From IMG/VR virus record IMGVR_UViG_3300008885_000050: 64,000 bases of DNA; one strand, written 5' to 3'. The notes under the pieces were generated by a model, which saw only the letters and a program-made list of their open reading frames with translations, was not told where the DNA came from and did not search any database. This document shows, piece after piece, positions 1-64,000 of this stretch (position 1 is its first letter; the number at the start of each line of letters is the position of its first letter). Source of the DNA: an uncultured virus (IMG/VR IMGVR_UViG_3300008885_000050) (lineage: Duplodnaviria; Heunggongvirae; Uroviricota; Caudoviricetes). The position numbers and the translations under genes were made by a program.

Positions 1-1032
1 TCATGTTCTGTCTTTGGCCTCGTTGAGCCGTCGAATCGTGTCCTTGATGGCCGCGCTGCGGTTCACATAGCGCCGTATGATCTTGTGAACATGGTCCTCT
101 TCCCACGCCATGATCTCCGCGATTACGCGTACATCGAGGCCGCCGATATAGAATTTGGTGACGGCGGTGCCGCGGAGGTCATGGAAGTGCAGATCGCGTC
201 CGGCAGGAGGCCAAGCCAGCTTCTTGGCGTCGGCAAACGAGCTCGATAGGCCGTCCCGCGTCCAAGGACGTTTCGTGCTGCTGGTCAAGATGACTGGCGA
301 TTTTCTCGGTATCTTTTTCAGGAGGTCGCGGAGATCGTCATAGAGCGGGATTATCGCTTCCCGCTTGTGGCGGCTCTTCCCTGTCGAAATGACGATGGCG
401 TCATCACCGACATGTGACCACGACAGTCTGATGAGGTCGCCCACCCGTAGCCCGGTATAGGCGGCGAGGTCGACGGCGATACCAACCTCCTTCGAGCATG
501 TCTTTTTCAGATGCGCAATATCGGAATCGGTCCAGATGATCTCGGATCGGTTGACCTTGTAGACCTGCTTGATCCCCTCGCATGGGTTCGAGCTCATCTC
601 GCCGAGAGGGTCGATTCCATAAGCGCAGATCCTGGAAAGCACCTGCATCCCGTAATCGGCCGCTCGGGGCCCGCGCTTCTCAGCGACCTCGGAACGCCAG
701 CGAGTGATATCCTTGCGGATCGCTGGACGTTCAAACAATTTCGTGCGGAGCTCGCCGAAGCGGGTAACGATCTGGTCGATCCATGGCCCCCAGTTCCGGC
801 GCGTGCTGTCGGCGAGGTCTCGATAATCTTTGCTACCACGGTAGCGGATGGCGATCGATTTGAACCGCTGCTTGTCGCCGACACCGCGCTCCGCCACAGC
901 TTCGCTGTAGAGCGCCAAGAACTTATCGGTGCCGGGCTCCGCGTCGATCCGCGGCCCGTTGCGCCAGGCGTACCAATAGATGCGCCCCTTTGAGACGACC
1001 TTGTAGAGACCTTTCATCTCAATCGTAGCCAT
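1..1032 (-). CDS. int: Tyrosine recombinase (phage integrase)
   Basis: Catalytic motifs TGLRVGDL, GKS, FHDLRGT, W in the H/W position, and RRY. Confidence 0.95.
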   Translation of the reverse strand: MATIEMKGLYKVVSKGRIYWYAWRNGPRIDAEPGTDKFLALYSEAVAERGVGDKQRFKSIAIRYRGSKDYRDLADSTRRNWGPWIDQIVTRFGELRTKLFERPAIRKDITRWRSEVAEKRGPRAADYGMQVLSRICAYGIDPLGEMSSNPCEGIKQVYKVNRSEIIWTDSDIAHLKKTCSKEVGIAVDLAAYTGLRVGDLIRLSWSHVGDDAIVISTGKSRHKREAIIPLYDDLRDLLKKIPRKSPVILTSSTKRPWTRDGLSSSFADAKKLAWPPAGRDLHFHDLRGTAVTKFYIGGLDVRVIAEIMAWEEDHVHKIIRRYVNRSAAIKDTIRRLNEAKDRT

Positions 1033-1216
1033 GCTTTTCTCGATACGCCTTCAGCTCGCGATCGAGATCATCATCATTGTCTGCGGGTTTCGTAAAGTGC
1101 CAGCGGTGGGTGCCGTCCGGGAGGACGTCCAATGCGGCTGGTTCCATGCCGGAGGCTTTCATCGCCTCGATAACGGTTTTCAGGTCGGCTACACGAATGG
1201 TTGGGCGCCGTGGCAT
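1019..1216 (-). CDS. Small protein, excisionase-like by position
   Basis: 65 aa directly upstream of and overlapping int. Confidence 0.55.
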   Translation of the reverse strand: MPRRPTIRVADLKTVIEAMKASGMEPAALDVLPDGTHRWHFTKPADNDDDLDRELKAYREKHGYD

Positions 1217-1686
1217 CAGACGTCGTAACCTTCAAGCCACAGCCGATAGGTCTTGTCGATCTCGCGGAAGTTGGCGGCCTTGGCCTCGTCATAGTCGAAG
1301 TCGACCCGGCTCTCGACGCCGCAGTGCGCTTTCAGCCATGCGGCGGCCTCATCAGCCGACACCATGCTGACGCCGTACCGCTTGTGAACAAAGACCCAGA
1401 AGCCCTTTTCGCCGCATATGATCCCGGCTTGCCGGGCGATCGGGCCGCCCTTGCGTGGTGGGTCGGCTGGCTCTGGCTTTTCCAACTCCTGCGGAGCCTC
1501 CGGCGTTTCGACCGATGGAGCGTCCGGGATGATTTCGCGAAGCTTCGGCGCAACGACATCGATGACGAGCTCGTCGGCCTCGATCCGGATGCGCCAGGCC
1601 TCGCAATCGCCGACGGCATCGCCGAGCAGCTGCTCGATCGCCTCGCGGATCGGCCAGGAATAGCGATGGACGAGCGTTGGGGTCAC
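1216..1686 (-). CDS. Hypothetical phage protein
   Basis: 156 aa, translationally coupled to both neighbours. Confidence 0.7.
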   Translation of the reverse strand: MTPTLVHRYSWPIREAIEQLLGDAVGDCEAWRIRIEADELVIDVVAPKLREIIPDAPSVETPEAPQELEKPEPADPPRKGGPIARQAGIICGEKGFWVFVHKRYGVSMVSADEAAAWLKAHCGVESRVDFDYDEAKAANFREIDKTYRLWLEGYDV

Positions 1687-2234
1687 AGCCCGACCTCCTC
1701 GAGGAACGTCTCAAGCCCGGCCGGCTTGTCGGGCGCCAGAAGCGGCGCTTTAATCTCGATATCCCAATGCCGGCTGAGCCGTTCAGAAACGCGGTCTCGG
1801 ATCGCCAGCATCCGAACGATCTTCAGTTCGTCAGAAGTGCGAGAGACGCGCCGATCCCATTTCCTGATTTCGCGCCAGTAGCCCCGATGCTCCTTCCGCG
1901 CCGCCTCCGGCAGCATCCGGAAGCATTTGCCGCAGATGATCTCCTGGTTTTCATGCTCGCGCTTGAACGTGCGCCGGCAGCGCGGATTGATGCAGCCTAC
2001 TCGGTCTGACACGCTACCCCCCCCCCCCCACGTCTGGGAATTGTCGGGCAGGCCGAACAGACTGTCGCCAGCCTCTTTCAGGGCGAACTCCCCGCTGGCT
2101 CGGATCTTGACCACGACGGCATCAGGCACATCCTGGAACGGTTCGTCGAACCACCACTGCCGGCGGCCGTCGACGATCTGCTGGTGCAGGCGCTCGCCGG
2201 CGCGGAGGCGGGAGAGAACGGCGTCCAGCTTCAT
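1683..2234 (-). CDS. Hypothetical protein; probably two genes joined across a G13 tract (C-terminal part has CINPRC...CGKC)
   Basis: WGGGGS linker is encoded by the homopolymer and followed by an internal GTG. Confidence 0.6.
   Translation of the reverse strand: MKLDAVLSRLRAGERLHQQIVDGRRQWWFDEPFQDVPDAVVVKIRASGEFALKEAGDSLFGLPDNSQTWGGGGSVSDRVGCINPRCRRTFKREHENQEIICGKCFRMLPEAARKEHRGYWREIRKWDRRVSRTSDELKIVRMLAIRDRVSERLSRHWDIEIKAPLLAPDKPAGLETFLEEVGL
2017..2029. repeat. C13/G13 homopolymer
   Basis: 13 consecutive C on the + strand. Confidence 0.95.
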
Positions 2235-2473
2235 GGTCGCACCGCACGCGCCAGATGTCCGGCATAGACGCTGACAGCTTTCCAGTATGCCGCCATCGGC
2301 GCCTTGTGGCGGCGCCAGCTGTCTTCGGCACGCTGCCGCGCGTCTAGCGACACTTCACGAAGAACATCCGCCAACGCAATCCGCTCTTCTGGCGATCGCC
2401 GGCAAAGGCGTTGCACCGAAGGGAGCGCCAACATCGGATTGCGGACTTCTGGTGATGACGAGCGGTCAGCCAC
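2231..2473 (-). CDS. Hypothetical phage protein
   Basis: GTG start overlapping the thyX stop; ends overlapping the next ATG. Confidence 0.6.
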   Translation of the reverse strand: MADRSSSPEVRNPMLALPSVQRLCRRSPEERIALADVLREVSLDARQRAEDSWRRHKAPMAAYWKAVSVYAGHLARAVRP

Positions 2474-3137
2474 GCCCTGCCTCCCATGCCCCGATGCACA
2501 CTGGCGCCACGGCGCGCGCGAGATCCCGCATCGCTTCCCCGTAAACGCGGATCTCGTATTGGGCATGCGGATCGAGCCGGAGATCGAGGAAGCCTAGCAG
2601 GTTGCGGAGATCGACCTTAGCGAACATGTGGCTGTAGGTTGCCACCGGCAGCACCGATCGGGCGAGCTCACGAGGAACACCGCGCGCCAGCAGGTCACGA
2701 TAGATGCCGAATGCCGCCTCACCGCAAAGCTTGATCATGCCGGCCGCGACGTGATCGGCCTTTCCGATATCGCGTGCCTGCTTGCTGCTCGTCGACTGGG
2801 TGCCGATCAGCGCCGGATCGGGCACATAGAATTCCTCCGGCAATTCCCGATACCGCGCCGACAGTTCGTTGAACGACCAGGTCCTGTGGCGATGCCACTG
2901 CCGGAAGACAAAGATCGGCGCCTTGACCTCGAACTGGAACTCGACGGCTTCGAACGGCGAGGTGTGCCGATTCTTCCACAGGTACCGGATCAGACGGGCA
3001 TCGCTGCCTTCGTCTTCGCCGGCGCGCCATGCGGCGTCATAGCTGACACGCGCGGCACGCGTGACCGATAGGTCCGATCCCATATGGTCGACGAGACGGA
3101 CGAAGCCGTGATCAAGGACATCAATTTTATTTTCCAT
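2466..3137 (-). CDS. thyX: Flavin-dependent thymidylate synthase
   Basis: RHRTWSFNELSARY ThyX motif, HTSPFE, RELARSVLP, HAQYEIR. Confidence 0.97.
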   Translation of the reverse strand: MENKIDVLDHGFVRLVDHMGSDLSVTRAARVSYDAAWRAGEDEGSDARLIRYLWKNRHTSPFEAVEFQFEVKAPIFVFRQWHRHRTWSFNELSARYRELPEEFYVPDPALIGTQSTSSKQARDIGKADHVAAGMIKLCGEAAFGIYRDLLARGVPRELARSVLPVATYSHMFAKVDLRNLLGFLDLRLDPHAQYEIRVYGEAMRDLARAVAPVCIGAWEAGRG

Positions 3138-3399
3138 TGGATTGCTCGCCCGCGATGTTGGAGTGGGTCATGGCGATGTCAGCGCCGCCGTCGGCACGCC
3201 GCTCGAGCTCGACGATCGCGCGCTTCAGATAGTTGGCCTGGTCGAGGGTTTCCTCGTAAGCGTGCTGAAGCCAGTCGCGGAGCTTGAGGTCGGTGCGATC
3301 AAGCGTCACCCCATACTTGGCGATACCAAGCTCGGAGCGGCGAAGGAGATCGTCGCGGACTGCGGCAACGATACTGTCGACTTTGACGGGCGCGGCCAT
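3127..3399 (-). CDS. All-alpha NTP-pyrophosphatase (MazG-like) small protein
   Basis: GIAKYG and WLQHAYEETLDQANYL (EExxD acidic motif). Confidence 0.55.
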   Translation of the reverse strand: MAAPVKVDSIVAAVRDDLLRRSELGIAKYGVTLDRTDLKLRDWLQHAYEETLDQANYLKRAIVELERRADGGADIAMTHSNIAGEQSNGK

Positions 3400-3917
3400 C
3401 AGAACGGAATCTCGTCGTCAAGTTCGCGGCTGGACTGTCGGTTACCACCGCCCTGCCCGCCACCGCCGAAGTCACTTTGCCGACTGCTGCCGCCGCCTCC
3501 GCTACTGCCCGATCGGCTGTAGCTGCTGCCGCCGCGATCGCCCTCTCGATCGCCGTCGCCGCCGTTCTTGCCGTCGAGCATCTGGAGCTCGCCCCGAAAC
3601 TTCTGCAGGACGATTTCCGTTGTGTAGCGGTCGGCTCCGGATTGATCCTGCCATTTCCGCGTCTGCAGCTGGCCCTCGACGTAGACCTTGGCGCCCTTCT
3701 TCAGGTATTGCTCCGCGACCTTGGCCAAGTTGTCGTTGAAAATGACGACGTTATGCCATTCCGTCTTTTCCTTGCGCTCGCCTGAATTCTTGTCACGCCA
3801 GGACTCCGACGTAGCGATGCGGATGTTGACGACCGGATCGCCGGAGTTCAGTCGCCGGATCTCGGGATCGGCGCCCAAATTGCCGATCAAAAGGACCTTA
3901 TTCAAGCTGCCGGCCAT
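3399..3917 (-). CDS. ssb: Single-stranded DNA-binding protein
   Basis: [29 protein letters not shown], Gly-rich tail ending DDEIPF; start moved to the ATG at 3917. Confidence 0.98.
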
Positions 3918-3918
3918 C

Positions 3919-4482
3919 TCATTTATCCTTCCGTTGTGTCCAGTGTTGTTCAGATGGCGTGGCCCACCGGCAGTTGCCCGGCAGGTAGTTGCCATCATTG
4001 TCGGGGTGGCGGTCGATCGAATGAGCCGCACTTGGGCGGGCACCCATATCAGCAAGAAAACACTCAAAGCCTGAGAGATCGCCTTCGCCCTGCAGCCAGC
4101 GGTCACAGACCGTGATGCCGCGCCCGCCATATCGGTCATAGCTCTTGTGGCGCGGCGAGAGGCACCGCTCCTTCATCGACTTCCAGGTGCGATACTCGGC
4201 GCTCGGCCTGACTTTGCCGCCGCTACTAGATGCGCCATGCACTCTATTGATCGCGCCGAGCTTCTTCGCGAGTTCGATTTTGTGGCATCCGCAGGACACG
4301 ACTTGTCCCTGCTTGAGGTGCTCGCCGCGCGCAACGCAATCGACGCCGCAATCGCATTTGCAGCGGTAATAATATTTGGTTCGAACCTTGCGGTCGACGG
4401 CAATGACCTCCAATCGACCAAATCGATTGCCGCTTAGGTCAACAAAGCGTCCGCCTCTGACGTTTGTGGCCCGGTCCATCAC
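3919..4482 (-). CDS. HNH homing endonuclease
   Basis: [37 protein letters not shown]...[14 protein letters not shown]. Confidence 0.9.
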
Positions 4483-5606
4483 ATCACCACCGTGATTTTC
4501 TCGGCCGCGCGCGTGAGGCCGGTGTAAAGCCAGCGAGCGCGGTCAGATTGGAAATTGGGGCTTTCATCGAAAAGGCAGACGGTCTCCCACTGGGAGCCTT
4601 GGGCCTTGTGGACGGTCAGCGCGTAGCCGTAGTCGAACTGCTGGGTGCCGTTGAGCTCCCGCCATGGGATCTCGTTGCCGGCGCCTTCGAAGAATTCCTT
4701 CCGGACCTTGATCTCGACCGGCTCCGTCGCTTCAAAGTCTAGCGAGGCGACATGCATCCTGATGCAATGGTCATTGAGATGACCTTTCCGACGCTTCAGC
4801 AGCTCGACGACGCTCCAGAGACCGCCATTGAAGATGCCCTTGTTGCGGTCATTCTTCAGACAGACAAGCTGATCACCAGGCTCCGGCAAGATGCTGGCGC
4901 GCCCCAGGATCTCGCGCATCCGGGTGTTATATCCCGATCGCGTCTTGTTGAGGCCGACAAGGACCTGGCCTGCCTTCATGACGTGGTCGGGCGTCAGGAA
5001 TGAGCGCTTGATGACCTCGCTGGCGCCGTAGACCCCATATTCGAGCCGGCCGCCTTCGCGGATTGTTGTCGCCATCCTGATGATCGGATTCTCGGCGGCC
5101 TGCCGATGAATGTCGGTCAGCATGATGTCTGGGTCTGCATTGGTGAAGAAGCCGCCACCCTTGACCGGCGGTAACTGTGCAGGGTCGCCCAGGACGAGGA
5201 CCGGCACGCCGAACGACAGCAGGTCCTTGCCGATCTCCTCATCGACCATGGAGCATTCGTCGACGACGAACAGCGCGGTATCGGCCAGATCGTCGACATC
5301 CTTGACCACGAACTTCTTGACGCCGGTTTCGTGGTTGAAGTCGACGTCATAGATGGTGGCGTGGATCGTCATGGCGCCGCGGCAACCATTCTTGCGCATC
5401 ACCATCGCGGCCTTGCCGGTGTACGCCATATAGCGGACGGCGCCCTTGAGGCCGTCGGCGAAGTGGCGCGCCAGCGTCGTCTTACCGGTGCCGGCATATC
5501 CGAACACGCGGAAGACTTGGCGACGGGCGAGACCGCTGCCGTACCAGGCCGCGACTGCTTTCAACGCGCCATCCTGCTGCGGCGACCAGATCGGGGCATC
5601 CGTCAT
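4479..5606 (-). CDS. SF1B (RecD/Dda-like) helicase
   Basis: [48 protein letters not shown]. Confidence 0.93.
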
Positions 5607-5755
5607 ATCCGGCCGACCTCCCGCTTCGTCGCCTTCTCGATCAGAATGAGAACCGGCGCTTTGACGTTTCCGCGCGCGGTGTTGACGCAGCGAAGCTCGA
5701 AGCCCTTCTTGCGAAGGCTGGCGCTGATCGTGGCGAAGCGCTTGTCATCGGCCAT
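5603..5755 (-). CDS. 50-aa basic protein (not in ORF track)
   Basis: MADDKRFATISASLRKKGFELRC...VGRI; GGAGGG RBS upstream; ATGA overlap with the helicase. Confidence 0.65.
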   Translation of the reverse strand: MADDKRFATISASLRKKGFELRCVNTARGNVKAPVLILIEKATKREVGRI

Positions 5756-5972
5756 TGTGCCCGCCTTCCGGCCTGCGGCGGAGCTGGAAGCCCATACCGG
5801 CTTCAGACCGGATCGGCGCGCCAGCGGCGCGCAGCTGGCGGATGTAGCGATAGATTGTCCGCTCGCTGACCTTGACGTGCGCGGCCAGCTTGTCGGCGGT
5901 GGTGACCTCGTGGTCAGCGAGCGCGGCGAGAACCTCGCCTTTCTTGGCTTCGCGGAGGCCGGCCATCACCAT
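5745..5972 (-). CDS. Stand-alone winged HTH (HTH_11, like the YafY/WYL-regulator N-domain)
   Basis: TADKLAAHVKVSERTIYRYIRQLRAAGAPIRSEAGMGFQL. Confidence 0.8.
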   Translation of the reverse strand: MVMAGLREAKKGEVLAALADHEVTTADKLAAHVKVSERTIYRYIRQLRAAGAPIRSEAGMGFQLRRRPEGGHNGR

Positions 5973-6358
5973 GGCCTCCCGTCATCGTCGACTTCGTCCA
6001 GTGCCGACACGTCCTCCGCCGCGTCGCCATCATATCGATCGGGTGGCGCGATGTATCGCTGAGCGGGGACATACGGCCGGTTGATCCGCATGACGCTGGC
6101 TTCGTCGGTGAGCGTGAAGCTGAAAAGTGAGGCACCGCCGTACCAGTGTGTCGTCCAGGACTCGACGCCGCCGACCTCAGTCGGCTGGCCTTCAGACTTG
6201 ATCAGGGCGATCGTCGGTACATCGATGCGAAGCATCTTGGCGCCGAAGCGCTCCTCCTCCCGGGCGCGGCCGGCGTGCTTGCGATGGCCGAAGATCTCGA
6301 CGATCGCCCACTCGAAGCCATCCTCGGCTGGCGCGGTTGTTTCTGCTGCGGTTTCCAT
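5966..6358 (-). CDS. Conserved hypothetical phage protein
   Basis: WAIVEIFGH...FGAKMLRIDVP pattern; coupled to neighbours. Confidence 0.75.
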   Translation of the reverse strand: METAAETTAPAEDGFEWAIVEIFGHRKHAGRAREEERFGAKMLRIDVPTIALIKSEGQPTEVGGVESWTTHWYGGASLFSFTLTDEASVMRINRPYVPAQRYIAPPDRYDGDAAEDVSALDEVDDDGRPW

Positions 6359-6519
6359 CAGAACGCCTCCTTGAAGCCTCTGACGACCGCGCCGGCAAAA
6401 TGCCCGATGGATGCCGGGTCCTGTGCGATCTGAAAGACGACGTAGGCCGCGAGTATGAGGAGCGCGATCTGAAAGATCGCGAACAAGAACACGAGAAATC
6501 TCATTGCGATAACCATCAT
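6358..6519 (-). CDS. Small membrane protein
   Basis: Hydrophobic FLVFLFAIFQIALLILAAYVVF; ATGA overlap with the exonuclease stop. Confidence 0.6.
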   Translation of the reverse strand: MMVIAMRFLVFLFAIFQIALLILAAYVVFQIAQDPASIGHFAGAVVRGFKEAF

Positions 6520-7301
6520 AACCTCATGTCTTTGCGCCAGGCGTCGGGGTCGACGACTTCCGTCGCCGGCAGGGCGGCCTGTTGCGGTTGGTGATTGCTG
6601 GTGCGCTTCACCCATTCCAGGCGAGCGGTGTGGATGACGTCCGCCTTATCGGGGTCGTTCCGCATGTCCGACTTGTGCAAGATCCAGTCGAGGTAATCGG
6701 TAGGGAGATCAGCGAACGAAGTGCCGACGTGCTTGCCAAATGGCATCTTCAGCAGGCGGAGAGGGTTGGCCGAGATGTCGACCATGGTCTCGACAGCGAG
6801 CACGCGCAGCAGGTCCAGTAGAATGTGCGCGGTCGTCCAGCTGTCGGGGCCGGCACGGTGCACCGGCTCCATTTGCTTGGCACCACCGCCGAGGCCGAGC
6901 GCGTACCAGATGGCACCGTTCTTGTGGGACTCGAGGTCGGGGTAGACCTCCTTCGCACATTTGAACGTGCAGATTCCTGGCTTGCCGCTTTTCAGCAGCG
7001 GCGCGTCGTAGGCCAGATTGTGGCAGGCAATGAAATCGGCACCGGCCCCGATCAGAGCGCGAGCCTCGTCGGGTGCCATGCCCGTCGCCAGTTCCTCGTC
7101 GGTGATGTGATGCGCAGCGCGCGCGCCGGGCGTGACCGGCATGCCCGGGTTGACCAGGCGGGCATGCGGGCCGCTTTCGATCGCCCAGCCGGTCGGAAAC
7201 AGGCGGACGTCGGTCCAGCCGATCTCGGCGAGTTCTTTCGGATCGGTGAGCCCGGTCGTTTCGGTGTCGACAACGCGAATGAGGGTGAAGGGGTCAGCCA
7301 T
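6516..7301 (-). CDS. DEDDh 3'-5' exonuclease (ExoX-like)
   Basis: VVDTETTG, ACHNLAYD, HRAGPD; C-terminal MPFGKH...YLDW domain. Confidence 0.9.
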   Translation of the reverse strand: MADPFTLIRVVDTETTGLTDPKELAEIGWTDVRLFPTGWAIESGPHARLVNPGMPVTPGARAAHHITDEELATGMAPDEARALIGAGADFIACHNLAYDAPLLKSGKPGICTFKCAKEVYPDLESHKNGAIWYALGLGGGAKQMEPVHRAGPDSWTTAHILLDLLRVLAVETMVDISANPLRLLKMPFGKHVGTSFADLPTDYLDWILHKSDMRNDPDKADVIHTARLEWVKRTSNHQPQQAALPATEVVDPDAWRKDMRL

Positions 7302-7668
7302 CGACCTTGACCCCGATGCTTTCGGCCGATCGTTCGGGCGTGGGAGCCTTCGCGTTCGCCTTCTCGATCGCCGCGCTTAGGCCGGGATGTGAAAGGACGT
7401 CCTTGTAGCTGACGAACTCCATCCGGTACCCTTCTGGGTAATGTTCGCGGAATGTCTCGTGGCGATCCGGACGCGAGCCCTCGATGATACCGAGATCGCC
7501 CGGCATATAAACCTCGTGCGAACAGACGTGGCCGCCAAGTCCGGTACCATCCTCAGCGAGAAGGACGGCGCTAAACCAGCCCGGAGAGCCGCCATTGTTG
7601 AACCCGTAGATGACGGGCAGCATGTCGACGGCCCCGCCATGGGGGTTGAACACTGCGTTCGTGGTCAT
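7294..7668 (-). CDS. Hypothetical phage protein
   Basis: 124 aa, coupled in operon. Confidence 0.7.
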   Translation of the reverse strand: MTTNAVFNPHGGAVDMLPVIYGFNNGGSPGWFSAVLLAEDGTGLGGHVCSHEVYMPGDLGIIEGSRPDRHETFREHYPEGYRMEFVSYKDVLSHPGLSAAIEKANAKAPTPERSAESIGVKVDG

Positions 7669-7988
7669 TCTCGATCTCTCCGTTGTTCGATCCGGCTGGC
7701 AAAGCCGATTACGGCAGTGGCCAGCGCACGCAGTGAATGACTATCGGTCACGGTGTGGGGATCGCCCTCGACGACGAGGCGCGCGATCTCATGGGCGCCA
7801 GCGAAGCTGAGCGGCGCCACGATGGCGCGGCCGTCGGCGGCGACGAGCATGACGTCGCCTGCCTTGAATGTGGCTTCGATTGGACCTGACTTCGCCGGCA
7901 GCAGCATCACGCCGGGCTTGGTGACGGATACAACCTTCCGGCCGTTGGAGAACACGGCGACATCCGCGGCGTGGACTTCGAGCGTCAT
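7665..7988 (-). CDS. Hypothetical phage protein
   Basis: Likely start MTLEVHAAD at 7988 with ATGA overlap. Confidence 0.65.
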   Translation of the reverse strand: MTLEVHAADVAVFSNGRKVVSVTKPGVMLLPAKSGPIEATFKAGDVMLVAADGRAIVAPLSFAGAHEIARLVVEGDPHTVTDSHSLRALATAVIGFASRIEQRRDRE

Positions 7989-8098
7989 GCCAGCCACCCG
8001 CAGATATAGAACAGGCCGACCATTGGCAGGATGGTGAGCCAAGCAATGACGAACAAGATCATGCCGAGCGTGAAGGCTACGACGAGGAACCTGGTCAT
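7985..8098 (-). CDS. 37-aa membrane peptide (not in ORF track)
   Basis: MTRFLVVAFTLGMILFVIAWLTILPMVGLFYICGWLA; GGAGGG RBS; ATGA overlaps at both ends. Confidence 0.65.
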   Translation of the reverse strand: MTRFLVVAFTLGMILFVIAWLTILPMVGLFYICGWLA

Positions 8099-8391
8099 GC
8101 CGCCACCCTCCGGCGTTCGGACGGCTGCATGCGGCCATCATGACCGTCGCCGCCCTCGCCTTCGTAGTGCTGGCGGTTCGTCGAATCCGCAGCCTGCCCG
8201 AACACGCCGGCGTCGTCACCGCGCCGATCGATGCCGAATATGCTGGCGATCGCGCGGCGCGCGCTCTGCAGGAGCGCGAGTTGGTTCTGCAGCTCGTCGA
8301 TCTGAGGATCGAGCACGTTCCTGACGAACTCGATCGAAGCTGCCTCCGTTTTCGGCGGAAGGACGAGGCCGAAGCGCTGGACGTGGTCCAT
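8095..8391 (-). CDS. Hypothetical protein
   Basis: GGAGGAGG RBS, 98 aa. Confidence 0.65.
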   Translation of the reverse strand: MDHVQRFGLVLPPKTEAASIEFVRNVLDPQIDELQNQLALLQSARRAIASIFGIDRRGDDAGVFGQAADSTNRQHYEGEGGDGHDGRMQPSERRRVAA

Positions 8392-8394
8392 GGC

Positions 8395-9600
8395 CTATTC
8401 CTCCTCCTCGACCGAACCCGGCTCCAACCCTTCGGCGTCCTCCTCGGCGGCGAAGCCATCAAGCCACGCCTGCCGTTCGGCCTCCCTGCCCTCGGCCTTG
8501 AAGTCGACCGGAACGGCCTTCTTGCTCATGTTGCGACGGTAGGCGGCGCGCCCCATGCGGGTTGCCTTCGCGATAGGATCGCCGTCGTCCGGCTGGGTTT
8601 GGGGGGACTTGCCGGACGACGGCTTCTGCCCGGTAGCAGCCTGGGGGGCGGCCTGCTTGCCGGAGGCATCGGAACCGGCAGGAGAAGGACCGGTTTCCGA
8701 TTTCTGAATTTCCTCTTCTGCCGGTTTGTCACCGGCGGTGGATGGTTGGTCTTTCGCCTCTGCCAGCTTTTCCAACTTGCCCTTCAGATCGGCGGGCTGT
8801 TCGGCTTTCGGCTTGGCGATCGGGAACATTTCCTCGACGGTGGCTTCACCGCTGCGCAGCGCTTGGTGCATGCCAACGAGAGTCGTGTATTCATCGAGGC
8901 CGATGTCATCGAGGCCTTTGATTTCGAGCACCGCGAAGATCCGCTCCGGAGAGACGCCGAACGCCGCAAAGGCTTTCATGGCGTCTTCGCGCTTCTGCAC
9001 CATCGTGGTGACGTCACCGACAATGACGCGCTCGACTTCGCCGTACGCCTTGCGCCAGACCGCCTTGGGAACCCCGGCCAGGATGGCGTTGCGCTTCGCG
9101 ATGGAGGCCGCCGCATTGCCGGTCACGATGATCATGTCGTCGTTGTAGAGCCTGCCTTTGCTGTCCACGATGCGCCGGCGCACGCGCGAGGTCGTCGCCG
9201 AGTTCGTCTCGAGGTCGTGGAAGACGCCTTCGGCCTCGACGTACTTCTCGATTCTGTCGACATGCACGACACGCGTTCCGACGCGATTGTTGCCCCAACT
9301 ATTTTGGATGATTTCGGCGAGCCGGATCGACGGTCCCTTGATCGCTTTGCCGCCGCGCGGAAGCGCGTAGACGCATTCCTTCGCGGTTTCCTCGTCGAGC
9401 GTCGCAAGCGTCAGGATATTCTTGACGGCGAGATCGACGCTGCGCGGATAGGCGTGTGCCGTCGTGATCTGCTGGTCGACCTCGGCCATGGCGATCGAGA
9501 CCGCTAGGCTTTGGTTGCCGCTCTGATAGCCGACAGGCAACCCGGCCATCACTTCCCCTGTTTCCGGATCGACGGTCTCGGTCTTGGCAACGGTGTTCAT
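8395..9600 (-). CDS. Putative recombination/ssDNA-annealing partner of YqaJ with an RMF-like C-terminal motif
   Basis: Directly downstream of YqaJ; AGGAG RBS; globular N-domain, low-complexity linker, C-terminal G..A...P...RQAWLDGF. Confidence 0.6.
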   Translation of the reverse strand: MNTVAKTETVDPETGEVMAGLPVGYQSGNQSLAVSIAMAEVDQQITTAHAYPRSVDLAVKNILTLATLDEETAKECVYALPRGGKAIKGPSIRLAEIIQNSWGNNRVGTRVVHVDRIEKYVEAEGVFHDLETNSATTSRVRRRIVDSKGRLYNDDMIIVTGNAAASIAKRNAILAGVPKAVWRKAYGEVERVIVGDVTTMVQKREDAMKAFAAFGVSPERIFAVLEIKGLDDIGLDEYTTLVGMHQALRSGEATVEEMFPIAKPKAEQPADLKGKLEKLAEAKDQPSTAGDKPAEEEIQKSETGPSPAGSDASGKQAAPQAATGQKPSSGKSPQTQPDDGDPIAKATRMGRAAYRRNMSKKAVPVDFKAEGREAERQAWLDGFAAEEDAEGLEPGSVEEEE

Positions 9601-9635
9601 CTGGAAAATTCTCCTATTCGTGGTTGGCGCGCCGA

Positions 9636-10574
9636 CTACAGCCCTGCGGCCTTTTCGGCTTTGACCCGAAGGTCGATGTAGCTGGTGGGTTTGACCGCGT
9701 AGCCGGCACGCTCCACGGTCTTGGCGGTGATCACCCGACCGTCCGAGATCTTGGCGGCCGATGCGCCGCCCATCTTGTCGAGCAGCTCGGCCTTGATCTC
9801 CTTGAGGCGCTTCTCGATCACGCCCTTCTCACTGGCGATCCGCGCCTTCTCGTCGCAAATCGTCGGCAGCATGTTGTCCTTCGAGAGGTCGATGGTCCGA
9901 CCGTCCGGCTGGTAGAGATCCTCAAGAAGTTCGCCGTCGCGCTTCCAGTCCGGGGCTGGCTGACCGCCGGCCTTCAGGAGCTGCCAAAAGTCGGCGACCT
10001 CGTCGCGGACACGCTCCATCAGCGCCGGGGTGAGCGGGATATCGATCGGGGGATGAAGGTCCAGGCCATGCCCGCAGACGAGCAGCGCGACCATGGCATA
10101 GTTTGCCTTGGTCAGTTCGGCCTCGACGAGCGCCTGGACGGCGACGTACAGCGGCGGAGTGATCTCCTTGGTATCCGGATCAATCCAGTTTTTGACGGAA
10201 AAATCGGAGGCCGTCTTGATCTGGATGATGCCCTGCCCTTTGCGCCCCGGGATGCGGACGAAGGCGTCGGGAGTGGCGCCCATATGCGCCTCGACGTGCC
10301 GGAAGTAGCGGTTGTTGTAGCTGTGAGTGATGTCCCAGTCGGGATAGTCCTCGCGCAGCATGTCGATCGCGGCATATTCAAGGATACGCCCGCGCCGCAG
10401 AACTTTGTTTTCCTCGGCTTCCGGCTTGCGTCCGGTCTTTTCGGCCCACAGCTCGAAGGCCGTCTTGTAGGGATGGATGCCGAGAAGCGCGGAGGCATCG
10501 GAGGCCGTTACGTCCTCCTTGCGGGCGGCAAGCCAGGCGAGCCGATCGGCTGGCTTGATGATCTCAATGGTCAT
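9636..10574 (-). CDS. YqaJ/lambda-exonuclease family recombination nuclease
   Basis: WLAARKEDVTASD, GRILE, GATPDA, IQIKT; TGATG-coupled start at 10574. Confidence 0.92.
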   Translation of the reverse strand: MTIEIIKPADRLAWLAARKEDVTASDASALLGIHPYKTAFELWAEKTGRKPEAEENKVLRRGRILEYAAIDMLREDYPDWDITHSYNNRYFRHVEAHMGATPDAFVRIPGRKGQGIIQIKTASDFSVKNWIDPDTKEITPPLYVAVQALVEAELTKANYAMVALLVCGHGLDLHPPIDIPLTPALMERVRDEVADFWQLLKAGGQPAPDWKRDGELLEDLYQPDGRTIDLSKDNMLPTICDEKARIASEKGVIEKRLKEIKAELLDKMGGASAAKISDGRVITAKTVERAGYAVKPTSYIDLRVKAEKAAGL

Positions 10575-10927
10575 CAGGGAACACTCCTTTGGGGTCGGAT
10601 CAAAACGGCGATCTGTGTAAGCTTGGCCTGGTCGGGCAGCCCTGGGATGGCTTCCGTCCGCCGCTCCGCCCAATCGACACGGCTGGATACGACTTCGCCC
10701 ACGGCCGACTGCATGCCGGGATCGAAGACATCCAGCGCCTGCCCGCGATTGACGATGATGTGCGCCCAATAGTTCCCGTCATCCAGGCGGCTTACCTCGA
10801 CGGCGCCGCCTGGAAATTCGATGACGTGCGACGCGACCTCGAGCTTCTTCTTTTTGTCGCCGCGCAGGACACGCTTCGCCGGCGCCGCGTCGAACATGTC
10901 GACCTGGAAGTTAACTGCGCCGCTCAC
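10574..10927 (-). CDS. Hypothetical protein
   Basis: 117 aa, coupled. Confidence 0.7.
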   Translation of the reverse strand: MSGAVNFQVDMFDAAPAKRVLRGDKKKKLEVASHVIEFPGGAVEVSRLDDGNYWAHIIVNRGQALDVFDPGMQSAVGEVVSSRVDWAERRTEAIPGLPDQAKLTQIAVLIRPQRSVP

Positions 10928-11154
10928 GGCCGCGCCTCGACATACTTGCCGGCGGAGTTCATCTCGGCGATGCGCAGCTGGGCGCCATCAAATCCGGAGT
11001 AGCCTTGCCAAGCCGTCTGGTTGCGGCGGGCGTCATCGAAGGCGCGTTCGCGCCCCCTCGCCTGTTCCCGCTCCGTCTTGCCGTCGTCGATCGCAACCGA
11101 CGTGACGTTCAGCCAATCTTTCCCGCGACGGACCTGTACATGCAGCCGGTTCAT
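10924..11154 (-). CDS. Hypothetical protein
   Basis: 76 aa, overlaps both neighbours. Confidence 0.65.
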   Translation of the reverse strand: MNRLHVQVRRGKDWLNVTSVAIDDGKTEREQARGRERAFDDARRNQTAWQGYSGFDGAQLRIAEMNSAGKYVEARP

Positions 11155-11330
11155 GCGGTTTTCCTCGGCACGACAGCCTCGCGATACCCGAGGGCGACCT
11201 CGAAGGTCCGCACGACCTCGGCGATCTGCTGCTCGCGGCTGAAGCCCTGGCGCTTCGCCCAGTTCAAAACGGTGAAGGCGGAATCGGCGAGCACGCGGAG
11301 CTGCTCAGTGGTCAGGCGAGGTTCCGTCAT
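11151..11330 (-). CDS. Hypothetical protein
   Basis: MTEPRLTTEQL start, ATGA overlaps. Confidence 0.6.
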   Translation of the reverse strand: MTEPRLTTEQLRVLADSAFTVLNWAKRQGFSREQQIAEVVRTFEVALGYREAVVPRKTA

Positions 11331-11431
11331 GGAAGCACCGCATCGAGCAGTGATGCACCGTAAATCATCACCATGAGAACCGCGCACGTGATGCGCTGGT
11401 GGTCGGCGAGGTAGTTGATGAAGGCTTCCAT
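11327..11431 (-). CDS. 34-aa hydrophobic peptide (not in ORF track)
   Basis: MEAFINYLADHQRITCAVLMVMIYGASLLDAVLP; GAGGAG RBS; TGATG/ATGA overlaps. Confidence 0.6.
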   Translation of the reverse strand: MEAFINYLADHQRITCAVLMVMIYGASLLDAVLP

Positions 11432-11622
11432 CAAACGCACTCCTCAATTGCGGGAAGATCGTCGAAACAGGGGCCGTCATCGGTCGCCGTGAAGCAGCCC
11501 TGGCAGGTGTATTCCGGAGGCCGCATGCGCCAGCCGAAGGCGAACAGACCGCCATCGCAGGTGATGCGGAGGTTCGCGATTGCGCCGCAGTATTCGCAGA
11601 TGGGCTGAGCGGTCGGGGCCAT
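11431..11622 (-). CDS. Small zinc-ribbon protein
   Basis: CEYC...CQGC; AGGAAG upstream. Confidence 0.6.
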   Translation of the reverse strand: MAPTAQPICEYCGAIANLRITCDGGLFAFGWRMRPPEYTCQGCFTATDDGPCFDDLPAIEECV

Positions 11623-11789
11623 CAGGCGGCTTCCTTCTGCTCGGCTTCGATGGGGCGAGGCTCGCGAGCGGCGAACCAGTCCTCAACGGCGTCTTGGATG
11701 GCTTGAGCGAGCGAAGCTTCATCAGCCGCTTCGCGGATGGACCCGAGGAAATACTCGGCGACGCTGAGACATTTGCTGTCGTATGCCAT
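11622..11789 (-). CDS. Hypothetical protein
   Basis: MAYDSKCLSVAEYFL; TGATG-coupled. Confidence 0.6.
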   Translation of the reverse strand: MAYDSKCLSVAEYFLGSIREAADEASLAQAIQDAVEDWFAAREPRPIEAEQKEAA

Positions 11790-12223
11790 CACGCCACCGC
11801 CTTCCGGCAATCGCGCAGCGCTCGCATCTCGAGCTCTTCCTCGTCGACCCATGAGCCGTACCGGGCATAGGCGTTCGAAAGCGCGATTGCTGCCTTGCGG
11901 TTGAGCGGGACGATCGTGTCCAGCGCCTCTTCGCGATACGGCGCACGCCAACCGGGGAAGGCTTCCTCCAGCGCTTCGGCGATTGAGACGCCACGGTTCA
12001 GCGCCAGCGGCAGATCGACCGTCCGCGAGGCGCTGTAGCTCGATGTCGTCCAGTACGCGGCGCGGCCCGAAGCAATGGCGCCGATCGCGCTTTCGCGGTT
12101 GTCGTCGTATCCGTTGCGATAGATTTCGATGGCGTCGAGCATGTGCCGACGCGCCTCGAAAGCTTCGTCGAGGCTGGTGCGGATTAGTGGGGCTGGCGTG
12201 GCTGCGTGGGCTGCGGCTGGCAT
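11789..12223 (-). CDS. First gene of the PL operon, hypothetical
   Basis: AGGAGA RBS before the ATG at 12223. Confidence 0.7.
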   Translation of the reverse strand: MPAAAHAATPAPLIRTSLDEAFEARRHMLDAIEIYRNGYDDNRESAIGAIASGRAAYWTTSSYSASRTVDLPLALNRGVSIAEALEEAFPGWRAPYREEALDTIVPLNRKAAIALSNAYARYGSWVDEEELEMRALRDCRKAVA

Positions 12224-12245
12224 CGGATGGTCTCCTATGCCGCAG

Positions 12246-12296
12246 AACTTAAGCCCCACTTATTTTTCAGTCAAGCTGAATTATCAGTCCCACTGA
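12246..12296 (-). promoter_or_regulatory. PL promoter with three operators (OL)
   Basis: TTGACT(12274-12269)-N17-TAAGTT(12251-12246); 13-bp dyads TAAGCcccACTTA (12250), TCAGTcaaGCTGA (12267), TCAGTcccACTGA (12284). Confidence 0.85.
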
Positions 12297-12362
12297 AATT
12301 TCTCGACGAGGTAACCTGCCTCGCGCGCGACAGCGCCAAGCCAAGAATCGTAACGCGCGACA

Positions 12363-12390
12363 CAAAAGGGTGCGTCAGCACCCTATTTTG
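12363..12390 (-). terminator. Intrinsic terminator-like hairpin
   Basis: AGGGTGC-TGAC-GCACCCT followed by TTTG on the - strand; also T-tailed on the + strand. Confidence 0.65.
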
Positions 12391-12395
12391 AATCC

Positions 12396-12442
12396 TAGCG
12401 GGACACGGAATCGTTGCAGGTTAGCGGGACACGGAATCGTTG
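12396..12442. repeat. Two exact 21-bp direct repeats TAGCGGGACACGGAATCGTTG
   Basis: Copies at 12396-12416 and 12422-12442. Confidence 0.95.
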
Positions 12443-12597
12443 AGCTCAATCTGAAACGGTGAATCGTAGAGCTCTATGATCTAAGGTTAGTTTTAATCTC
12501 CAACCGAGCGCGGAGGCGCGCGCGGATAAACCGCGCGCTTGGCGCTTGTCAACACCGTTGCCTTAAATCCCGTAAGGGGAGAAACAGCCTGGCAAGG

Positions 12598-12879
12598 TCA
12601 CTTCTGTGATCGCCGCTTTGCCGGGTTTTTCGCCAGCATTTGCACCGCCGCGCTAATCGCTTCTACGAGATCGGCCTGGTCGGCTTCGCTCATCCCAGCG
12701 AGAAGCGGTCGGAATATCTCCGCGATTCGAGTGAATGCGTCCGACTCGAAAGATCGCTCCAGCCTATCGTTTATCTCTTTGTTCAAGCTTCGCGATCCGC
12801 GTGCGCCTTCCAGCTTCTCTTTCAAGCCAGGGAAGAAGCGGACATGGAAGCTCGGCGGCTCAGACTGGGACATGCCCAC
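12598..12879 (-). CDS. Arc-like ribbon-helix-helix DNA-binding protein
   Basis: SFHVRFFPGLKEKLEGARGSRSLNKEINDRLERSF. Confidence 0.85.
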   Translation of the reverse strand: MGMSQSEPPSFHVRFFPGLKEKLEGARGSRSLNKEINDRLERSFESDAFTRIAEIFRPLLAGMSEADQADLVEAISAAVQMLAKNPAKRRSQK

Positions 12880-13108
12880 TTTATGGCCGAAGGCACCTTG
12901 CGCCGAAATGGTTCCAGAATTGACGCCAAAACGTCTGAAACTGGTACTATTTTTCCCCGCTATTCACAGCGCGATATTACAGGTTGATACAATCCGTTAA
13001 TACCTTTCGAATGGGGTCGCGCCAGAAATGACGCTGCGGCATCCCGAAATCCTGTTGACAGGCAAAAAGGAAATCGTTCCTATTCGGGAAGCGCTTGGGG
13101 ACGTGAAA

Positions 13109-13318
13109 ATGATCCATTACATGCCGCATGAGAAGACGCGGCGGGCGGAAACACTAGCGAAATTATTGGGATCAAGCTCTTGCCCAATGACAGATCCGGC
13201 GATGCGGATCGAGCGCGATGCGGCCTCAATCGCTAGCGCGATGGCGATGATACACGGCGGGCAGTGGCGGATTCAGATCGATCATCAGCTTGGCTATGTT
13301 GTCGTGAAGCAGTGTTGA
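13109..13318 (+). CDS. Small protein convergent with and overlapping the cI 3' end
   Basis: GGGGAC RBS, TTGACA at 13055 upstream, plausible globular sequence. Confidence 0.5.
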   Translation: MIHYMPHEKTRRAETLAKLLGSSSCPMTDPAMRIERDAASIASAMAMIHGGQWRIQIDHQLGYVVVKQC

Positions 13319-13670
13319 AGCTGATGTCCTTAAGTATGACATCGTAGAGAAAGGCGACGTCCTTCTCTGACAAGCCATCAATACGCTGCAACGTCGCCAG
13401 GATTTGTTGCTCGCCACGGATCGGCGCCTTGGAGGCTTCGATCTTGTCAGGGGCCCACAAAAGCAGATCGCCTGGTCTGCAGTCCAACGCCTTCGCGATT
13501 GCGACCAATGTCGAATCGGTAAACCCCTGTTTGCCGTTCTCGAGCTGGGAAATGGATGACGCGGTCAGGCCAACCATCTCAGCAAGCATCTCTTGATTCA
13601 ACCCGCGCTGTTTCCGCCACTCGCGGAAATAGTAGGTCGGTTGCGCTCCGTTTGCATGTTTGTCTGCCAT
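13233..13670 (-). CDS. cI: CI-like repressor (XRE HTH, no S24 peptidase domain)
   Basis: FREWRKQRGLNQEMLAEMVGLTASSISQLENGKQ; divergent from cro; start could alternatively be 13706. Confidence 0.88.
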   Translation of the reverse strand: MADKHANGAQPTYYFREWRKQRGLNQEMLAEMVGLTASSISQLENGKQGFTDSTLVAIAKALDCRPGDLLLWAPDKIEASKAPIRGEQQILATLQRIDGLSEKDVAFLYDVILKDISFNTASRQHSQADDRSESATARRVSSPSR

Positions 13671-13706
13671 GCTGAAGTTATCGCGCATCCGATAAGTTGG
13701 CTCCAT

Positions 13707-13757
13707 TCGATCCCACTGACAAAATCAGCTTGACTTAATTTCAGTGGGGCTTAAGTT
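13707..13757 (+). promoter_or_regulatory. PR promoter with three operators (OR)
   Basis: TTGACT(13730)-N16-TAAGTT(13752); dyads TCGATcccACTGA (13707), TCAGCttgACTTA (13725), TCAGTgggGCTTA (13741), same consensus as OL. Confidence 0.85.
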
Positions 13758-13764
13758 GCCGTCC

Positions 13765-14013
13765 ATGGAAAAGCTGATTGCCTATCTCGATGAGGAACGT
13801 GGTCGCCGCAACAAGCTGGCCGCCGCGCTTGGGATTGGCCCGGGTGCAATCTCGCAGTGGGAGAAGGTTCCCGCAGAACGTCTCGGAGATATCTCCCGGT
13901 TCACCGGCATCGCGGTTGAGGAGCTTCGGCCCGACATTTTTGCGAAAGCCGTTCGCGGAAGCGGCGATCACGCGGCGGGCGCAGCAGAGCGGCCCGCGGG
14001 CGCGGCGGCCTAA
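13765..14013 (+). CDS. cro: Cro/YdaS-like repressor
   Basis: KLAAALGIGPGAISQWEKVPAER...EELRPDIF. Confidence 0.9.
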   Translation: MEKLIAYLDEERGRRNKLAAALGIGPGAISQWEKVPAERLGDISRFTGIAVEELRPDIFAKAVRGSGDHAAGAAERPAGAAA

Positions 14014-14259
14014 TGTCAGACCGCGCCAAAGATACGCGCCCTGTCCAATTCACAGCCCAGACATGGCTGCGGCTCCGCACTTTCGCCGGAGCCGCTTTTA
14101 TTTTTTCTTCGCGCGCGGTGTCACCGCTCCTGCGCGATCGCCGGCGGCCCTGCGTCGGCATGGTGGCCCTGTCTGTCCCGTCTGACATGGGCCACCGCTC
14201 TTCTTCGATCGTCTGTTCATCGGGTTTCTCCAGTTCCGTCGCTGGAAAGAGGGATACCC

Positions 14260-14775
14260 ATGAACAGAAACGCGGACTTGGAAACTTCGAGCGCAAGCTT
14301 GGAAAAACTTACCAAGGCCCACGGCGGGCCGAAGGTGGGCGGTGGTATCATGTCTAGCGTTGCCATCGCCATTTCTGCCGAAGACCGCGCACCTCGCGAT
14401 GTCATCCGTGCTGTCGGGGAGTTGTTGCTCCCCAAGACGCCAGCCCGTCGGCAATATGGCAAGATCTATACGGAACTACTGAAACGGGTGCCGCCGGCGT
14501 TTACCAAAAAGGTGACGCCGCGCCGTGTCCGGGCGATCTACAACGATGACGCGCGGCGCGTCGAATGGTACGAGATGAAGGCGCTACTCGAGATCGAGGC
14601 GCTGGAGGAGGCTAGACGTGCAAGGCTCAAACTCGCCGCCACGGCCAACCGTCTGGCAGCGCTTATTGCCGCTGAAGACGCGGCTCTGGATGGCGAAGAA
14701 CGTCGCGAATTGGGGCGACTCGCTGGCGCATTGGATCGCGCCGGAATCAAAGCCGACAGCGGAGGCGCTCTATGA
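14260..14775 (+). CDS. Regulatory protein in the CII position
   Basis: GAGGGA RBS; TPRRVRAIY...ARRVEWYEM helix motif followed by coiled coil. Confidence 0.6.
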   Translation: MNRNADLETSSASLEKLTKAHGGPKVGGGIMSSVAIAISAEDRAPRDVIRAVGELLLPKTPARRQYGKIYTELLKRVPPAFTKKVTPRRVRAIYNDDARRVEWYEMKALLEIEALEEARRARLKLAATANRLAALIAAEDAALDGEERRELGRLAGALDRAGIKADSGGAL

Positions 14776-15368
14776 GCGATCTCCCAGACTGGAAGACGAT
14801 CAATCCGGCTGAGCGCGACCGCCTGCTCGCCGGCTATTGCAACGACGGACTGACCGCCCAGAAGATCGCCGACAAGTTCCAGAACTGCAGCCGGTCGGCC
14901 GTCATCGGTCGCATCCACCGGCTCAAGCTCCAGCTGAACAACGGCGCGCCTCGCAAGAGTGCCGGACGTCGTCCGAAGGCGTCTGTCGAGGCTAAGCCGA
15001 AGGCGCCGGCCGTCCGCAAGGTCTCAAAGCTCGTCAAGGATACCAGTTCCTGGCGCGGCGCCAACAACCCGCCGGCGACGGATTTCAAAGCGCGCGCCCT
15101 GCAGCGGGCGGCATCTCCCGGCATCGTCATCAAGCGTGAAAACGCCTTCGATCCGATCCCCGACACGACGCCGATCTCTCTGATGGACCTCAACTCGACC
15201 ACGTGCCGATGGATGGTCAATGGCGTCTCCGGCCATGGCGACCTGTACTGCGGCCAACCCAAAGAGGTCGAGCACAGTTATTGCGCCTGCCACCGCGCCA
15301 TCGCGCATCAGCCCGCACACGAACGCCGTCGAGCCGAGACCAGATCGGCAGAGAGGAATTTCGCATGA
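14772..15368 (+). CDS. gcrA: GcrA-family cell-cycle regulator homologue
   Basis: GLTAQKIA...SRSAVIGRIHRLKL N-domain; LMDL..TTCRW...YCG...YC..H...AHQP C-domain. Confidence 0.9.
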   Translation: MSDLPDWKTINPAERDRLLAGYCNDGLTAQKIADKFQNCSRSAVIGRIHRLKLQLNNGAPRKSAGRRPKASVEAKPKAPAVRKVSKLVKDTSSWRGANNPPATDFKARALQRAASPGIVIKRENAFDPIPDTTPISLMDLNSTTCRWMVNGVSGHGDLYCGQPKEVEHSYCACHRAIAHQPAHERRRAETRSAERNFA

Positions 15369-15787
15369 CGAAGATTTTGGAACGGCCGAATCGCGCGACG
15401 CCGGATGAGATGGCGACGTTCGTCGACCAGTTCGAGGAGCTGGAGAACGAGATCGCCAGCGAACGCGGCATCTTCATGTCGAAATGCAAGGCAATCCGTG
15501 AGCGTCAGCGAGAACTTCTTGACGATGCAAAATCGCAGGGTTTGCCCAAGAACGTGGTGAAGGCCGTTGTCCGCGCCCGCGAGCTCGAAGCGAAGGCATC
15601 CGCCGTGCTCGACGGTCTCGAAGACGATGCTGTCCAGGTCTTCAAAGATATTCGCGAGGCGCTCGGCGATTTCGCTGACAGCCCGCTCGGCGCAGCGGCC
15701 GTCAAAGCCGAAGGCGAGCAGGATCCGGCAACCGCCGCGATCGTGAAGGCCGCGAAAGACTGGGACGAGTCCGCGCCTAAGCACTGA
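15365..15787 (+). CDS. GapR/DUF2312-like nucleoid-associated protein
   Basis: FVDQFEELENE...DAKSQGLPKNVVKAVVRAR...ALGDFADSPLG resembles GapR (FIERIERLEEE...EAKGxGFDxKxxRxxxRxR); GAGGAA RBS. Confidence 0.7.
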   Translation: MTKILERPNRATPDEMATFVDQFEELENEIASERGIFMSKCKAIRERQRELLDDAKSQGLPKNVVKAVVRARELEAKASAVLDGLEDDAVQVFKDIREALGDFADSPLGAAAVKAEGEQDPATAAIVKAAKDWDESAPKH

Positions 15788-15849
15788 TTTTTCGATTGCA
15801 ATGACCTGTGGCCGCCAGTGCGGCCGACTCCATCCTGTGGTTCGTACCA

Positions 15850-16521
15850 ATGAAGCGCATCGATCTTTCAGGTCAGTCGTTTGGCCGCCTTCGCGTGGTC
15901 GGTCCCGTCAGCTTGATCAAACGGCGGCTACGCTGGAATTGCATCTGTGACTGCGGACAGGAATGTGTGATTGCTGGAGATGGCCTGCGAAATGGCAAAA
16001 CGACTTCTTGCGGCTGTATCCAACGCAGGGGCGCCGGCAACACCACCCATGGCCTCGGCGTTGGCCGTAGACACCCACTGTCGGGGACGTGGAGCGGGCT
16101 CAAGCAGCGCTGCTACAATCCAAAGGCCAAGCGCTTCAATCGGTATGGTGGGCGCGGCATCACCGTCTGTGATCGCTGGTTGAATGGCGCCGACGGCAAG
16201 CCAGGGTTCCAATGCTTCGTTGAAGACATGGGCCCCAAGCCCACACCCCAGCATTCGATCGAGCGCAAAGACAAAGACGGCAACTACGAGCCCGGCAATT
16301 GCCATTGGGCCTTGGATATCGAGCAGGCCAGGAATCGGCGAACGACGGTTGAGGTTGATCTCGACGGCAAGTCCGTGTCGCTCGCCGAATACTGTGAGCA
16401 CAAGGGCCTTCCCTACAAGATCGTGCATCAGCGGCTATCACGCGGCTGGTCACTGGAAAAGGCTGAGACCTACCCCGTCACTTCATCGCGAAAGTCGTCG
16501 GATGTCGAGGCACGGCCATGA
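15850..16521 (+). CDS. HNH homing endonuclease with C-terminal HTH
   Basis: Same family as 3919..4482 ([34 protein letters not shown]). Confidence 0.9.
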   Translation: MKRIDLSGQSFGRLRVVGPVSLIKRRLRWNCICDCGQECVIAGDGLRNGKTTSCGCIQRRGAGNTTHGLGVGRRHPLSGTWSGLKQRCYNPKAKRFNRYGGRGITVCDRWLNGADGKPGFQCFVEDMGPKPTPQHSIERKDKDGNYEPGNCHWALDIEQARNRRTTVEVDLDGKSVSLAEYCEHKGLPYKIVHQRLSRGWSLEKAETYPVTSSRKSSDVEARP

Positions 16522-17135
16522 CGGCAGTTCGCATCCTGCACCTCGATGCCGCGACTAGGACCGGCTTCGCCTACGGTCCAGCCGGTCAAAAACCGATTTC
16601 TGGCAGTTTCCGTTGCGCGGCGCCGGATGCGTCACAAGGTGCTGTCTTTGCCGGTGCGATGCGGTGGATCACCACTTTCCACGCCAGCCACCCGATCGAC
16701 GTTCTCGGCATCGAGGCGTCCGCAGCAGGTAGCAACGTTGCCGGCAAGACCACGCTCCGGACTTCGGAAATTCTCAACGGATTGCCAGCCTGCTTCATCG
16801 GCATGGCATTCCTGCTTGGTATTTACGAGGCCAAGCGCGTCGCGGTCTCTTCGATCCGTGCTCATTTCATCGGTGCCGGCAATCTGAAAGGCGAGATCGC
16901 CAAGCCCCGCGTGCTGGAAAAGTGCCGGGCTCTCGGTTGGATCGACAAGGGCGACCAGGATCAATCATTTGACCGGTCAGACGCTCTGGCCGGCTGGTCC
17001 TATTGCGAATGGTTCTACGCCGCCAAGCAGTCCCAGCCTGTGAACGATCTGTTCGTGGCGGCTCAGCGTCGCCAACGCGAGGCCGAGGAGCTCAGCCGCC
17101 GATACACCCCCACTCAAATTCCGGAGAGGTTCTGA
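16518..17135 (+). CDS. RuvC-like Holliday junction resolvase
   Basis: ILHLDAATRTGFA, LGIEA, DRSDALA. Confidence 0.8.
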   Translation: MTAVRILHLDAATRTGFAYGPAGQKPISGSFRCAAPDASQGAVFAGAMRWITTFHASHPIDVLGIEASAAGSNVAGKTTLRTSEILNGLPACFIGMAFLLGIYEAKRVAVSSIRAHFIGAGNLKGEIAKPRVLEKCRALGWIDKGDQDQSFDRSDALAGWSYCEWFYAAKQSQPVNDLFVAAQRRQREAEELSRRYTPTQIPERF

Positions 17136-17461
17136 TGCACTGGACACCTTACCGAGGCCAACTCGTTTGCTGCATCGATGACACGCCTACCAACGCCTTT
17201 GGTGTCGTCGAGCTGGTTCGCGGCCGTGTCTACACTGTGCGCGAGGTCGTCGAACCGGATGAACTGATCGCCTTCTTCCTTGGCGGAGATCCCAACGAGC
17301 CGAGCGTCATGCTGGACGAGGTGCGGAGACCGTTGGAAGACGCGGAATATGGCGAGGTCCCGTTCAGGGTTTCCCGCTTCCAACCGATCGACCCCGAACG
17401 GATCGAGATCTTCCGCAGCATGCTCAATCCCGTCACTCGCCGTCGTGGGGTGCCGGCATGA
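17135..17461 (+). CDS. Hypothetical protein
   Basis: GAGAGG RBS, TGATG-coupled start MHWTPY. Confidence 0.7.
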   Translation: MHWTPYRGQLVCCIDDTPTNAFGVVELVRGRVYTVREVVEPDELIAFFLGGDPNEPSVMLDEVRRPLEDAEYGEVPFRVSRFQPIDPERIEIFRSMLNPVTRRRGVPA

Positions 17462-17817
17462 GCGCCCGCCCAGCCATGGGCCGCGTTCGCGGCTATCATT
17501 CGTTCAGCAAAGCGGTCTCGATCGGCCTGCTTCTCGCCGCCGTCGCCTTCGTCATCTTCGTTCTCTGCGGTGGCGCCCGGGCGGCGGCCGTCTGTATGCC
17601 GTGGGCGGACCTCAAACCGCGCGTCGCCAAGGCCTGGCATGAATTCCCCATCGATGTCGGCGTCATCAACGCCCAGACCGTGGTCGAGATCATGGCCTCG
17701 CCGGATGGTGCAACCTTCACGGTCGTTATCGTTGATGCCGCCGGCAGGGCGTGTGCCATCCTCTCCGGCACCGGATGGGAAGGCGTCGAACCAACCAAAT
17801 CGGGGACGCCAGGATAA
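17458..17817 (+). CDS. Predicted exported/membrane-anchored protein
   Basis: Hydrophobic N-terminus plus AxA, two Cys in the mature part. Confidence 0.65.
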   Translation: MSARPAMGRVRGYHSFSKAVSIGLLLAAVAFVIFVLCGGARAAAVCMPWADLKPRVAKAWHEFPIDVGVINAQTVVEIMASPDGATFTVVIVDAAGRACAILSGTGWEGVEPTKSGTPG

Positions 17818-18539
17818 TGCGCGTCATCGTCTCCGCCCCATCTCGTGAGTCCGAACGTGAGCTGCGCGCCGCAGCCGAGGCTGCAGGCTTCGAATCCGCC
17901 GGCGAGACGCTCCCACAGGATCTCTGCAGCGCGCTGTATCGCGATCCGGATGCGATCGGCGTCATCCGAGCCGCGAACAGCGGCTATGCGGCGGTGACGT
18001 GCCGGAACTTCCGAACGGCAGACGTCAAGAACGTGCTGTTCGTGCTGCTCGACGACGGCATGTGGGATGGCGGCTACGCGGCGACGATCCTTAAATGCGG
18101 AGCCGATGACGTCCAGCCGGCGCCGATCCATACCGCCGAGTTCATTGCCAGGCTGAAGGCGCTGGCCCGGCGCGGTGCCTACAACGACCATCTCTTCATC
18201 AAGATGCCGGGCTGCGTGTTCGATGCGGAGACCGGCAACGCCGAAAATGAGAGCGGGAAGCAGCATTTGAGCGGGCTTGAAGCCCGACTCCTGACCGCCC
18301 TCGCGATCGATCCATCCAAGATCTACTCGAAGGACGATCTGATGGACCACCTCTACGGCGGCGAAGACGAGCCCGATAAGAAGATCGTCGACGTCATGGT
18401 CTGCAAGCTTCGCGCCAAGCTGCTCGAAATGAACGATGGCCTCGATGTGGTGCGCACGGTGTGGGGTCGAGGCTATCAGTTCGAACCCAAGGGCTTCACG
18501 CCAGATTACCGCTATGGGCGGGTCAGGCGGGCGCGATGA
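17817..18539 (+). CDS. CtrA-derived OmpR-family regulator with degenerate receiver domain
   Basis: HLYGGEDEPDKKIVDVMVCKLRAKL...TVWGRGY closely matches the CtrA effector domain; GADD..P.H..E.IAR in receiver; TAATG-coupled start. Confidence 0.88.
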   Translation: MRVIVSAPSRESERELRAAAEAAGFESAGETLPQDLCSALYRDPDAIGVIRAANSGYAAVTCRNFRTADVKNVLFVLLDDGMWDGGYAATILKCGADDVQPAPIHTAEFIARLKALARRGAYNDHLFIKMPGCVFDAETGNAENESGKQHLSGLEARLLTALAIDPSKIYSKDDLMDHLYGGEDEPDKKIVDVMVCKLRAKLLEMNDGLDVVRTVWGRGYQFEPKGFTPDYRYGRVRRAR

Positions 18540-19012
18540 GGCCGATCCGCGACACCCTCGCCGAGTGTCTCCGCCGCGAGCGCTACGGCCTCATCCGCCC
18601 ATTATGGGCCGACCTGGTCGGCTTCGACGACGACACCGCGGAGGAGGTCCGCCGGCGGGCCGACCATCTCATGCGGCTGCTTTCGGACTATGGCGTCCAG
18701 CTGGTGCAGACCGGCGAGCCCGCGCCGATCGCCACACCAACGAGCCCGACGATCATCGCGAATGCCGTGTTCGGCGCCCACGGCGTCGAGCGCTCCGTCT
18801 GCGTCGCCGATGTCGGTTTCTCCATTGTCGCGACCAAAGACGGCCAGTCGACCGTCGAGCAGACCTTCACCCTGAACGAGGTCATGCTGAACGCTGGCCT
18901 CGTCCTGGCCGACGATCCCGCCGCGAAGACGATCAAGGGCCTCGGCCGACAGCTTGCCGCTGCGACCGAGGTGTACCGCCTCAACGCCGCCGGCATGGGT
19001 GGCGGCAAATGA
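18536..19012 (+). CDS. Hypothetical protein
   Basis: MRPIRDTL start with ATGA overlap. Confidence 0.65.
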   Translation: MRPIRDTLAECLRRERYGLIRPLWADLVGFDDDTAEEVRRRADHLMRLLSDYGVQLVQTGEPAPIATPTSPTIIANAVFGAHGVERSVCVADVGFSIVATKDGQSTVEQTFTLNEVMLNAGLVLADDPAAKTIKGLGRQLAAATEVYRLNAAGMGGGK

Positions 19013-19206
19013 CGGGCCCGCTTTCCACCGCCAGCCGGCAGCTCGAGGAGCTCGTCGACGTCACCGCAGACTGGACGAGCGAGCTACTGCGGCGCCTTGC
19101 CGACGAGATGGCGCATGCGCTCGATCAGGCTGCCATGCGCGATGTCGAAGGTCCAACGGAATGGCGACTTCTATGCGCCCGTAGATCTACAGCGGGTGAC
19201 GCATGA
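19009..19206 (+). CDS. Hypothetical protein
   Basis: MTGPLSTAS, ATGA overlaps at both ends. Confidence 0.55.
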   Translation: MTGPLSTASRQLEELVDVTADWTSELLRRLADEMAHALDQAAMRDVEGPTEWRLLCARRSTAGDA

Positions 19207-21815
19207 ACATGCAGAGCGATCCCTATCTCGACTTCCTCCGAAGCAAGATGCAGTTGGCCAAGGCTGACGGCTTCGACGTTGCCGTCGACGATATCAACCC
19301 GGCCGGCGCGCCGCATTGCCGCGCCATCGTGCGTTGGGCGCTGAAGGGCGGCAGCCGCGCCATTTTCGCATCGTTCGGCCTGCACAAGACCTTCATGCAG
19401 ATCGAGCTCATGCGCTTGGTCGGCAAGTTCGCGCCGGGCCTGCGATTGATCGTCATTCCGCTCGGCGTCCGGCACGAATTCTTCGCCGAGGCGGCGGAGC
19501 GGTTCCAGGGCGAATGCGGCGTGACGCTGAAGTTCATCCGCTCCGACAGTGAGATCGACGGCGACGGCACGATCTACCTGACCAACTACGAGAGCGTGCT
19601 TGCCGGCAAAATCGACGCCTCGCGCTTCGTCGCCGCCAGCCTCGACGAGGCGGCGGTGCTGCGCGGCTACGGCACGAAGACGTTTCAGACGTTCCTGCCG
19701 CTCTTCAAGGCGGTGCGCTTCAAGTTCGTCGCAACAGCGACGCCGTCGCCAAACCGCACCAAGGAACTGATCCACTATGCCGGCTTCCTCGGCATCATGG
19801 ACACCGGCCAGGCGCTGACGAGGTTCTTCCAGCGCAATTCCGAGAGCGCCGGCGACCTGACACTCTTCCCGCACAAGGAAGATGAGTTCTGGCTCTGGGT
19901 GCACAGCTGGGCCGTGTTCCTGCAATCGCCGGCCGACCTCGGCTTTCCCGATGACGGATATGTGCTGCCGCCGGTCAAGGTGAACTGGCATGAGGTGCCG
20001 ATCGACCACTCGACGGCCGGCTATGATCGCGACGGCCAGGGGCTGCTGATCCGCAACACTGCGCTCGGCGTGACGCAAGCGAGCGCGGCCAAGCGCGACA
20101 GTCTGTCAGCCCGCATCGGCAAGATGGTCGAACTGATCGCCGAGGATCCTGATGCACACCGTATCCTCTGGCACGACCTCGAGGACGAGCGCCGGGCGAT
20201 CGAGGCGGCCGTGCCTGGCGTGCGCTCGATTTATGGCACGCAAGGGCTGGAGGCCAACGAACGCAACGCCATTGGCTTCAAGGATGGCCAGTTCCGAGAT
20301 CTCGCGACGAAACCGGAGATGTCGGGTGCCGGCAACAATTTCCAGAAGCATTGCCACTGGGCGATCTTCGTCGGCGTTGGTTTCAAGTTCCACGACTTCA
20401 TCCAGGCGGTGCACCGGATCGTGCGTTTCGGCCAGGCGCATGAGTGCCGGATCGACATCATTTTCTCGGAAGCCGAGCGCGAAGTGCGTCGCAGCTTGGA
20501 GCGCAAATGGGCCGAGCATGAGCGGCTGATGGCGCGCATGGCGGAGATCATCCGCCGCTATGGCCTCGACGGCCTACCGCTCGACGACGTGCTGTCGCGC
20601 TCGATCGGGGTGCGCCGGCGTGAGGAGCGCGGCGATGGCTTCGTCATTGCGCACAACGACGCCGTGCTCGAGGCGCGCCAGACCGCCAGCGAAAGCGTCG
20701 GCGAGATCGTCACGTCGATTCCGTTCGCCAACCACTATGAGTACACGGCGAGCTATAACGACTTCGGCCATACCGACGACAACGCCCACTTCTGGGCCCA
20801 GATGGATTTCCTGACGCCGGAACTGCTGCGCATCCTGCAGCCCGGCCGGCTGGCCTGCATCCATGTGAAAGACAGGGTTCTGTTCGGCAGCGTGACCGGC
20901 GAAGGCGTGCCGACGGTCTCACCGTTCCATGCCGAGGCGATCTTCCACTATCTAAAGCACGGGTTTCAGTACATCGGCATGATCACCATCGCCACGGATG
21001 TGGTGAAGGAAAACAACCAGACCTATCGTCTCACCTATTCCGAGATGATGAAGGACGCCACGAAGATGGGCGTCGGCTGTCCGGAATATGTGCTGCTGTT
21101 CCGCCGGCCGCAGAGCGATCTTTCACGCGGATATGCCGACGAACCGGTGACGCATGCCAAGCCGCTGGTGATTGCCGGCGACGGCCGGCACGAGCGTTGG
21201 AGCGACGGCGACAGGCGTCCGCAGGTGCCCGACAGCGGCTATACGCTGGCGCGCTGGCAGCTCGACGCGCATGCCTTCTGGCCGTCATCGGGCGACCGGC
21301 TGCTGACCACGGATGAACTGGTGCGGCTCGGACCGAAGCCGCTGCGCGCGCTGTTTCAGAAGGTGTTCGAGGGCGCGATCTACGATTTCGAGGCGCATGT
21401 GCGGCTGGGCGAGGAACTGGCGGCGCGCGACAGTTTGTCGAAAACTTATATGACGCTGGATCCGCCATCCAAGCATCCCGCGGTCTGGTCGGACGTCGTG
21501 CGAATGCTGACGCTCAACGGCCAGCAGGCGTTCCGCAATCTGGAGAAGCATGTCTGCCCGATGCAGTTCGACATCGTCGACCGGCTGATCGAGCGGTACA
21601 GCAACCCGGGCGACGTCATCTATGACCCGTTCGGCGGTCTGATGACCGTGCCATATCGCGCCATCCTGAAGGGCCGACGCGGACAGGCCTCCGAACTCTC
21701 CGAAACCTACTTTCGTGACGGCGCCCGCTATTGCCGCGAGGCCGAAGCCAAGCGCGCCATTCCAACCATGTTCGACATGCTGGGCATCGGCCAGGACCTG
21801 GAGCAAGCAGGATGA
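19203..21815 (+). CDS. SNF2-like helicase / amino-DNA methyltransferase fusion
   Basis: GLHKT, DEAA, TATPSPN, QAVHRIVRFGQ; MTase motif IV TSIPF and motif I YDPFGGLMT (beta order). Confidence 0.88.
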   Translation: MNMQSDPYLDFLRSKMQLAKADGFDVAVDDINPAGAPHCRAIVRWALKGGSRAIFASFGLHKTFMQIELMRLVGKFAPGLRLIVIPLGVRHEFFAEAAERFQGECGVTLKFIRSDSEIDGDGTIYLTNYESVLAGKIDASRFVAASLDEAAVLRGYGTKTFQTFLPLFKAVRFKFVATATPSPNRTKELIHYAGFLGIMDTGQALTRFFQRNSESAGDLTLFPHKEDEFWLWVHSWAVFLQSPADLGFPDDGYVLPPVKVNWHEVPIDHSTAGYDRDGQGLLIRNTALGVTQASAAKRDSLSARIGKMVELIAEDPDAHRILWHDLEDERRAIEAAVPGVRSIYGTQGLEANERNAIGFKDGQFRDLATKPEMSGAGNNFQKHCHWAIFVGVGFKFHDFIQAVHRIVRFGQAHECRIDIIFSEAEREVRRSLERKWAEHERLMARMAEIIRRYGLDGLPLDDVLSRSIGVRRREERGDGFVIAHNDAVLEARQTASESVGEIVTSIPFANHYEYTASYNDFGHTDDNAHFWAQMDFLTPELLRILQPGRLACIHVKDRVLFGSVTGEGVPTVSPFHAEAIFHYLKHGFQYIGMITIATDVVKENNQTYRLTYSEMMKDATKMGVGCPEYVLLFRRPQSDLSRGYADEPVTHAKPLVIAGDGRHERWSDGDRRPQVPDSGYTLARWQLDAHAFWPSSGDRLLTTDELVRLGPKPLRALFQKVFEGAIYDFEAHVRLGEELAARDSLSKTYMTLDPPSKHPAVWSDVVRMLTLNGQQAFRNLEKHVCPMQFDIVDRLIERYSNPGDVIYDPFGGLMTVPYRAILKGRRGQASELSETYFRDGARYCREAEAKRAIPTMFDMLGIGQDLEQAG

Positions 21816-22063
21816 AGAATCGCATCACCGATCTCAACGACCACCTTTTCGCGCAAATGGAGCGCCTCGCCGAAGAGGGACTTTGTGGCGAAAGGCTGGA
21901 AGGAGAAGTCCAGCGCACCGAGGCTATGGTCAAGGTTGCCGACATGATCGTCAACAACGCTCGCCTAGGCATTCAGGCGGCAACCTTGGTGGCAAACCAT
22001 GGCGACCGCTTCCGCAAAGACCTGCCGATGCTCTCCGGTCCGAAGGAGATCGAGGGCAAATGA
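21812..22063 (+). CDS. Conserved phage protein
   Basis: MKNRITDLNDHLFAQMERL, a pattern typically found upstream of HNH genes. Confidence 0.75.
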   Translation: MKNRITDLNDHLFAQMERLAEEGLCGERLEGEVQRTEAMVKVADMIVNNARLGIQAATLVANHGDRFRKDLPMLSGPKEIEGK

Positions 22064-22890
22064 GACGCGGTCGCATCGACTACAGCGCCGACGAGATGGC
22101 CTGGTTAGAGGCAAACCGCTTGTTGGTCATCAGCGACTATCATCGCGCCTTCGTTGCTGCTTTTGAGCGCGATGACGTCACCGCTGCCCATCTCCACGGT
22201 CTTCGGAAGCGGTTGGGCTGGAAGGTCGGCCGCGCGCCCGGACGCCTCAAGGGCCGTCGCCTGAAATACAGCGATGCCGAAATCGCATGGCTGCGCGAAA
22301 ACTGCACGATGGAGGTCAACGCATGGTGCGCCGCCTTCCGCGCGAAGTTCGGGCGAGATGACGTCACTCCGGCAAAACTGCACAGCATGCGGAAGAACGA
22401 GGGGTGGAAGACAGGACGAACGGGCCAATTCGCCAAGGGCGCGGTGCCGTGGACTAAAGGCAAGAAGCTGCCCTTCAATCCCAATTCGGCCAAGACACAG
22501 TTCAAGAAGGGGCAGCTGCCGCACAACCACCGTGGCGCCGGCCATGAGTCGATCGACGGCTTTGGCTATGTCTGGATCATCATTGACCAGACCAACCCCT
22601 GGACCGGCGCCGCCACCTGCCGCGTTCACAAGCATCGTTGGCTTTGGGAACAGGTCAACGGCCCAGTACCGGACGGCATGGTGCTGAAATGCCTTGGCGA
22701 AAAGTCGAACTCTGATCCGTCGAACTGGGAGCTCGTGCCGATCGGGCTGCTGCCGCGTCTGAACGGCAAGTCCAACCGCGACTTTGACCACGCCCCAGCT
22801 GAACTGAAGCCGATCATCATGACCGTGGCGAAGCTCGAGCACGCCGTCGCGACGCGCCGCAAATCCAAATCAGAAAGGACCTCGACATGA
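22060..22890 (+). CDS. HNH_3-type endonuclease-like protein (possibly degenerate)
   Basis: Two N-terminal repeats (YS..E.AWL), FKKGQLPHN, HRWLWEQVNGPVP...N.DPSNW. Confidence 0.75.
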   Translation: MRRGRIDYSADEMAWLEANRLLVISDYHRAFVAAFERDDVTAAHLHGLRKRLGWKVGRAPGRLKGRRLKYSDAEIAWLRENCTMEVNAWCAAFRAKFGRDDVTPAKLHSMRKNEGWKTGRTGQFAKGAVPWTKGKKLPFNPNSAKTQFKKGQLPHNHRGAGHESIDGFGYVWIIIDQTNPWTGAATCRVHKHRWLWEQVNGPVPDGMVLKCLGEKSNSDPSNWELVPIGLLPRLNGKSNRDFDHAPAELKPIIMTVAKLEHAVATRRKSKSERTST

Positions 22891-24731
22891 TCACCATCAG
22901 CACAACGGTCGCGCTCGCCGACATCGAGCCCGATGAAAGCATCAACGCCAGGCGCACCCGCACCGATGAGGGCATCTATGAGTTGAAGGCCTCGATCCGT
23001 GCGCACGGTCTCATCCAGGCTCTGCGTGTCCGTCACGCCGACGGCCCGACGGCCAAGATTATTGCAGGCCACCGCCGCCATCGCGTGCTTTGCGAACTGG
23101 CGGCTGATGGCGACAGCGCCGGCGGCGTCGTGGTGACGCCTTCGTTCCCGGTACCCGTCATTTTCGGTGATGTCGACGACACCGCCGCGCGCGAGATCAG
23201 CCAGGCGGAAAACCTGATCCGGCTTCCGCAACATGAAGCCGACACCTATGAGACGTTCCGAGATCTCGCCGATCGCGGTCTCGACCAGCATCAGATCGCG
23301 GCGCGGTTCGGTATCGATCCGAAGCGAGTCACCCGAATGCTGGCACTCGGCCGACTGTCACCGGTGATCCTCGATGCATGGCGCTCCGGTTCTTTCGATG
23401 AGCGCGGAAGCGCCGCTACGATTGTCCGCGCCTTCACGCTGGCACCCTCGATCGAGGATCAGGAGCGCGTCCTCAACAAGCTGATCAAGGACCGCAACCT
23501 TCACGCCGGCGCCATCTTGGCGGCATTCGGAGGCAATGATCACGAGGCCGCCAGGAACATCAAGATCGCCGGGCTGGACGCCTATCGTGCCGCCGGCGGT
23601 GAGGTCACCCAGGATCTCTTCGGCGACAACCACATCATTGCCGACAAGGCCCTGGCGAAGCGGGTTGCCGACGAGAAGATCGCAGCCACTATCGCCGGCC
23701 TGAAAGCGGAGGGCTGGTCTTGGGTCAGCCTCGGCGCCGACCTCGGCTATTACTGGGAACATGGTTGGAAGCGCGAAAAGCCCGGCGACGGCAAGGCAAC
23801 GGCCGACGAGAAGAAGCAGATCAAGAATCTGAAGAAGCTGGCCGCTAAAGATAATGTAGTCGCTGCCGGACACCTCAATGACCTCTACAAGACGATCGCC
23901 GATCGGCAATGGTCGCCCGAGCAACTCGGCATAGCCGGCGCCGTCGTGAAGATCGGCCATCACGGCGACCTCGAGGTCATTCGCGGCGTCGTGAAACCGC
24001 AGGCCGAGAAGAAGGCCTCGTCGTCGTCTGGCGCGCCGAAGGAGAAAGGTCCACCAACGATCTCGAATGCGCTGCATGAGCGTCTGAGCGCGCAGGCCAC
24101 CCTCGCAACGCGGCAGGCCCTCAAGCAGGAGCCGCATATCGGTCTCGTCGCATTGCTGGCCGGATTCATGACGCATCGGCGCATGCATGCCGACAGCCCG
24201 GTCCGCGTCTACCACGAAGGCTTTGGCAAGACGCACAGCGACGAGAAGGAAAGCTTCGCGTCCGTCTTCTCCCGTCTCATGGAGATGACAGACGCCGAAC
24301 TGTTCCTGGTCGCAGCAGGATGCGCCGGCGAGGCCGTTCACATGGAGCGGCATCATATCGGGAAGCCACCATTCGATTCCAACTCGGCTCCGCTCGCCGC
24401 CGCGATAGACGCCGAACACATGACCGCTGCGCTGCAGGAGACCTTCGACGCCGCCGACTACTTCGACGGGGCATCGAAGCCGTTCGTGATCCAGGCCATT
24501 CGCGAAGCCATCAACGAGGATGAGGCTCGCCGGGCCGACAAGATGAAGAAGGCCGAGCTCGTCGCTTTCGCGCTTGCCAACGTGCCGCAGACCGGCTGGC
24601 TGCCGCCAGAGTTGCGGGCGCCGACCTATGGCGGCCCAGGCGCGATACCGACCTTCGCGACGACAGACCCAGCGCAGCACGATCCCGACTTCGACGAGGA
24701 AACCGAAGAAGAACTCGACCGGGTTGCCTGA
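22887..24731 (+). CDS. Large ParB/Srx-domain protein
   Basis: LKASIRAHGLIQAL, IIAGHRRHR, AENLIR, followed by HTH. Confidence 0.88.
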   Translation: MITISTTVALADIEPDESINARRTRTDEGIYELKASIRAHGLIQALRVRHADGPTAKIIAGHRRHRVLCELAADGDSAGGVVVTPSFPVPVIFGDVDDTAAREISQAENLIRLPQHEADTYETFRDLADRGLDQHQIAARFGIDPKRVTRMLALGRLSPVILDAWRSGSFDERGSAATIVRAFTLAPSIEDQERVLNKLIKDRNLHAGAILAAFGGNDHEAARNIKIAGLDAYRAAGGEVTQDLFGDNHIIADKALAKRVADEKIAATIAGLKAEGWSWVSLGADLGYYWEHGWKREKPGDGKATADEKKQIKNLKKLAAKDNVVAAGHLNDLYKTIADRQWSPEQLGIAGAVVKIGHHGDLEVIRGVVKPQAEKKASSSSGAPKEKGPPTISNALHERLSAQATLATRQALKQEPHIGLVALLAGFMTHRRMHADSPVRVYHEGFGKTHSDEKESFASVFSRLMEMTDAELFLVAAGCAGEAVHMERHHIGKPPFDSNSAPLAAAIDAEHMTAALQETFDAADYFDGASKPFVIQAIREAINEDEARRADKMKKAELVAFALANVPQTGWLPPELRAPTYGGPGAIPTFATTDPAQHDPDFDEETEEELDRVA

Positions 24732-24735
24732 TCAC

Positions 24736-25950
24736 ATGAGGCAACCAACCCTTTTCGATGGCTCAAAACGCCTGGTATACGACGAGGCCGTGGATCTCAC
24801 GCTGCAGTCCATGCAAGCTTACGGTCCAGCGCACGATCATTGGGGAATCGCATGGTCCGGGGGGAAAGACAGCTCAGCTACCCTGACCCTCATCGTCCAC
24901 CTGCTTGACACCGGGCGCCTCGCGCGGCCGAAGAGCCTTACCGTCTTCTATGCCGATACTCGGCAAGAACTTCCACCACTGGCGATCGCTGCGTCAAGCA
25001 TCATGCTGCAGCTCCATGCGCGAGGTATCCGCTGCGAGGTCGTCACTGCTCCGCTCGACAAGCGTTTCCTCGTCTACATGCTTGGTCGCGGCGTCCCCCC
25101 GCCGAACAATAGAACCTTTCGTTGGTGCACCAGGCAGATCAAAGTCGACCCGATGGCCGATGCAATCGCCGCGCGCCTCGAAGAGCTAAACGGCAATGTG
25201 CTGATGATCACCGGCGTCCGCGAAGGCGAAAGTGCCATACGCGACGAACGCATTCGAATGTCCTGCGGCAAGGATGGAGCAGAGTGCGGCCAGGGCTGGT
25301 ACCAGGAGGTTCTACCTCAGTCGAAGGGAGTTCGCGGTCGCATTGCCACGCTGGCGCCTCTGCTGCACTGGCGGGTTTGCAACGTCTGGGACTGGCTGCG
25401 GATCTACGCTCCGATGCCAGCTTATGGCGGCTGGGAAACGTCGGCGATCGCAGACGCCTATGGCGGCGATGAGGCGGAGGAAGCCAACGCCCGAACAGGC
25501 TGCATCGGCTGCCCGCTCGCCAGCAAGGAAATGGCGCTCGAGACGATCCTGGCGATGCCCGCATGGTCCTATCTCGCTCCGCTGCGCGACCTGAAGCCGA
25601 TTTACCGCGAACTCAGGGAGGACGACAGCAAGCGGTTGAAAAAGACCGGCATCGACGACGACGGCACCCTGTCTTTGGGAAAGAACAAGCAGCGTAAGGG
25701 TCCCCTGACCTTCGAAGCCAGGCTGGATGCGCTGGATCGTATCATTGCAATCCAGGGGGCATGCAATGCCGCCGCTCGATCTCTCAACCGGCCAACTATC
25801 GACATACTCAATCGCGAAGAGGAGGAACGCATCCGCGAACTGGTAGCAGCCGAGACCTGGCCTAACGGCTGGGATGGCGATGAGCCCACCGCCGATACTC
25901 CGATGGACACGATCTTCAGGGACGGCTCCGTTCAGCCGTTGCTGGTGTAG
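24736..25950 (+). CDS. PAPS-reductase family protein (DndC-like)
   Basis: SGGKDSS PP-loop, GRGVPPPN..FRWCT..IKVDP, GVREGES..R, RTGCIGCPL. Confidence 0.88.
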   Translation: MRQPTLFDGSKRLVYDEAVDLTLQSMQAYGPAHDHWGIAWSGGKDSSATLTLIVHLLDTGRLARPKSLTVFYADTRQELPPLAIAASSIMLQLHARGIRCEVVTAPLDKRFLVYMLGRGVPPPNNRTFRWCTRQIKVDPMADAIAARLEELNGNVLMITGVREGESAIRDERIRMSCGKDGAECGQGWYQEVLPQSKGVRGRIATLAPLLHWRVCNVWDWLRIYAPMPAYGGWETSAIADAYGGDEAEEANARTGCIGCPLASKEMALETILAMPAWSYLAPLRDLKPIYRELREDDSKRLKKTGIDDDGTLSLGKNKQRKGPLTFEARLDALDRIIAIQGACNAAARSLNRPTIDILNREEEERIRELVAAETWPNGWDGDEPTADTPMDTIFRDGSVQPLLV

Positions 25951-25952
25951 CC

Positions 25953-26243
25953 ATGAACGGCGTCAACGCGCGTGCCGTCCAGATCTTCGGCGGCTTCGAG
26001 GGTCAATTTCGCAAGGTCCATAAGGCCGACTGGGAGCCAGTCCAGGTCAACGGCATCCCGCAACTCTATGACACCGCCGATGCCGCCGAATGTGCGGCCT
26101 GGCGCGCGCTGCTGGCGCATCTGCAGGGCGATATCGTCGGCAGCGGCGACCGCGCTTCGATCGCCCGCACGCAGGCCGAGGAACGCTTCGGCAAGATATT
26201 TCCTGGCCACGGCCGCAAACCAATCACAGTTGAAAGGCGGTGA
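25953..26243 (+). CDS. Hypothetical protein
   Basis: 96 aa in operon. Confidence 0.65.
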   Translation: MNGVNARAVQIFGGFEGQFRKVHKADWEPVQVNGIPQLYDTADAAECAAWRALLAHLQGDIVGSGDRASIARTQAEERFGKIFPGHGRKPITVERR

Positions 26244-26944
26244 TGGTCATGCTGCCCACATGCTCCATCGAGACCTGCAACCGGCCACGGAAAGCGCTTG
26301 GCTGGTGCTCCTCTCATCATTCACGTTGGCATAGATATGGCGATCCGCTCGCTGGTGGCGCTCACCGCCAGCGCGCAGCCGGCCTGACATGCGCGGTCAC
26401 CGGATGCGACAGACCCGTCCAAGGACGCGGCTTTTGCATCAACCACCTCGCTCGATTGCAACGGCATGGCGATCCGCATGGTTCGGCGCCGAAGCGATCA
26501 TCAGTTTGCCAGATAGAAGGCTGCGCCAGGGCGACATTCGCCACCGAACTCTGCGCCGGTCACTATAAACGGAAACTTAGATACGGTGATCCAGTCGCCG
26601 GCAGGCCGACAATGGATGGCGATCTTGAGCGCTATTTCCGTGATGTCGTCATGGCCTACGACGGCACCGAATGCCTGACGTGGCCGTACAGCAAAGACGG
26701 GCACGGGTATGGCCAACTCTTCCGGGATGGGAGAAACCTTTCTGTCTCTCGACTGATATGCATTGAGGTCAACGGTCCTCCTCCTGGCCCGGACTACGAT
26801 GCCGCTCACTCATGCGACAACGGGCACCTAGCCTGCGTCGCCAAGCGGCATATCGTTTGGAAAACTCACGCCGAGAACATGCTCGACCAGAAGGGCAAGC
26901 GGAAGCGTCGTGGCGATCGGGCGCCGGCGGAGGTCGCCGCTTAG
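26240..26944 (+). CDS. His-Me finger endonuclease with three Cys3His repeats
   Basis: C.I.GC.......C..H..R..RYGDP three times; AAHSCDNGHLACV...H....T..EN..D. Confidence 0.8.
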   Translation: MMVMLPTCSIETCNRPRKALGWCSSHHSRWHRYGDPLAGGAHRQRAAGLTCAVTGCDRPVQGRGFCINHLARLQRHGDPHGSAPKRSSVCQIEGCARATFATELCAGHYKRKLRYGDPVAGRPTMDGDLERYFRDVVMAYDGTECLTWPYSKDGHGYGQLFRDGRNLSVSRLICIEVNGPPPGPDYDAAHSCDNGHLACVAKRHIVWKTHAENMLDQKGKRKRRGDRAPAEVAA

Positions 26945-26945
26945 C

Positions 26946-29219
26946 ATGTCAGCATTCGATTTCGGAGCATTGATGCCAGAGGTCGCCAGCATGTTGCTTG
27001 GCGCCCCGAATCCGCACCACAGCAAGGGCAACGATCACCGCTACGGCACCAACGGCTCGCTTTCCATCGACCTCGAAAAGAACACCGCGTTCGACCATGA
27101 GAACAGCGAAGGCGGTGGTGTCCTATGGCTTGTCTCGAAGCTGACAGGGTGCGGCGACGACGGCGCCGTCGACTGGCTAAAGGAAAACGGTTTCGACATC
27201 CCCGACAACCGGGCGGCCGCGCCGGGCTCCAACCAGAATGCGGGCCCGGGCAAGAAAGAGATCGTCGCCACCTACGATTATACTGACGTCGACGGCAATC
27301 TCGTCTTCCAGGTCGCCCGAATGCAGTACCGGCAGCCCGATGGCACCTGGCGGCTGAACAAGCACGGCAAGATCGACAAGACCTTCGCGCAGCGTCGTCG
27401 TTTCACCGAGGAAAAAGACGTCTGGATCAACGGGCTCCTCGACGGCGAATACATGCGCAAGGGTCCAGGGCAGAACTGGACCCGATACGATTCCAAGACC
27501 TTCGAAAAATGGGGGATGAAGGAGCGCCGCACCTTCGACGGCATCGAGCAGCTGCCTCTGTATCGCTGGCCGGAGGTCGCCGAAGCGATCGCTATGGGGC
27601 AGGCCATCTATCTGGTCGAAGGTGAAAAGAAGGCTGATGCGCTTTGGCAGGCCGGCATCGCTGCGACATGCAACGCCGGCGGCGCGAAGAAGTGGACCCC
27701 GTACCATGCCGAGCAGCTGACCGGCGCGCACATCATCCAGATTCCGGACAACGATGACGCCGGCCGCATGCACATGCAGATCGTCGGTTCCCGCATGAAG
27801 GGCATCGCCGCATCGGTCATGATGCTCGACATCCGGAAATTCTGGCCGGAAGTTCCGGAAAAGGGGGATATCTGGGATTGGGTTCAGGCTGGCGGAGATG
27901 CCGGCGATCTCTTCGACATGGTCGACATGCATGCCCGACCATGGACGAAAGAACCACCAAAATCCCGGTTCAGTGCGGTGACATGGGATCGGCTCGATGA
28001 GGCCGGCCAGGAGCACGAATATCTGATCGAGGATGTCCTCACCCGGCATGAGGTCGCGGTGATCTACGGCGAATCCGGTTCGGGCAAAAGCTTCGAGGCC
28101 ATCGACATGGCCATGGCTGTCGACCGCGGCGTCCCCTTCAATGGCAAGGAAGTCCGCAAGGGCGGCGTCATCTATCAGGCCGGCGAAGGCGGCATCGGCG
28201 TCAAGCTTCGGCTCCGGGCCTATCGCCAGACCTACATGGACCCGGGCGAGCGTGTCGATTTCGTGCTGTTGCCGTCGCGTGTCGATCTCTTCGCGAAGCC
28301 CGGGGAGCAGGATGTCGAGACCAGCCGCGGCACCGACGCCCTGATCGCCGAGATCAAGGCATGGGCGGAGACCTTCAGCGTTCCGCTCGAGCTCGTCGTC
28401 ATCGACACGCTGGCGACGGCGACGCCCGGCGCCAATGAGAACGCCTCGACGGACATGTCCGTGGTGCTGACCAACCTGGAGCGCATCCGCGACGAATGCC
28501 GGTGCACCGTGCTGATGGTCCACCACAAGCCGCGCAACGGCAACAATCCGCGCGGCCACTCATCCCTGTTCGCCAATGTCGACAACGCGATTGAGCTGGA
28601 GATCACGCCGCGCCTCGACGTCAGCATTCGCGGTGACGGCACCCAGCTGATCCGCCAGATCCACAGGGCGACCATCCAGAAGAACAAGGACGGCGAGCGC
28701 GGGCATGGCTGGGACTTCATCCTGAAACAGGTCGTTCTCGGCACCCGGCCGAACGGGAAGCCCCTGACGTCCGTGGTGTGCGCGACGCCTGGCGGCCAGA
28801 CGCCGGAGACGAATGACGACAAGCGGCTGACCGATCAGCAGCATATCGCCATGCAGGCGCTCATGTTCGCCCTCGAGCAGTTCGGAGAGCCGACACCGGA
28901 ACTGCTCAAGCTGCCGCGCAGCATCAAGTCCGTGGTGCAGTTCAGGCATTGGAGATCCGAATTCGAGAAGCTCACTTTCGTCGACGACGAGGACGAGAAG
29001 AAGCAGAAGGAACGCATCAAGTCGGCGCTGAAGCGCGCCGGCGAGGCCTTCTACGGGCGCAAGTTCATCGGGCGCGCCGACAGGTTCATCTGGCTCACCG
29101 GCCGGCCGATCCCAGGCTTCAGGACGAAGAAGAGCACCGATATCGAGCCGCCACGGCAGGAGGATTCTCAGACGGTAGCGGCGATGGCGGAGATGATTGA
29201 TGGGGACATTCAGCTATGA
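26946..29219 (+). CDS. Primase (TOPRIM)-helicase (AAA_25/RepA-like) fusion
   Basis: LVEGEKKAD, PDNDDAG, GESGSGKS, VVIDTLA, VHH, RGHSSL..NVD. Confidence 0.9.
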   Translation: MSAFDFGALMPEVASMLLGAPNPHHSKGNDHRYGTNGSLSIDLEKNTAFDHENSEGGGVLWLVSKLTGCGDDGAVDWLKENGFDIPDNRAAAPGSNQNAGPGKKEIVATYDYTDVDGNLVFQVARMQYRQPDGTWRLNKHGKIDKTFAQRRRFTEEKDVWINGLLDGEYMRKGPGQNWTRYDSKTFEKWGMKERRTFDGIEQLPLYRWPEVAEAIAMGQAIYLVEGEKKADALWQAGIAATCNAGGAKKWTPYHAEQLTGAHIIQIPDNDDAGRMHMQIVGSRMKGIAASVMMLDIRKFWPEVPEKGDIWDWVQAGGDAGDLFDMVDMHARPWTKEPPKSRFSAVTWDRLDEAGQEHEYLIEDVLTRHEVAVIYGESGSGKSFEAIDMAMAVDRGVPFNGKEVRKGGVIYQAGEGGIGVKLRLRAYRQTYMDPGERVDFVLLPSRVDLFAKPGEQDVETSRGTDALIAEIKAWAETFSVPLELVVIDTLATATPGANENASTDMSVVLTNLERIRDECRCTVLMVHHKPRNGNNPRGHSSLFANVDNAIELEITPRLDVSIRGDGTQLIRQIHRATIQKNKDGERGHGWDFILKQVVLGTRPNGKPLTSVVCATPGGQTPETNDDKRLTDQQHIAMQALMFALEQFGEPTPELLKLPRSIKSVVQFRHWRSEFEKLTFVDDEDEKKQKERIKSALKRAGEAFYGRKFIGRADRFIWLTGRPIPGFRTKKSTDIEPPRQEDSQTVAAMAEMIDGDIQL

Positions 29220-29701
29220 AGGAAATGTACCCTGCTCTGTACCCCTCTCCGATTTCGTCGGATGACGCTCAAAGCCTTGTAACGCAAGGCGTTGAGGGCT
29301 TTTCGCCGCAACGTAGCGGTGGCCCGCCTGCAGCTGAAATGTACCCAAATGTACCCAAAACGCCCGAAAATGTACCCTGCTCTGCACCCCAGTCCTGCCG
29401 CGTAGAAGCCATCAGTTTCGGCTCTTATTATTGCGCTGCCTATCGTCGTGACGGTCATCCCGATATCCTGCTGGACGACGCCAGCGGGAAACCTGAACGG
29501 TTCCCGTCTGCGACAGCAGCGGTGAAGGCAGCCAAGCTTGCGCGGCACTTCAAGCCGGCCGCTCCGGTCGACGAGGACCTGCTCGGCGCACGGCGTTTCC
29601 ACGAGGTCCGCGCCGCAGCCGAAGTCTCATTGCAGATCGAAACTCTCGGCGGTGTTGTCGTCGACGGCCGCCTCGTCCCGGTGGAGGTGCGCCGGCGATG
29701 A
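29216..29701 (+). CDS. Hypothetical protein overlapping iteron-like repeats
   Basis: ATGA overlaps at both ends; MYP peptide repeats derive from the DNA repeats. Confidence 0.5.
   Translation: MKEMYPALYPSPISSDDAQSLVTQGVEGFSPQRSGGPPAAEMYPNVPKTPENVPCSAPQSCRVEAISFGSYYCAAYRRDGHPDILLDDASGKPERFPSATAAVKAAKLARHFKPAAPVDEDLLGARRFHEVRAAAEVSLQIETLGGVVVDGRLVPVEVRRR
29223..29390 (+). repeat. TGTACCC heptamer array A (iteron-like)
   Basis: TGTACCC at 29226, 29238, 29340, 29350, 29371 and TGCACCC at 29383; 23-bp near-exact duplication at 29223 and 29368. Confidence 0.85.
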
Positions 29702-30141
29702 GGAAAGTTAACTTCGCCTGCAGTATCGACGGCTGCGATGGTCGGGCACATGCCAAGCAGCTGTGTCCGATGCACTACGAGCGTCAGCGACTGGCTGGCA
29801 GCACCGCCTCCCCCAATCGGCGGAAATCGCGTCACGGCGTTCCAGCGCTATTCTTGCAGACGATCGCGATCCCGTTTGTCGGCGACGGCTGCCTGCTCTG
29901 GCCTTACGCCAGGACAGATAAGGGTTACGCATCGATCCGGAGTGGCAGGAAAACCGCTCTCGCCCACAGGCTGGTCTGTGAAGCCACTCACGGGGACGCA
30001 CCGGAAGACAAACCGATGGCGCTGCATTCTTGTGGCAATGGTCACTTGGGCTGCGTCAATCCCAACCACCTGAGTTGGGGGGACGCCGTCGAAAACAGTG
30101 ACGACATGGTCAGCCACGGTCGTGCCTGGTGGCGCAAATGA
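29698..30141 (+). CDS. His-Me finger endonuclease (paralogue of 26240..26944)
   Basis: CSIDGC...CPMH; AHRLVC; ALHSCGNGHLGCVNPNHLSW....EN..D. Confidence 0.85.
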   Translation: MRKVNFACSIDGCDGRAHAKQLCPMHYERQRLAGSTASPNRRKSRHGVPALFLQTIAIPFVGDGCLLWPYARTDKGYASIRSGRKTALAHRLVCEATHGDAPEDKPMALHSCGNGHLGCVNPNHLSWGDAVENSDDMVSHGRAWWRK

Positions 30142-30584
30142 CAAAGATGCGCTGTGATATATGGAAGGTCGCCGAACAATGTGGGGTCCGTCTCGTCGAC
30201 CCCGATGCGCATGCGTGGCGCCAACGCCGGCCGCGCGAATGCTTCGCCAAGAAGACGCTGAAGAAGATCGGTCAACGACACGGCGAGGCGCACCTCGCGC
30301 TCACGCTGCGCCTCATCGTGGAAACCTACGGGAACGCGGCCGAACTCTACAGCGAAACCATCCAGGCGGTTTCCTCTCTCGCCGCTAACCCAGTGATCGA
30401 GGCGCGCGGCGGCGCGCTGTTCGACGAGTTCGATCGGATCAGCCTTGCCGAGATCCGGCACCAGGCGAAGGTGCTATCGGTTGGACTGCCACTGGCACAC
30501 GTCATGCGCGTGCTAATCGCAACGAGGCTGCACGCCGGCGGCGGCAATGATACTCTCACATCGGAAACAGGTAAGGCGGCATGA
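30138..30584 (+). CDS. Hypothetical phage protein
   Basis: Coupled by ATGA overlaps. Confidence 0.7.
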   Translation: MTKMRCDIWKVAEQCGVRLVDPDAHAWRQRRPRECFAKKTLKKIGQRHGEAHLALTLRLIVETYGNAAELYSETIQAVSSLAANPVIEARGGALFDEFDRISLAEIRHQAKVLSVGLPLAHVMRVLIATRLHAGGGNDTLTSETGKAA

Positions 30585-31243
30585 CGGCGTGGACTGCAAA
30601 AGCGGTGGAGTTGCGCGTCCTTGAGGCCGCCGAAACCCTCATGCTGACGCCGAACGTTGGCGGCAGCGGAGGCTCGAGCTGGCCCGAATACATCCCGCAC
30701 TACCCCCGCGCCATGAAGATCAGGATCCGCCCTACCCCGGGCGCGCTTACCCGCATGACCCAGACGTGGGGCTGGATCAACGCGCACCCCGTTGAATCAG
30801 ACCGCCGTCTTCTCTACGCATGGGCGTGGCAGAAGACGAAAAAGGGGCGTTTCCTCAACGATTTCGCTTCTCGCGAGGGTATCAATTCCCGAACGCTTCG
30901 CTGGACGATAACCCGGATTTGCCAAGCCATTGCGGATCAACTTGAGCAACGCAAAGTTCCCTGCTTCGACCAAGCCGTTGACGACGTTGCCGAAATTGAG
31001 CCAGAAACCGCATCACAAACGGTATCTTCCGAGACGTCTGCCATCATCGAAGTCGATGGTGTTCGCACCTACAACGCGACCGGTGAAGCCGCCGAAGCTG
31101 GCACTGCACCTGACGTCGTAGGCTTCATCGAACCAGGCGCCAGACCTCACTACCCGACGCCGGCCGAGATCGAGGCGCTGAAAAAGCGTCTTGAGAAGGC
31201 GAACAAACTACGTCGCCGGCGGGCAAAAGCCGCAACCGCTTAG
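30581..31243 (+). CDS. Putative late transcription regulator (DUF6362-like, C-terminal HTH)
   Basis: W....V..R..EAAETL...P...SSWPE..P....RM....W pattern; last gene of the early-right operon (Q position). Confidence 0.65.
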   Translation: MTAWTAKAVELRVLEAAETLMLTPNVGGSGGSSWPEYIPHYPRAMKIRIRPTPGALTRMTQTWGWINAHPVESDRRLLYAWAWQKTKKGRFLNDFASREGINSRTLRWTITRICQAIADQLEQRKVPCFDQAVDDVAEIEPETASQTVSSETSAIIEVDGVRTYNATGEAAEAGTAPDVVGFIEPGARPHYPTPAEIEALKKRLEKANKLRRRRAKAATA

Positions 31244-31518
31244 CCACCTTTCGGGGCACTGCTTATCATCCTGCTGGCGGTTACGACGTCCGCAACGACA
31301 CCCGACATTTCGCCTAACCGGAGGATGTCGAGCCTTCCCTGCTCCACAGCCCGTGCCAACGCGACGCGCTCAATAGCCAGGATGTGCATCGTGCGGATTG
31401 GCGATTTACCACCTTCGAGATCCTGGTAGGCTCGCAGCTTGAGGCCGATGGCTTCCGCCATCTGTGTTTGCGTATACCCAAGCGCGACGCGGAGTGTCAT
31501 CAGGTCAAACGGCCTCAT
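31240..31518 (-). CDS. XRE-family HTH protein
   Basis: LRVALGYTQTQMAEAIGLKLRAYQDLEGGKSPI; GAGGA RBS. Confidence 0.85.
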   Translation of the reverse strand: MRPFDLMTLRVALGYTQTQMAEAIGLKLRAYQDLEGGKSPIRTMHILAIERVALARAVEQGRLDILRLGEMSGVVADVVTASRMISSAPKGG

Positions 31519-31587
31519 TGAATGGCGTCCTCTGGTTTGCTATATTCCAGGAACCGAGGGTGTTGTGAGCACCCTCGGCCCCCGGAG

Positions 31588-31656
31588 TTACCGGCTAATG
31601 GAGATTGTCAGTCTCCACTTGCCGATCCGGACTTGGAAGGTGAGCGTTGCGCTCAT
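31588..31656 (-). CDS. 22-aa basic peptide MSATLTFQVRIGKWRLTISISR (not in ORF track)
   Basis: AGGAGG RBS, own promoter and flanking hairpins. Confidence 0.7.
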   Translation of the reverse strand: MSATLTFQVRIGKWRLTISISR

Positions 31657-31701
31657 GTGGTCCTCCTAGTCCTGCCGAAGCGGGATTGCTTCGGTGATTT
31701 G

Positions 31702-31753
31702 AACGTAGCAAATATGCAGAAACTGCGCAAGCGGAATATGCAGAAAGTGCACA
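31702..31753 (-). promoter_or_regulatory. Promoter and tandem operators of the peptide-XRE unit
   Basis: TTGCGC-N17-TACGTT on the - strand; 19-bp repeat AATATGCAGAAASTGCRCA at 31711 and 31735. Confidence 0.7.
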
Positions 31754-31756
31754 TTA

Positions 31757-31790
31757 AAAAGCCGCCTCGGATCACCTCCGGGCGGCTTTT
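31757..31790. terminator. Bidirectional intrinsic terminator
   Basis: AAAAGCCGCC...GGCGGCTTTT. Confidence 0.8.
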
Positions 31791-31830
31791 GCTTTTCCCA
31801 GATCAGGCAGACGGGCCACCGGAGCGCGAT

Positions 31831-32301
31831 ATGAGTGGGTGGAATACGGAGCAAATCGCGGCCGAGCGGCGCAAGCGTGCCGAGGAAGTGTTCGCAAATG
31901 CGTCGCGCGAGGAATTGGTCAATCGCATCGTCGCTTTGGAGACGTCCCTTTACAAAATGACGTACTCTTTGAGCGAGCTAGACATTGATCCCTCTCCTAG
32001 AGGCAGCGCATGGATGGCCTCAAAGCTGTTCCCGCATCGCTGGCTTGCGAACGGAGATGCTGAGTTCAGCGTCTACGACCGCGACAAGAAAGAATTTGTT
32101 GCCGTCGATGTGAAACCGGAGACCATGCACGAGATCGGCTACGCGCTGGACGACAGCGTGGAGATAAACGACGGGACGAAACTACCCGATGGTTTCGAGA
32201 TTTTAAGCGTTCATCAGAGCGTGTCATGTGCTTCCATTTATGGCGGCGCGATCTTCATGGGTGACGTAAGAGAGGCCGCAAAATTGTTGTGGGGGGCCTG
32301 A
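31831..32301 (+). CDS. Hypothetical (moron-like) protein
   Basis: GGAG RBS before MSGWNTEQ. Confidence 0.6.
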   Translation: MSGWNTEQIAAERRKRAEEVFANASREELVNRIVALETSLYKMTYSLSELDIDPSPRGSAWMASKLFPHRWLANGDAEFSVYDRDKKEFVAVDVKPETMHEIGYALDDSVEINDGTKLPDGFEILSVHQSVSCASIYGGAIFMGDVREAAKLLWGA

Positions 32302-32317
32302 CGCGCACGACCGCCTA

Positions 32318-32387
32318 TGCCGGCAGGACGCGTTGGCTCAAAAATGGGATCATGGGTTTAGTCGCCTACCCGCGCGTCCTGCCGGCA
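32318..32387. repeat. Perfect 15-bp inverted repeat TGCCGGCAGGACGCG with 40-bp spacer
   Basis: Arms at 32318-32332 and 32373-32387. Confidence 0.9.
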
Positions 32388-32453
32388 CATCCCCCGGGTC
32401 AAGGTAGACCCCCGTGCACGGTCTTTCAGAAGCACGCAGAAGGAATGGCCCAC

Positions 32454-32723
32454 ATGCTCACCGTAAAGCATATTTGCCTTGATGGCTCGGAAGCCATCCA
32501 CGAGACCAGTGAATGCCGCTATGAGATGGCGTCGAGCGACAACGACCACACCGCGATGCTCTGGATTGATCGCGACGCCCCCGTCATCGGCGGCACGGTG
32601 TTCGTGATGAACAGCTCGGGCAAGACGATTGCACGGTACGATCTCGGCGCCACCATTGTGCCGCTGCCGGACATCGATCGCGTCGCTGATGCGCTCCGCA
32701 TGCCTCGGGACATGGTGGTCTAG
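32454..32723 (+). CDS. Conserved small phage protein
   Basis: MLTVK...VFVMNSSGKTIARY pattern; AGAAGGA RBS. Confidence 0.7.
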   Translation: MLTVKHICLDGSEAIHETSECRYEMASSDNDHTAMLWIDRDAPVIGGTVFVMNSSGKTIARYDLGATIVPLPDIDRVADALRMPRDMVV

Positions 32724-32777
32724 CCGCCCCGAAGACGATTCGGCCCGAAGCCCGTCAAGGCAAATCGAGGTCGCGGC

Positions 32778-32884
32778 GGGTACAGACCAGGGGACATCGC
32801 CTCACCCGCAAACCCTTGTGTGTCCGTCGAAATGGGGACATCGACGGGTACAAAAACGGGTACATTTGGGGACATTGGGGGACA
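32778..32884 (-). repeat. Heptamer array B, GGG(T/G)ACA on + (inverted relative to array A)
   Basis: Copies at 32778, 32790, 32834, 32846, 32858, 32868, 32878. Confidence 0.85.
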
Positions 32885-33130
32885 GGCCCGCCACGACACA
32901 ATTCGTGATTTCCCTTAAACCACTGAATTCGTGCATTTTCTCGCGGCCTCCTCCCCTCGCGTAGACGCCAAGTTCTGATGAGCTCAAGCTCTACGGCGAG
33001 CGCCTCTGGCGCGCAGCCGCCAACGTAGAGCACTACGATCTCAAGCTTGGCTCTATCAGAAAAACAGAATCCACTTCGCACATGATCGCGAGCTCGCGCT
33101 CGCTCATGTCGGGTATCTCATATCGGACAA

Positions 33131-33388
33131 GTGATGCGCGCATCCGTGTACCCGGAAGATCCTGGCTACATCGCCAGCGAAGATGACAGACGTCGCATCA
33201 ACGTCACCCTCGACGGCATCCGTCAGAGATTCGTTCTCACCGCTGACGAGCAGCAGGGCTTCGTCCTTCGATCGGCTCTCGACCCCAACGGAAAGCTCAT
33301 CATCAAAGGCGACGAGATCCTCACCGAACGCGTCACCGGCAAGGTCGAGATATCGCTCAAGTCGCAGACTGGACCTGTGATAACGTGA
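33131..33388 (+). CDS. Hypothetical phage protein
   Basis: VTLDG....VLTADEQQGFV...TGKVEI pattern; overlaps the terS start. Confidence 0.7.
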   Translation: MMRASVYPEDPGYIASEDDRRRINVTLDGIRQRFVLTADEQQGFVLRSALDPNGKLIIKGDEILTERVTGKVEISLKSQTGPVIT

Positions 33389-33870
33389 CCGCGCGTCTCA
33401 GCGAAAAACAGCGCCGCTTCGTTGCCGAATACCTCATCGACCTCAACGCCACCCAGGCAGCAATAAGGGCCGGTTACAGCGCCAAGACGGCAAATCGGGA
33501 AGGCTCCCGTCTGCTGTCAAAAGTAGACATCGCCAACGCGATCGCGGCCAGTCGCGCCAAGATTGCAAAGAAGGTCGAGGTCACCGTTGAAAGCCTCACC
33601 GTCGAGCTCGAGCAGGCACGCGGCATCGCTATCGCTGAAAAGCAATCGAGCGCCGCTGTCGCCGCCACAATGGGCAAGGCAAAGCTATTCGGACTGGGTG
33701 TGGAAAACCGCCGTTTGAGCGGAACCATCCAGGTCGTCACCGTCACACCGCAACATCTGGATAAGCTGACAGACGATGAACTCGCTCGTCTCGAAGCAGC
33801 CTATCCCGTTCTCCAAAAGCTCGGGCTTGTTGGAGGCGATACAGGGGCAGCGGCAGAAGCGGGAGATTGA
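33385..33870 (+). CDS. terS: Terminase small subunit
   Basis: LSEKQRRFVAEYLIDLNATQAAIRAGYS. Confidence 0.95.
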   Translation: MTARLSEKQRRFVAEYLIDLNATQAAIRAGYSAKTANREGSRLLSKVDIANAIAASRAKIAKKVEVTVESLTVELEQARGIAIAEKQSSAAVAATMGKAKLFGLGVENRRLSGTIQVVTVTPQHLDKLTDDELARLEAAYPVLQKLGLVGGDTGAAAEAGD

Positions 33871-35524
33871 AACTCAGGCGGGCGGCTGGAAGGTCGAGCG
33901 CGAAAAGTGCGCCGCCGATATCTGCTATTGGTTCGACAAGTGGGTTTACACCTACGATCCGCGTCTTGTTGGTCAGAAGAACCCAGATGGCACGAACAAA
34001 AGCCCGTTCGTGCAGTTCAAGCTCTGGCCAAAACAGCGAGAGATCATCCTTTGGCTGAAGGATCGACTCGCCGCTGCTGAAGAAGGCCTGCTCGAAAAGA
34101 GCCGCGACACCGGCGCCACGTATCTGACTGCCGGCTTTGCGCTGCACGAGTGGCTGTTCTCGCCGGGCTTCAAGGCGACATTCGGCTCTCGCAAGGTCGA
34201 TTACGTCGACAAGAAGGACAATCCGGACAGCATCTTCGCCAAGCTGCGCATCATGTTGCGGCGGCTGCCTGTCGAGATGCTGCCGGAGGGCTTCAACTGG
34301 TCGCAGCACGACAATTACATGCGCTTCGTCAACCCGGCGACCGGCGCGGTGATATCTGGCGAAGGCGGCGAGGACATGGGCCGCGGCGGCCGCTCGTCGC
34401 TCTACGTGGTCGACGAGGCCGCTTTCATTCCGAATGCTGAGACCGTCGAGAAGTCCCTTTCCGGCAACACCGACTGCGTGATCTGGGTTTCGTCGGTCAA
34501 CGGCATGGGCAACCTGTTTGCCCGCAAGCGCCATTCGATCATGAAGCCGCATCAGATTGCGCGCCTTCACTGGCGTGATGATCCGCGCAAGACCGAGGAA
34601 TGGGCGACTGCCAAGCAGGCGTCATTTTCCGACCCGACGACCTGGGCGGCTGAGTACGATATCGATTATTCGGCCTCGGTCGAGGGCATCTGTATTCCGG
34701 CCCTGTGGGTGGAAAGCGCGAAGCGGCTGAAAGCGCTGGAACCGCGCCTGATGCCGTCGAACTCCGGCATCGTCGGCCTCGACGTCGGCGCCGGAAAGGC
34801 GAAGTCGGTGGCGTTGCCCCGTAAGGGCGCCGTTGTGCTGCCGCCAGTGTCACGCGGCGATCCCGACACCACAGGCACCGCATGGTGGGGCCTCGAAGCC
34901 ACGCTTGAAGCGCTGTGCGACACGCTGAATTTCGATGCTCCGGGCGTCGGCGCCGGCGTCTCTTCGACGCTCATGCATCGGAGCGACGACGAGGAGAAGG
35001 CAAAGCGGTACAAACATCTGACCGTGGCACCGATCAACACCGGCTTGCCTCCGACAAAGCGGGTGTGGCCAGACGGCCGTACTTCTGAAGAGATGTTCGG
35101 GAATGCCAAGGCTGAGGTGTGGTGGCTTTGCCGCACCGCCCTGCAGCGCACGCATGAGCACGTCCTGTGGTTGCTTGGTACCGGCGGTAAGGAGCATCCC
35201 GTTGTCGATCTCCTCGCGCTGCCTTCCGGTGACCGGGACAGCGACCAGCTCTGTCTTGAACTCTCGCTGGTGAAGTGGGGGCGCAACGAGAAGGGCAGGA
35301 TCGTCATCGAGACCAAGCAAGAACTCAAGCGCCGCGGCATCAGCAGTCCAGACTATGCTGACGCCTTGATGCTGACCTATGCGGAACAGCGGATGTCTGA
35401 CTGGGGCATCTTCGAACTCACCCGCATGCAGGCCGAAGAGGCGAAGCGCCAGCAGGAAGAGCAGCAGGCCAAACCTCAGCAGTCGCAATCGGTCGACGAC
35501 GCCAAGGCCATTATGGGCCGCTAG
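33776..35524 (+). CDS. terL: Terminase large subunit
   Basis: EKSRDTGAT, VVDEAAF, GLDVG, SPDYADAL; start codon uncertain. Confidence 0.93.
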   Translation: MNSLVSKQPIPFSKSSGLLEAIQGQRQKREIETQAGGWKVEREKCAADICYWFDKWVYTYDPRLVGQKNPDGTNKSPFVQFKLWPKQREIILWLKDRLAAAEEGLLEKSRDTGATYLTAGFALHEWLFSPGFKATFGSRKVDYVDKKDNPDSIFAKLRIMLRRLPVEMLPEGFNWSQHDNYMRFVNPATGAVISGEGGEDMGRGGRSSLYVVDEAAFIPNAETVEKSLSGNTDCVIWVSSVNGMGNLFARKRHSIMKPHQIARLHWRDDPRKTEEWATAKQASFSDPTTWAAEYDIDYSASVEGICIPALWVESAKRLKALEPRLMPSNSGIVGLDVGAGKAKSVALPRKGAVVLPPVSRGDPDTTGTAWWGLEATLEALCDTLNFDAPGVGAGVSSTLMHRSDDEEKAKRYKHLTVAPINTGLPPTKRVWPDGRTSEEMFGNAKAEVWWLCRTALQRTHEHVLWLLGTGGKEHPVVDLLALPSGDRDSDQLCLELSLVKWGRNEKGRIVIETKQELKRRGISSPDYADALMLTYAEQRMSDWGIFELTRMQAEEAKRQQEEQQAKPQQSQSVDDAKAIMGR

Positions 35525-35540
35525 CAGGAAAAACGCCCAT

Positions 35541-36935
35541 ATGCCCGACCTTGTCCAAGGCGCGGTGACGCGGTCACTCGCCCAGTTCAGCACGTCGATG
35601 AACGCGACCTTCCTGCCGTCTGGTGGCCTGTTTTCACCCGGGCTGCCCCCGATCCCGCCGAACCCCCAGCCTGTCCGCGCCTTCGACTTCCCGGCCGGCC
35701 TCAACCTTCAGTACACGCCACGCGCCTACGAGCCCTTCGGCTTTCCCGCGCTCCGGTCTTTCGCCAATGTCGAGCTCGTCCGCCTCGCCATCGAGACCAG
35801 GAAAGACCAGATCGACCGTCTCGACTGGCGCGTGAAGAAGATTGGCGCGAAAAGCGCCGATCTCAGCGACCCGCAGATCAAGGAGGCGATGCGCTTCCTC
35901 AGGAAGCCAGACGGCCACACCCATTTCGCGTCCTGGATGCGCATGCTGATCGAGGATCTTCTCGTCCTCGATGCACCGGCGATCGAACTCAGGCGCAACC
36001 GTGGTGGCAAGCTGATCGCGATCGATGTTGTCGATGGCGCGTCGATCAAGGTCCTCGTCGACCACAATGGCCGGCGTCCCGTTGCTCCGGAGCCCGCCTA
36101 TCAGCAGGTCATCAAGGGCAACATCTGGAACACCCTGTCGACCCTCGATCTCCTCTACGCGCCGCGAAACGTGCGATCCAACCATCTCTATGGTTTCGGG
36201 CCCGTCGAGCAGATCATCGTCACCATCAACACGTTGCTGCAGCGCCAGGCCGCGCAGCTCGCCTACTTCACCTCGGGTACGATCCCGGCCGGCCTCATCA
36301 ACGCGCCAGAGGGATGGACGCCCCAGCAGATCCGTGACTTCCAGGACTGGATGGATGCACGTCTGGCCGGCAATACCCAGGAGCGCGCCAAGCTTCTGTG
36401 GGGACCGTCGAACGCGAAATACACCGCCTTCAAGGAATCACCCCTCAAGGATGAATTCGACGAGTGGCTGGCTCGTGTCGTCGCCTTTTGTTTCTCGCTG
36501 CCGCCGACACCGTTCGTGAAGCAGATGAACCGCGCCACGGCTGAAGCCGATCAGCAGCGCGCCCTGCAGGAAGGTCTTTCCCCGCTCCTCGCCTGGGCGA
36601 AACGGGTCATGGACGACATCATCCAGGAGGTCATGGGGTTCACAGGCCTGGAATTCGACTGGGAAGTACCGGCCGATACCGATCCTGAGACCCAGGCCAA
36701 GATTGACGACATCGATCTCAGGAACGGCACCCGCTGCCTGAATGAAGTCAGGGATCATCGTGGCCTCGATCCCTATTCTGATCCGCTCGCCAGCCAGCCC
36801 ATGGCGCTGACCGTGAACGGATACGTGCCGCTTAGCGCCTACCAGGACGGCCGCGACGACAAGGCGACGGCGGCGCAGGCTGCGGCGCAGAACAACGACG
36901 ACACGCAAGACGATAAGTCCAAGGACGGCAAGTAG
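35541..36935 (+). CDS. Portal protein
   Basis: Follows terL; EDLLVLDA, YGFGPVEQ, NEVR...GLDP. Confidence 0.9.
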   Translation: MPDLVQGAVTRSLAQFSTSMNATFLPSGGLFSPGLPPIPPNPQPVRAFDFPAGLNLQYTPRAYEPFGFPALRSFANVELVRLAIETRKDQIDRLDWRVKKIGAKSADLSDPQIKEAMRFLRKPDGHTHFASWMRMLIEDLLVLDAPAIELRRNRGGKLIAIDVVDGASIKVLVDHNGRRPVAPEPAYQQVIKGNIWNTLSTLDLLYAPRNVRSNHLYGFGPVEQIIVTINTLLQRQAAQLAYFTSGTIPAGLINAPEGWTPQQIRDFQDWMDARLAGNTQERAKLLWGPSNAKYTAFKESPLKDEFDEWLARVVAFCFSLPPTPFVKQMNRATAEADQQRALQEGLSPLLAWAKRVMDDIIQEVMGFTGLEFDWEVPADTDPETQAKIDDIDLRNGTRCLNEVRDHRGLDPYSDPLASQPMALTVNGYVPLSAYQDGRDDKATAAQAAAQNNDDTQDDKSKDGK

Positions 36936-36980
36936 CGTCAGATCTAGCAGTCGCCGTCAACCCAAAGAGAGACGAAAGCG

Positions 36981-37271
36981 ATGGCAACCATGCGTTTGAT
37001 GCCCCCATCCGGCAACTTCAACAATCCGATCAACGTCAACGGCCGGATCTACAGTTGCGCGGCCAATGCGACGCTGGACGTCCCGGATTTCGATGCCGCC
37101 ATACTGCAGGCCAATGGCTGGACCGTCACCGCGGCAGGCGGCTCCGGGGTGACGACGGCGCGGCCGGCAAAGCCAACGATCAATATGCAATTCCACGACA
37201 CCACGCTCGGCAAGATCGTCATCTGGGACGGCAAGAACTGGCGCGATTACAGCTCCGGTGCGGCCGTCTGA
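36981..37271 (+). CDS. Head-associated structural protein
   Basis: GVTTARP...FHDTTLGKIVIWDGKNW beta motif; lies between portal and protease. Confidence 0.65.
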   Translation: MATMRLMPPSGNFNNPINVNGRIYSCAANATLDVPDFDAAILQANGWTVTAAGGSGVTTARPAKPTINMQFHDTTLGKIVIWDGKNWRDYSSGAAV

Positions 37272-37291
37272 CCAAACGAAGGAATATCCCA

Positions 37292-38887
37292 ATGAAGGTT
37301 TTTGCCGCGATCACCAAGGTCGAGGATAACGCCGACGGCACCATCACCGTAGAAGGTATCGCGTCCACGGAATCGACCGATACCGATGGCGAGGTCGTAA
37401 AAGCCGCCGCGATCGAAGCCGCGCTTCCGGAATTCATGCGCTACGGCACCGGCAACATGCGCGAGATGCACCAGCCCCTGGCTGCCGGCACCATCGACAA
37501 GGCAGACGTCATCGACGGCATGACCCACATCACCGGCACCGTCGTTGATCCCGTCGCCATCACCAAGGTGAAGGCCGGCGTCTACAAGGGGTTTTCCATT
37601 GGCGGCAAGGTCACCTCGCGTGACGACCTCAACAAGAAGCACGTCACCGGCGTGAAGCTGGTCGAGATCTCGCTCGTCGATCGTCCCGCCAATCCCGATG
37701 CTGTCATCTCGATGTGGAAATCGGAGGATCTGGAAGACCAGGGCGCCGGCGAGGACAAGCCGTCCGAGACCATCGTGAAGGTGGAAAATGCACCAGCCCC
37801 GGCGATCATCACCAACAAGAGCAGCGATTTCGAACAGGTCTGGCGCTCCAACCGCGACCAGTCGATCCACCTGAAGAAGGCCGACCTCGTCGCACACCAC
37901 AAGGCGCTGGATGACGCTGCAGCACTGCAGTCCGTGGCGGGACCGGCGCTTGAGAAGCTCGGCGCCATCGAGGCCTCGCTGTCGGGCAAGCCGGCCGAGG
38001 ATGCAGGCAAGACGGCGACGGACGATGTCGAAAAGCGCACGTTCACTGCCGAAGAGCGCAAGGACGCCGCTGCCAGCGGTGCCGCGATGAAGGACGGCTC
38101 CTATCCGATCGAGAACACCAGCGACCTCGAGAACGCGATCCGCGCCTTCGGCCGCGCGAAAAACAAGCCGGCGGCGAAGCGGCATATCATCCGCCGCGCC
38201 AAGGCTCTGGGTGCCACCGACAAGCTGCCTGCTGACTGGCGCGGTTCCACCAAGAAGGCCGAGGACGCCGGCGATCTCAAGAAGGGCGTCAACCTCTACG
38301 ACCTCTCCGAAATGCTGATGTTGCTGTCGAGCCTGCAGCGTACCGAACAGAGCTTCGAGAACGACGACATCTGGGGCAGCAAGATCGATGTTCCGGCGGA
38401 ACTGAAGACGCGGTTCGGCAGTCTGCTCGTGGAGTTCGCCGACATTGTCGCCGACGCGCTCGAGATCCTGCTTGGCGCCATCACCGAAGAGGAAGCCGAC
38501 GAGGCGCTGGAACGCGCCGCCAACCCAGGCGATCTTCGCAAGGTTGCCGACACCGCCGGCGCGGATGATCTCTCCAAGGTCAGCGCCGATCGCGACATGT
38601 TCAAGGCCGCGTTCGAGACCGTCAGCACCAGGCTCGAAACCATAGCGCCGCAGGTCGCCGACATGGCGAAGCGGCTCAAGGAGCTCGAGGATCAGCCGTT
38701 GCCGCCCAAAACTGTCGGCGCACACGCTGTTTCCAAGGAATTCGACGCGGCCGGCATCAACGCCGAACCGGTCATCACCAAAGCCGAAGCGCAAAAGTTT
38801 CTGGATGAGATGAAACCGGAGGATCGAGCCATCGCGCTCATCAAGATCTCTCACGGGAATCCGATCCAGATGGGGCCGCGCGGCTAA
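37292..38887 (+). CDS. HK97-type prohead protease with scaffold-like region
   Basis: REMH, GVYKGFSIGG, EISLVDRPAN; internal GSYPI...LENAIRAFGRA domain; AAGGA RBS. Confidence 0.88.
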   Translation: MKVFAAITKVEDNADGTITVEGIASTESTDTDGEVVKAAAIEAALPEFMRYGTGNMREMHQPLAAGTIDKADVIDGMTHITGTVVDPVAITKVKAGVYKGFSIGGKVTSRDDLNKKHVTGVKLVEISLVDRPANPDAVISMWKSEDLEDQGAGEDKPSETIVKVENAPAPAIITNKSSDFEQVWRSNRDQSIHLKKADLVAHHKALDDAAALQSVAGPALEKLGAIEASLSGKPAEDAGKTATDDVEKRTFTAEERKDAAASGAAMKDGSYPIENTSDLENAIRAFGRAKNKPAAKRHIIRRAKALGATDKLPADWRGSTKKAEDAGDLKKGVNLYDLSEMLMLLSSLQRTEQSFENDDIWGSKIDVPAELKTRFGSLLVEFADIVADALEILLGAITEEEADEALERAANPGDLRKVADTAGADDLSKVSADRDMFKAAFETVSTRLETIAPQVADMAKRLKELEDQPLPPKTVGAHAVSKEFDAAGINAEPVITKAEAQKFLDEMKPEDRAIALIKISHGNPIQMGPRG

Positions 38888-38953
38888 ACCCACCCTCACC
38901 ATCAATCTTTATCGCCATGCGCACTGCGCTGGCGAAGTGGAAGGATTACCCAA

Positions 38954-40546
38954 ATGGATCCCAAGGAAGCCGGGTCTGTCGAAGACCTGATCAAGTCGGC
39001 GCGTGCCAATCCCTCCGAGGACATCGCTCGCCGCATCATGCAGGAGGCCGGTGGCGGCCAGAGCGTCGACGTCATGTCGGCCGTGCTCAAGGCGGCTGGC
39101 GTCTCCGACGACATCATCCAGAAGACGATTTCGACCTCGACCGGTCTTGTCGCCTATGACCTCCAGGCCCCGGCGAAGAACCTCTATCCGGTGGCAACCC
39201 CGATCCGCAACCGCTTGCCCCGCGTCGGCGGTGGCACTGGTACGGCTACGAACTGGCGTCAGGTCAACGCGATCATCGGTTCCGGCTACGACGCCATGCC
39301 ATGGGTGCCGGAAGGCCAGCGTTCCGGCCAGATGAGCTACTCGACCTCGAACAAGTCGGCGAGCTATTCGACGATCGGCGAGGAAGACGCGATCACCTAC
39401 GAAGCCATCAACGCGGCACGCGGCTTCGAGGACGCGCAGGCCCGTATGACCATGCGTCTTCTCCAGAAGACCATGCTCAAGGAAGAGTTCGCCCTGATGG
39501 GCGGCAACAACTCCTTGCAGCTGGGCACGCCGACCGCTCCGACGCTGTCGGCCGCCGGTTCCGGCGCCACCCTGCCGGCGCTGACGTACTCCGTCATCGC
39601 GGTGGCTCTCACCCTTGAGGGTTACGCCAACTCGTCCAAGGTTGCGGGCTCGCTCTCGATCCCGACCACGAAGACGATCACTGGCGCCGACGGCAAGACC
39701 TTCGTGCTGAACGGTGGCTCCTCCAACAAGTCGAGCAACACCACCCAGGCGGTCACGCTTGGTCAGACGCTTTCCGCCACGGTGCCAGCAGTTGTCGGTG
39801 CTGTCGCCTATGCGTGGTTCGTCGGTGCGGCCGCTTCCGAAACGCTGCAGGCGATCACCACCATCAACAGCGCGACCTTCTCGGCTCCGCTGGCCGGTGG
39901 CGCCCAGGCGATCTCGACCGTTACCGCGGACTCATCGACCAACTCGCTGGCCTTCGATGGTCTGCTCACCGCCGGCTTGAAGCCGTCCAACGGTGCGCAG
40001 GTCACCACGATGCCAACGGGTACCGCTGGCACCGGCACGGCTCTGACCGCTTCTGGCAAGGGCTCGGTCAACGAGATCGATGTGCTTCTGCAGAACATGT
40101 GGAACGCCTACCAGGTCAGCCCGTCCGTGATCTATGTGAACTCGCAAGAGCTCAAGAACATCACGACGAAGTGCCTGTCGGGTTCGTCTGCGCCTCTCCT
40201 GCAGTATTTCGCCGATCCCAAGCAGGGCGAATACCGCCTGTCCGCCGGTGGCACGATCGATTTCTACTTCAACCCGTTCATGCTGGACGGCGGCATGAAG
40301 ATCCCGATCAAGATCCATCCGAATCTGCCCGCAGGCACCATCCTCGGCTGGGCGGAAAACCTGCCTCTGCAGTACCAGTCGAACGAGGTTCCCAACGTCG
40401 CCGAAGTGAAGACGCGCGCGGACTACTACCAGATCGACTGGCCGATCGTGACCCGCCAGCGCCAGGTCGGCGTCTACGCCGAAGAGGTTCTGGCCATCTA
40501 TGCCCCCTTCGCGATCGGCATCGTGAACAACATCGCCAACGGCTGA
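38954..40546 (+). CDS. Major capsid protein with inserted beta domain
   Basis: Position after the protease, strong codon bias, YDLQAPAKNLYPV N-region. Confidence 0.8.
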   Translation: MDPKEAGSVEDLIKSARANPSEDIARRIMQEAGGGQSVDVMSAVLKAAGVSDDIIQKTISTSTGLVAYDLQAPAKNLYPVATPIRNRLPRVGGGTGTATNWRQVNAIIGSGYDAMPWVPEGQRSGQMSYSTSNKSASYSTIGEEDAITYEAINAARGFEDAQARMTMRLLQKTMLKEEFALMGGNNSLQLGTPTAPTLSAAGSGATLPALTYSVIAVALTLEGYANSSKVAGSLSIPTTKTITGADGKTFVLNGGSSNKSSNTTQAVTLGQTLSATVPAVVGAVAYAWFVGAAASETLQAITTINSATFSAPLAGGAQAISTVTADSSTNSLAFDGLLTAGLKPSNGAQVTTMPTGTAGTGTALTASGKGSVNEIDVLLQNMWNAYQVSPSVIYVNSQELKNITTKCLSGSSAPLLQYFADPKQGEYRLSAGGTIDFYFNPFMLDGGMKIPIKIHPNLPAGTILGWAENLPLQYQSNEVPNVAEVKTRADYYQIDWPIVTRQRQVGVYAEEVLAIYAPFAIGIVNNIANG

Positions 40547-40622
40547 TCGGTCAGACGGCTGCGATATCGAGGCCGCGGACCTTCCTGCGGCCTCATCTCT
40601 CCACCCTGTGAGGAAGAAGATC

Positions 40623-41063
40623 ATGAAGAAGCTGAAGGCTCCCGCCGGTGCTGATGGCGCCAATGTCGGGACGAAGCTGTTTCCGCTCGACGCGGACGGC
40701 AACGTGACGGTTCCTGACGAAGATGTTCAGACGCTTGTCGGTGTCGGCGGCTTCGAAATTGTTGACGATACCCCTGACGCGCCGGAAGGGCATACCGTCA
40801 TGCAATCGCTGTCGGGTGCGCAGTCATGCTCCTTCGGCGACAACAGCTACACCACTGATGAAAAGGGCTTCGTAACGGTTCCCACTTCCATGGTCGGCGA
40901 TCTCTTGAGCCATGGCTTTGTCCTGGCGCCTCAGGCTGATGCCAAGGTGACGGAAGACCAGCCCGCTCCGGCCCCGGTTGATCTCACTCCGCCAGCCCCG
41001 GCAGCGGACCCGGCGGCGCCCGTCGCCGAACCGGCGGCCACCGAAGCCAAGGGCAGCGAGTAA
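40623..41063 (+). CDS. Structural protein with two repeats and Pro/Ala tail
   Basis: D.DGNVTVP / DEKGFVTVP duplicated module. Confidence 0.65.
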   Translation: MKKLKAPAGADGANVGTKLFPLDADGNVTVPDEDVQTLVGVGGFEIVDDTPDAPEGHTVMQSLSGAQSCSFGDNSYTTDEKGFVTVPTSMVGDLLSHGFVLAPQADAKVTEDQPAPAPVDLTPPAPAADPAAPVAEPAATEAKGSE

Positions 41064-41067
41064 GTGA

Positions 41068-41667
41068 ATGCCGTTGGGCCCGAACGATCTCGTTACGATT
41101 GCGCAGGCCTATGCATGGCTTGGCATCCCGTCGGGCACCGACGACGTCAATCTGCAGCTCGCCGTCAGCGCATATTCCCAGCTCATCACGGATTTCTGCA
41201 GCCGCCCTTTTGTGCTCACCACCTTCAACGAGGTCTATGACGGCCGCGACATGCCGCGCCTGATACTGCGGAACTATCCGGTCACGCAGGTGACATCGCT
41301 GACCATTTTCGGCATCCCCCAACTGGCCGCGACTTCGGCCTATGGGCCGGGGTACGTCTTTAACGGCCGGATCGTAGATCTCCTCGGCGGCGACGTTTTC
41401 ACACGCGGCCAGCAGAACGTCGCGATCACCTACCAGGCCGGCTTTGCCTCGATCCCGTTCGATGTGCAGATGGCTTGTCTGGACTGGTTGAAATCGAGCT
41501 ACATGGCCAGGACGCGCGATCTTACACTTATCTCCCAGCGCGCCGGGGACACCGAAGAGAAGTTCGAGCCGGGCGGCGCGATCACCAAGCTCGGCAGTTC
41601 CGTAGTCCCGATGCCGGCGACGGTCTATGCGACGCTGAGCCAGTATCTCGATTTCGTGCCGGCCTGA
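41068..41667 (+). CDS. Head-tail adaptor
   Basis: EVYDG....LILRNYPV, NVAITYQAGF..IP.DVQMAC. Confidence 0.8.
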   Translation: MPLGPNDLVTIAQAYAWLGIPSGTDDVNLQLAVSAYSQLITDFCSRPFVLTTFNEVYDGRDMPRLILRNYPVTQVTSLTIFGIPQLAATSAYGPGYVFNGRIVDLLGGDVFTRGQQNVAITYQAGFASIPFDVQMACLDWLKSSYMARTRDLTLISQRAGDTEEKFEPGGAITKLGSSVVPMPATVYATLSQYLDFVPA

Positions 41668-41669
41668 CC

Positions 41670-42029
41670 ATGAGCTTCATGTATCCGCGCACCATCGCGG
41701 TGACGCGACCAAGCGCGCCGGTCGGCGTCGGCTACACCGGCAACTATAGCGGCGAGTTGAAATCGACAGAGACGGCAGTGGTTTCGGGCATCCCGGCCAA
41801 CGTCCAGGCAAAGACAACGATGGGCAGGATCGTTTCCGGTGCTCTGCCATCCGCCGCTCCGGGCCCGATAGTATGGCGCATCTTTATCGCTCGCGGTCTT
41901 GTCGCCGATGGCGTCATCAAGGATCGCGACATCATCACCGATGACCTCGGCCGCCGCTTCCAGGTCGAGGCCGCCTATAGCAATTCGATGGGCTGGAACA
42001 TCGCCGCCATCGCTCTTGAGACACGCTGA
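41670..42029 (+). CDS. Head closure/stopper protein
   Basis: Position; IKDRDIITDDLGRRFQV. Confidence 0.65.
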   Translation: MSFMYPRTIAVTRPSAPVGVGYTGNYSGELKSTETAVVSGIPANVQAKTTMGRIVSGALPSAAPGPIVWRIFIARGLVADGVIKDRDIITDDLGRRFQVEAAYSNSMGWNIAAIALETR

Positions 42030-42868
42030 TGGCCGACCTTTCAGATGTCGAGAAGGCGATAGCGGCGATCGTAGCCGCCGCACTTTACCCGAACGGGACA
42101 TCGCAGCCCTCGGCGGTCGGTGTCACCTGTACAGTGGAACGCGGCTGGCCGATCGCGGCAGACGCCAGCGTCGCCGGCAGCCTCGACAACGTCCTGTCGG
42201 CCGGAAACCTGCTGGTCACCGTCTTTCCGATGCCGGGCATGGAGCGCAATACGACACGCTTCCCGACCGACATCAACACGCTGAACATCCCGGCGCCGAC
42301 GATCACGGCGACGGTTGCCGGCCAGAACATCACCTTCGCCGGGACGGTGTCCATCGCGCAGAACATTGGCATCACGCTGGGCGACTTCCCGCCGACCCAG
42401 AAGACCTATGTCTACGCGGCGGCGACGAGTGATACCCCGGCGACAATAGCGGCCGGACTGGCCGCCGTTCTGGCGGCCGCAGGCATCGCGGCGACCTCGA
42501 GCGGTGCCACGCTGACACTGCCCGCCACGGCCATCGGCGCGCCTATCGTTGGCGTCGTCGGCACTACATGGCAGGAACTGAAGCGGCAGGAACGGGCGAT
42601 CGCAGTGATGCTGTGGTGCCCGAACCCGACGTTGCGGGACCTCGCGTCTCCGATCGTCGATGTCGCCCTGGTGCAGAACGAACATCTCGCGCTCTCCGAC
42701 GGGAGCAGCGCCCGCATGTCCTACCAGCGCACCCTGGTTTTCGATGACCGCCAGACAGTCGGCTACTACCGGCGCGACCTAATCTACATGGTCGAATACC
42801 CGACCGTCGTCCTCGGAACGGCGGCACAGATCATCTCGACCAACGACACTCTCACCCTGACACACTGA
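42029..42868 (+). CDS. Tail terminator/neck protein
   Basis: Position before the sheath; YRRDLIYMVEY. Confidence 0.6.
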   Translation: MADLSDVEKAIAAIVAAALYPNGTSQPSAVGVTCTVERGWPIAADASVAGSLDNVLSAGNLLVTVFPMPGMERNTTRFPTDINTLNIPAPTITATVAGQNITFAGTVSIAQNIGITLGDFPPTQKTYVYAAATSDTPATIAAGLAAVLAAAGIAATSSGATLTLPATAIGAPIVGVVGTTWQELKRQERAIAVMLWCPNPTLRDLASPIVDVALVQNEHLALSDGSSARMSYQRTLVFDDRQTVGYYRRDLIYMVEYPTVVLGTAAQIISTNDTLTLTH

Positions 42869-42881
42869 GGAAAACGTTGCC

Positions 42882-43118
42882 ATGAAGGCTTTGATAGTGA
42901 CGGAACCCTTCGCCAACTACGCGAAGGGCGACCAGATCACCGCGCCCGACAAGATCACGGCCGCTGAGGCGAGCAATCCGCATTCCGTCGTCGCGGTCGA
43001 GCTCTCGGAGCTACCCATTATTGCCCACCAGATTTTTGAACTTCTTTCGGGACGCGTGAAGGCGACGGATTTTCCAACCACTGCGGCTACCTCACCCAAC
43101 GAACCATCCGCCACGTAG
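42882..43118 (+). CDS. Small structural protein
   Basis: GAGGA RBS; precedes the sheath gene. Confidence 0.6.
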   Translation: MKALIVTEPFANYAKGDQITAPDKITAAEASNPHSVVAVELSELPIIAHQIFELLSGRVKATDFPTTAATSPNEPSAT

Positions 43119-43167
43119 CTTCCGCGCTCATCTTCTTACCTCCCTCCTCCCATAGAAGGGCATCCTG

Positions 43168-45144
43168 ATGCCGATCTTTCCAGCCGGGGCGCTGAACACC
43201 ACAGCGCTCACGAACCCAGACGTCTACGTCCAGATCATCCCGCCGCAGTTCCTCATCAACGGTGTGCCGTCGAACATCCTGGCGCTCGTAGGGTCCGCGA
43301 TCTGGGGACCGGTCAACCAGCCGCAGCTAGCCGGGAACCTCGGCCAGGTCGGGCAACTGTTCGGCCCTTATCAGAATCGCCCCTACGACATGGGCACCTA
43401 TGCGGCGATCGCGTTCCAGCAGGGCGCCACTGCGGTGCTTTGCTCGCGTGTCACCGATGGCACCGATACGGCGGCAAGCGTCCTCGTCCAGACCAACAGC
43501 ATCACGTTCACGTCGAAATACACCGGATCGTTCGGCAATCAGATCCAGGCTTCGGTCGGCCCGGGTTCCGCAGCATCGAGCTACCAGGCGAAGATCGCGG
43601 CGCCCGGTCTCGCCCCGGAAATCTTCGACAACGTGACGCCCGGCGTCGCCTCGCTCACCGTTTCACCCGGCACCGGCTACACCTCGGTTCCAGCGCTTTC
43701 GATCGCGGCGCCGACCGGCGTGAACCCTGTCCAAGCGACAGCAGCCGCTTCGCTGCTCGCCATTTCCGGCACACTCGGCGCCGCCGGCTCGGGCTATGCC
43801 GCGAACGACACCATCAACCTTTCGAATGGTGTCGTCATCAAGGTCCTCACGGTCTCAACCGGTGCGATCGCCACCTTCAGCGTCCTGAATGGCGGTTCCC
43901 TCGCCTCCGGCAGCACGCCGGCGAACCCGGTCGCGCAGGTTTCGACGTCAGGCTCTGGCACCGGCGGCACCTTCAACCTCACCTGGGGCTTGGGCCCGGC
44001 AACGATCATCAACGGCGGCTCCGGCTACATCGCAACGCCAGCAGCCACGCTTACGGGCGGCGGTGCTGGCTCGGGCGGCTCCTATACGGCTGTTCCCGCC
44101 GTGTGGCCCAACATGGCCAACGCCATCAACAACGGCAATGCGCAGCGCGGTCCCTCCCAGATCATCGTTGCGTCGGCCGGCGTTGGCGTCCCGATGCCCA
44201 CGACCGCCACATACACACTCGCGGGCGGTACCGATGGTGCCAACGCGATCAACACTTCGATAATGCTGGGCCAGGACACGCTGCCCCGCACCGGTATGTA
44301 CGCGCTGCGCGGCAAAGGTGCCTCAGTGGGGGTGCTCTGCGACCTCACCGACCCCACGAGCTGGGCGACGCAAGTCAGCTTCGGCCTCGGCGAAGGCGTC
44401 TACATGGTGACCTCGACGGCATCGGGGGACGCACCGTCGACCGCGGCAACCACCAAATCCACCGCCGGCATCGATTCCTATGCCATGAAGATCATGCTCG
44501 GCGACTGGGTGTACTGGAACGACACCTTGAACGGGATTCCGCAGCGTCTCGTCTCGCCGGCGGCCTTTGCGGCCGGTCTGCTCTCCGCGCTGGCGCCGCA
44601 GAATTCCAGCCTGAACAAGCCTCTCAATGCCGTTGTCGGTACTCAGAAGTCGAGGACCGGCGTTCCCTACACCTCAGCCGACATCCAGACGCTGGCGGTG
44701 GCAGGCATCGATGTCATCTGCAATCCGGTTCCTGGAGGCGCCTATTTCGGTTGTCGTACCGGCCGCAACGCGTCGTCGAACGCCGTCATCCACGGCGACA
44801 ACTACACCAGGATGACCAACTACATCGCGACAACGCTGAATGCCGCGATGGGCATCTATGTCGGCAAGCTGAACTCCCAGCAGACGCAACGCCAGGCCAA
44901 GGTCTCACTGGACGCCTTCTGCCAGGCGATGGCGGATCAGGGCCAAATCGGCTCCTCGGACGGGTCTCTGCCCTATTCGAACGAAATCGATGCCGCCAAC
45001 AACCCGCAGAACCGTGTCGCGCTCGGCTACCTGCAGGCCAACACGCAGATCAAGTACCTGTCCATCGTCGAGTATTTCCTGATCAACCTGGAAGCCGGCC
45101 AATCCGTCCAGATCAATCGCGTCGGCACACAGTTGCAGGTCTGA
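43168..45144 (+). CDS. Tail sheath protein
   Basis: PDVYVQ, GSAIWGPVNQP, LAGGTDG, NYTRMTNYI, ID..NNP. Confidence 0.92.
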   Translation: MPIFPAGALNTTALTNPDVYVQIIPPQFLINGVPSNILALVGSAIWGPVNQPQLAGNLGQVGQLFGPYQNRPYDMGTYAAIAFQQGATAVLCSRVTDGTDTAASVLVQTNSITFTSKYTGSFGNQIQASVGPGSAASSYQAKIAAPGLAPEIFDNVTPGVASLTVSPGTGYTSVPALSIAAPTGVNPVQATAAASLLAISGTLGAAGSGYAANDTINLSNGVVIKVLTVSTGAIATFSVLNGGSLASGSTPANPVAQVSTSGSGTGGTFNLTWGLGPATIINGGSGYIATPAATLTGGGAGSGGSYTAVPAVWPNMANAINNGNAQRGPSQIIVASAGVGVPMPTTATYTLAGGTDGANAINTSIMLGQDTLPRTGMYALRGKGASVGVLCDLTDPTSWATQVSFGLGEGVYMVTSTASGDAPSTAATTKSTAGIDSYAMKIMLGDWVYWNDTLNGIPQRLVSPAAFAAGLLSALAPQNSSLNKPLNAVVGTQKSRTGVPYTSADIQTLAVAGIDVICNPVPGGAYFGCRTGRNASSNAVIHGDNYTRMTNYIATTLNAAMGIYVGKLNSQQTQRQAKVSLDAFCQAMADQGQIGSSDGSLPYSNEIDAANNPQNRVALGYLQANTQIKYLSIVEYFLINLEAGQSVQINRVGTQLQV

Positions 45145-45164
45145 CGCCACCCAACTCCGCCATC

Positions 45165-45191
45165 AAGGGCGCCTGCGGGCGCCTTTCCTTT
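45165..45191 (+). terminator. Hairpin between sheath and tube genes
   Basis: GGCGCC-TGCG-GGCGCC followed by TTTCCTTT. Confidence 0.45.
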
Positions 45192-45207
45192 CAAGGGATG
45201 ACCTCAC

Positions 45208-45654
45208 ATGCCCGTGAACACCGGTTTCGGTACGCTCAATATCGGCAAGGATGTCGTGCTCGATATCATCGGCCCGAACGGCCAGACGATATCGGTCAAC
45301 ATCACCAATGGCTTCACCGCCAAGCAGGATGCCAAGGCCCTCGACTCGAAAGGTCTGGACGGCATCAACCGCGTTGCCTCGATCCCCGACACCTGGTCTG
45401 GCGACATCTCCCTCGATCGTTCCGGCAGCGGCGTCGACGATCTCATCGCCGCGATCGAGGCGCAATACTTCAACACCGGTGTCCTGAACAACTACCGCAT
45501 TACGCAGACCATCCAGGAGCCCGGCGGCATTATCAGCCAGTATCGGTTCGATGGCGTCGCGATCTCGCTCCCCGATGCCGGCGACTGGAAGGGTGACGCT
45601 TTCGTGAAACAGAAGATCGCCTGGAAGGCCTCCAAGCGCCTGAAGATGCAGTAA
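45208..45654 (+). CDS. Tail tube protein
   Basis: 148 aa, beta-rich, directly after the sheath. Confidence 0.8.
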   Translation: MPVNTGFGTLNIGKDVVLDIIGPNGQTISVNITNGFTAKQDAKALDSKGLDGINRVASIPDTWSGDISLDRSGSGVDDLIAAIEAQYFNTGVLNNYRITQTIQEPGGIISQYRFDGVAISLPDAGDWKGDAFVKQKIAWKASKRLKMQ

Positions 45655-45655
45655 G

Positions 45656-46030
45656 ATGGCAAAGCTCACAGTCAACGCCTCGACGCCGTCCGAAAGGATC
45701 GTCGAAGAGGCAAACCGCACCTATTCGGTCAATGACGCTCGCGGCAGGGCAATCGAATTCTGTCGCCCGGACACGAGCCGACAGCGCCGCTTGCTCAAAG
45801 CGATTTCGAATGATTCCGCCAACAAGCAGCAGCTCTTCGGCATGTACCTGGTTGCGGTGTCCGTGGTCTCGATCGATGGTGACGCGGTCAGTTTCCCCAC
45901 CAACGAGCTTCAGGTCGACGCGCTGGTGGATCGCATCGGAGATGAGGGCTTCGCTGCCCTCACACGGGCGATCCCCGCCGAACTTGGCCTCCAAACGCAG
46001 GAGGGCCTCCGCGAGGCTGCGGGGGAATAG
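45656..46030 (+). CDS. Tail assembly chaperone (gpG analogue)
   Basis: After the tube; ends in slippery G GGG GAA TAG. Confidence 0.75.
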   Translation: MAKLTVNASTPSERIVEEANRTYSVNDARGRAIEFCRPDTSRQRRLLKAISNDSANKQQLFGMYLVAVSVVSIDGDAVSFPTNELQVDALVDRIGDEGFAALTRAIPAELGLQTQEGLREAAGE

Positions 46031-46197
46031 CGTCCGACCCGGACTTCAGAATGTCGATGTTCCTGGTCAAGAACAATGTTCCGTTCGACGTCGCATTCAG
46101 TCTCGGGCCGGCGGAAAAGATTGCCTATTGCGTCGCCATGGGCGAGATCGAGGGCAATAGCTTCGACTGGGAAACGATGAGCTGGCGGAAGAAGTGA
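46024..46197 (+). CDS. Frameshift extension of the chaperone (gpT analogue; -1 frame)
   Basis: Open -1 frame GIASDPDFRMSMFLVKNNVPFDVAFSL...FDWETMSWRKK. Confidence 0.7.
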   Translation, partial: GIASDPDFRMSMFLVKNNVPFDVAFSLGPAEKIAYCVAMGEIEGNSFDWETMSWRKK

Positions 46198-46198
46198 G

Positions 46199-46684
46199 AT
46201 GAACGAATTCACGCTCGGCTCCATGGCAGCATTCCTCACCGATCTGGCCGTGGCGATGCCAATGGCCGAGGAAGCCGCCCTGAAAAAGGCGGCAGCTCTG
46301 GTCGAGGAAGAGGCCAAAGCCGAAATCGGCGACTATCAAGGTGCAGCTGGTCCGTTTGCCGCATGGCCGTCCTTGGCGGACGCAACCATCGCCCGTAAGG
46401 CGAATGGTGATACCCCTCTGCTCGAGACCGGCGAGATGCGCGACAGCATCGGCACGGTGATCTCGGGCCATGAGGCGCATGTAGGCTCGGATGACGATAA
46501 GGCCGTCTGGCAGGAACTCGGCACCTCGCGCGGCATCCCGCCAAGGTCATTCCTGGGCGGAGCCGCTGTAAGAAAATCGCCGGAGGTAAAAGACGTCATC
46601 GCGCAGACGATGCACGGGTTCCTGATAAAGAAGGAGGCACCGTCGCTCGTGAACGGGGCGCGGGAGACGATCGCGCTCGACTAG
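46199..46684 (+). CDS. HK97 gp10-like / virion morphogenesis protein
   Basis: PLLETGEMRDSI, VGS...A.WQELGTSRGIPPRSFLG. Confidence 0.85.
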   Translation: MNEFTLGSMAAFLTDLAVAMPMAEEAALKKAAALVEEEAKAEIGDYQGAAGPFAAWPSLADATIARKANGDTPLLETGEMRDSIGTVISGHEAHVGSDDDKAVWQELGTSRGIPPRSFLGGAAVRKSPEVKDVIAQTMHGFLIKKEAPSLVNGARETIALD

Positions 46685-46965
46685 CGGCCAAGCGGCCAGA
46701 TCATCATGCAGATCACCAGCGTGGCGATGAGAATGACGGCTGAAAACGCCAGCCAGAAGCTGAAGAACAGCGCCGAAAGTGCGGCTTTGTAAGGCCAAGG
46801 TTCGGGGCCGCGCATTTGGCGAATGTACCACCGGCTTATGGTCCAGCGTTTCGGCGGATCATGCTCGATTGTTCTCTGCTCAACGCGCTCCCAGCCTGAT
46901 GAAGGCCTGTTGAACGTTTCCGGCCGCCAGCGGCCCGACCGCGGATAATCCCATTCTTGCCGCAT
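46681..46965 (-). CDS. Antisense moron, membrane protein
   Basis: C-terminal hydrophobic segment; fills the gap before the tape measure gene. Confidence 0.55.
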   Translation of the reverse strand: MRQEWDYPRSGRWRPETFNRPSSGWERVEQRTIEHDPPKRWTISRWYIRQMRGPEPWPYKAALSALFFSFWLAFSAVILIATLVICMMIWPLGR

Positions 46966-47028
46966 AGGCGCCCCCGCGAAAACCTGCATGCATAGTGAAG
47001 CTTTTCTGCCCGAAAGTCGAGGTTGACC

Positions 47029-48882
47029 GTGGACGTTTGGAAAATCGGCGTTGCGATCAGCCTTACCAACGGCATGTCGCCGGTGCTGGCCGTTATCGCC
47101 AAGGACCTACTTGGCATCAAGGGCCAGGTCGGAGATGTCGAGCAGGCGTTTTCATCGTGGAAGCCAGCCTTGGCCGGTGCTGCTGCCATTCTCGCCGGCG
47201 GTTTAATGCTTGACGGCATGAGCAAACTCGCCGACCACGGCGCCGACGTCAATCATCAGCTTGAACTGATGAAGACCGCCGGCATGCAGAACTCTGAAAT
47301 CCAGAGCGCTCTCGCACAGGCGATGAAGACGTCGGGCGACGTCCAGACCACGGTCCTTTCAGAAAACCTCGCCCATATCCGAGAGCTGCGTTACGCCTTC
47401 GGCGAAACAGCGACCGCCATGAAGGATCTCGATCTCATCTCAAAGTCCAATGCCGTCCTGAATGCGGTAAAGGGCGGCGGGGTGGATCAGGTCTGGGAAT
47501 TGGTGAAGGCCCTGGAGGGTAAAGGCCTCACCTATGATCCCGGGCAATTCGCGTCATACGTCGACACGATGACGAAAGTTGTCGAAGCGACAGGCGGCAA
47601 GGTGACGCCTCAAAGCTTCATGTCGGCGTTCAAATACGGTCGTACCGCGACGCTGGGCTGGGATGAAGGCTTCGTCGGCGGCGCGCTGCCGCGCCTGATC
47701 CAGTCGATGTCGTCTGGAAGCGGAAGTGGCGGCGGTTCGGGCGGTCCGGGCAACGCCCTGATGTCTGCCTTCGCCAAGGTCGTTCAGGGGCAGATGTCCA
47801 AGACGGCGGCGGAAGAGTTCGCCAATATGGGTCTCGCGCCCGGTGGCATCAGCCATATCAAGGGCAGTGCGCAGACACAGATCACTGGCGGTATCGCCGG
47901 CCACGACCTCTTCATGGCGAACCCCTATGAGTGGACGCAGCAAGTGCTGATGCCCGCCTTGGCAAAGCACGGGATTACCAGCCAGAACGATATCATCGCT
48001 CAAATCTCGAAGATGTTTCCGGTCCGCACCGCTTCGCAGGTCATAACGGAAATGGGGCTGCAAGGTCGCTTTGCCGAAGGCGAGCGAAGCCCGTTCGAAA
48101 AGGATATCCGTCTCCAGGGCGGAGCGATGGGGCTCAACAAGTCCTATGACGAACTATCCAACAATGATTATGCGACGGTCACGAAAGAGTTCCACGCGCA
48201 GTTGAAATCCTTGCTGGAGGTGCTGGGCGGCCCGCTAATGCAGATGGCTATCCCGGCCATGAAGGCCCTGACGGACGTGGCCACAGGGATGGGCCAGTGG
48301 GCGGCTGTACATCCCGAGATGGTAAAAGCCATCGGCCAAGCGCTGGTTGGTCTCGGTATCGGCTTGGTTGCCATCGGTGGTGTCGCGATCGCTTCCGTGC
48401 TTGGATTGTCGGGAGCGCTGATCGGGCTAGGTGTAGCCGCTATCAGTTTTCTGGCCTTCAATTGGACCGCCATCACGGGTTGGGTGAAAAACGTCGTCGC
48501 CGCCATGGGGGAGCTCGCTTCGATGGCATGGCAGAAGATCGTCGACGTGCTCCAGGGCGTCTACAACGCGATCTACAATTTCATCAACAATCTCGCGACG
48601 CTCCCTGGGATCATCGGCCGCGCTCTCGGCGGCCTGCCGAGCGGCCAGTCCCCCGGCGCAGAGGTCGGCGGCATGGTCGGCCATCTCCACAAGTCGAGCT
48701 ATGTCCCGCCATCTGGCGGTTCTGCCCAGCCCGTCGTTGTCCACACCGCGTTCAACGTCGACGGTCGCACGCTGGCCAAGACGGTCGGACAGTACATGGC
48801 CAAGAATTCCTCATGGTCGAACAACTCGTCGACCTTTGACGGCTCCGCGATGCCGCCGGCGACGGACATGAGTTTTGCATGA
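47029..48882 (+). CDS. Tape measure protein
   Basis: Ala/Gly-rich helical protein with TM segment and Trp-periodic region; GAGG + GTG start. Confidence 0.85.
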   Translation: MDVWKIGVAISLTNGMSPVLAVIAKDLLGIKGQVGDVEQAFSSWKPALAGAAAILAGGLMLDGMSKLADHGADVNHQLELMKTAGMQNSEIQSALAQAMKTSGDVQTTVLSENLAHIRELRYAFGETATAMKDLDLISKSNAVLNAVKGGGVDQVWELVKALEGKGLTYDPGQFASYVDTMTKVVEATGGKVTPQSFMSAFKYGRTATLGWDEGFVGGALPRLIQSMSSGSGSGGGSGGPGNALMSAFAKVVQGQMSKTAAEEFANMGLAPGGISHIKGSAQTQITGGIAGHDLFMANPYEWTQQVLMPALAKHGITSQNDIIAQISKMFPVRTASQVITEMGLQGRFAEGERSPFEKDIRLQGGAMGLNKSYDELSNNDYATVTKEFHAQLKSLLEVLGGPLMQMAIPAMKALTDVATGMGQWAAVHPEMVKAIGQALVGLGIGLVAIGGVAIASVLGLSGALIGLGVAAISFLAFNWTAITGWVKNVVAAMGELASMAWQKIVDVLQGVYNAIYNFINNLATLPGIIGRALGGLPSGQSPGAEVGGMVGHLHKSSYVPPSGGSAQPVVVHTAFNVDGRTLAKTVGQYMAKNSSWSNNSSTFDGSAMPPATDMSFA

Positions 48883-49652
48883 GCACCCTTATCATCGGCG
48901 GTATCTCACTCTCTGAGTGGGAAATCCCCGAAAAGATCAACTTTGGCGGCAAGCAGAAGGTTGTCGTCCATAAGCTGATCGGGGGTACCCGCGTCGTCGA
49001 CGCCATGGGGCCAGATCCGACCGATGTCACATGGTCGGGACGCTTCCGGGGACCGTCCGCTGTAGACCGCGCGCAAGCGCTCGATGCGATGCGCGCCGCC
49101 GGCGCCGAAGTGCCGCTGTTCTACCTGTCGACGTTCGTTACAGTGGTGATCACCGACTTCCGGGCGGATGCGGAGCGTCCCTACGAGATCCCATACAGCA
49201 TCACCTGCACGGTGGTCAGTGACTCGATCAATGACGCCTTGGGACCGATCGTTCCGTCGCTCGACAGCATCGTTTCGACCGCGCTGAACGTTGCTGCTGC
49301 ATTCTCGGCCAGCGGTGCCGATGCATCGCAGGTCAGCACGGCGGCTGCGGTAGGGGCGGTCCAGACCGCCGTCACGGCCACAGGAACGCTGCAGGGCGCG
49401 CCACTGCCCGCGCTGGTGTCGCTCCACGGTGTCGTCAACACGCAATCGGCGGTGCTGGGTGGGATAGCCACTGGCCTGGATGTGACACTGGGTTCCACTG
49501 TCGGGGTTGGCACGCCTTCTGGCGTCAATCCCGCGGCCATGGCGAGTTGGCTCACCGGGCAGATGACGACATCGCAGGACGAGGCGATCGCGCTTTCGTC
49601 CAAGGACAACATCGACCTGATCGGCAAGAACCTGACGCTTACCGGAGCCTGA
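48879..49652 (+). CDS. Tail tube initiator / P2 gpU-like protein
   Basis: FGGKQKVVVHKLIGGTRVVDAMG...WSGRF. Confidence 0.7.
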   Translation: MSTLIIGGISLSEWEIPEKINFGGKQKVVVHKLIGGTRVVDAMGPDPTDVTWSGRFRGPSAVDRAQALDAMRAAGAEVPLFYLSTFVTVVITDFRADAERPYEIPYSITCTVVSDSINDALGPIVPSLDSIVSTALNVAAAFSASGADASQVSTAAAVGAVQTAVTATGTLQGAPLPALVSLHGVVNTQSAVLGGIATGLDVTLGSTVGVGTPSGVNPAAMASWLTGQMTTSQDEAIALSSKDNIDLIGKNLTLTGA

Positions 49653-49656
49653 GATC

Positions 49657-49875
49657 GTGGACACCTCGTCGATCCCTTCCGTCTCCCTCAATCGCGTCGT
49701 GAACGTCGCCGGTGGCAATCTCTACGCGCTTGCGGCTCAGTATCTCGGCGACGCGACGAAGTGGTACCAGATCGCGGTGGTCAATGGTCTCACCGACCCG
49801 ATGCTGACAGGCCCATTGACGCTGATCATTCCGCCGAATGGGCTGCCGTCGAATGGCGGCATCCTCGGGGGATAG
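49657..49875 (+). CDS. LysM/tail-X-like baseplate protein
   Basis: NLYALAAQYLGDATKWYQIAVVNGLTDP...LIIP. Confidence 0.8.
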   Translation: MDTSSIPSVSLNRVVNVAGGNLYALAAQYLGDATKWYQIAVVNGLTDPMLTGPLTLIIPPNGLPSNGGILGG

Positions 49876-49878
49876 GGC

Positions 49879-50913
49879 ATGGTGCTGCGAACCCCTAGGG
49901 CGTTCGTCATCGCGAACGGCGCCCCCATCACACCGATGAGCGTCGAAGTCCAGATGTCGAAGACGCACAAGTCGGACACGTTTCATTGCGAGATCCCGTT
50001 CGGCGCACTGCCGCCAGGGATGGATGAGGCATTCTGGTCGACCGCGAACGACATCAGTGTGCAGGTGCAGATCCAGACCGACGCCTTCAGCGGACCGACC
50101 CAGGTCTTCGATGGCAAAGTCGACCAGGTTCAGCATGAGTTCGATACCCGCGTCCTGAAGGTGCAAGGCCGCGACAAGACCGCGGCGCTGATCGACAAGA
50201 CCTCGACAGAGAAGTTCACCAACCAGCAGCCCGACCAGATCGTCCAGACGATCTGCGGACGGCACGGCATCACGGCGAACACCGACAGCGTCGCGAAGAA
50301 GGCGGGCAAAATCTTCCAGATCGACTATGCGAAGATGACGCAGCGCGTGTCTGAATGGACGGTGATCCAGAAGCTCGCCGACCTCTTCGGCATGACAGCC
50401 TACATGACGGGCGGTCAGGTCTATTGGAAGAACTATCCAGAGCAGCTGCCGGTCGTGAATGTCGCCTATGTGCCGCCGACCCCGTTCTCCTATGCGAACG
50501 GCAACTTCATGCGGCTTAGGACAGCGCGCAACCTGGTCCTCGGCCGGCCGGTGCACGTCAAGGTGCAGAGCTGGAACCACAAGGAAGCAAAGCTCTACCA
50601 AAACGAGCAGGTCGCGCCGGGAAGCGGTGATCCGCTCATCTACAACTATCAGTCGCCGGGCATGACGAACGACCAGGTCGAGAAGCTGGCGCAGAAGCGG
50701 CTGTCGGAAAACACCAGCCATGAGCTGTCGTTCGATCTTGAGATGCCTGGTGACCCCACGGTGACGCCGCGTTTCATGATGCAGCTGTCAGGGACCGGCA
50801 CCGCCTACGATGCGACGCACGAGATCAAGACGGTGGAGCATCAGATCAGCCAGGAGGCCGGATATCGGATGACGATCTCCGCGAAGTCGAAATCGACAAA
50901 GAGAGGGTCCTGA
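49879..50913 (+). CDS. Baseplate hub (gpD/gp44-like)
   Basis: FDGKVD, GRDKTAALID; position. Confidence 0.8.
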   Translation: MVLRTPRAFVIANGAPITPMSVEVQMSKTHKSDTFHCEIPFGALPPGMDEAFWSTANDISVQVQIQTDAFSGPTQVFDGKVDQVQHEFDTRVLKVQGRDKTAALIDKTSTEKFTNQQPDQIVQTICGRHGITANTDSVAKKAGKIFQIDYAKMTQRVSEWTVIQKLADLFGMTAYMTGGQVYWKNYPEQLPVVNVAYVPPTPFSYANGNFMRLRTARNLVLGRPVHVKVQSWNHKEAKLYQNEQVAPGSGDPLIYNYQSPGMTNDQVEKLAQKRLSENTSHELSFDLEMPGDPTVTPRFMMQLSGTGTAYDATHEIKTVEHQISQEAGYRMTISAKSKSTKRGS

Positions 50914-51443
50914 TGAGCGCAGACATCGAGGATCTCATCCGCCGGACCGTCGACCAGATGATGACGAGGCAGCCGCATCCGCGCATCGCGACGGTAACCT
51001 CCTACGATCCGAACCGGCATGCCATTAAGGCCAAGCACCAGCCGGAAGGTCACGAAACCGGGTGGATACCGATCGGCACCATGCATATCGGCAATGGCAT
51101 CGGCATGGCCATCGGGCCCAACGTTGGCGATCAGGTCATTGTCGGCTTCCTGGAGGGTGACATCGAGACTCCGTTTGTCATGGGCAGGGTGCATTCCGAT
51201 CAGGAGCGGCCGCCGGTGGCGCAATCCGGTGAGGTCGTCATCCAGACCAGCAATTCGCTCCTGAAGATCGACAAGAGCGGCAACATCACGATCACGAGCG
51301 GCGGCAACCTGGCGGTCTCTGCATCGGGTTCGATGGCCCTGACAAGCGGTGGCCCTCTGACGCACAATGGCAAGGACATCGGTTCTGACCACATGCACAC
51401 TGGCGTCCAACCGGGCGGCAGCCTCACCGGACCGCCGCAGTAA
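50913..51443 (+). CDS. Baseplate spike (gpV-like)
   Basis: ETGWIP, PNVGDQV, C-terminal HMHTGVQPGG...GPP. Confidence 0.9.
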   Translation: MSADIEDLIRRTVDQMMTRQPHPRIATVTSYDPNRHAIKAKHQPEGHETGWIPIGTMHIGNGIGMAIGPNVGDQVIVGFLEGDIETPFVMGRVHSDQERPPVAQSGEVVIQTSNSLLKIDKSGNITITSGGNLAVSASGSMALTSGGPLTHNGKDIGSDHMHTGVQPGGSLTGPPQ

Positions 51444-51446
51444 GCC

Positions 51447-51812
51447 ATGCCCGATACAAATCATCTTTGGGGCGAGGATCTCACGATCTCAGCCAGTGGC
51501 GACATCGCGATCGTCGACGGCGACGCCATGACCACTCAACGCATACTGCGGCGGCTGATGACTGCCCAAGGCGATTATATCTGGAACCTCAACTATGGCG
51601 GTGGTGTCCCCCGACGTGTCGGCAATGTCGCCGATATCCCGCTGATCAACAGCGTCATCCGCTCCCAGGTCGCGCTCGAGGCCGCCGTGGCGCGCACGCC
51701 AGCGCCGGTTATCACCGTGACGCCGATCCTGAACGGCGTCTCCGTCTACATCAAGTTCTGGAGCGCTTCGACGGGCCAGGAAAAGACGCTGTCCTTCAAC
51801 ATAAACGAGTAG
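51447..51812 (+). CDS. Baseplate wedge (gp25/W-like)
   Basis: QRILRRLMT..GDY.....YGGG. Confidence 0.75.
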   Translation: MPDTNHLWGEDLTISASGDIAIVDGDAMTTQRILRRLMTAQGDYIWNLNYGGGVPRRVGNVADIPLINSVIRSQVALEAAVARTPAPVITVTPILNGVSVYIKFWSASTGQEKTLSFNINE

Positions 51813-51822
51813 AGACAAGCCG

Positions 51823-52947
51823 TTGGCAACGCTGAACACCAAGAGCTTCGCCCAGATCGTGCGCGATCAGGCGACAGCGATCCAGGCGAAGGCGTCGGGC
51901 CTCATCAACTTCTCAATCGGCGCGGTGTTGCGGTCGGTGGCCGAGGCGAACGCCGGTGTCGTGCTGTGGCTGCAGGGAATGATCCTGCAGGTGCTGACCG
52001 TCACGCGCGCGGCAACATCGATAGGTCCGGATCTCGACAGCTTCGTCAATGACTATGGCTTGACGAGGCTCGGCGCCACCGCGGCGTCGGGAAGTGTCAC
52101 CTTTTCGCGTTTCACCCCGACCTCGTCGGCGTTCATCCCGGTCGGAAACCGGGTCCAGACCGCCGATTTCACGCAGACGTTCACGGTGTCGGTCGACACC
52201 ACCAACACGGCCTACAGCGCCGCCCTGAACGGCTACACGATCCCAGCGGCCGTATCGAGCCTGACTGTGCTGGTCACAGCGCAGAAAGCCGCAGCGGCCA
52301 GCGATGTGGCCGCAAACAGCGTTTCCGTCATCCTCGACTCCATGATCGGCGTCGACAGCGTCAACAATGCCGCCGCCTTCACCGGTGGTACCGATGGCGA
52401 GAGCGACGCATCGCTGCGCGCGCGCTTTGTCGGCTATATCAATTCGCTTTCCAAGGGCACCGAAGCCGCGATCACCTTCGCCATCCAGAGCGTCCAGCTT
52501 GGCATGCAGCTTCAGATATTCGAAAACCAGCAGCCCGGCGGCGCGTTGGACTATGGCAACGTCACGATCTATGTCGACGACGGAACGGGCGCGATCCCGA
52601 CCGCGACGCTGGCGGCGGCATCCAGCGCGGCACAGGCGGTGCGAGCGGCCGGCGTCAGGATGTCGATCCTCGCCGCCACCAAGCTTGTCGCTAACACCAC
52701 GATGACGATCGTGACGGCGCCGACCTATAGTCACAACACGGTTGTCGCAGCCGTGGTGGCCGCGATCAACGCCTACATCAACGGCTCCGGTCTTGGAAAA
52801 ACGGTGTCCTATATCGGCGTCGGTGGCACCGCGATGGCGGTTGCTGGCGTCATGGACGTGACCAACTTCACGCTCAATGGCGGCACCGCGGATATCGTCC
52901 CTGCCGCCGGGCAGACGGTCAAGGCTGGCGGCACGGTGGTCTCGTGA
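51823..52947 (+). CDS. Baseplate J-like protein
   Basis: GLTRLGA.AA.G.VTF, GGTDGESDASLRAR. Confidence 0.92.
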   Translation: MATLNTKSFAQIVRDQATAIQAKASGLINFSIGAVLRSVAEANAGVVLWLQGMILQVLTVTRAATSIGPDLDSFVNDYGLTRLGATAASGSVTFSRFTPTSSAFIPVGNRVQTADFTQTFTVSVDTTNTAYSAALNGYTIPAAVSSLTVLVTAQKAAAASDVAANSVSVILDSMIGVDSVNNAAAFTGGTDGESDASLRARFVGYINSLSKGTEAAITFAIQSVQLGMQLQIFENQQPGGALDYGNVTIYVDDGTGAIPTATLAAASSAAQAVRAAGVRMSILAATKLVANTTMTIVTAPTYSHNTVVAAVVAAINAYINGSGLGKTVSYIGVGGTAMAVAGVMDVTNFTLNGGTADIVPAAGQTVKAGGTVVS

Positions 52948-53693
52948 GCACCGGCGACCAGAATGACATTATCGCCCGCCTCAAGGCGACGATCCCGCCG
53001 ACATGGTTCCCCTCGTGGTCGCCAGTGCTCGACGGTCTGCTTTCGGGGTTCGCCAATGCGGCGAGCTGGATCTACGGCCTCGTCATCTACGCCAAGCTGC
53101 AAACCCGCATCTCGACGGCGACCGATGGCTGGCTTGACCTCATTTCATGGGATTTCTTCGCGACACTGCTACCCCGGCGCTCCGGCGAACCCGACAGCAC
53201 ATTCGCGGCACGTATCAAGAAGGAAATCCTGCGGGCACGCCAGACGCGCGCCGCCATACTGCAGATGCTGCTCGACCTCACCGGCAACACGGCAACCGTT
53301 CAGGAAGGCTGGAACCCGCAGGACTGGGGCGGCTACGGACTTCCTTACAGCGGATACGGCCAGGCGCTGGGCTACGGCTCGCTGCAGTTTCGCAATCAGG
53401 TATTCATCACGGCGGTGCGCCCGTCCGGCAACGGCATCCCGAATGTGGGCGGCTATGGCGTCGTTTCGAGCGGTTACGGCTCACCCATGGGCAACGGCGA
53501 ATACGCTGATCTCAGCCAGATCGTCGGACCTGTCACGGACGCCGAGATCTATTCGCGCATCACGCAAACTATCGCCGCCGGAACAACCGCGTGGGTCGAT
53601 ATCGTGTCTCCCGGCGCGCAAGGCACCGGCTCGCTGATCTTCATAAGCCCGCAGACGCTGGCAATGGAAGCCGCGTTCGGCTTCTTCTGGTAA
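52944..53693 (+). CDS. Baseplate protein (gpI-like)
   Basis: TATDGWLD...RRSGEPD..FAARI. Confidence 0.75.
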   Translation: MSTGDQNDIIARLKATIPPTWFPSWSPVLDGLLSGFANAASWIYGLVIYAKLQTRISTATDGWLDLISWDFFATLLPRRSGEPDSTFAARIKKEILRARQTRAAILQMLLDLTGNTATVQEGWNPQDWGGYGLPYSGYGQALGYGSLQFRNQVFITAVRPSGNGIPNVGGYGVVSSGYGSPMGNGEYADLSQIVGPVTDAEIYSRITQTIAAGTTAWVDIVSPGAQGTGSLIFISPQTLAMEAAFGFFW

Positions 53694-53709
53694 TCTCGAA
53701 AGGACTGAC

Positions 53710-55293
53710 ATGACAATTGTCGCCCAGGACGCCACCGGCGCCAAGGTCAACATGAGCTCGACCGTGGATGCCTTGGGCAATGCGGTCGGCGCGACCTGCG
53801 TCACCGATCCAATCAGCGGTGCCAAGCAGACCGTTTCCCAACTGCACAATGCTGACCAGCAGTTGGTCCCCGGCACTGCGAACTCCAGCTTTTCGTCGGG
53901 CGTCCCGCAGCTTCAGGACCCGACATCCGGGCTGGTCAACCGCCAGCGCGAAATGAACCTCGACAATGCCAGCCCGCTCGGCATCGCGGCCGGCGGCACC
54001 TATCAGGTGATGGCGTTTAAGACGACTTGCGCGCAAAACCTCGCCGCTGGCGTCTCCCAGATGACGCTCACCAACGTCGCCGGCACGATGGGCGGGGTGC
54101 CGTGGGGTATCCAGCAAGGCACGAAACTGACGATCGATGTCGGTGCCGCGCAGGAAGTCATCACGGTCGCCTCGGTCAATACGAGCACCAAGGTCGTGAC
54201 CTTCGCCACTCCCACGATCAATGCACATAACGGCTCGGTGACGCCGTTCATCCTGATCGGCATGACGTTCAACCAGGTCCGCGACGCCGCTGGCGAAAAT
54301 GACGGCGCATCCGGTGCCGGTACCGCCGTGGCGGCGGAATACGAGTTCAATGGCGGCGATCCGTCGGGCGGTAACTACGACCGTGCACGCTCGATCAATG
54401 CCAAGGGATTTGCAGCGCAGACGATTTCGTCCGGCGGCGGTGTCGGCTCGACCTCGCTGACGCTTGCTGCCAACACAAATCTGCAGCCCGGCATGAAGGT
54501 GTTGCTTTATAAGTCAACGACCTTCCCGGCATCAGGGTCTTTTGAAGTCGTCAATGTCGATCCCAGCTACGTGCCTGGATCAAACACCGTCCCGCTTGCC
54601 TCGGCCATCATCAACAGCCCGATCTATGACCGGTGCGCCTACGACCAGTTCTCGGCCGCAGGTCCCGGTCTGGCGAGCTTCCTGCCCTTCGGCATCGGCG
54701 TCGAGACGCTGGCGCTGTATGATTCCGTCGCGGGGCTGATGTACGGCCTGCGCAACGCGCCGGGGCATCAGGGAGCCGTCCTGGTCTCATCGGACGGCGC
54801 CAAGGCAACCTATCGCTACGCCGGCACGCTGACGCCCACCGCGACCCCGACCGACATCATCACCATCGCGGGCTCGGCCACGAAAACCGGCCGCATCAAG
54901 AGCATCGTGCTTGGCGGTATCGCCACGACAGCCGGCAACATGCCGGTGACGCTGATCCGGCGATCGGCGGCGAATACGGGTGGAACGAAGGCCTCTGCGA
55001 CCGGCGCGGCGCATGACGTCAATGACCCGGCGGCAACCGTCATTCCGCTGGTCTTCACCGCCAACGCTTCGGGGCTTGGGGCCGCAGTTGCCAATATGGG
55101 GCAGGGCCGTGTCTGGCTCCCGCTCAGCACCGGTACGCCAGCCCCGCTTCGCTGGGATTTCTCGACCCGGCAGGACAAGGCGCTGATCGTTCGCGGCGCG
55201 ACCGACATCATCGCCATCAACCTCAATGGCGCGGCCGTCCCCTCGGGTGGTGTCATCGATTGGGAAATCGAGATCGAGGAAGACGCAAGCTAA
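53710..55293 (+). CDS. Virion structural / receptor-binding protein
   Basis: Gly/Thr/Ala beta-rich 527 aa; AAGGA RBS. Confidence 0.6.
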   Translation: MTIVAQDATGAKVNMSSTVDALGNAVGATCVTDPISGAKQTVSQLHNADQQLVPGTANSSFSSGVPQLQDPTSGLVNRQREMNLDNASPLGIAAGGTYQVMAFKTTCAQNLAAGVSQMTLTNVAGTMGGVPWGIQQGTKLTIDVGAAQEVITVASVNTSTKVVTFATPTINAHNGSVTPFILIGMTFNQVRDAAGENDGASGAGTAVAAEYEFNGGDPSGGNYDRARSINAKGFAAQTISSGGGVGSTSLTLAANTNLQPGMKVLLYKSTTFPASGSFEVVNVDPSYVPGSNTVPLASAIINSPIYDRCAYDQFSAAGPGLASFLPFGIGVETLALYDSVAGLMYGLRNAPGHQGAVLVSSDGAKATYRYAGTLTPTATPTDIITIAGSATKTGRIKSIVLGGIATTAGNMPVTLIRRSAANTGGTKASATGAAHDVNDPAATVIPLVFTANASGLGAAVANMGQGRVWLPLSTGTPAPLRWDFSTRQDKALIVRGATDIIAINLNGAAVPSGGVIDWEIEIEEDAS

Positions 55294-55335
55294 TCCCTCC
55301 GCCTTTCGGACAGCCTCTATCAGGAGTTTCCGCCC

Positions 55336-57462
55336 TTGGACCGCCTCACAAATTACTTCGGCCAGATTCCGCTCGAAACCGACCTTCTCCACACCAACCA
55401 GAACGCCATGGTGGGGCTGGCGAAGCTGTGCGCGGGCGTTCTTGGCACCTCGACCGTCGTCAACGGCTTCACTTGCACGCCGACGACGCCGGCATCCTTG
55501 AACATCCTTGTGACACCCGGCGAAATCTATTCGCTGGCCAACCTCGAAGCGACGGCATGGTCATCGCTGCCGGCAGACACCGCGCACTCGATCGTCAAGC
55601 AGGGAATTCTGCTCGACGCGGCAACGTTGGGGATCTCGCCGCCGACCACGGTCGGTTACAGTCAGGTCTTCCTGGTCGAGGTCGAGTATCAGGACGTAGA
55701 CAGCGGCTCGACTGTGCTGCCCTACTACAACGCTGCGAACCCGTCGTCGCCGTTCTCTGGCCCCGGCAATTCCGGATCGATACAGAACACGGTTCGGAAG
55801 GGTGGCGTGGCCGTCCAGATCAAGGCTGGCGTGGCCGCCGCGACTGGAACGCAGGTCGCGCCCACCGCCGACGCGGGATGGACCGGGCTATTCCTGGTCA
55901 CCGTCGCCAACGGCCAGACCACGATCACCAGCGGCAACATCACGCAATTGCCGGCGGCGCCATACATCGGCGTCACCCTGCCAGGCGTGCCGTTTGGTGT
56001 ACAATCCGGCAAGTGGGTCTGGGCTGGCACCTTCGGCGGTACCGCCAATGCACTCACCGCGACACTTAGCCCAGTCCTGACGTCGCTGCCGGCTGGCACG
56101 ACCATCTGGGGCATCGCCGCCTTCACCAACACGACGGCGGTGACGCTTGCTGTCAATGGTCAGTCGGCGGTTTCTGCTGTGCGCCGTGACAACTCCGCGA
56201 TGGCTCCCGGCGACATCATCGCCAACGAGCTCATCGGATTCATGTCGGACGGCACGCACCTGCGTCTTCAGGGCATCGGCTACACCGAGTTCCGTCGAAA
56301 TATCACCGCCGCATTGACGGTCTATGTCCGTTCCGATGGCAACGACAGCAACAACGGCCTCACCAACACGGCGGCCGGTGCATTCCTGACGCTGCAGGGC
56401 GCTTACAACTACGTCGCGAAATACTACGCCTCGAGCGGTTTTCAGATCACGATCCAGATCGGCCTGCCGGGCACCTATGTCGGACTGTATGCGCCAAACC
56501 TCGGCCTCAACGGCAACATCGTCGTCCAAGGCGACATCAACAACCAATCTCTTTATGTGATCACGCCTTTCACAGGCGGCGACGGTCGCCAGTGGTGCTT
56601 CTATTCTGGCATCCTGACGCTCAGCATTTCCGGCATGACCTGTGACATGTCGTCGGCCAGCAACGTCAACGCCGGTGGCCACGTGGCAGCTGGAACCAAT
56701 GGCGCCTTGGCCTATGGCAACGTCGTCCTCAAATACACCGGCAATTCCGCCACTCTGACCGCGATCCGCAGCGAGACAGGCGGCACAACGTACAGAACCG
56801 GTCCCGTGACCGTAAATGGTGGCGGCACGCTCGGCTCCATCATTGCCACTTATCTCAACAGCGTCGACGGCGGTAATGCCGGCGGGGCCGCGACCTTCAC
56901 GATCGGCCCGATCAACTTCACCCAGTTCTATAACATTCAGGGTGGCGCGGCGACGCTGGCGTCTACCACGTTCGCTAGCGGTGGCGCTGTGACGGGTGCG
57001 CAGTTCAACGTCGTCGACAACGGCGTGATCGATACCGCTGGCAACGCTGTGTCCGTCATCCCTGGAAACACCACTGGCAGCGCGACTGGCGGCGGTCAGG
57101 TTGTTGGCTATCTCGGCAACGCATGGACCACATACACACCGACAGTGGTTTCGGGCACCGGCACTATCACGACCGCAAGCGCGACGGGCCGTTACCAGCG
57201 CAATGGTCGCACGGTAAACGTCCAGATGGTGGTGACCATCACGACGAACGGTACCGGCGCAAGTTGGTTGAACGTGGGGCTGCCATTCAATGCCGCCGTT
57301 TCATCGTTCATCGGCGGCATTGAAACTGCTCTGACCGGAAAGTCAGTGCAAGCCTCTAGCGGCGCCGGAAATACGGTGAGCGCACGCTTCTATGACGGCA
57401 CTTATCCCGGCGCCAGCGGAGCCGTCATACTGCTTGAAGGCGCCTACGAGACCAGCCAGTAA
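55336..57462 (+). CDS. Tail fibre protein
   Basis: YVRSDGNDSNNGL beta-helix entry, G.Y.R.G..V C-terminal domain; followed by a chaperone. Confidence 0.85.
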   Translation: MDRLTNYFGQIPLETDLLHTNQNAMVGLAKLCAGVLGTSTVVNGFTCTPTTPASLNILVTPGEIYSLANLEATAWSSLPADTAHSIVKQGILLDAATLGISPPTTVGYSQVFLVEVEYQDVDSGSTVLPYYNAANPSSPFSGPGNSGSIQNTVRKGGVAVQIKAGVAAATGTQVAPTADAGWTGLFLVTVANGQTTITSGNITQLPAAPYIGVTLPGVPFGVQSGKWVWAGTFGGTANALTATLSPVLTSLPAGTTIWGIAAFTNTTAVTLAVNGQSAVSAVRRDNSAMAPGDIIANELIGFMSDGTHLRLQGIGYTEFRRNITAALTVYVRSDGNDSNNGLTNTAAGAFLTLQGAYNYVAKYYASSGFQITIQIGLPGTYVGLYAPNLGLNGNIVVQGDINNQSLYVITPFTGGDGRQWCFYSGILTLSISGMTCDMSSASNVNAGGHVAAGTNGALAYGNVVLKYTGNSATLTAIRSETGGTTYRTGPVTVNGGGTLGSIIATYLNSVDGGNAGGAATFTIGPINFTQFYNIQGGAATLASTTFASGGAVTGAQFNVVDNGVIDTAGNAVSVIPGNTTGSATGGGQVVGYLGNAWTTYTPTVVSGTGTITTASATGRYQRNGRTVNVQMVVTITTNGTGASWLNVGLPFNAAVSSFIGGIETALTGKSVQASSGAGNTVSARFYDGTYPGASGAVILLEGAYETSQ

Positions 57463-57470
57463 GGTGATCC

Positions 57471-58007
57471 ATGACCTATACCTATTCATCGTGCTTTATG
57501 GCCGACGGGACGCTTGCGGATGCGTTCTATTTCCAGCGCAGCGATGGCGTCCTGGTGCCCCCAACCGATGCGGACGTTGTCGAGTGGCTGGCGGCGGGTA
57601 ATACGCCAGCGCATCCCTCGATCGCGCCCAGACTGATCTCCACCGCCAACGATATCCAGCAAGGGGTCGCCGGCGGCGGCATCACCGTCAATGTCGGCAC
57701 GAGTTCGGCACCGGTCAATGTGAAGGCGGCCACCGATTCGGCGTCTCTCACGCTGCTCCTCGGGGCCCATTCTATGGCTCTGGCCAATTCCAGCGCGACG
57801 TTCACATGGGTGCAGTCGGATGGCACCACGCAGAACCTGACGGCTGCGCAGATCACTGCGATCTTCATCGCCGTGAATCAGTTCATCCAGAGCACCTTCA
57901 CCTCATTGTCGAAGGTGATTTCCGCAATCAACGCAGGGACGATCACGACGCCGGCCGGGGTTCTGTCGCCGCCACCGGCCGTGACGACGTGGCCGGTAAA
58001 TTCCTAA
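57471..58007 (+). CDS. Tail fibre assembly protein (DUF4376-like)
   Basis: EWLAAGNTP; W..SDG....LTAAQI......V..FIQ. Confidence 0.7.
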   Translation: MTYTYSSCFMADGTLADAFYFQRSDGVLVPPTDADVVEWLAAGNTPAHPSIAPRLISTANDIQQGVAGGGITVNVGTSSAPVNVKAATDSASLTLLLGAHSMALANSSATFTWVQSDGTTQNLTAAQITAIFIAVNQFIQSTFTSLSKVISAINAGTITTPAGVLSPPPAVTTWPVNS

Positions 58008-58051
58008 AATCTGGCCAGCCAATTGGGGCATCTTTTCCGCGAAGGATCACC

Positions 58052-59653
58052 ATGACCGACGTTGTAAGCACGACCCTCGCTAATCTGCCAGCTATTGATG
58101 GCAGCACCACCACGATGGCTTACGTGACCGATTTTGGTCAGGAGGGCTGGTTTAAATGGAGTGCAGCCAACCTTTCCGCGCGGACAGTTGTTCAGAGCGT
58201 GACCTCGACTGCGATTTCAGGCAACACGATAACAGTCCCCAATCATCTTCTATCGGTTGGGGCCGGTCTGGTTTCAGCTACAGCCGTCAACGGGGTGTCG
58301 GCGAACACCGCATATTTTGCCATCATCGTTGACGGGAACAATATTCAACTTGCCGCCACCCCTGCGGCGGCTGTCGCCGGGACGCCTGCCGTCGCATTGA
58401 CAGGCGCTACCAATTTCACGATGAGCCAGCTTCGTGACCCGCTCCAGAAGATATATATCCCGGCATCGGGTGGGTTGATTGATGGGACAGGGGGCGCCTG
58501 GATCAAGCAGTTCGGGGGCGCCAACTTTGGCATCAGCGGCGTAAACTACACCCGCATTACTGACCGTGCCATCTTTGGGCGAGGCGGGACAGGTTGGTAT
58601 GGCGATACTGCGGGAATGTCCACTTCCGGAGCCGGAACCTGGCTAGGCGACGAAATAGCCCCAGGGTCAGCCTTTGCGATGTCATATCTGCTCGTTGGCG
58701 CTCAGGTCTCCTCCATTCCAGACTATACACCAGGCCAGCCGACTGTCGGCCTATTCGGGGCCAGCAGGACCCCCGCAGGGGCGACGAATGCCAACGCCAT
58801 GGGCGCTGCTTTCTTCGCCTCCGGGCACGGCACAAGTCTCGGAAGTGTCGTTTGGGGAGCCTATGGCGAGGCTGTCAAGCGGCCCGGCTCCAACACAACC
58901 ACCCAGATTATCGAACTGGAAATCACCAACCTCAACTCAACGCCGATCGCCGCAGGATGGAGCCCGGAAGCAACTTACGTACAAGGCCGCACGCTCGGCA
59001 TCTTGCTGGGTTGCGGGGGCGGAAACGCAGTAGCCTACCCTGCTGACATGGGGCTTTCATTCACCAACAATGGCGCGGCATTCCGTACCGGCCTGACCTT
59101 CCTGCGCAACAGCCTTGTGAAGGATCCGACCACCAATCTCCAGCATGCCATCATGATGGCCGACAAGATGCGCCTGGAATGGTACACCAGCGACGCCGCG
59201 AACACCGTCGGCTTTGCCATTCATGGCGATGTCGATGTGGCCGCTAACGCCATTACGATGGCGGTCAGCAATCTCGGGGTGCTATTCAACAATTCAAACG
59301 GCGGCATCGTCGGTCGCTTCGCTAGCGCGACACTCAGTCCATCGGCCAATTATACCCTTATTTCCTCACAGGCGCCGGGCACCAATCCATTGTTGCAGTC
59401 CACTGGCGGCGACGCCAACAGCAGTCAAGCCATACGCGGAAGCGGCACGGGTGGCGTTGTCCTGCAGAGCGGGGACGCAGCCAACAAAATGCAGGTCAAC
59501 ACGACCGGGATTGGTTTCTTCAACGCAACGCCGGTCGCAAAACAGAGGGTTGGAGGGGCGCTGAATACTGGCGGGACCGAGACCAACACGAATCTCGCCA
59601 CGCGCATAAACGATCTTAGAGCGGCTTTGATCAATTACGGGTTGGCTGCATGA
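58052..59653 (+). CDS. Second fibre/spike protein
   Basis: GQEGWFKW N-motif, GIGFFNATPVAK...L...L..YGL C-terminus; AAGGA RBS. Confidence 0.7.
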   Translation: MTDVVSTTLANLPAIDGSTTTMAYVTDFGQEGWFKWSAANLSARTVVQSVTSTAISGNTITVPNHLLSVGAGLVSATAVNGVSANTAYFAIIVDGNNIQLAATPAAAVAGTPAVALTGATNFTMSQLRDPLQKIYIPASGGLIDGTGGAWIKQFGGANFGISGVNYTRITDRAIFGRGGTGWYGDTAGMSTSGAGTWLGDEIAPGSAFAMSYLLVGAQVSSIPDYTPGQPTVGLFGASRTPAGATNANAMGAAFFASGHGTSLGSVVWGAYGEAVKRPGSNTTTQIIELEITNLNSTPIAAGWSPEATYVQGRTLGILLGCGGGNAVAYPADMGLSFTNNGAAFRTGLTFLRNSLVKDPTTNLQHAIMMADKMRLEWYTSDAANTVGFAIHGDVDVAANAITMAVSNLGVLFNNSNGGIVGRFASATLSPSANYTLISSQAPGTNPLLQSTGGDANSSQAIRGSGTGGVVLQSGDAANKMQVNTTGIGFFNATPVAKQRVGGALNTGGTETNTNLATRINDLRAALINYGLAA

Positions 59654-59841
59654 TGGGGAAAACCATGGAATATGTTCTGACATTCAACGACCAGCAGATG
59701 TACATCATCAATATGGCGCTTGGGGAAATACCTCATAAATTCGCCGCGCCTTTGTTCCAGCACATCAACGAGCAAATCGCTGCTTCCCTGCAAGGCAACA
59801 CCACCGAAAAAGTTGAAAGCGAACTAGGCACAGACGCCTAG
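59650..59841 (+). CDS. Small fibre-associated chaperone-like protein
   Basis: I..ALGEIP.K.A.PL...I..Q pattern. Confidence 0.65.
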   Translation: MMGKTMEYVLTFNDQQMYIINMALGEIPHKFAAPLFQHINEQIAASLQGNTTEKVESELGTDA

Positions 59842-60014
59842 TGGCTCGCCTTGGAAAACTCCAAGCTTGAAGCCAGATCATCTCTTGGCATGGTCTGGGC
59901 GACAAATGCCAACCCGGCGACAAATACCACCATGGTGAACAGAACATAGAAAACATTGCGAAGGGGTGATGATGCTTCTGCCCTTCCATCTTCTTTCTGC
60001 ATCTCGCTGCTCAT
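59838..60014 (-). CDS. 58-aa single-TM protein (not in ORF track)
   Basis: MSSEMQKEDG...VFYVLFTMVVFVAGLAFVAQ...; GAGGA RBS; directly downstream of the gtr gene. Confidence 0.6.
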   Translation of the reverse strand: MSSEMQKEDGRAEASSPLRNVFYVLFTMVVFVAGLAFVAQTMPRDDLASSLEFSKASH

Positions 60015-60029
60015 CTTTCTTCCTCATAC

Positions 60030-61640
60030 TCAATCAGTGCGGCTAGGTGACAAGCAGACTATCGCAAGAGCGCCGCGAATGACAACAGAGCCGACCGCCG
60101 GCCAGGGTGAGACACCCTTGCAATAAGTCTGTGCCTCCTCGATTTCCGGCTGATAGGCCGGTCTTACGGAAATACCCGATAGCTCGGTCAGCATTGGCGC
60201 AATCACCCACTGGTACCCGATCTTTGAATCGTTGAACCCGTGCGTCGCCGTCGGTATGGGCGCGCCATCATCCGGCCTCACACCAACGATGGCGACGGCT
60301 TTCATGGCGGAGAAGTTCGGCTGCTCTTCAAGCCGATCGATCAGACGCAGCGCCAAGTTGTGATCCCTTACCTGAACGCGGCCAAAATCGTTGAAAATCT
60401 GGTTGTCCGAGGCGATGAAGGAAAACACGACCAACCCGAGCGCCAGACCAAAAACTTGTTCTGGGATCATTCTGCGCACGGTTATGGCGATCACGGCTAT
60501 GCCGGCCCACACGAGGCCGATATCAGCCAGCACTCGCGGCGGGAGCCAGAGTACGGTGAACAGCAAGGGGATGCCGAGCATAGCAAACCCGGCTGCGATT
60601 GGAGTTGCCAAAACAACCACGACTGCCAACACTGACCCCAACCGGTCTTTTGGACGCAGCGCTAGTTCGATGACGGAAACCGCAACGAACAGCGGCAGGA
60701 TCAGCAGGACTGCCCTCGGCACTAGCGCGTTGGCGTAGGCTGTTCCCGTCACAAAGTGCCCGTAGAGCAGATCGACACCGTATGTCCGCAACCTCGTCGG
60801 AATTTCAGCAAACGGTATCACCACCGAGAATGGATGCGGTGGAAGGCCATGCGTCATTGCCTTCAGGCAGATCCAGTAGAGCGCGAAGCCGAAGACAAAG
60901 GTCAGCAATCTCGAGTGAAATGAAGAGTCGTCGAGGGAATAGGTCGGCAGGGTGTTTTCACTGTTAACAAGATGCCGGATGACTCTCAACGCCAAGTCAA
61001 AACACAGGAAAATGGAAACGTAATTGAGCGGTACCTGATAGAAGGTGAGCGCTGCGGCAAGTACCACTGCCGAAAGCAGGACACCCCGGAAGCTTGGCCT
61101 TGAAAGCAGGAGGGCTGCTCCCGCGAGTGCAAACGCCAATAGGTGATAGATCGCGATGTTCCGAAACGTCAGGATCTCGGACGTGTAGGGGTGCGCTGCA
61201 ATGATCACGAGCAATGCGACCCTTAGCGCATCCGGCAGCCCGTATGTCCAGAGCCGCAGAACAGCATTCGCCGTCCAGACCGATAGAAAGATCGAGAGCG
61301 CAATGGTGATAACGGGCGATCTCATCGGGTCATACCCAATGAATTCGAAGATCTTCGAAAGCCAAAGAGTTCCGAACCGGCCTTCCGAAATCAGCGCCCC
61401 AGACACCGAGCCGAAGCCATTGACGATCGAACGGTAATCATCCGCAGAATATGTAAGATCGAAAACGGCCTGGATTCTTGACACTGCTACCAGCGCCAGA
61501 GCGATCAGGAAGGACCGGCGTTCGTCCTGCCTGATCAACAGTCTGTAAAATAGTCCGCGTTCGACATCATTGCCGGCCTGAAACTCGGCGCGTGCCACGG
61601 CCATCCCGTCTGGCATGCTCTCGATCTTGATATTTTCCAT
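60030..61640 (-). CDS. GtrII-like (GT-C) integral membrane glycosyltransferase
   Basis: YSADDY, GRFG, HPY..E, FYQ motifs, many TM helices, periplasmic C-domain. Confidence 0.8.
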   Translation of the reverse strand: MENIKIESMPDGMAVARAEFQAGNDVERGLFYRLLIRQDERRSFLIALALVAVSRIQAVFDLTYSADDYRSIVNGFGSVSGALISEGRFGTLWLSKIFEFIGYDPMRSPVITIALSIFLSVWTANAVLRLWTYGLPDALRVALLVIIAAHPYTSEILTFRNIAIYHLLAFALAGAALLLSRPSFRGVLLSAVVLAAALTFYQVPLNYVSIFLCFDLALRVIRHLVNSENTLPTYSLDDSSFHSRLLTFVFGFALYWICLKAMTHGLPPHPFSVVIPFAEIPTRLRTYGVDLLYGHFVTGTAYANALVPRAVLLILPLFVAVSVIELALRPKDRLGSVLAVVVVLATPIAAGFAMLGIPLLFTVLWLPPRVLADIGLVWAGIAVIAITVRRMIPEQVFGLALGLVVFSFIASDNQIFNDFGRVQVRDHNLALRLIDRLEEQPNFSAMKAVAIVGVRPDDGAPIPTATHGFNDSKIGYQWVIAPMLTELSGISVRPAYQPEIEEAQTYCKGVSPWPAVGSVVIRGALAIVCLSPSRTD

Positions 61641-61831
61641 CAGTAAAAGTCAGGTTTTTCAATTTCCACAATTCGACACGGAAATGGGAGATCTAGTCCG
61701 TCGACGGGGATATCAAGCCATAGCCCTTCGGGGGCGGAACCGTCCCCTGGTATGACACGCACGCGTCCAAGCAGGTTAAACGGATAAAATGGCGCTTCGA
61801 TATAAAGATCGTCTGGATTGTTCATTACCAT
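61640..61831 (-). CDS. Hypothetical small protein coupled to the gtr gene
   Basis: TGATG overlap; GGGGGG upstream. Confidence 0.45.
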   Translation of the reverse strand: MVMNNPDDLYIEAPFYPFNLLGRVRVIPGDGSAPEGLWLDIPVDGLDLPFPCRIVEIEKPDFY

Positions 61832-62096
61832 TTCACCCCCCGAATATCATCTAAAACCATGGTGGCATCGTTCATATCCCCATGCCGTACAATCGTCCAT
61901 CTGCCGCCTTCGAGCATCAACAGCCCACCGTCATACGTCCGGATTTCTCCCGCGTCCTCTGCGACGCCGGCCCGAAAGCCTTCGCTATGAGAACGCCACG
62001 GTGCGGCGAGGATCACCAAGTCCTTGCGAGTGCTTGGCTGCATTTCCGGTCTCCTCCGGCTCGATCCTAACCTGAAAATCCCCAAAGGAAACCGCT

Positions 62097-62867
62097 ATGA
62101 CAATGACGACCAGCGCCAAGGGCAAGCTGGAGATCATCTCGCATGAGGCGATCGTGGTATGCCCATATCTGGACAGCGTCGGGGTCTGGACGTGGGGCAT
62201 CGGCCACACCTCCGGCGCCGGCGAACCGCATCCCGCCGACATGCCGAAGGGCGTCGCCTCGCCGATCCCGGATGTCCTCGCCGCCTTTTCAAAGGATCTC
62301 GCCAAGTATGAGGACCGCGTCCGCAGGGCCTTCACACGGCCGCTGACGCAGGCTCAGTTCGATGCCGCGGTCTCGTTCGACTTCAACACTGGAGCGATCG
62401 ACCGTGCCTCTTGGGTGCGAGCGTTCAACGCCGGCAGCAACAGATTGACGGTCAGCGGTGACTTCATGATCTGGCGAACCCCTGGCAGCATCATCGATCG
62501 GCGCAAAGCCGAATGCGCGCTGTTCTTCGATGGCAAGTATTCGAACTATGGCACCGCTTCGGTCTATACGGCCGATGCGGCGGGCCATGTCCTGTGGAGC
62601 AAGGGCAAGCGCGTCAATGTGGCCGCCCTTCTGAGCGCGCCACAGCCCGCACCCCAGGTCCAGCCAACCCCTGCCCGCGCAGTGCCACAGACGGCCGCGC
62701 CAGCGCCTGCTTCGTCCGTTCCGCCATCATCGCCGGTCCTGCAGAAACAACACACCGCAGTGCCGCTTGCCGCAGCCGGCTTGGGCGCAGCCGTAGCCTA
62801 CTACTGGCAGCATCTGCACGATCTGGCCCTATCCATCATCCACCATGTCGAAAGGTTTCTGCCATGA
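62097..62867 (+). CDS. Endolysin (GH24 lysozyme) with Pro/Ala linker and C-terminal hydrophobic segment
   Basis: HEAIVVCPYLDSVGVWTWGIGHT (E-D-T triad), QFDAAVSFDFNTG, RRKAE..LF. Confidence 0.92.
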   Translation: MTMTTSAKGKLEIISHEAIVVCPYLDSVGVWTWGIGHTSGAGEPHPADMPKGVASPIPDVLAAFSKDLAKYEDRVRRAFTRPLTQAQFDAAVSFDFNTGAIDRASWVRAFNAGSNRLTVSGDFMIWRTPGSIIDRRKAECALFFDGKYSNYGTASVYTADAAGHVLWSKGKRVNVAALLSAPQPAPQVQPTPARAVPQTAAPAPASSVPPSSPVLQKQHTAVPLAAAGLGAAVAYYWQHLHDLALSIIHHVERFLP

Positions 62868-63061
62868 CTTCCGTTATCGCAAGGATTGCACTCCGCTATG
62901 GCGCCGGCGCGTTGCTCGGGCCTGTGGTTCTTCAGAAATTCGGCATCGATCCCAACGTCATCGCCAATGATCCCGACATGCAGATGATGGTCGCCGGCGG
63001 CATCGCTGCCGTTTGCGAGGGCTGGACTTTGCTGGCCCATCGCTTCGGCTGGAAGACGTAA
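62864..63061 (+). CDS. Putative holin
   Basis: IARIALRYGAGALL...two hydrophobic segments...GWKT; ATGA overlap with the lysin. Confidence 0.7.
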   Translation: MTSVIARIALRYGAGALLGPVVLQKFGIDPNVIANDPDMQMMVAGGIAAVCEGWTLLAHRFGWKT

Positions 63062-63111
63062 TCGCCCCTTCCCCGCACTCGTTCCCCTCCTTCCCAACCA
63101 TTGAGGTTCCC

Positions 63112-63612
63112 ATGTCCATTTTCAGTCAGTTTTCACAAGAGACCGCACCAGCACTTGCAGCCATCGAAGAGGACGCCACCAAGGCGATCGAAGACGGGCG
63201 CCAGTGGATCGCCGGCATGTTCGCCCGCTTGAACGACTTCAAGACCGCCCTCGAAAAGGACATCGCCGACTTCGAGGGCATCATCAAGCAGGCCGCGTCC
63301 GACGCCGAAGCGACGATCGCTGGGAAGAAGGAGGCGCTCGCCAAGGTCAACGCCGAGATCGCGACGTACTCCGGGCTCGTGCCGCCAGCCGCCCAGGCGC
63401 CGGCTCAGGAGCCGGGAACAGGCACCGAGCCGGTCACCGCTGAGCCCCAAACCACCGCCGAAACTGCGGAACCTGCGGCGACAGTTGAACCGGCACCGGT
63501 TGAGCCCGCCGTCACCACGGAGCCCGCTCCGGTCGTCGAGCCGACAGAGCCGGCCGCACCGGCTTCCGAAGCGGCACCGGTCGACCCGGCTCCGGCCGCG
63601 CCGGCGGCGTAG
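63112..63612 (+). CDS. Coiled-coil protein with EPA/Pro-rich tail
   Basis: GAGG RBS; amphipathic helices then (V/T)EPA repeats. Confidence 0.7.
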   Translation: MSIFSQFSQETAPALAAIEEDATKAIEDGRQWIAGMFARLNDFKTALEKDIADFEGIIKQAASDAEATIAGKKEALAKVNAEIATYSGLVPPAAQAPAQEPGTGTEPVTAEPQTTAETAEPAATVEPAPVEPAVTTEPAPVVEPTEPAAPASEAAPVDPAPAAPAA

Positions 63613-63630
63613 TCGGCGAAGGACACTCAG

Positions 63631-63732
63631 ATGGAAGGCCGTGTTCCAGTCTTCGCCGCCTACTTGCGCCAGTCGTGGCCGCTGTTCGTCATCGGCCTCG
63701 TCATCGGCCTGGGCATTGGAGTGTGGCTATGA
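63631..63732 (+). CDS. 33-aa membrane peptide (not in ORF track)
   Basis: MEGRVPVFAAYLRQSWPLFVIGLVIGLGIGVWL; AAGGA RBS. Confidence 0.6.
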   Translation: MEGRVPVFAAYLRQSWPLFVIGLVIGLGIGVWL

Positions 63733-64000
63733 GCGAGGTCAGGACAGAACCGGTAAAGGCGACGCTGTTCGACGACATCGACCAGGTGCAAGCCACGCCA
63801 GGCGCTTTCGAATATTACCGTGAGGGCGATCGGTTCCCGGCCGGAATGATCTATTGCTGCCCTTGCGGCTGCGGCGCGACCGGCGCTCTCGCGTTCCGAC
63901 CACATGCGTCGCCCTCGTGGGAGTGGGATGGCAACAAGGAAGCGCCGACGCTCACCCCGTCAGTGCATCACGTTGGGCACTGGCATGGCTTCCTCACCGA
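63729..64000 (+). CDS. DUF6527-like Cys/His protein (truncated by window end)
   Basis: CCPCGCG...WEWDGNKEAPTLTPSVH...WHGFLT. Confidence 0.75.
   Translation, partial: MSEVRTEPVKATLFDDIDQVQATPGAFEYYREGDRFPAGMIYCCPCGCGATGALAFRPHASPSWEWDGNKEAPTLTPSVHHVGHWHGFLT

Follow-up and report, generated by a model that had tools for sequence, protein, structure and literature searches.

Genes of the GcrA, GapR and CtrA types are each already known singly in phages. GcrA homologues belonging to PF07750 are present in phages phiCbK (gp222; PMC3556154) and Atu_ph08 (gp5; PMC6630229) and in five phiLM21-like prophages (PMC12429752), and the available portions of these papers propose that they boost host replication functions. 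Atu_ph08 additionally shows a GapR match, and GapR is common among alphaproteobacterial phages (157 records matched); the preliminary description of the locus studied here was thus right that individual phage copies are known. The background frequency of GcrA in phages is based on 14 of 80 GapR loci and five tblastn records. CtrA-like recognition helices occur in cultured phages, namely Roseobacter phage RDJL Phi 1 (in a gene annotated as ctrA) and the Rhodobacter RcPutin-like phages. In RcPutin, a CtrA-type winged-helix gene lies directly downstream of GapR, DUF6456 replaces the receiver in gp59, and the gene upstream is not GcrA. Links between mobile DNA and the CtrA and GcrA/CcrM circuits are also found in phages regulated by host CtrA (Mascolo et al. 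2022, PMC9437464) and in the GANTC-rich repABC promoters that GcrA reads (PMC13687562), systems that, according to the available text, sense the host regulator via sites.

The window, i.e. the whole 64,000-nucleotide stretch of an uncultured Caudoviricetes virus (IMGVR_UViG_3300008885_000050) that was analysed, comes from a temperate Mesorhizobium-type phage that carries GcrA-like, GapR-like and CtrA-like genes within its rightward early operon. In contrast to the site-sensing systems, this phage encodes the regulators themselves. Its GcrA gene is paired with a GapR-like gene, with a CtrA derivative farther downstream, and no such cluster appears in the available portions of PMC3556154, PMC6630229 and PMC12429752. 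The annotated features are as follows.

12246..12274, minus strand: leftward early promoter PL (TTGACT-N17-TAAGTT), read by eye as the twin of PR
12315..12560, no strand assigned: conserved palindrome-rich non-coding element carrying five GANTC sites (from sequence and conservation)
13233..13706, minus strand: cI-like repressor (PF01381, E 1e-16)
13730..13757, plus strand: rightward early promoter PR (TTGACT-N16-TAAGTT), read by eye
13765..14013, plus strand: Cro-like gene (PF15943, PF14549)
14260..14775, plus strand: 171-aa protein in the cII position (phrog_26665; look-alikes unnamed)
14772..15368, plus strand: two-domain GcrA homologue (PF07750; profile match to 7YE1)
15365..15787, plus strand: divergent GapR/DUF2312 homologue (PF10073; profile-profile match)
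15850..16521, plus strand: HNH endonuclease, a variable insert (phrog_374, E 4e-65)
16518..17135, plus strand: RuvC-like resolvase (transitive homology only; no direct family match)
17135..17817, plus strand: two small ORFs of 108 and 119 aa (ORF list)
17817..18539, plus strand: CtrA-derived atypical response regulator with an aspartate-less receiver and a CtrA-type winged helix
18536..19012, plus strand: 158-aa protein (ORF158), a conserved downstream partner in 16 of the 17 loci that carry all three regulator genes (trio loci)
19203..21815, plus strand: SNF2-type helicase-N6/N4 methyltransferase fusion, accessory (phrog_16, PF01555)

Most genes between 14260 and 19206 overlap at stop and start, the single gap (62 bp) preceding the HNH gene; the early-operon position proposed previously is supported. 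All three regulator genes start with ATG, and purine-rich sequence lies upstream of most. The GcrA-GapR-CtrA set does span 3.8 kb as had been described, but it begins about 1.0 kb and ends 4.8 kb past PR rather than lying within 3.8 kb of it, and four other genes are interspersed. Inverted repeats I4, I5 and I7 connect PL with PR; PL was absent from the output of the consensus promoter scan. The RuvC-like ORF was joined by an iterated profile to proteins of loci L100 and L120, which match phrog_159, and atlas searches with the neighbouring 158-aa and 171-aa proteins returned unnamed clusters only.

HMM searches recovered the three proposed homologies, with PF07750 and PF10073 above their cut-offs and NF045991 (CtrA) ranking first among 41 NCBIfam families for the CtrA copy (98.6 bits; runner-up MtrA, 72.1), far under the equivalog cut-off of 350 bits. 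The copy shares the common receiver fold, OmpR-type winged helix, GADD motif, alpha5 and recognition-helix motif with CtrA of Alphaproteobacteria (NF045991 and the available text of PMC4433202 and PMC9437464). Differences from host CtrA include a family-specific LYRDPD motif and a C-terminal tail that is basic where the host protein has an Ala-type end. The matches of RDJL Phi 1 and RcPutin are confined to the DNA-binding domain, and no full-length relative was found in cultured phage records. A quick tree grouped 23 rows of the window CtrA family into a long-branched clade (99%) and did not place the family inside CtrA.

The receiver domain lacks D51, the acidic pair, the Ser/Thr and the Lys of the active site (the window residues are P, S, I or R, L and A). 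Asp or Glu occurs at positions 49-52 in none of 51 family rows and at position 53 in nine of them. The matches listed in a genome-collection scan were all host ctrA loci, which served as controls, and all active-site residues were intact in 76 of 76 host copies among the matches listed. The predicted structure nevertheless has a receiver fold with five strands and five helices (pLDDT 88.8), and Foldseek matched the model to OmpR/PhoB proteins. These residues class the CtrA copy as an aspartate-less pseudo-receiver protein, a point that the preliminary description overlooked. It thereby resembles the atypical response regulators with aspartate-less receivers (defined in PMC12632262; e.g. ChxR and HP1043), which, in the part of the source available, are likewise OmpR-type proteins lacking the phosphorylation site; it differs from them in being phage-borne and derived from an essential host cell-cycle regulator.

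The loss of all five active-site residues, together with the weak GapR score, might mark the three genes as relics, captured from host DNA and now in decay. However, dN/dS ranged from 0.09 to 0.36 in all 10 whole-gene comparisons, which indicates purifying selection on all three regulators and largely refutes decay; in addition, the frames are intact and the CtrA family has invariant columns over its 51 rows. We therefore regard relics as highly improbable. For the CtrA copy dN/dS was 0.19-0.24 and for its receiver alone about 0.2; the receiver is under purifying selection. The corresponding values were 0.18 and 0.36 for the GcrA copy and 0.19 and 0.22 for the GapR copy.

Conservation over the 51 rows of the CtrA family is highest in regions 95-120 (0.79) and 176-201 (0.76), compared with about 0.5 elsewhere. 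Invariant residues are D97, D98, E108 and R119 on the dimer face and Y180, K189, V193, K197 and R199 in the recognition helix. The recognition helix (176-200) is of the CtrA type with an invariant core, being identical to the host reference at 17 of 25 positions, and most family members retain the host-type motif despite about 40% identity. As the DNA-binding domain of the copy is identical to host CtrA at only 35 of 98 positions and the recognition helices of L251, L262 and L266 have drifted off the CtrA motif, specificity may have changed. In this regulator family, the loop preceding the recognition helix contacts RNA polymerase, and the loop is mostly retained in the CtrA copy.

Conservation of the dimer face, which exceeds that of every other part, could also point to a dominant-negative decoy. 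By pairing with host CtrA, or by sitting on its boxes with no activation, such a copy would reproduce the effects of CtrA depletion, namely blocked division and genome amplification. In S. meliloti, CtrA depletion leads to elongation and genome amplification (available text of PMC4433202), an outcome that would go with GcrA and GapR, and a non-acidic residue occupies position 51 in 9 of 26 phage CtrA copies. Retention of the polymerase-contacting loop and the presence of a mimic Glu in six phage copies both argue against a decoy, which we consider quite unlikely.

These six, L103 and L114 among their loci, are natural D51E copies, found among the 26 full-length CtrA copies of other phages and in none of the 76 host copies among the matches listed; phage genes flank all six. 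They do not form a single clade (AU p 0.003, for a group defined once an earlier tree had been inspected). D51E is a phosphomimetic laboratory allele of CtrA according to the available text of PMC12186491 and PMC6363796. Because D to E is a conservative one-base change and nine further copies have N, A, G, V or S in place of Asp, selection for mimicry is not proven. Locus L100 has the same gene order as the window but an intact CtrA. No publication was found on the window CtrA family or on natural D51E.

The GcrA copy matches PF07750 clearly (E 1.1e-22; 81.5 bits, cut-off 26.9), and its alignment profile matches both domains of the solved GcrA structure 7YE1 (E 1.4e-33), although the score falls below the NF050816 equivalog cut-off (48.7 versus 280 bits). 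Equivalents of R33, I37, G38, H41 and R42 and the CCCH zinc finger are retained, R33, I37 and G38 being m6A-reading residues; N34 is replaced by Ser and Y151 by His, and the F130 equivalent is also changed. The GapR copy passed PF10073 marginally (E 8.1e-6; 25.8 bits, cut-off 22.6; profile positions 3-56 of 72), and profile-profile comparison with canonical phage GapRs gave a probability of 94.8 over 56 columns. In a fold search, GapR 6JYK was the top hit (Z 6.9, rmsd 5.8, 77 aligned), effectively tied with unrelated helices at 6.5. The long helix, AK.G turn and second helix are shared with GapR/DUF2312 (6JYK, 6CFX; available text of PMC6853979) and phage DsbA-like proteins, but an insertion of 11 residues and an acidic extension at the C-terminus set the copy apart from canonical GapR/DUF2312 as a member of a divergent subfamily of 140-186 aa. 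Six rows (L274-L279) were excluded from the divergent-GapR count because they matched canonical GapR better or merely partially.

The GcrA-GapR-CtrA order is retained in 17 of 29 related viral loci and is thus conserved in a phage lineage. Separate assemblies of the set exist in L100 and in L103, which also carries the helicase-methyltransferase of the window (54% identity), and outside the window family both partners accompany 4 of 66 CtrA-like loci (1.6 expected, p 0.05). Such observations would fit an integrated circuit in which GcrA, GapR, CtrA, a methyltransferase and a GANTC control region co-evolve as one, as had been suggested. However, the trio alleles are shuffled and co-vary no more tightly than their neighbours (within-trio identity correlations 0.37-0.57, versus 0.55 for GcrA-RuvC and 0.60 for CtrA-ParB), three near-complete relatives (G053, G055 and G058) have GcrA and GapR without the CtrA copy, and only 1 of 80 canonical-GapR loci has both partners. 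CcrM-like enzymes are stand-alone proteins with a DPPY-type motif. The methyltransferase counted as part of the module is an 870-aa helicase fusion with a SIPF motif and does not appear CcrM-like; an orthologue is found in 3 of the 17 trio loci, and any N6/N4 methyltransferase in only 6 of the 17 trio contigs. The shuffled alleles, the relatives lacking the CtrA copy and the rarity and type of the methyltransferase leave the integrated module unsupported, and we judge it improbable.

The GANTC cluster postulated for the control region is real (five sites at 12345, 12390, 12408, 12434 and 12461; P about 0.001 genome-wide and 0.004 locally), but it lies upstream of PL, and there is no GANTC at PR. 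Of 17 trio loci, 16 have the element containing it, against none of 12 other loci, which makes the phage's own DNA a candidate target. The three genes might accordingly serve the phage's own programme as domesticated early or middle regulators and replication aids that act mainly on phage DNA, for example on this element. Of 17 rows, 14 retain the first GANTC, its N alternating between A and T, and in 10 it is a perfect YGAKTCG; the recognition-helix drift in three loci, the strong divergence from host copies and the homology of T4 DsbA, a predicted phage activator, to GapR (available text of PMC7824862) also point this way. On the other hand, the element co-occurs equally with ORF158, so that its link to the trio may be ancestry, the window's own element has no perfect YGAKTCG and no CtrA-type box (best score about 6.8), and the host-type recognition motif persists in most members. 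We regard this reading as rather unlikely. In canonical-GapR loci, GANTC clustering did not follow the presence of GcrA. Two CtrA-like sites with one mismatch, at PL and PR, were rejected because they include the -10 hexamers (the PR site scores 6.8).

The element may be a control region read by GcrA or a small RNA. It had no match in Rfam, and consensus folding gave short helices only, with two-sided changes mainly in one hairpin. Folding is similar on both strands (z -3.5 and -3.0), so that folding does not separate RNA from DNA palindromes. One contig from RNA runs, which as contigs carry no level or strand information, joins 12577 to 12455.

The explanation we prefer, at a confidence a little short of even, is that the early operon supplies three captured host regulators, each acting alone on a conserved host part, with a CtrA copy that is proof against the phosphorelay. 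PR would drive the operon upon induction or infection. The CtrA copy, which, as its sequence shows, cannot be phosphorylated, probably dimerises without a signal through the retained alpha4-beta5-alpha5 face and would bind CtrA-type boxes (TTAA-N7-TTAA) via the retained recognition helix, acting as an always-on CtrA at host promoters. Host promoters are the likelier targets because the window scan found no strong CtrA box (top score 11.3, versus a training median of 16.5). The copy may thus hold division and motility of the host and, less directly, the timing of replication. The block of origin firing attributed to CtrA in the preliminary description does not transfer directly to rhizobia, as the S. 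meliloti origin lacks CtrA motifs and is unbound (available text of PMC4433202). The GcrA copy would dock on sigma70, read host-methylated GANTC and sustain S-phase-type transcription, possibly also reading the phage element upstream of PL. In what is the weakest step, the GapR copy may ease DNA topology in phage replication. The trio would then be a recurring toolkit in fixed slots rather than an obligate complex.

The sequence comparisons indicate that the CtrA copy has escaped the host phosphorelay, which would suit a takeover role, and they suggest that the virus may override host cell-cycle control using separately swappable parts. More speculatively, and in our view doubtfully, alphaproteobacterial phages may have repeatedly captured ctrA, freed it from CckA-ChpT by D51E, by active-site loss with the dimer face kept or by retaining the DNA-binding domain alone, and paired it with GcrA and GapR. 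An induced prophage would then impose a CtrA-on and GcrA-on state foreign to the host, in which division is held back, replication functions work for the phage and the phage's GANTC element reads host methylation. In rhizobia, the endoreduplicated bacteroid state is governed by CtrA levels. A natural signal-independent CtrA would be a reagent for asking which surfaces matter without phosphorylation. That phages listen to CtrA and can carry GcrA or GapR on its own is established; a widespread phage CtrA that the host phosphorelay can no longer switch off, together with natural D51E, would, if confirmed, mean that phages also write to the cell-cycle circuit.

The window, ~64 kb long, is the genome of a temperate phage and encodes an integrase, a YqaJ recombinase, cI, cro, a primase-helicase, a small terminase, a tail sheath, and a lysozyme. 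The features considered here are as follows:

1-1032, integrase gene
2466-3137, ThyX gene, among the early genes
12246-12274 (-), early promoter PL, read by eye
12315-12560, non-coding element
12598-12879, Arc-like gene, lying with a 96-aa ORF between the non-coding element and cI
13730-13757 (+), early promoter PR, read by eye
14772-15368 (+), GcrA copy
15365-15787 (+), GapR copy
17817-18539 (+), CtrA copy
19203-21815 (+), helicase-methyltransferase gene
22887-24731, gene for a 614-aa ParB-like protein, among the early genes
24736-25950, gene for a PAPS-reductase-domain protein, likewise early
60030-61640 (-), low-GC gene for a 536-aa protein in the tail region, on the opposite strand, without a Pfam match and membrane-bound by appearance; possibly a lysogenic conversion gene

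PL is an almost exact inverted copy of PR, and the two have CCCACTGA operator-like boxes in common (12246-12300 and 13706-13757). Downstream of PR, cro and a 171-aa ORF are followed by the GcrA and GapR copies and, after an HNH gene, a RuvC-like gene, and two small ORFs, by the CtrA copy; stop/start codon overlaps join most genes from 14260 to 19206. Family and profile matches confirmed the three homologues where the preliminary description had placed them. Purifying selection acts on each of them, with dN/dS of 0.09-0.36 across ten whole-gene pairs and of about 0.2 when the CtrA receiver is taken by itself, and this makes it extremely improbable that they are relics. GANTC is scarce in the window (74 sites observed vs 146 expected), as in hosts with CcrM, and the named close relatives of the CtrA copy are from Mesorhizobium, Aminobacter, and Aquamicrobium.

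The best NCBIfam family of the CtrA copy is CtrA (98.6 bits; next family, 72.1; cut-off, 350). Its predicted structure is confident (pLDDT 88.8) and shows a whole receiver joined to a winged helix; a fold search with this model matched OmpR/PhoB proteins. The five active-site residues, all kept by 76/76 host CtrAs, are all lost. The copy belongs to a family of divergent phage CtrA-derived proteins lacking the phospho-acceptor Asp (position 51); Asp or Glu occurs at positions 49-52 in 0/51 aligned members and at position 53 in 9/51. Judged from its sequence, it is an aspartate-less receiver as defined in the available part of PMC12632262. At 90% identity the family falls into 54 clusters with no receiver match, and at 50% into roughly 40. 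In the tree it is a long-branched clade with 99% support, placed neither inside nor outside CtrA. Invariant across the 51 rows are G95, D97, D98, Q100, E108, and R119, all on the alpha4-beta5-alpha5 face, the dimerization surface of OmpR-family receivers, Y180, K189, V193, K197, and R199 of the recognition helix, and the family-specific R42. With the active site lost and these residues retained, we tentatively regard the CtrA copy as an always-on CtrA mimic, which would form a constitutive dimer and bind host CtrA boxes; that it instead serves as a decoy appears unlikely. The protein has a basic tail (ending RRAR in the window), whereas host copies mostly end in Ala or Val, and because S. meliloti CtrA is stabilized by deletion of its last three residues (PMC4433202, available part), escape from proteolysis is plausible. 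One comparison viral locus, L100, carries an intact CtrA in the same order (GcrA, GapR, RuvC, CtrA), suggesting that the slot once held a true ctrA.

A CtrA-box matrix trained on 55 sites in the upstream regions of host ctrA genes gave a best score of 11.3 in the window (training median, 16.5) and revealed no consistent strong box across 29 family loci, so a CtrA-specific protein would act mainly on the host chromosome. Counting against such targeting, the DNA-binding domain is identical to host CtrA at 35/98 positions, and the recognition helix has drifted in L251, L262, and L266. Use of the three copies on the phage's own DNA is a somewhat doubtful alternative. L100 has two good sites between cI and cro (828-905; scores 12.9 and 12.8), where feedback of its intact CtrA on the switch is possible. 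An always-on mimic could influence host replication only indirectly, since the available text of PMC4433202 reports that S. meliloti CtrA represses minCD and leaves the origin unbound.

The GcrA copy keeps R33, I37, G38, H41, R42, and the CCCH finger described in part of PMC5887438, and would dock on sigma70; N34 is Ser and Y151 is His. In L096 (6025-7359) and L098 (5989-7293), GcrA is ~440 aa long, with a long low-complexity linker between two N-terminal helical units. The GapR copy, which may act in DNA topology, is of a divergent subfamily, with a Pfam score that is marginal and a profile match at probability 94.8; GapR ranks first in its fold search without a clear lead. Phages of this kind frequently carry GapR, which matched 157 records of cultured phages and gave no fewer than 600 viral matches.

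The suggested GANTC-rich control region proved to be a real cluster of five sites within 120 bp (P about 0.001), located 70-190 bp upstream of PL, with two sites inside a 21-bp direct repeat. These sites are part of a palindrome-rich non-coding element of roughly 250 bp, present in 16/17 trio loci (GcrA, divergent GapR, and CtrA copy) and 0/12 other loci, by a profile seeded on the window and eight of these loci. The first site is GANTC in 14/17 aligned rows (N is T in 8 and A in 6) and a perfect GcrA consensus, YGAKTCG, in 10/17, the window not among them. In the other repeat copies GANTC is often lost, whereas the core CGTAGAG never varies; the box could thus belong to another protein. According to the available part of PMC13687562, GcrA works from a GANTC placed ~84 bp ahead of a start site, and also at GANTC-rich repABC promoters in Agrobacterium, which makes a link between GcrA and the element plausible. 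A second conserved leftward -35-like hexamer lies at the right end of the element (about 12545-12550). No Rfam family matched 12315-12560; one contig of a single RNA run, X18, joins 12577 back to 12455 (depth 121.7; other contigs listed, 2-5), a weak hint of a small RNA at 12455-12577.

The three-gene set is conserved. Of 29 divergent-GapR viral loci (6/35 rows dropped), 17 carry the complete ordered trio. Another 6, one of which is a 6-kb fragment, have GcrA and GapR without CtrA, 1 has GapR and CtrA, and in 5 GapR stands alone. A whole-contig search confirmed that the CtrA copy is missing from three relatives of 97-100% completeness, which keep a two-domain GcrA. Inheritance is mosaic: the GcrA closest to that of the window (L257, 71%) accompanies a CtrA copy 39% identical to the window's, and identity correlations within the trio (0.37-0.57) are comparable with those of GcrA-RuvC (0.55) and CtrA-ParB (0.60). 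Outside the family, both partners occur in 4/66 CtrA-like loci vs 1.6 expected (p 0.05, or 0.08 without eight attachment-site loci, kinship ignored), and in 1/80 canonical-GapR loci, many of them truncated. In L103 the set is assembled separately, as a single run of canonical GapR, RusA, GcrA, the helicase-methyltransferase also present in the window, and a CtrA with D51E. The set thus recurs but is not obligate; of the integrated module proposed earlier, the kept order and reassembly stand, whereas the alleles are mosaic and the CtrA copy is missing from some relatives, and an integrated circuit is quite improbable. The methyltransferase is a helicase fusion (motif SIPF) present in 3/17 trio loci; any PF01555 gene occurs in 6/17 trio contigs.

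Among the best 80 of 204 viral loci (one frameshifted locus left out), 26 outside the family encode a full-length receiver. Position 51 is occupied by Asp in 11 of these copies, by Glu in 6, by Asn in 4, and by Ala in 2; the other 3 have Gly, Val, or Ser. Phage context was checked for all six Glu copies and part of the Asp copies. The Glu-51 genes (L099, L103, L106, L113, L114, and L124; ~8700-9600 in full-length loci) encode near-intact CtrAs with D8 also changed, beside DNA polymerase, resolvase, helicase, or integrase genes. They have at least two origins; a single clade was rejected (AU p 0.003 on a quick tree, positions 7-9 and 51 removed, the Glu group named after an earlier tree). D51E is used as the phosphomimetic allele in Caulobacter and Rhodobacter (PMC12186491 and PMC6363796, in part), and because D to E is one base change, its natural occurrence is suggestive, not proof.

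Only the winged helix was matched in many other viral loci and in cultured Roseobacter and Rhodobacter phages (21 Rhodobacter phage records); the RDJL Phi 1 record annotates a gene as ctrA. In cultured Rhodobacter phage RcPutin (gp60-gp59; L280, 3360-4231), GapR is directly followed by a DUF6456 plus CtrA-type winged-helix gene. Eight loci (L129, L131, L133, L137, L138, L139, L141, and L144, at about 9000) contain only the 3' part of ctrA. These fragments all begin at one position immediately ahead of the recognition helix, and most lie close to the end of their contig. The pattern resembles prophage attachment within ctrA; in 1/8 the fragment was seen to adjoin an integrase.

Available parts of earlier articles report phage GcrA (PMC3556154, PMC6630229, PMC12429752), a relationship of GapR to T4 DsbA (PMC7824862), the GapR structure (PMC6853979), and action of host CtrA on phage promoters (PMC9437464); term look-ups in PMC8601537 and PMC13392355 gave nothing relevant. 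No published phage aspartate-less CtrA, natural D51E, or three-gene cluster was found in the literature searched, although supplementary tables may mention them. What is notable is a CtrA freed from the phosphorelay, and that phages have arrived repeatedly at such a state.
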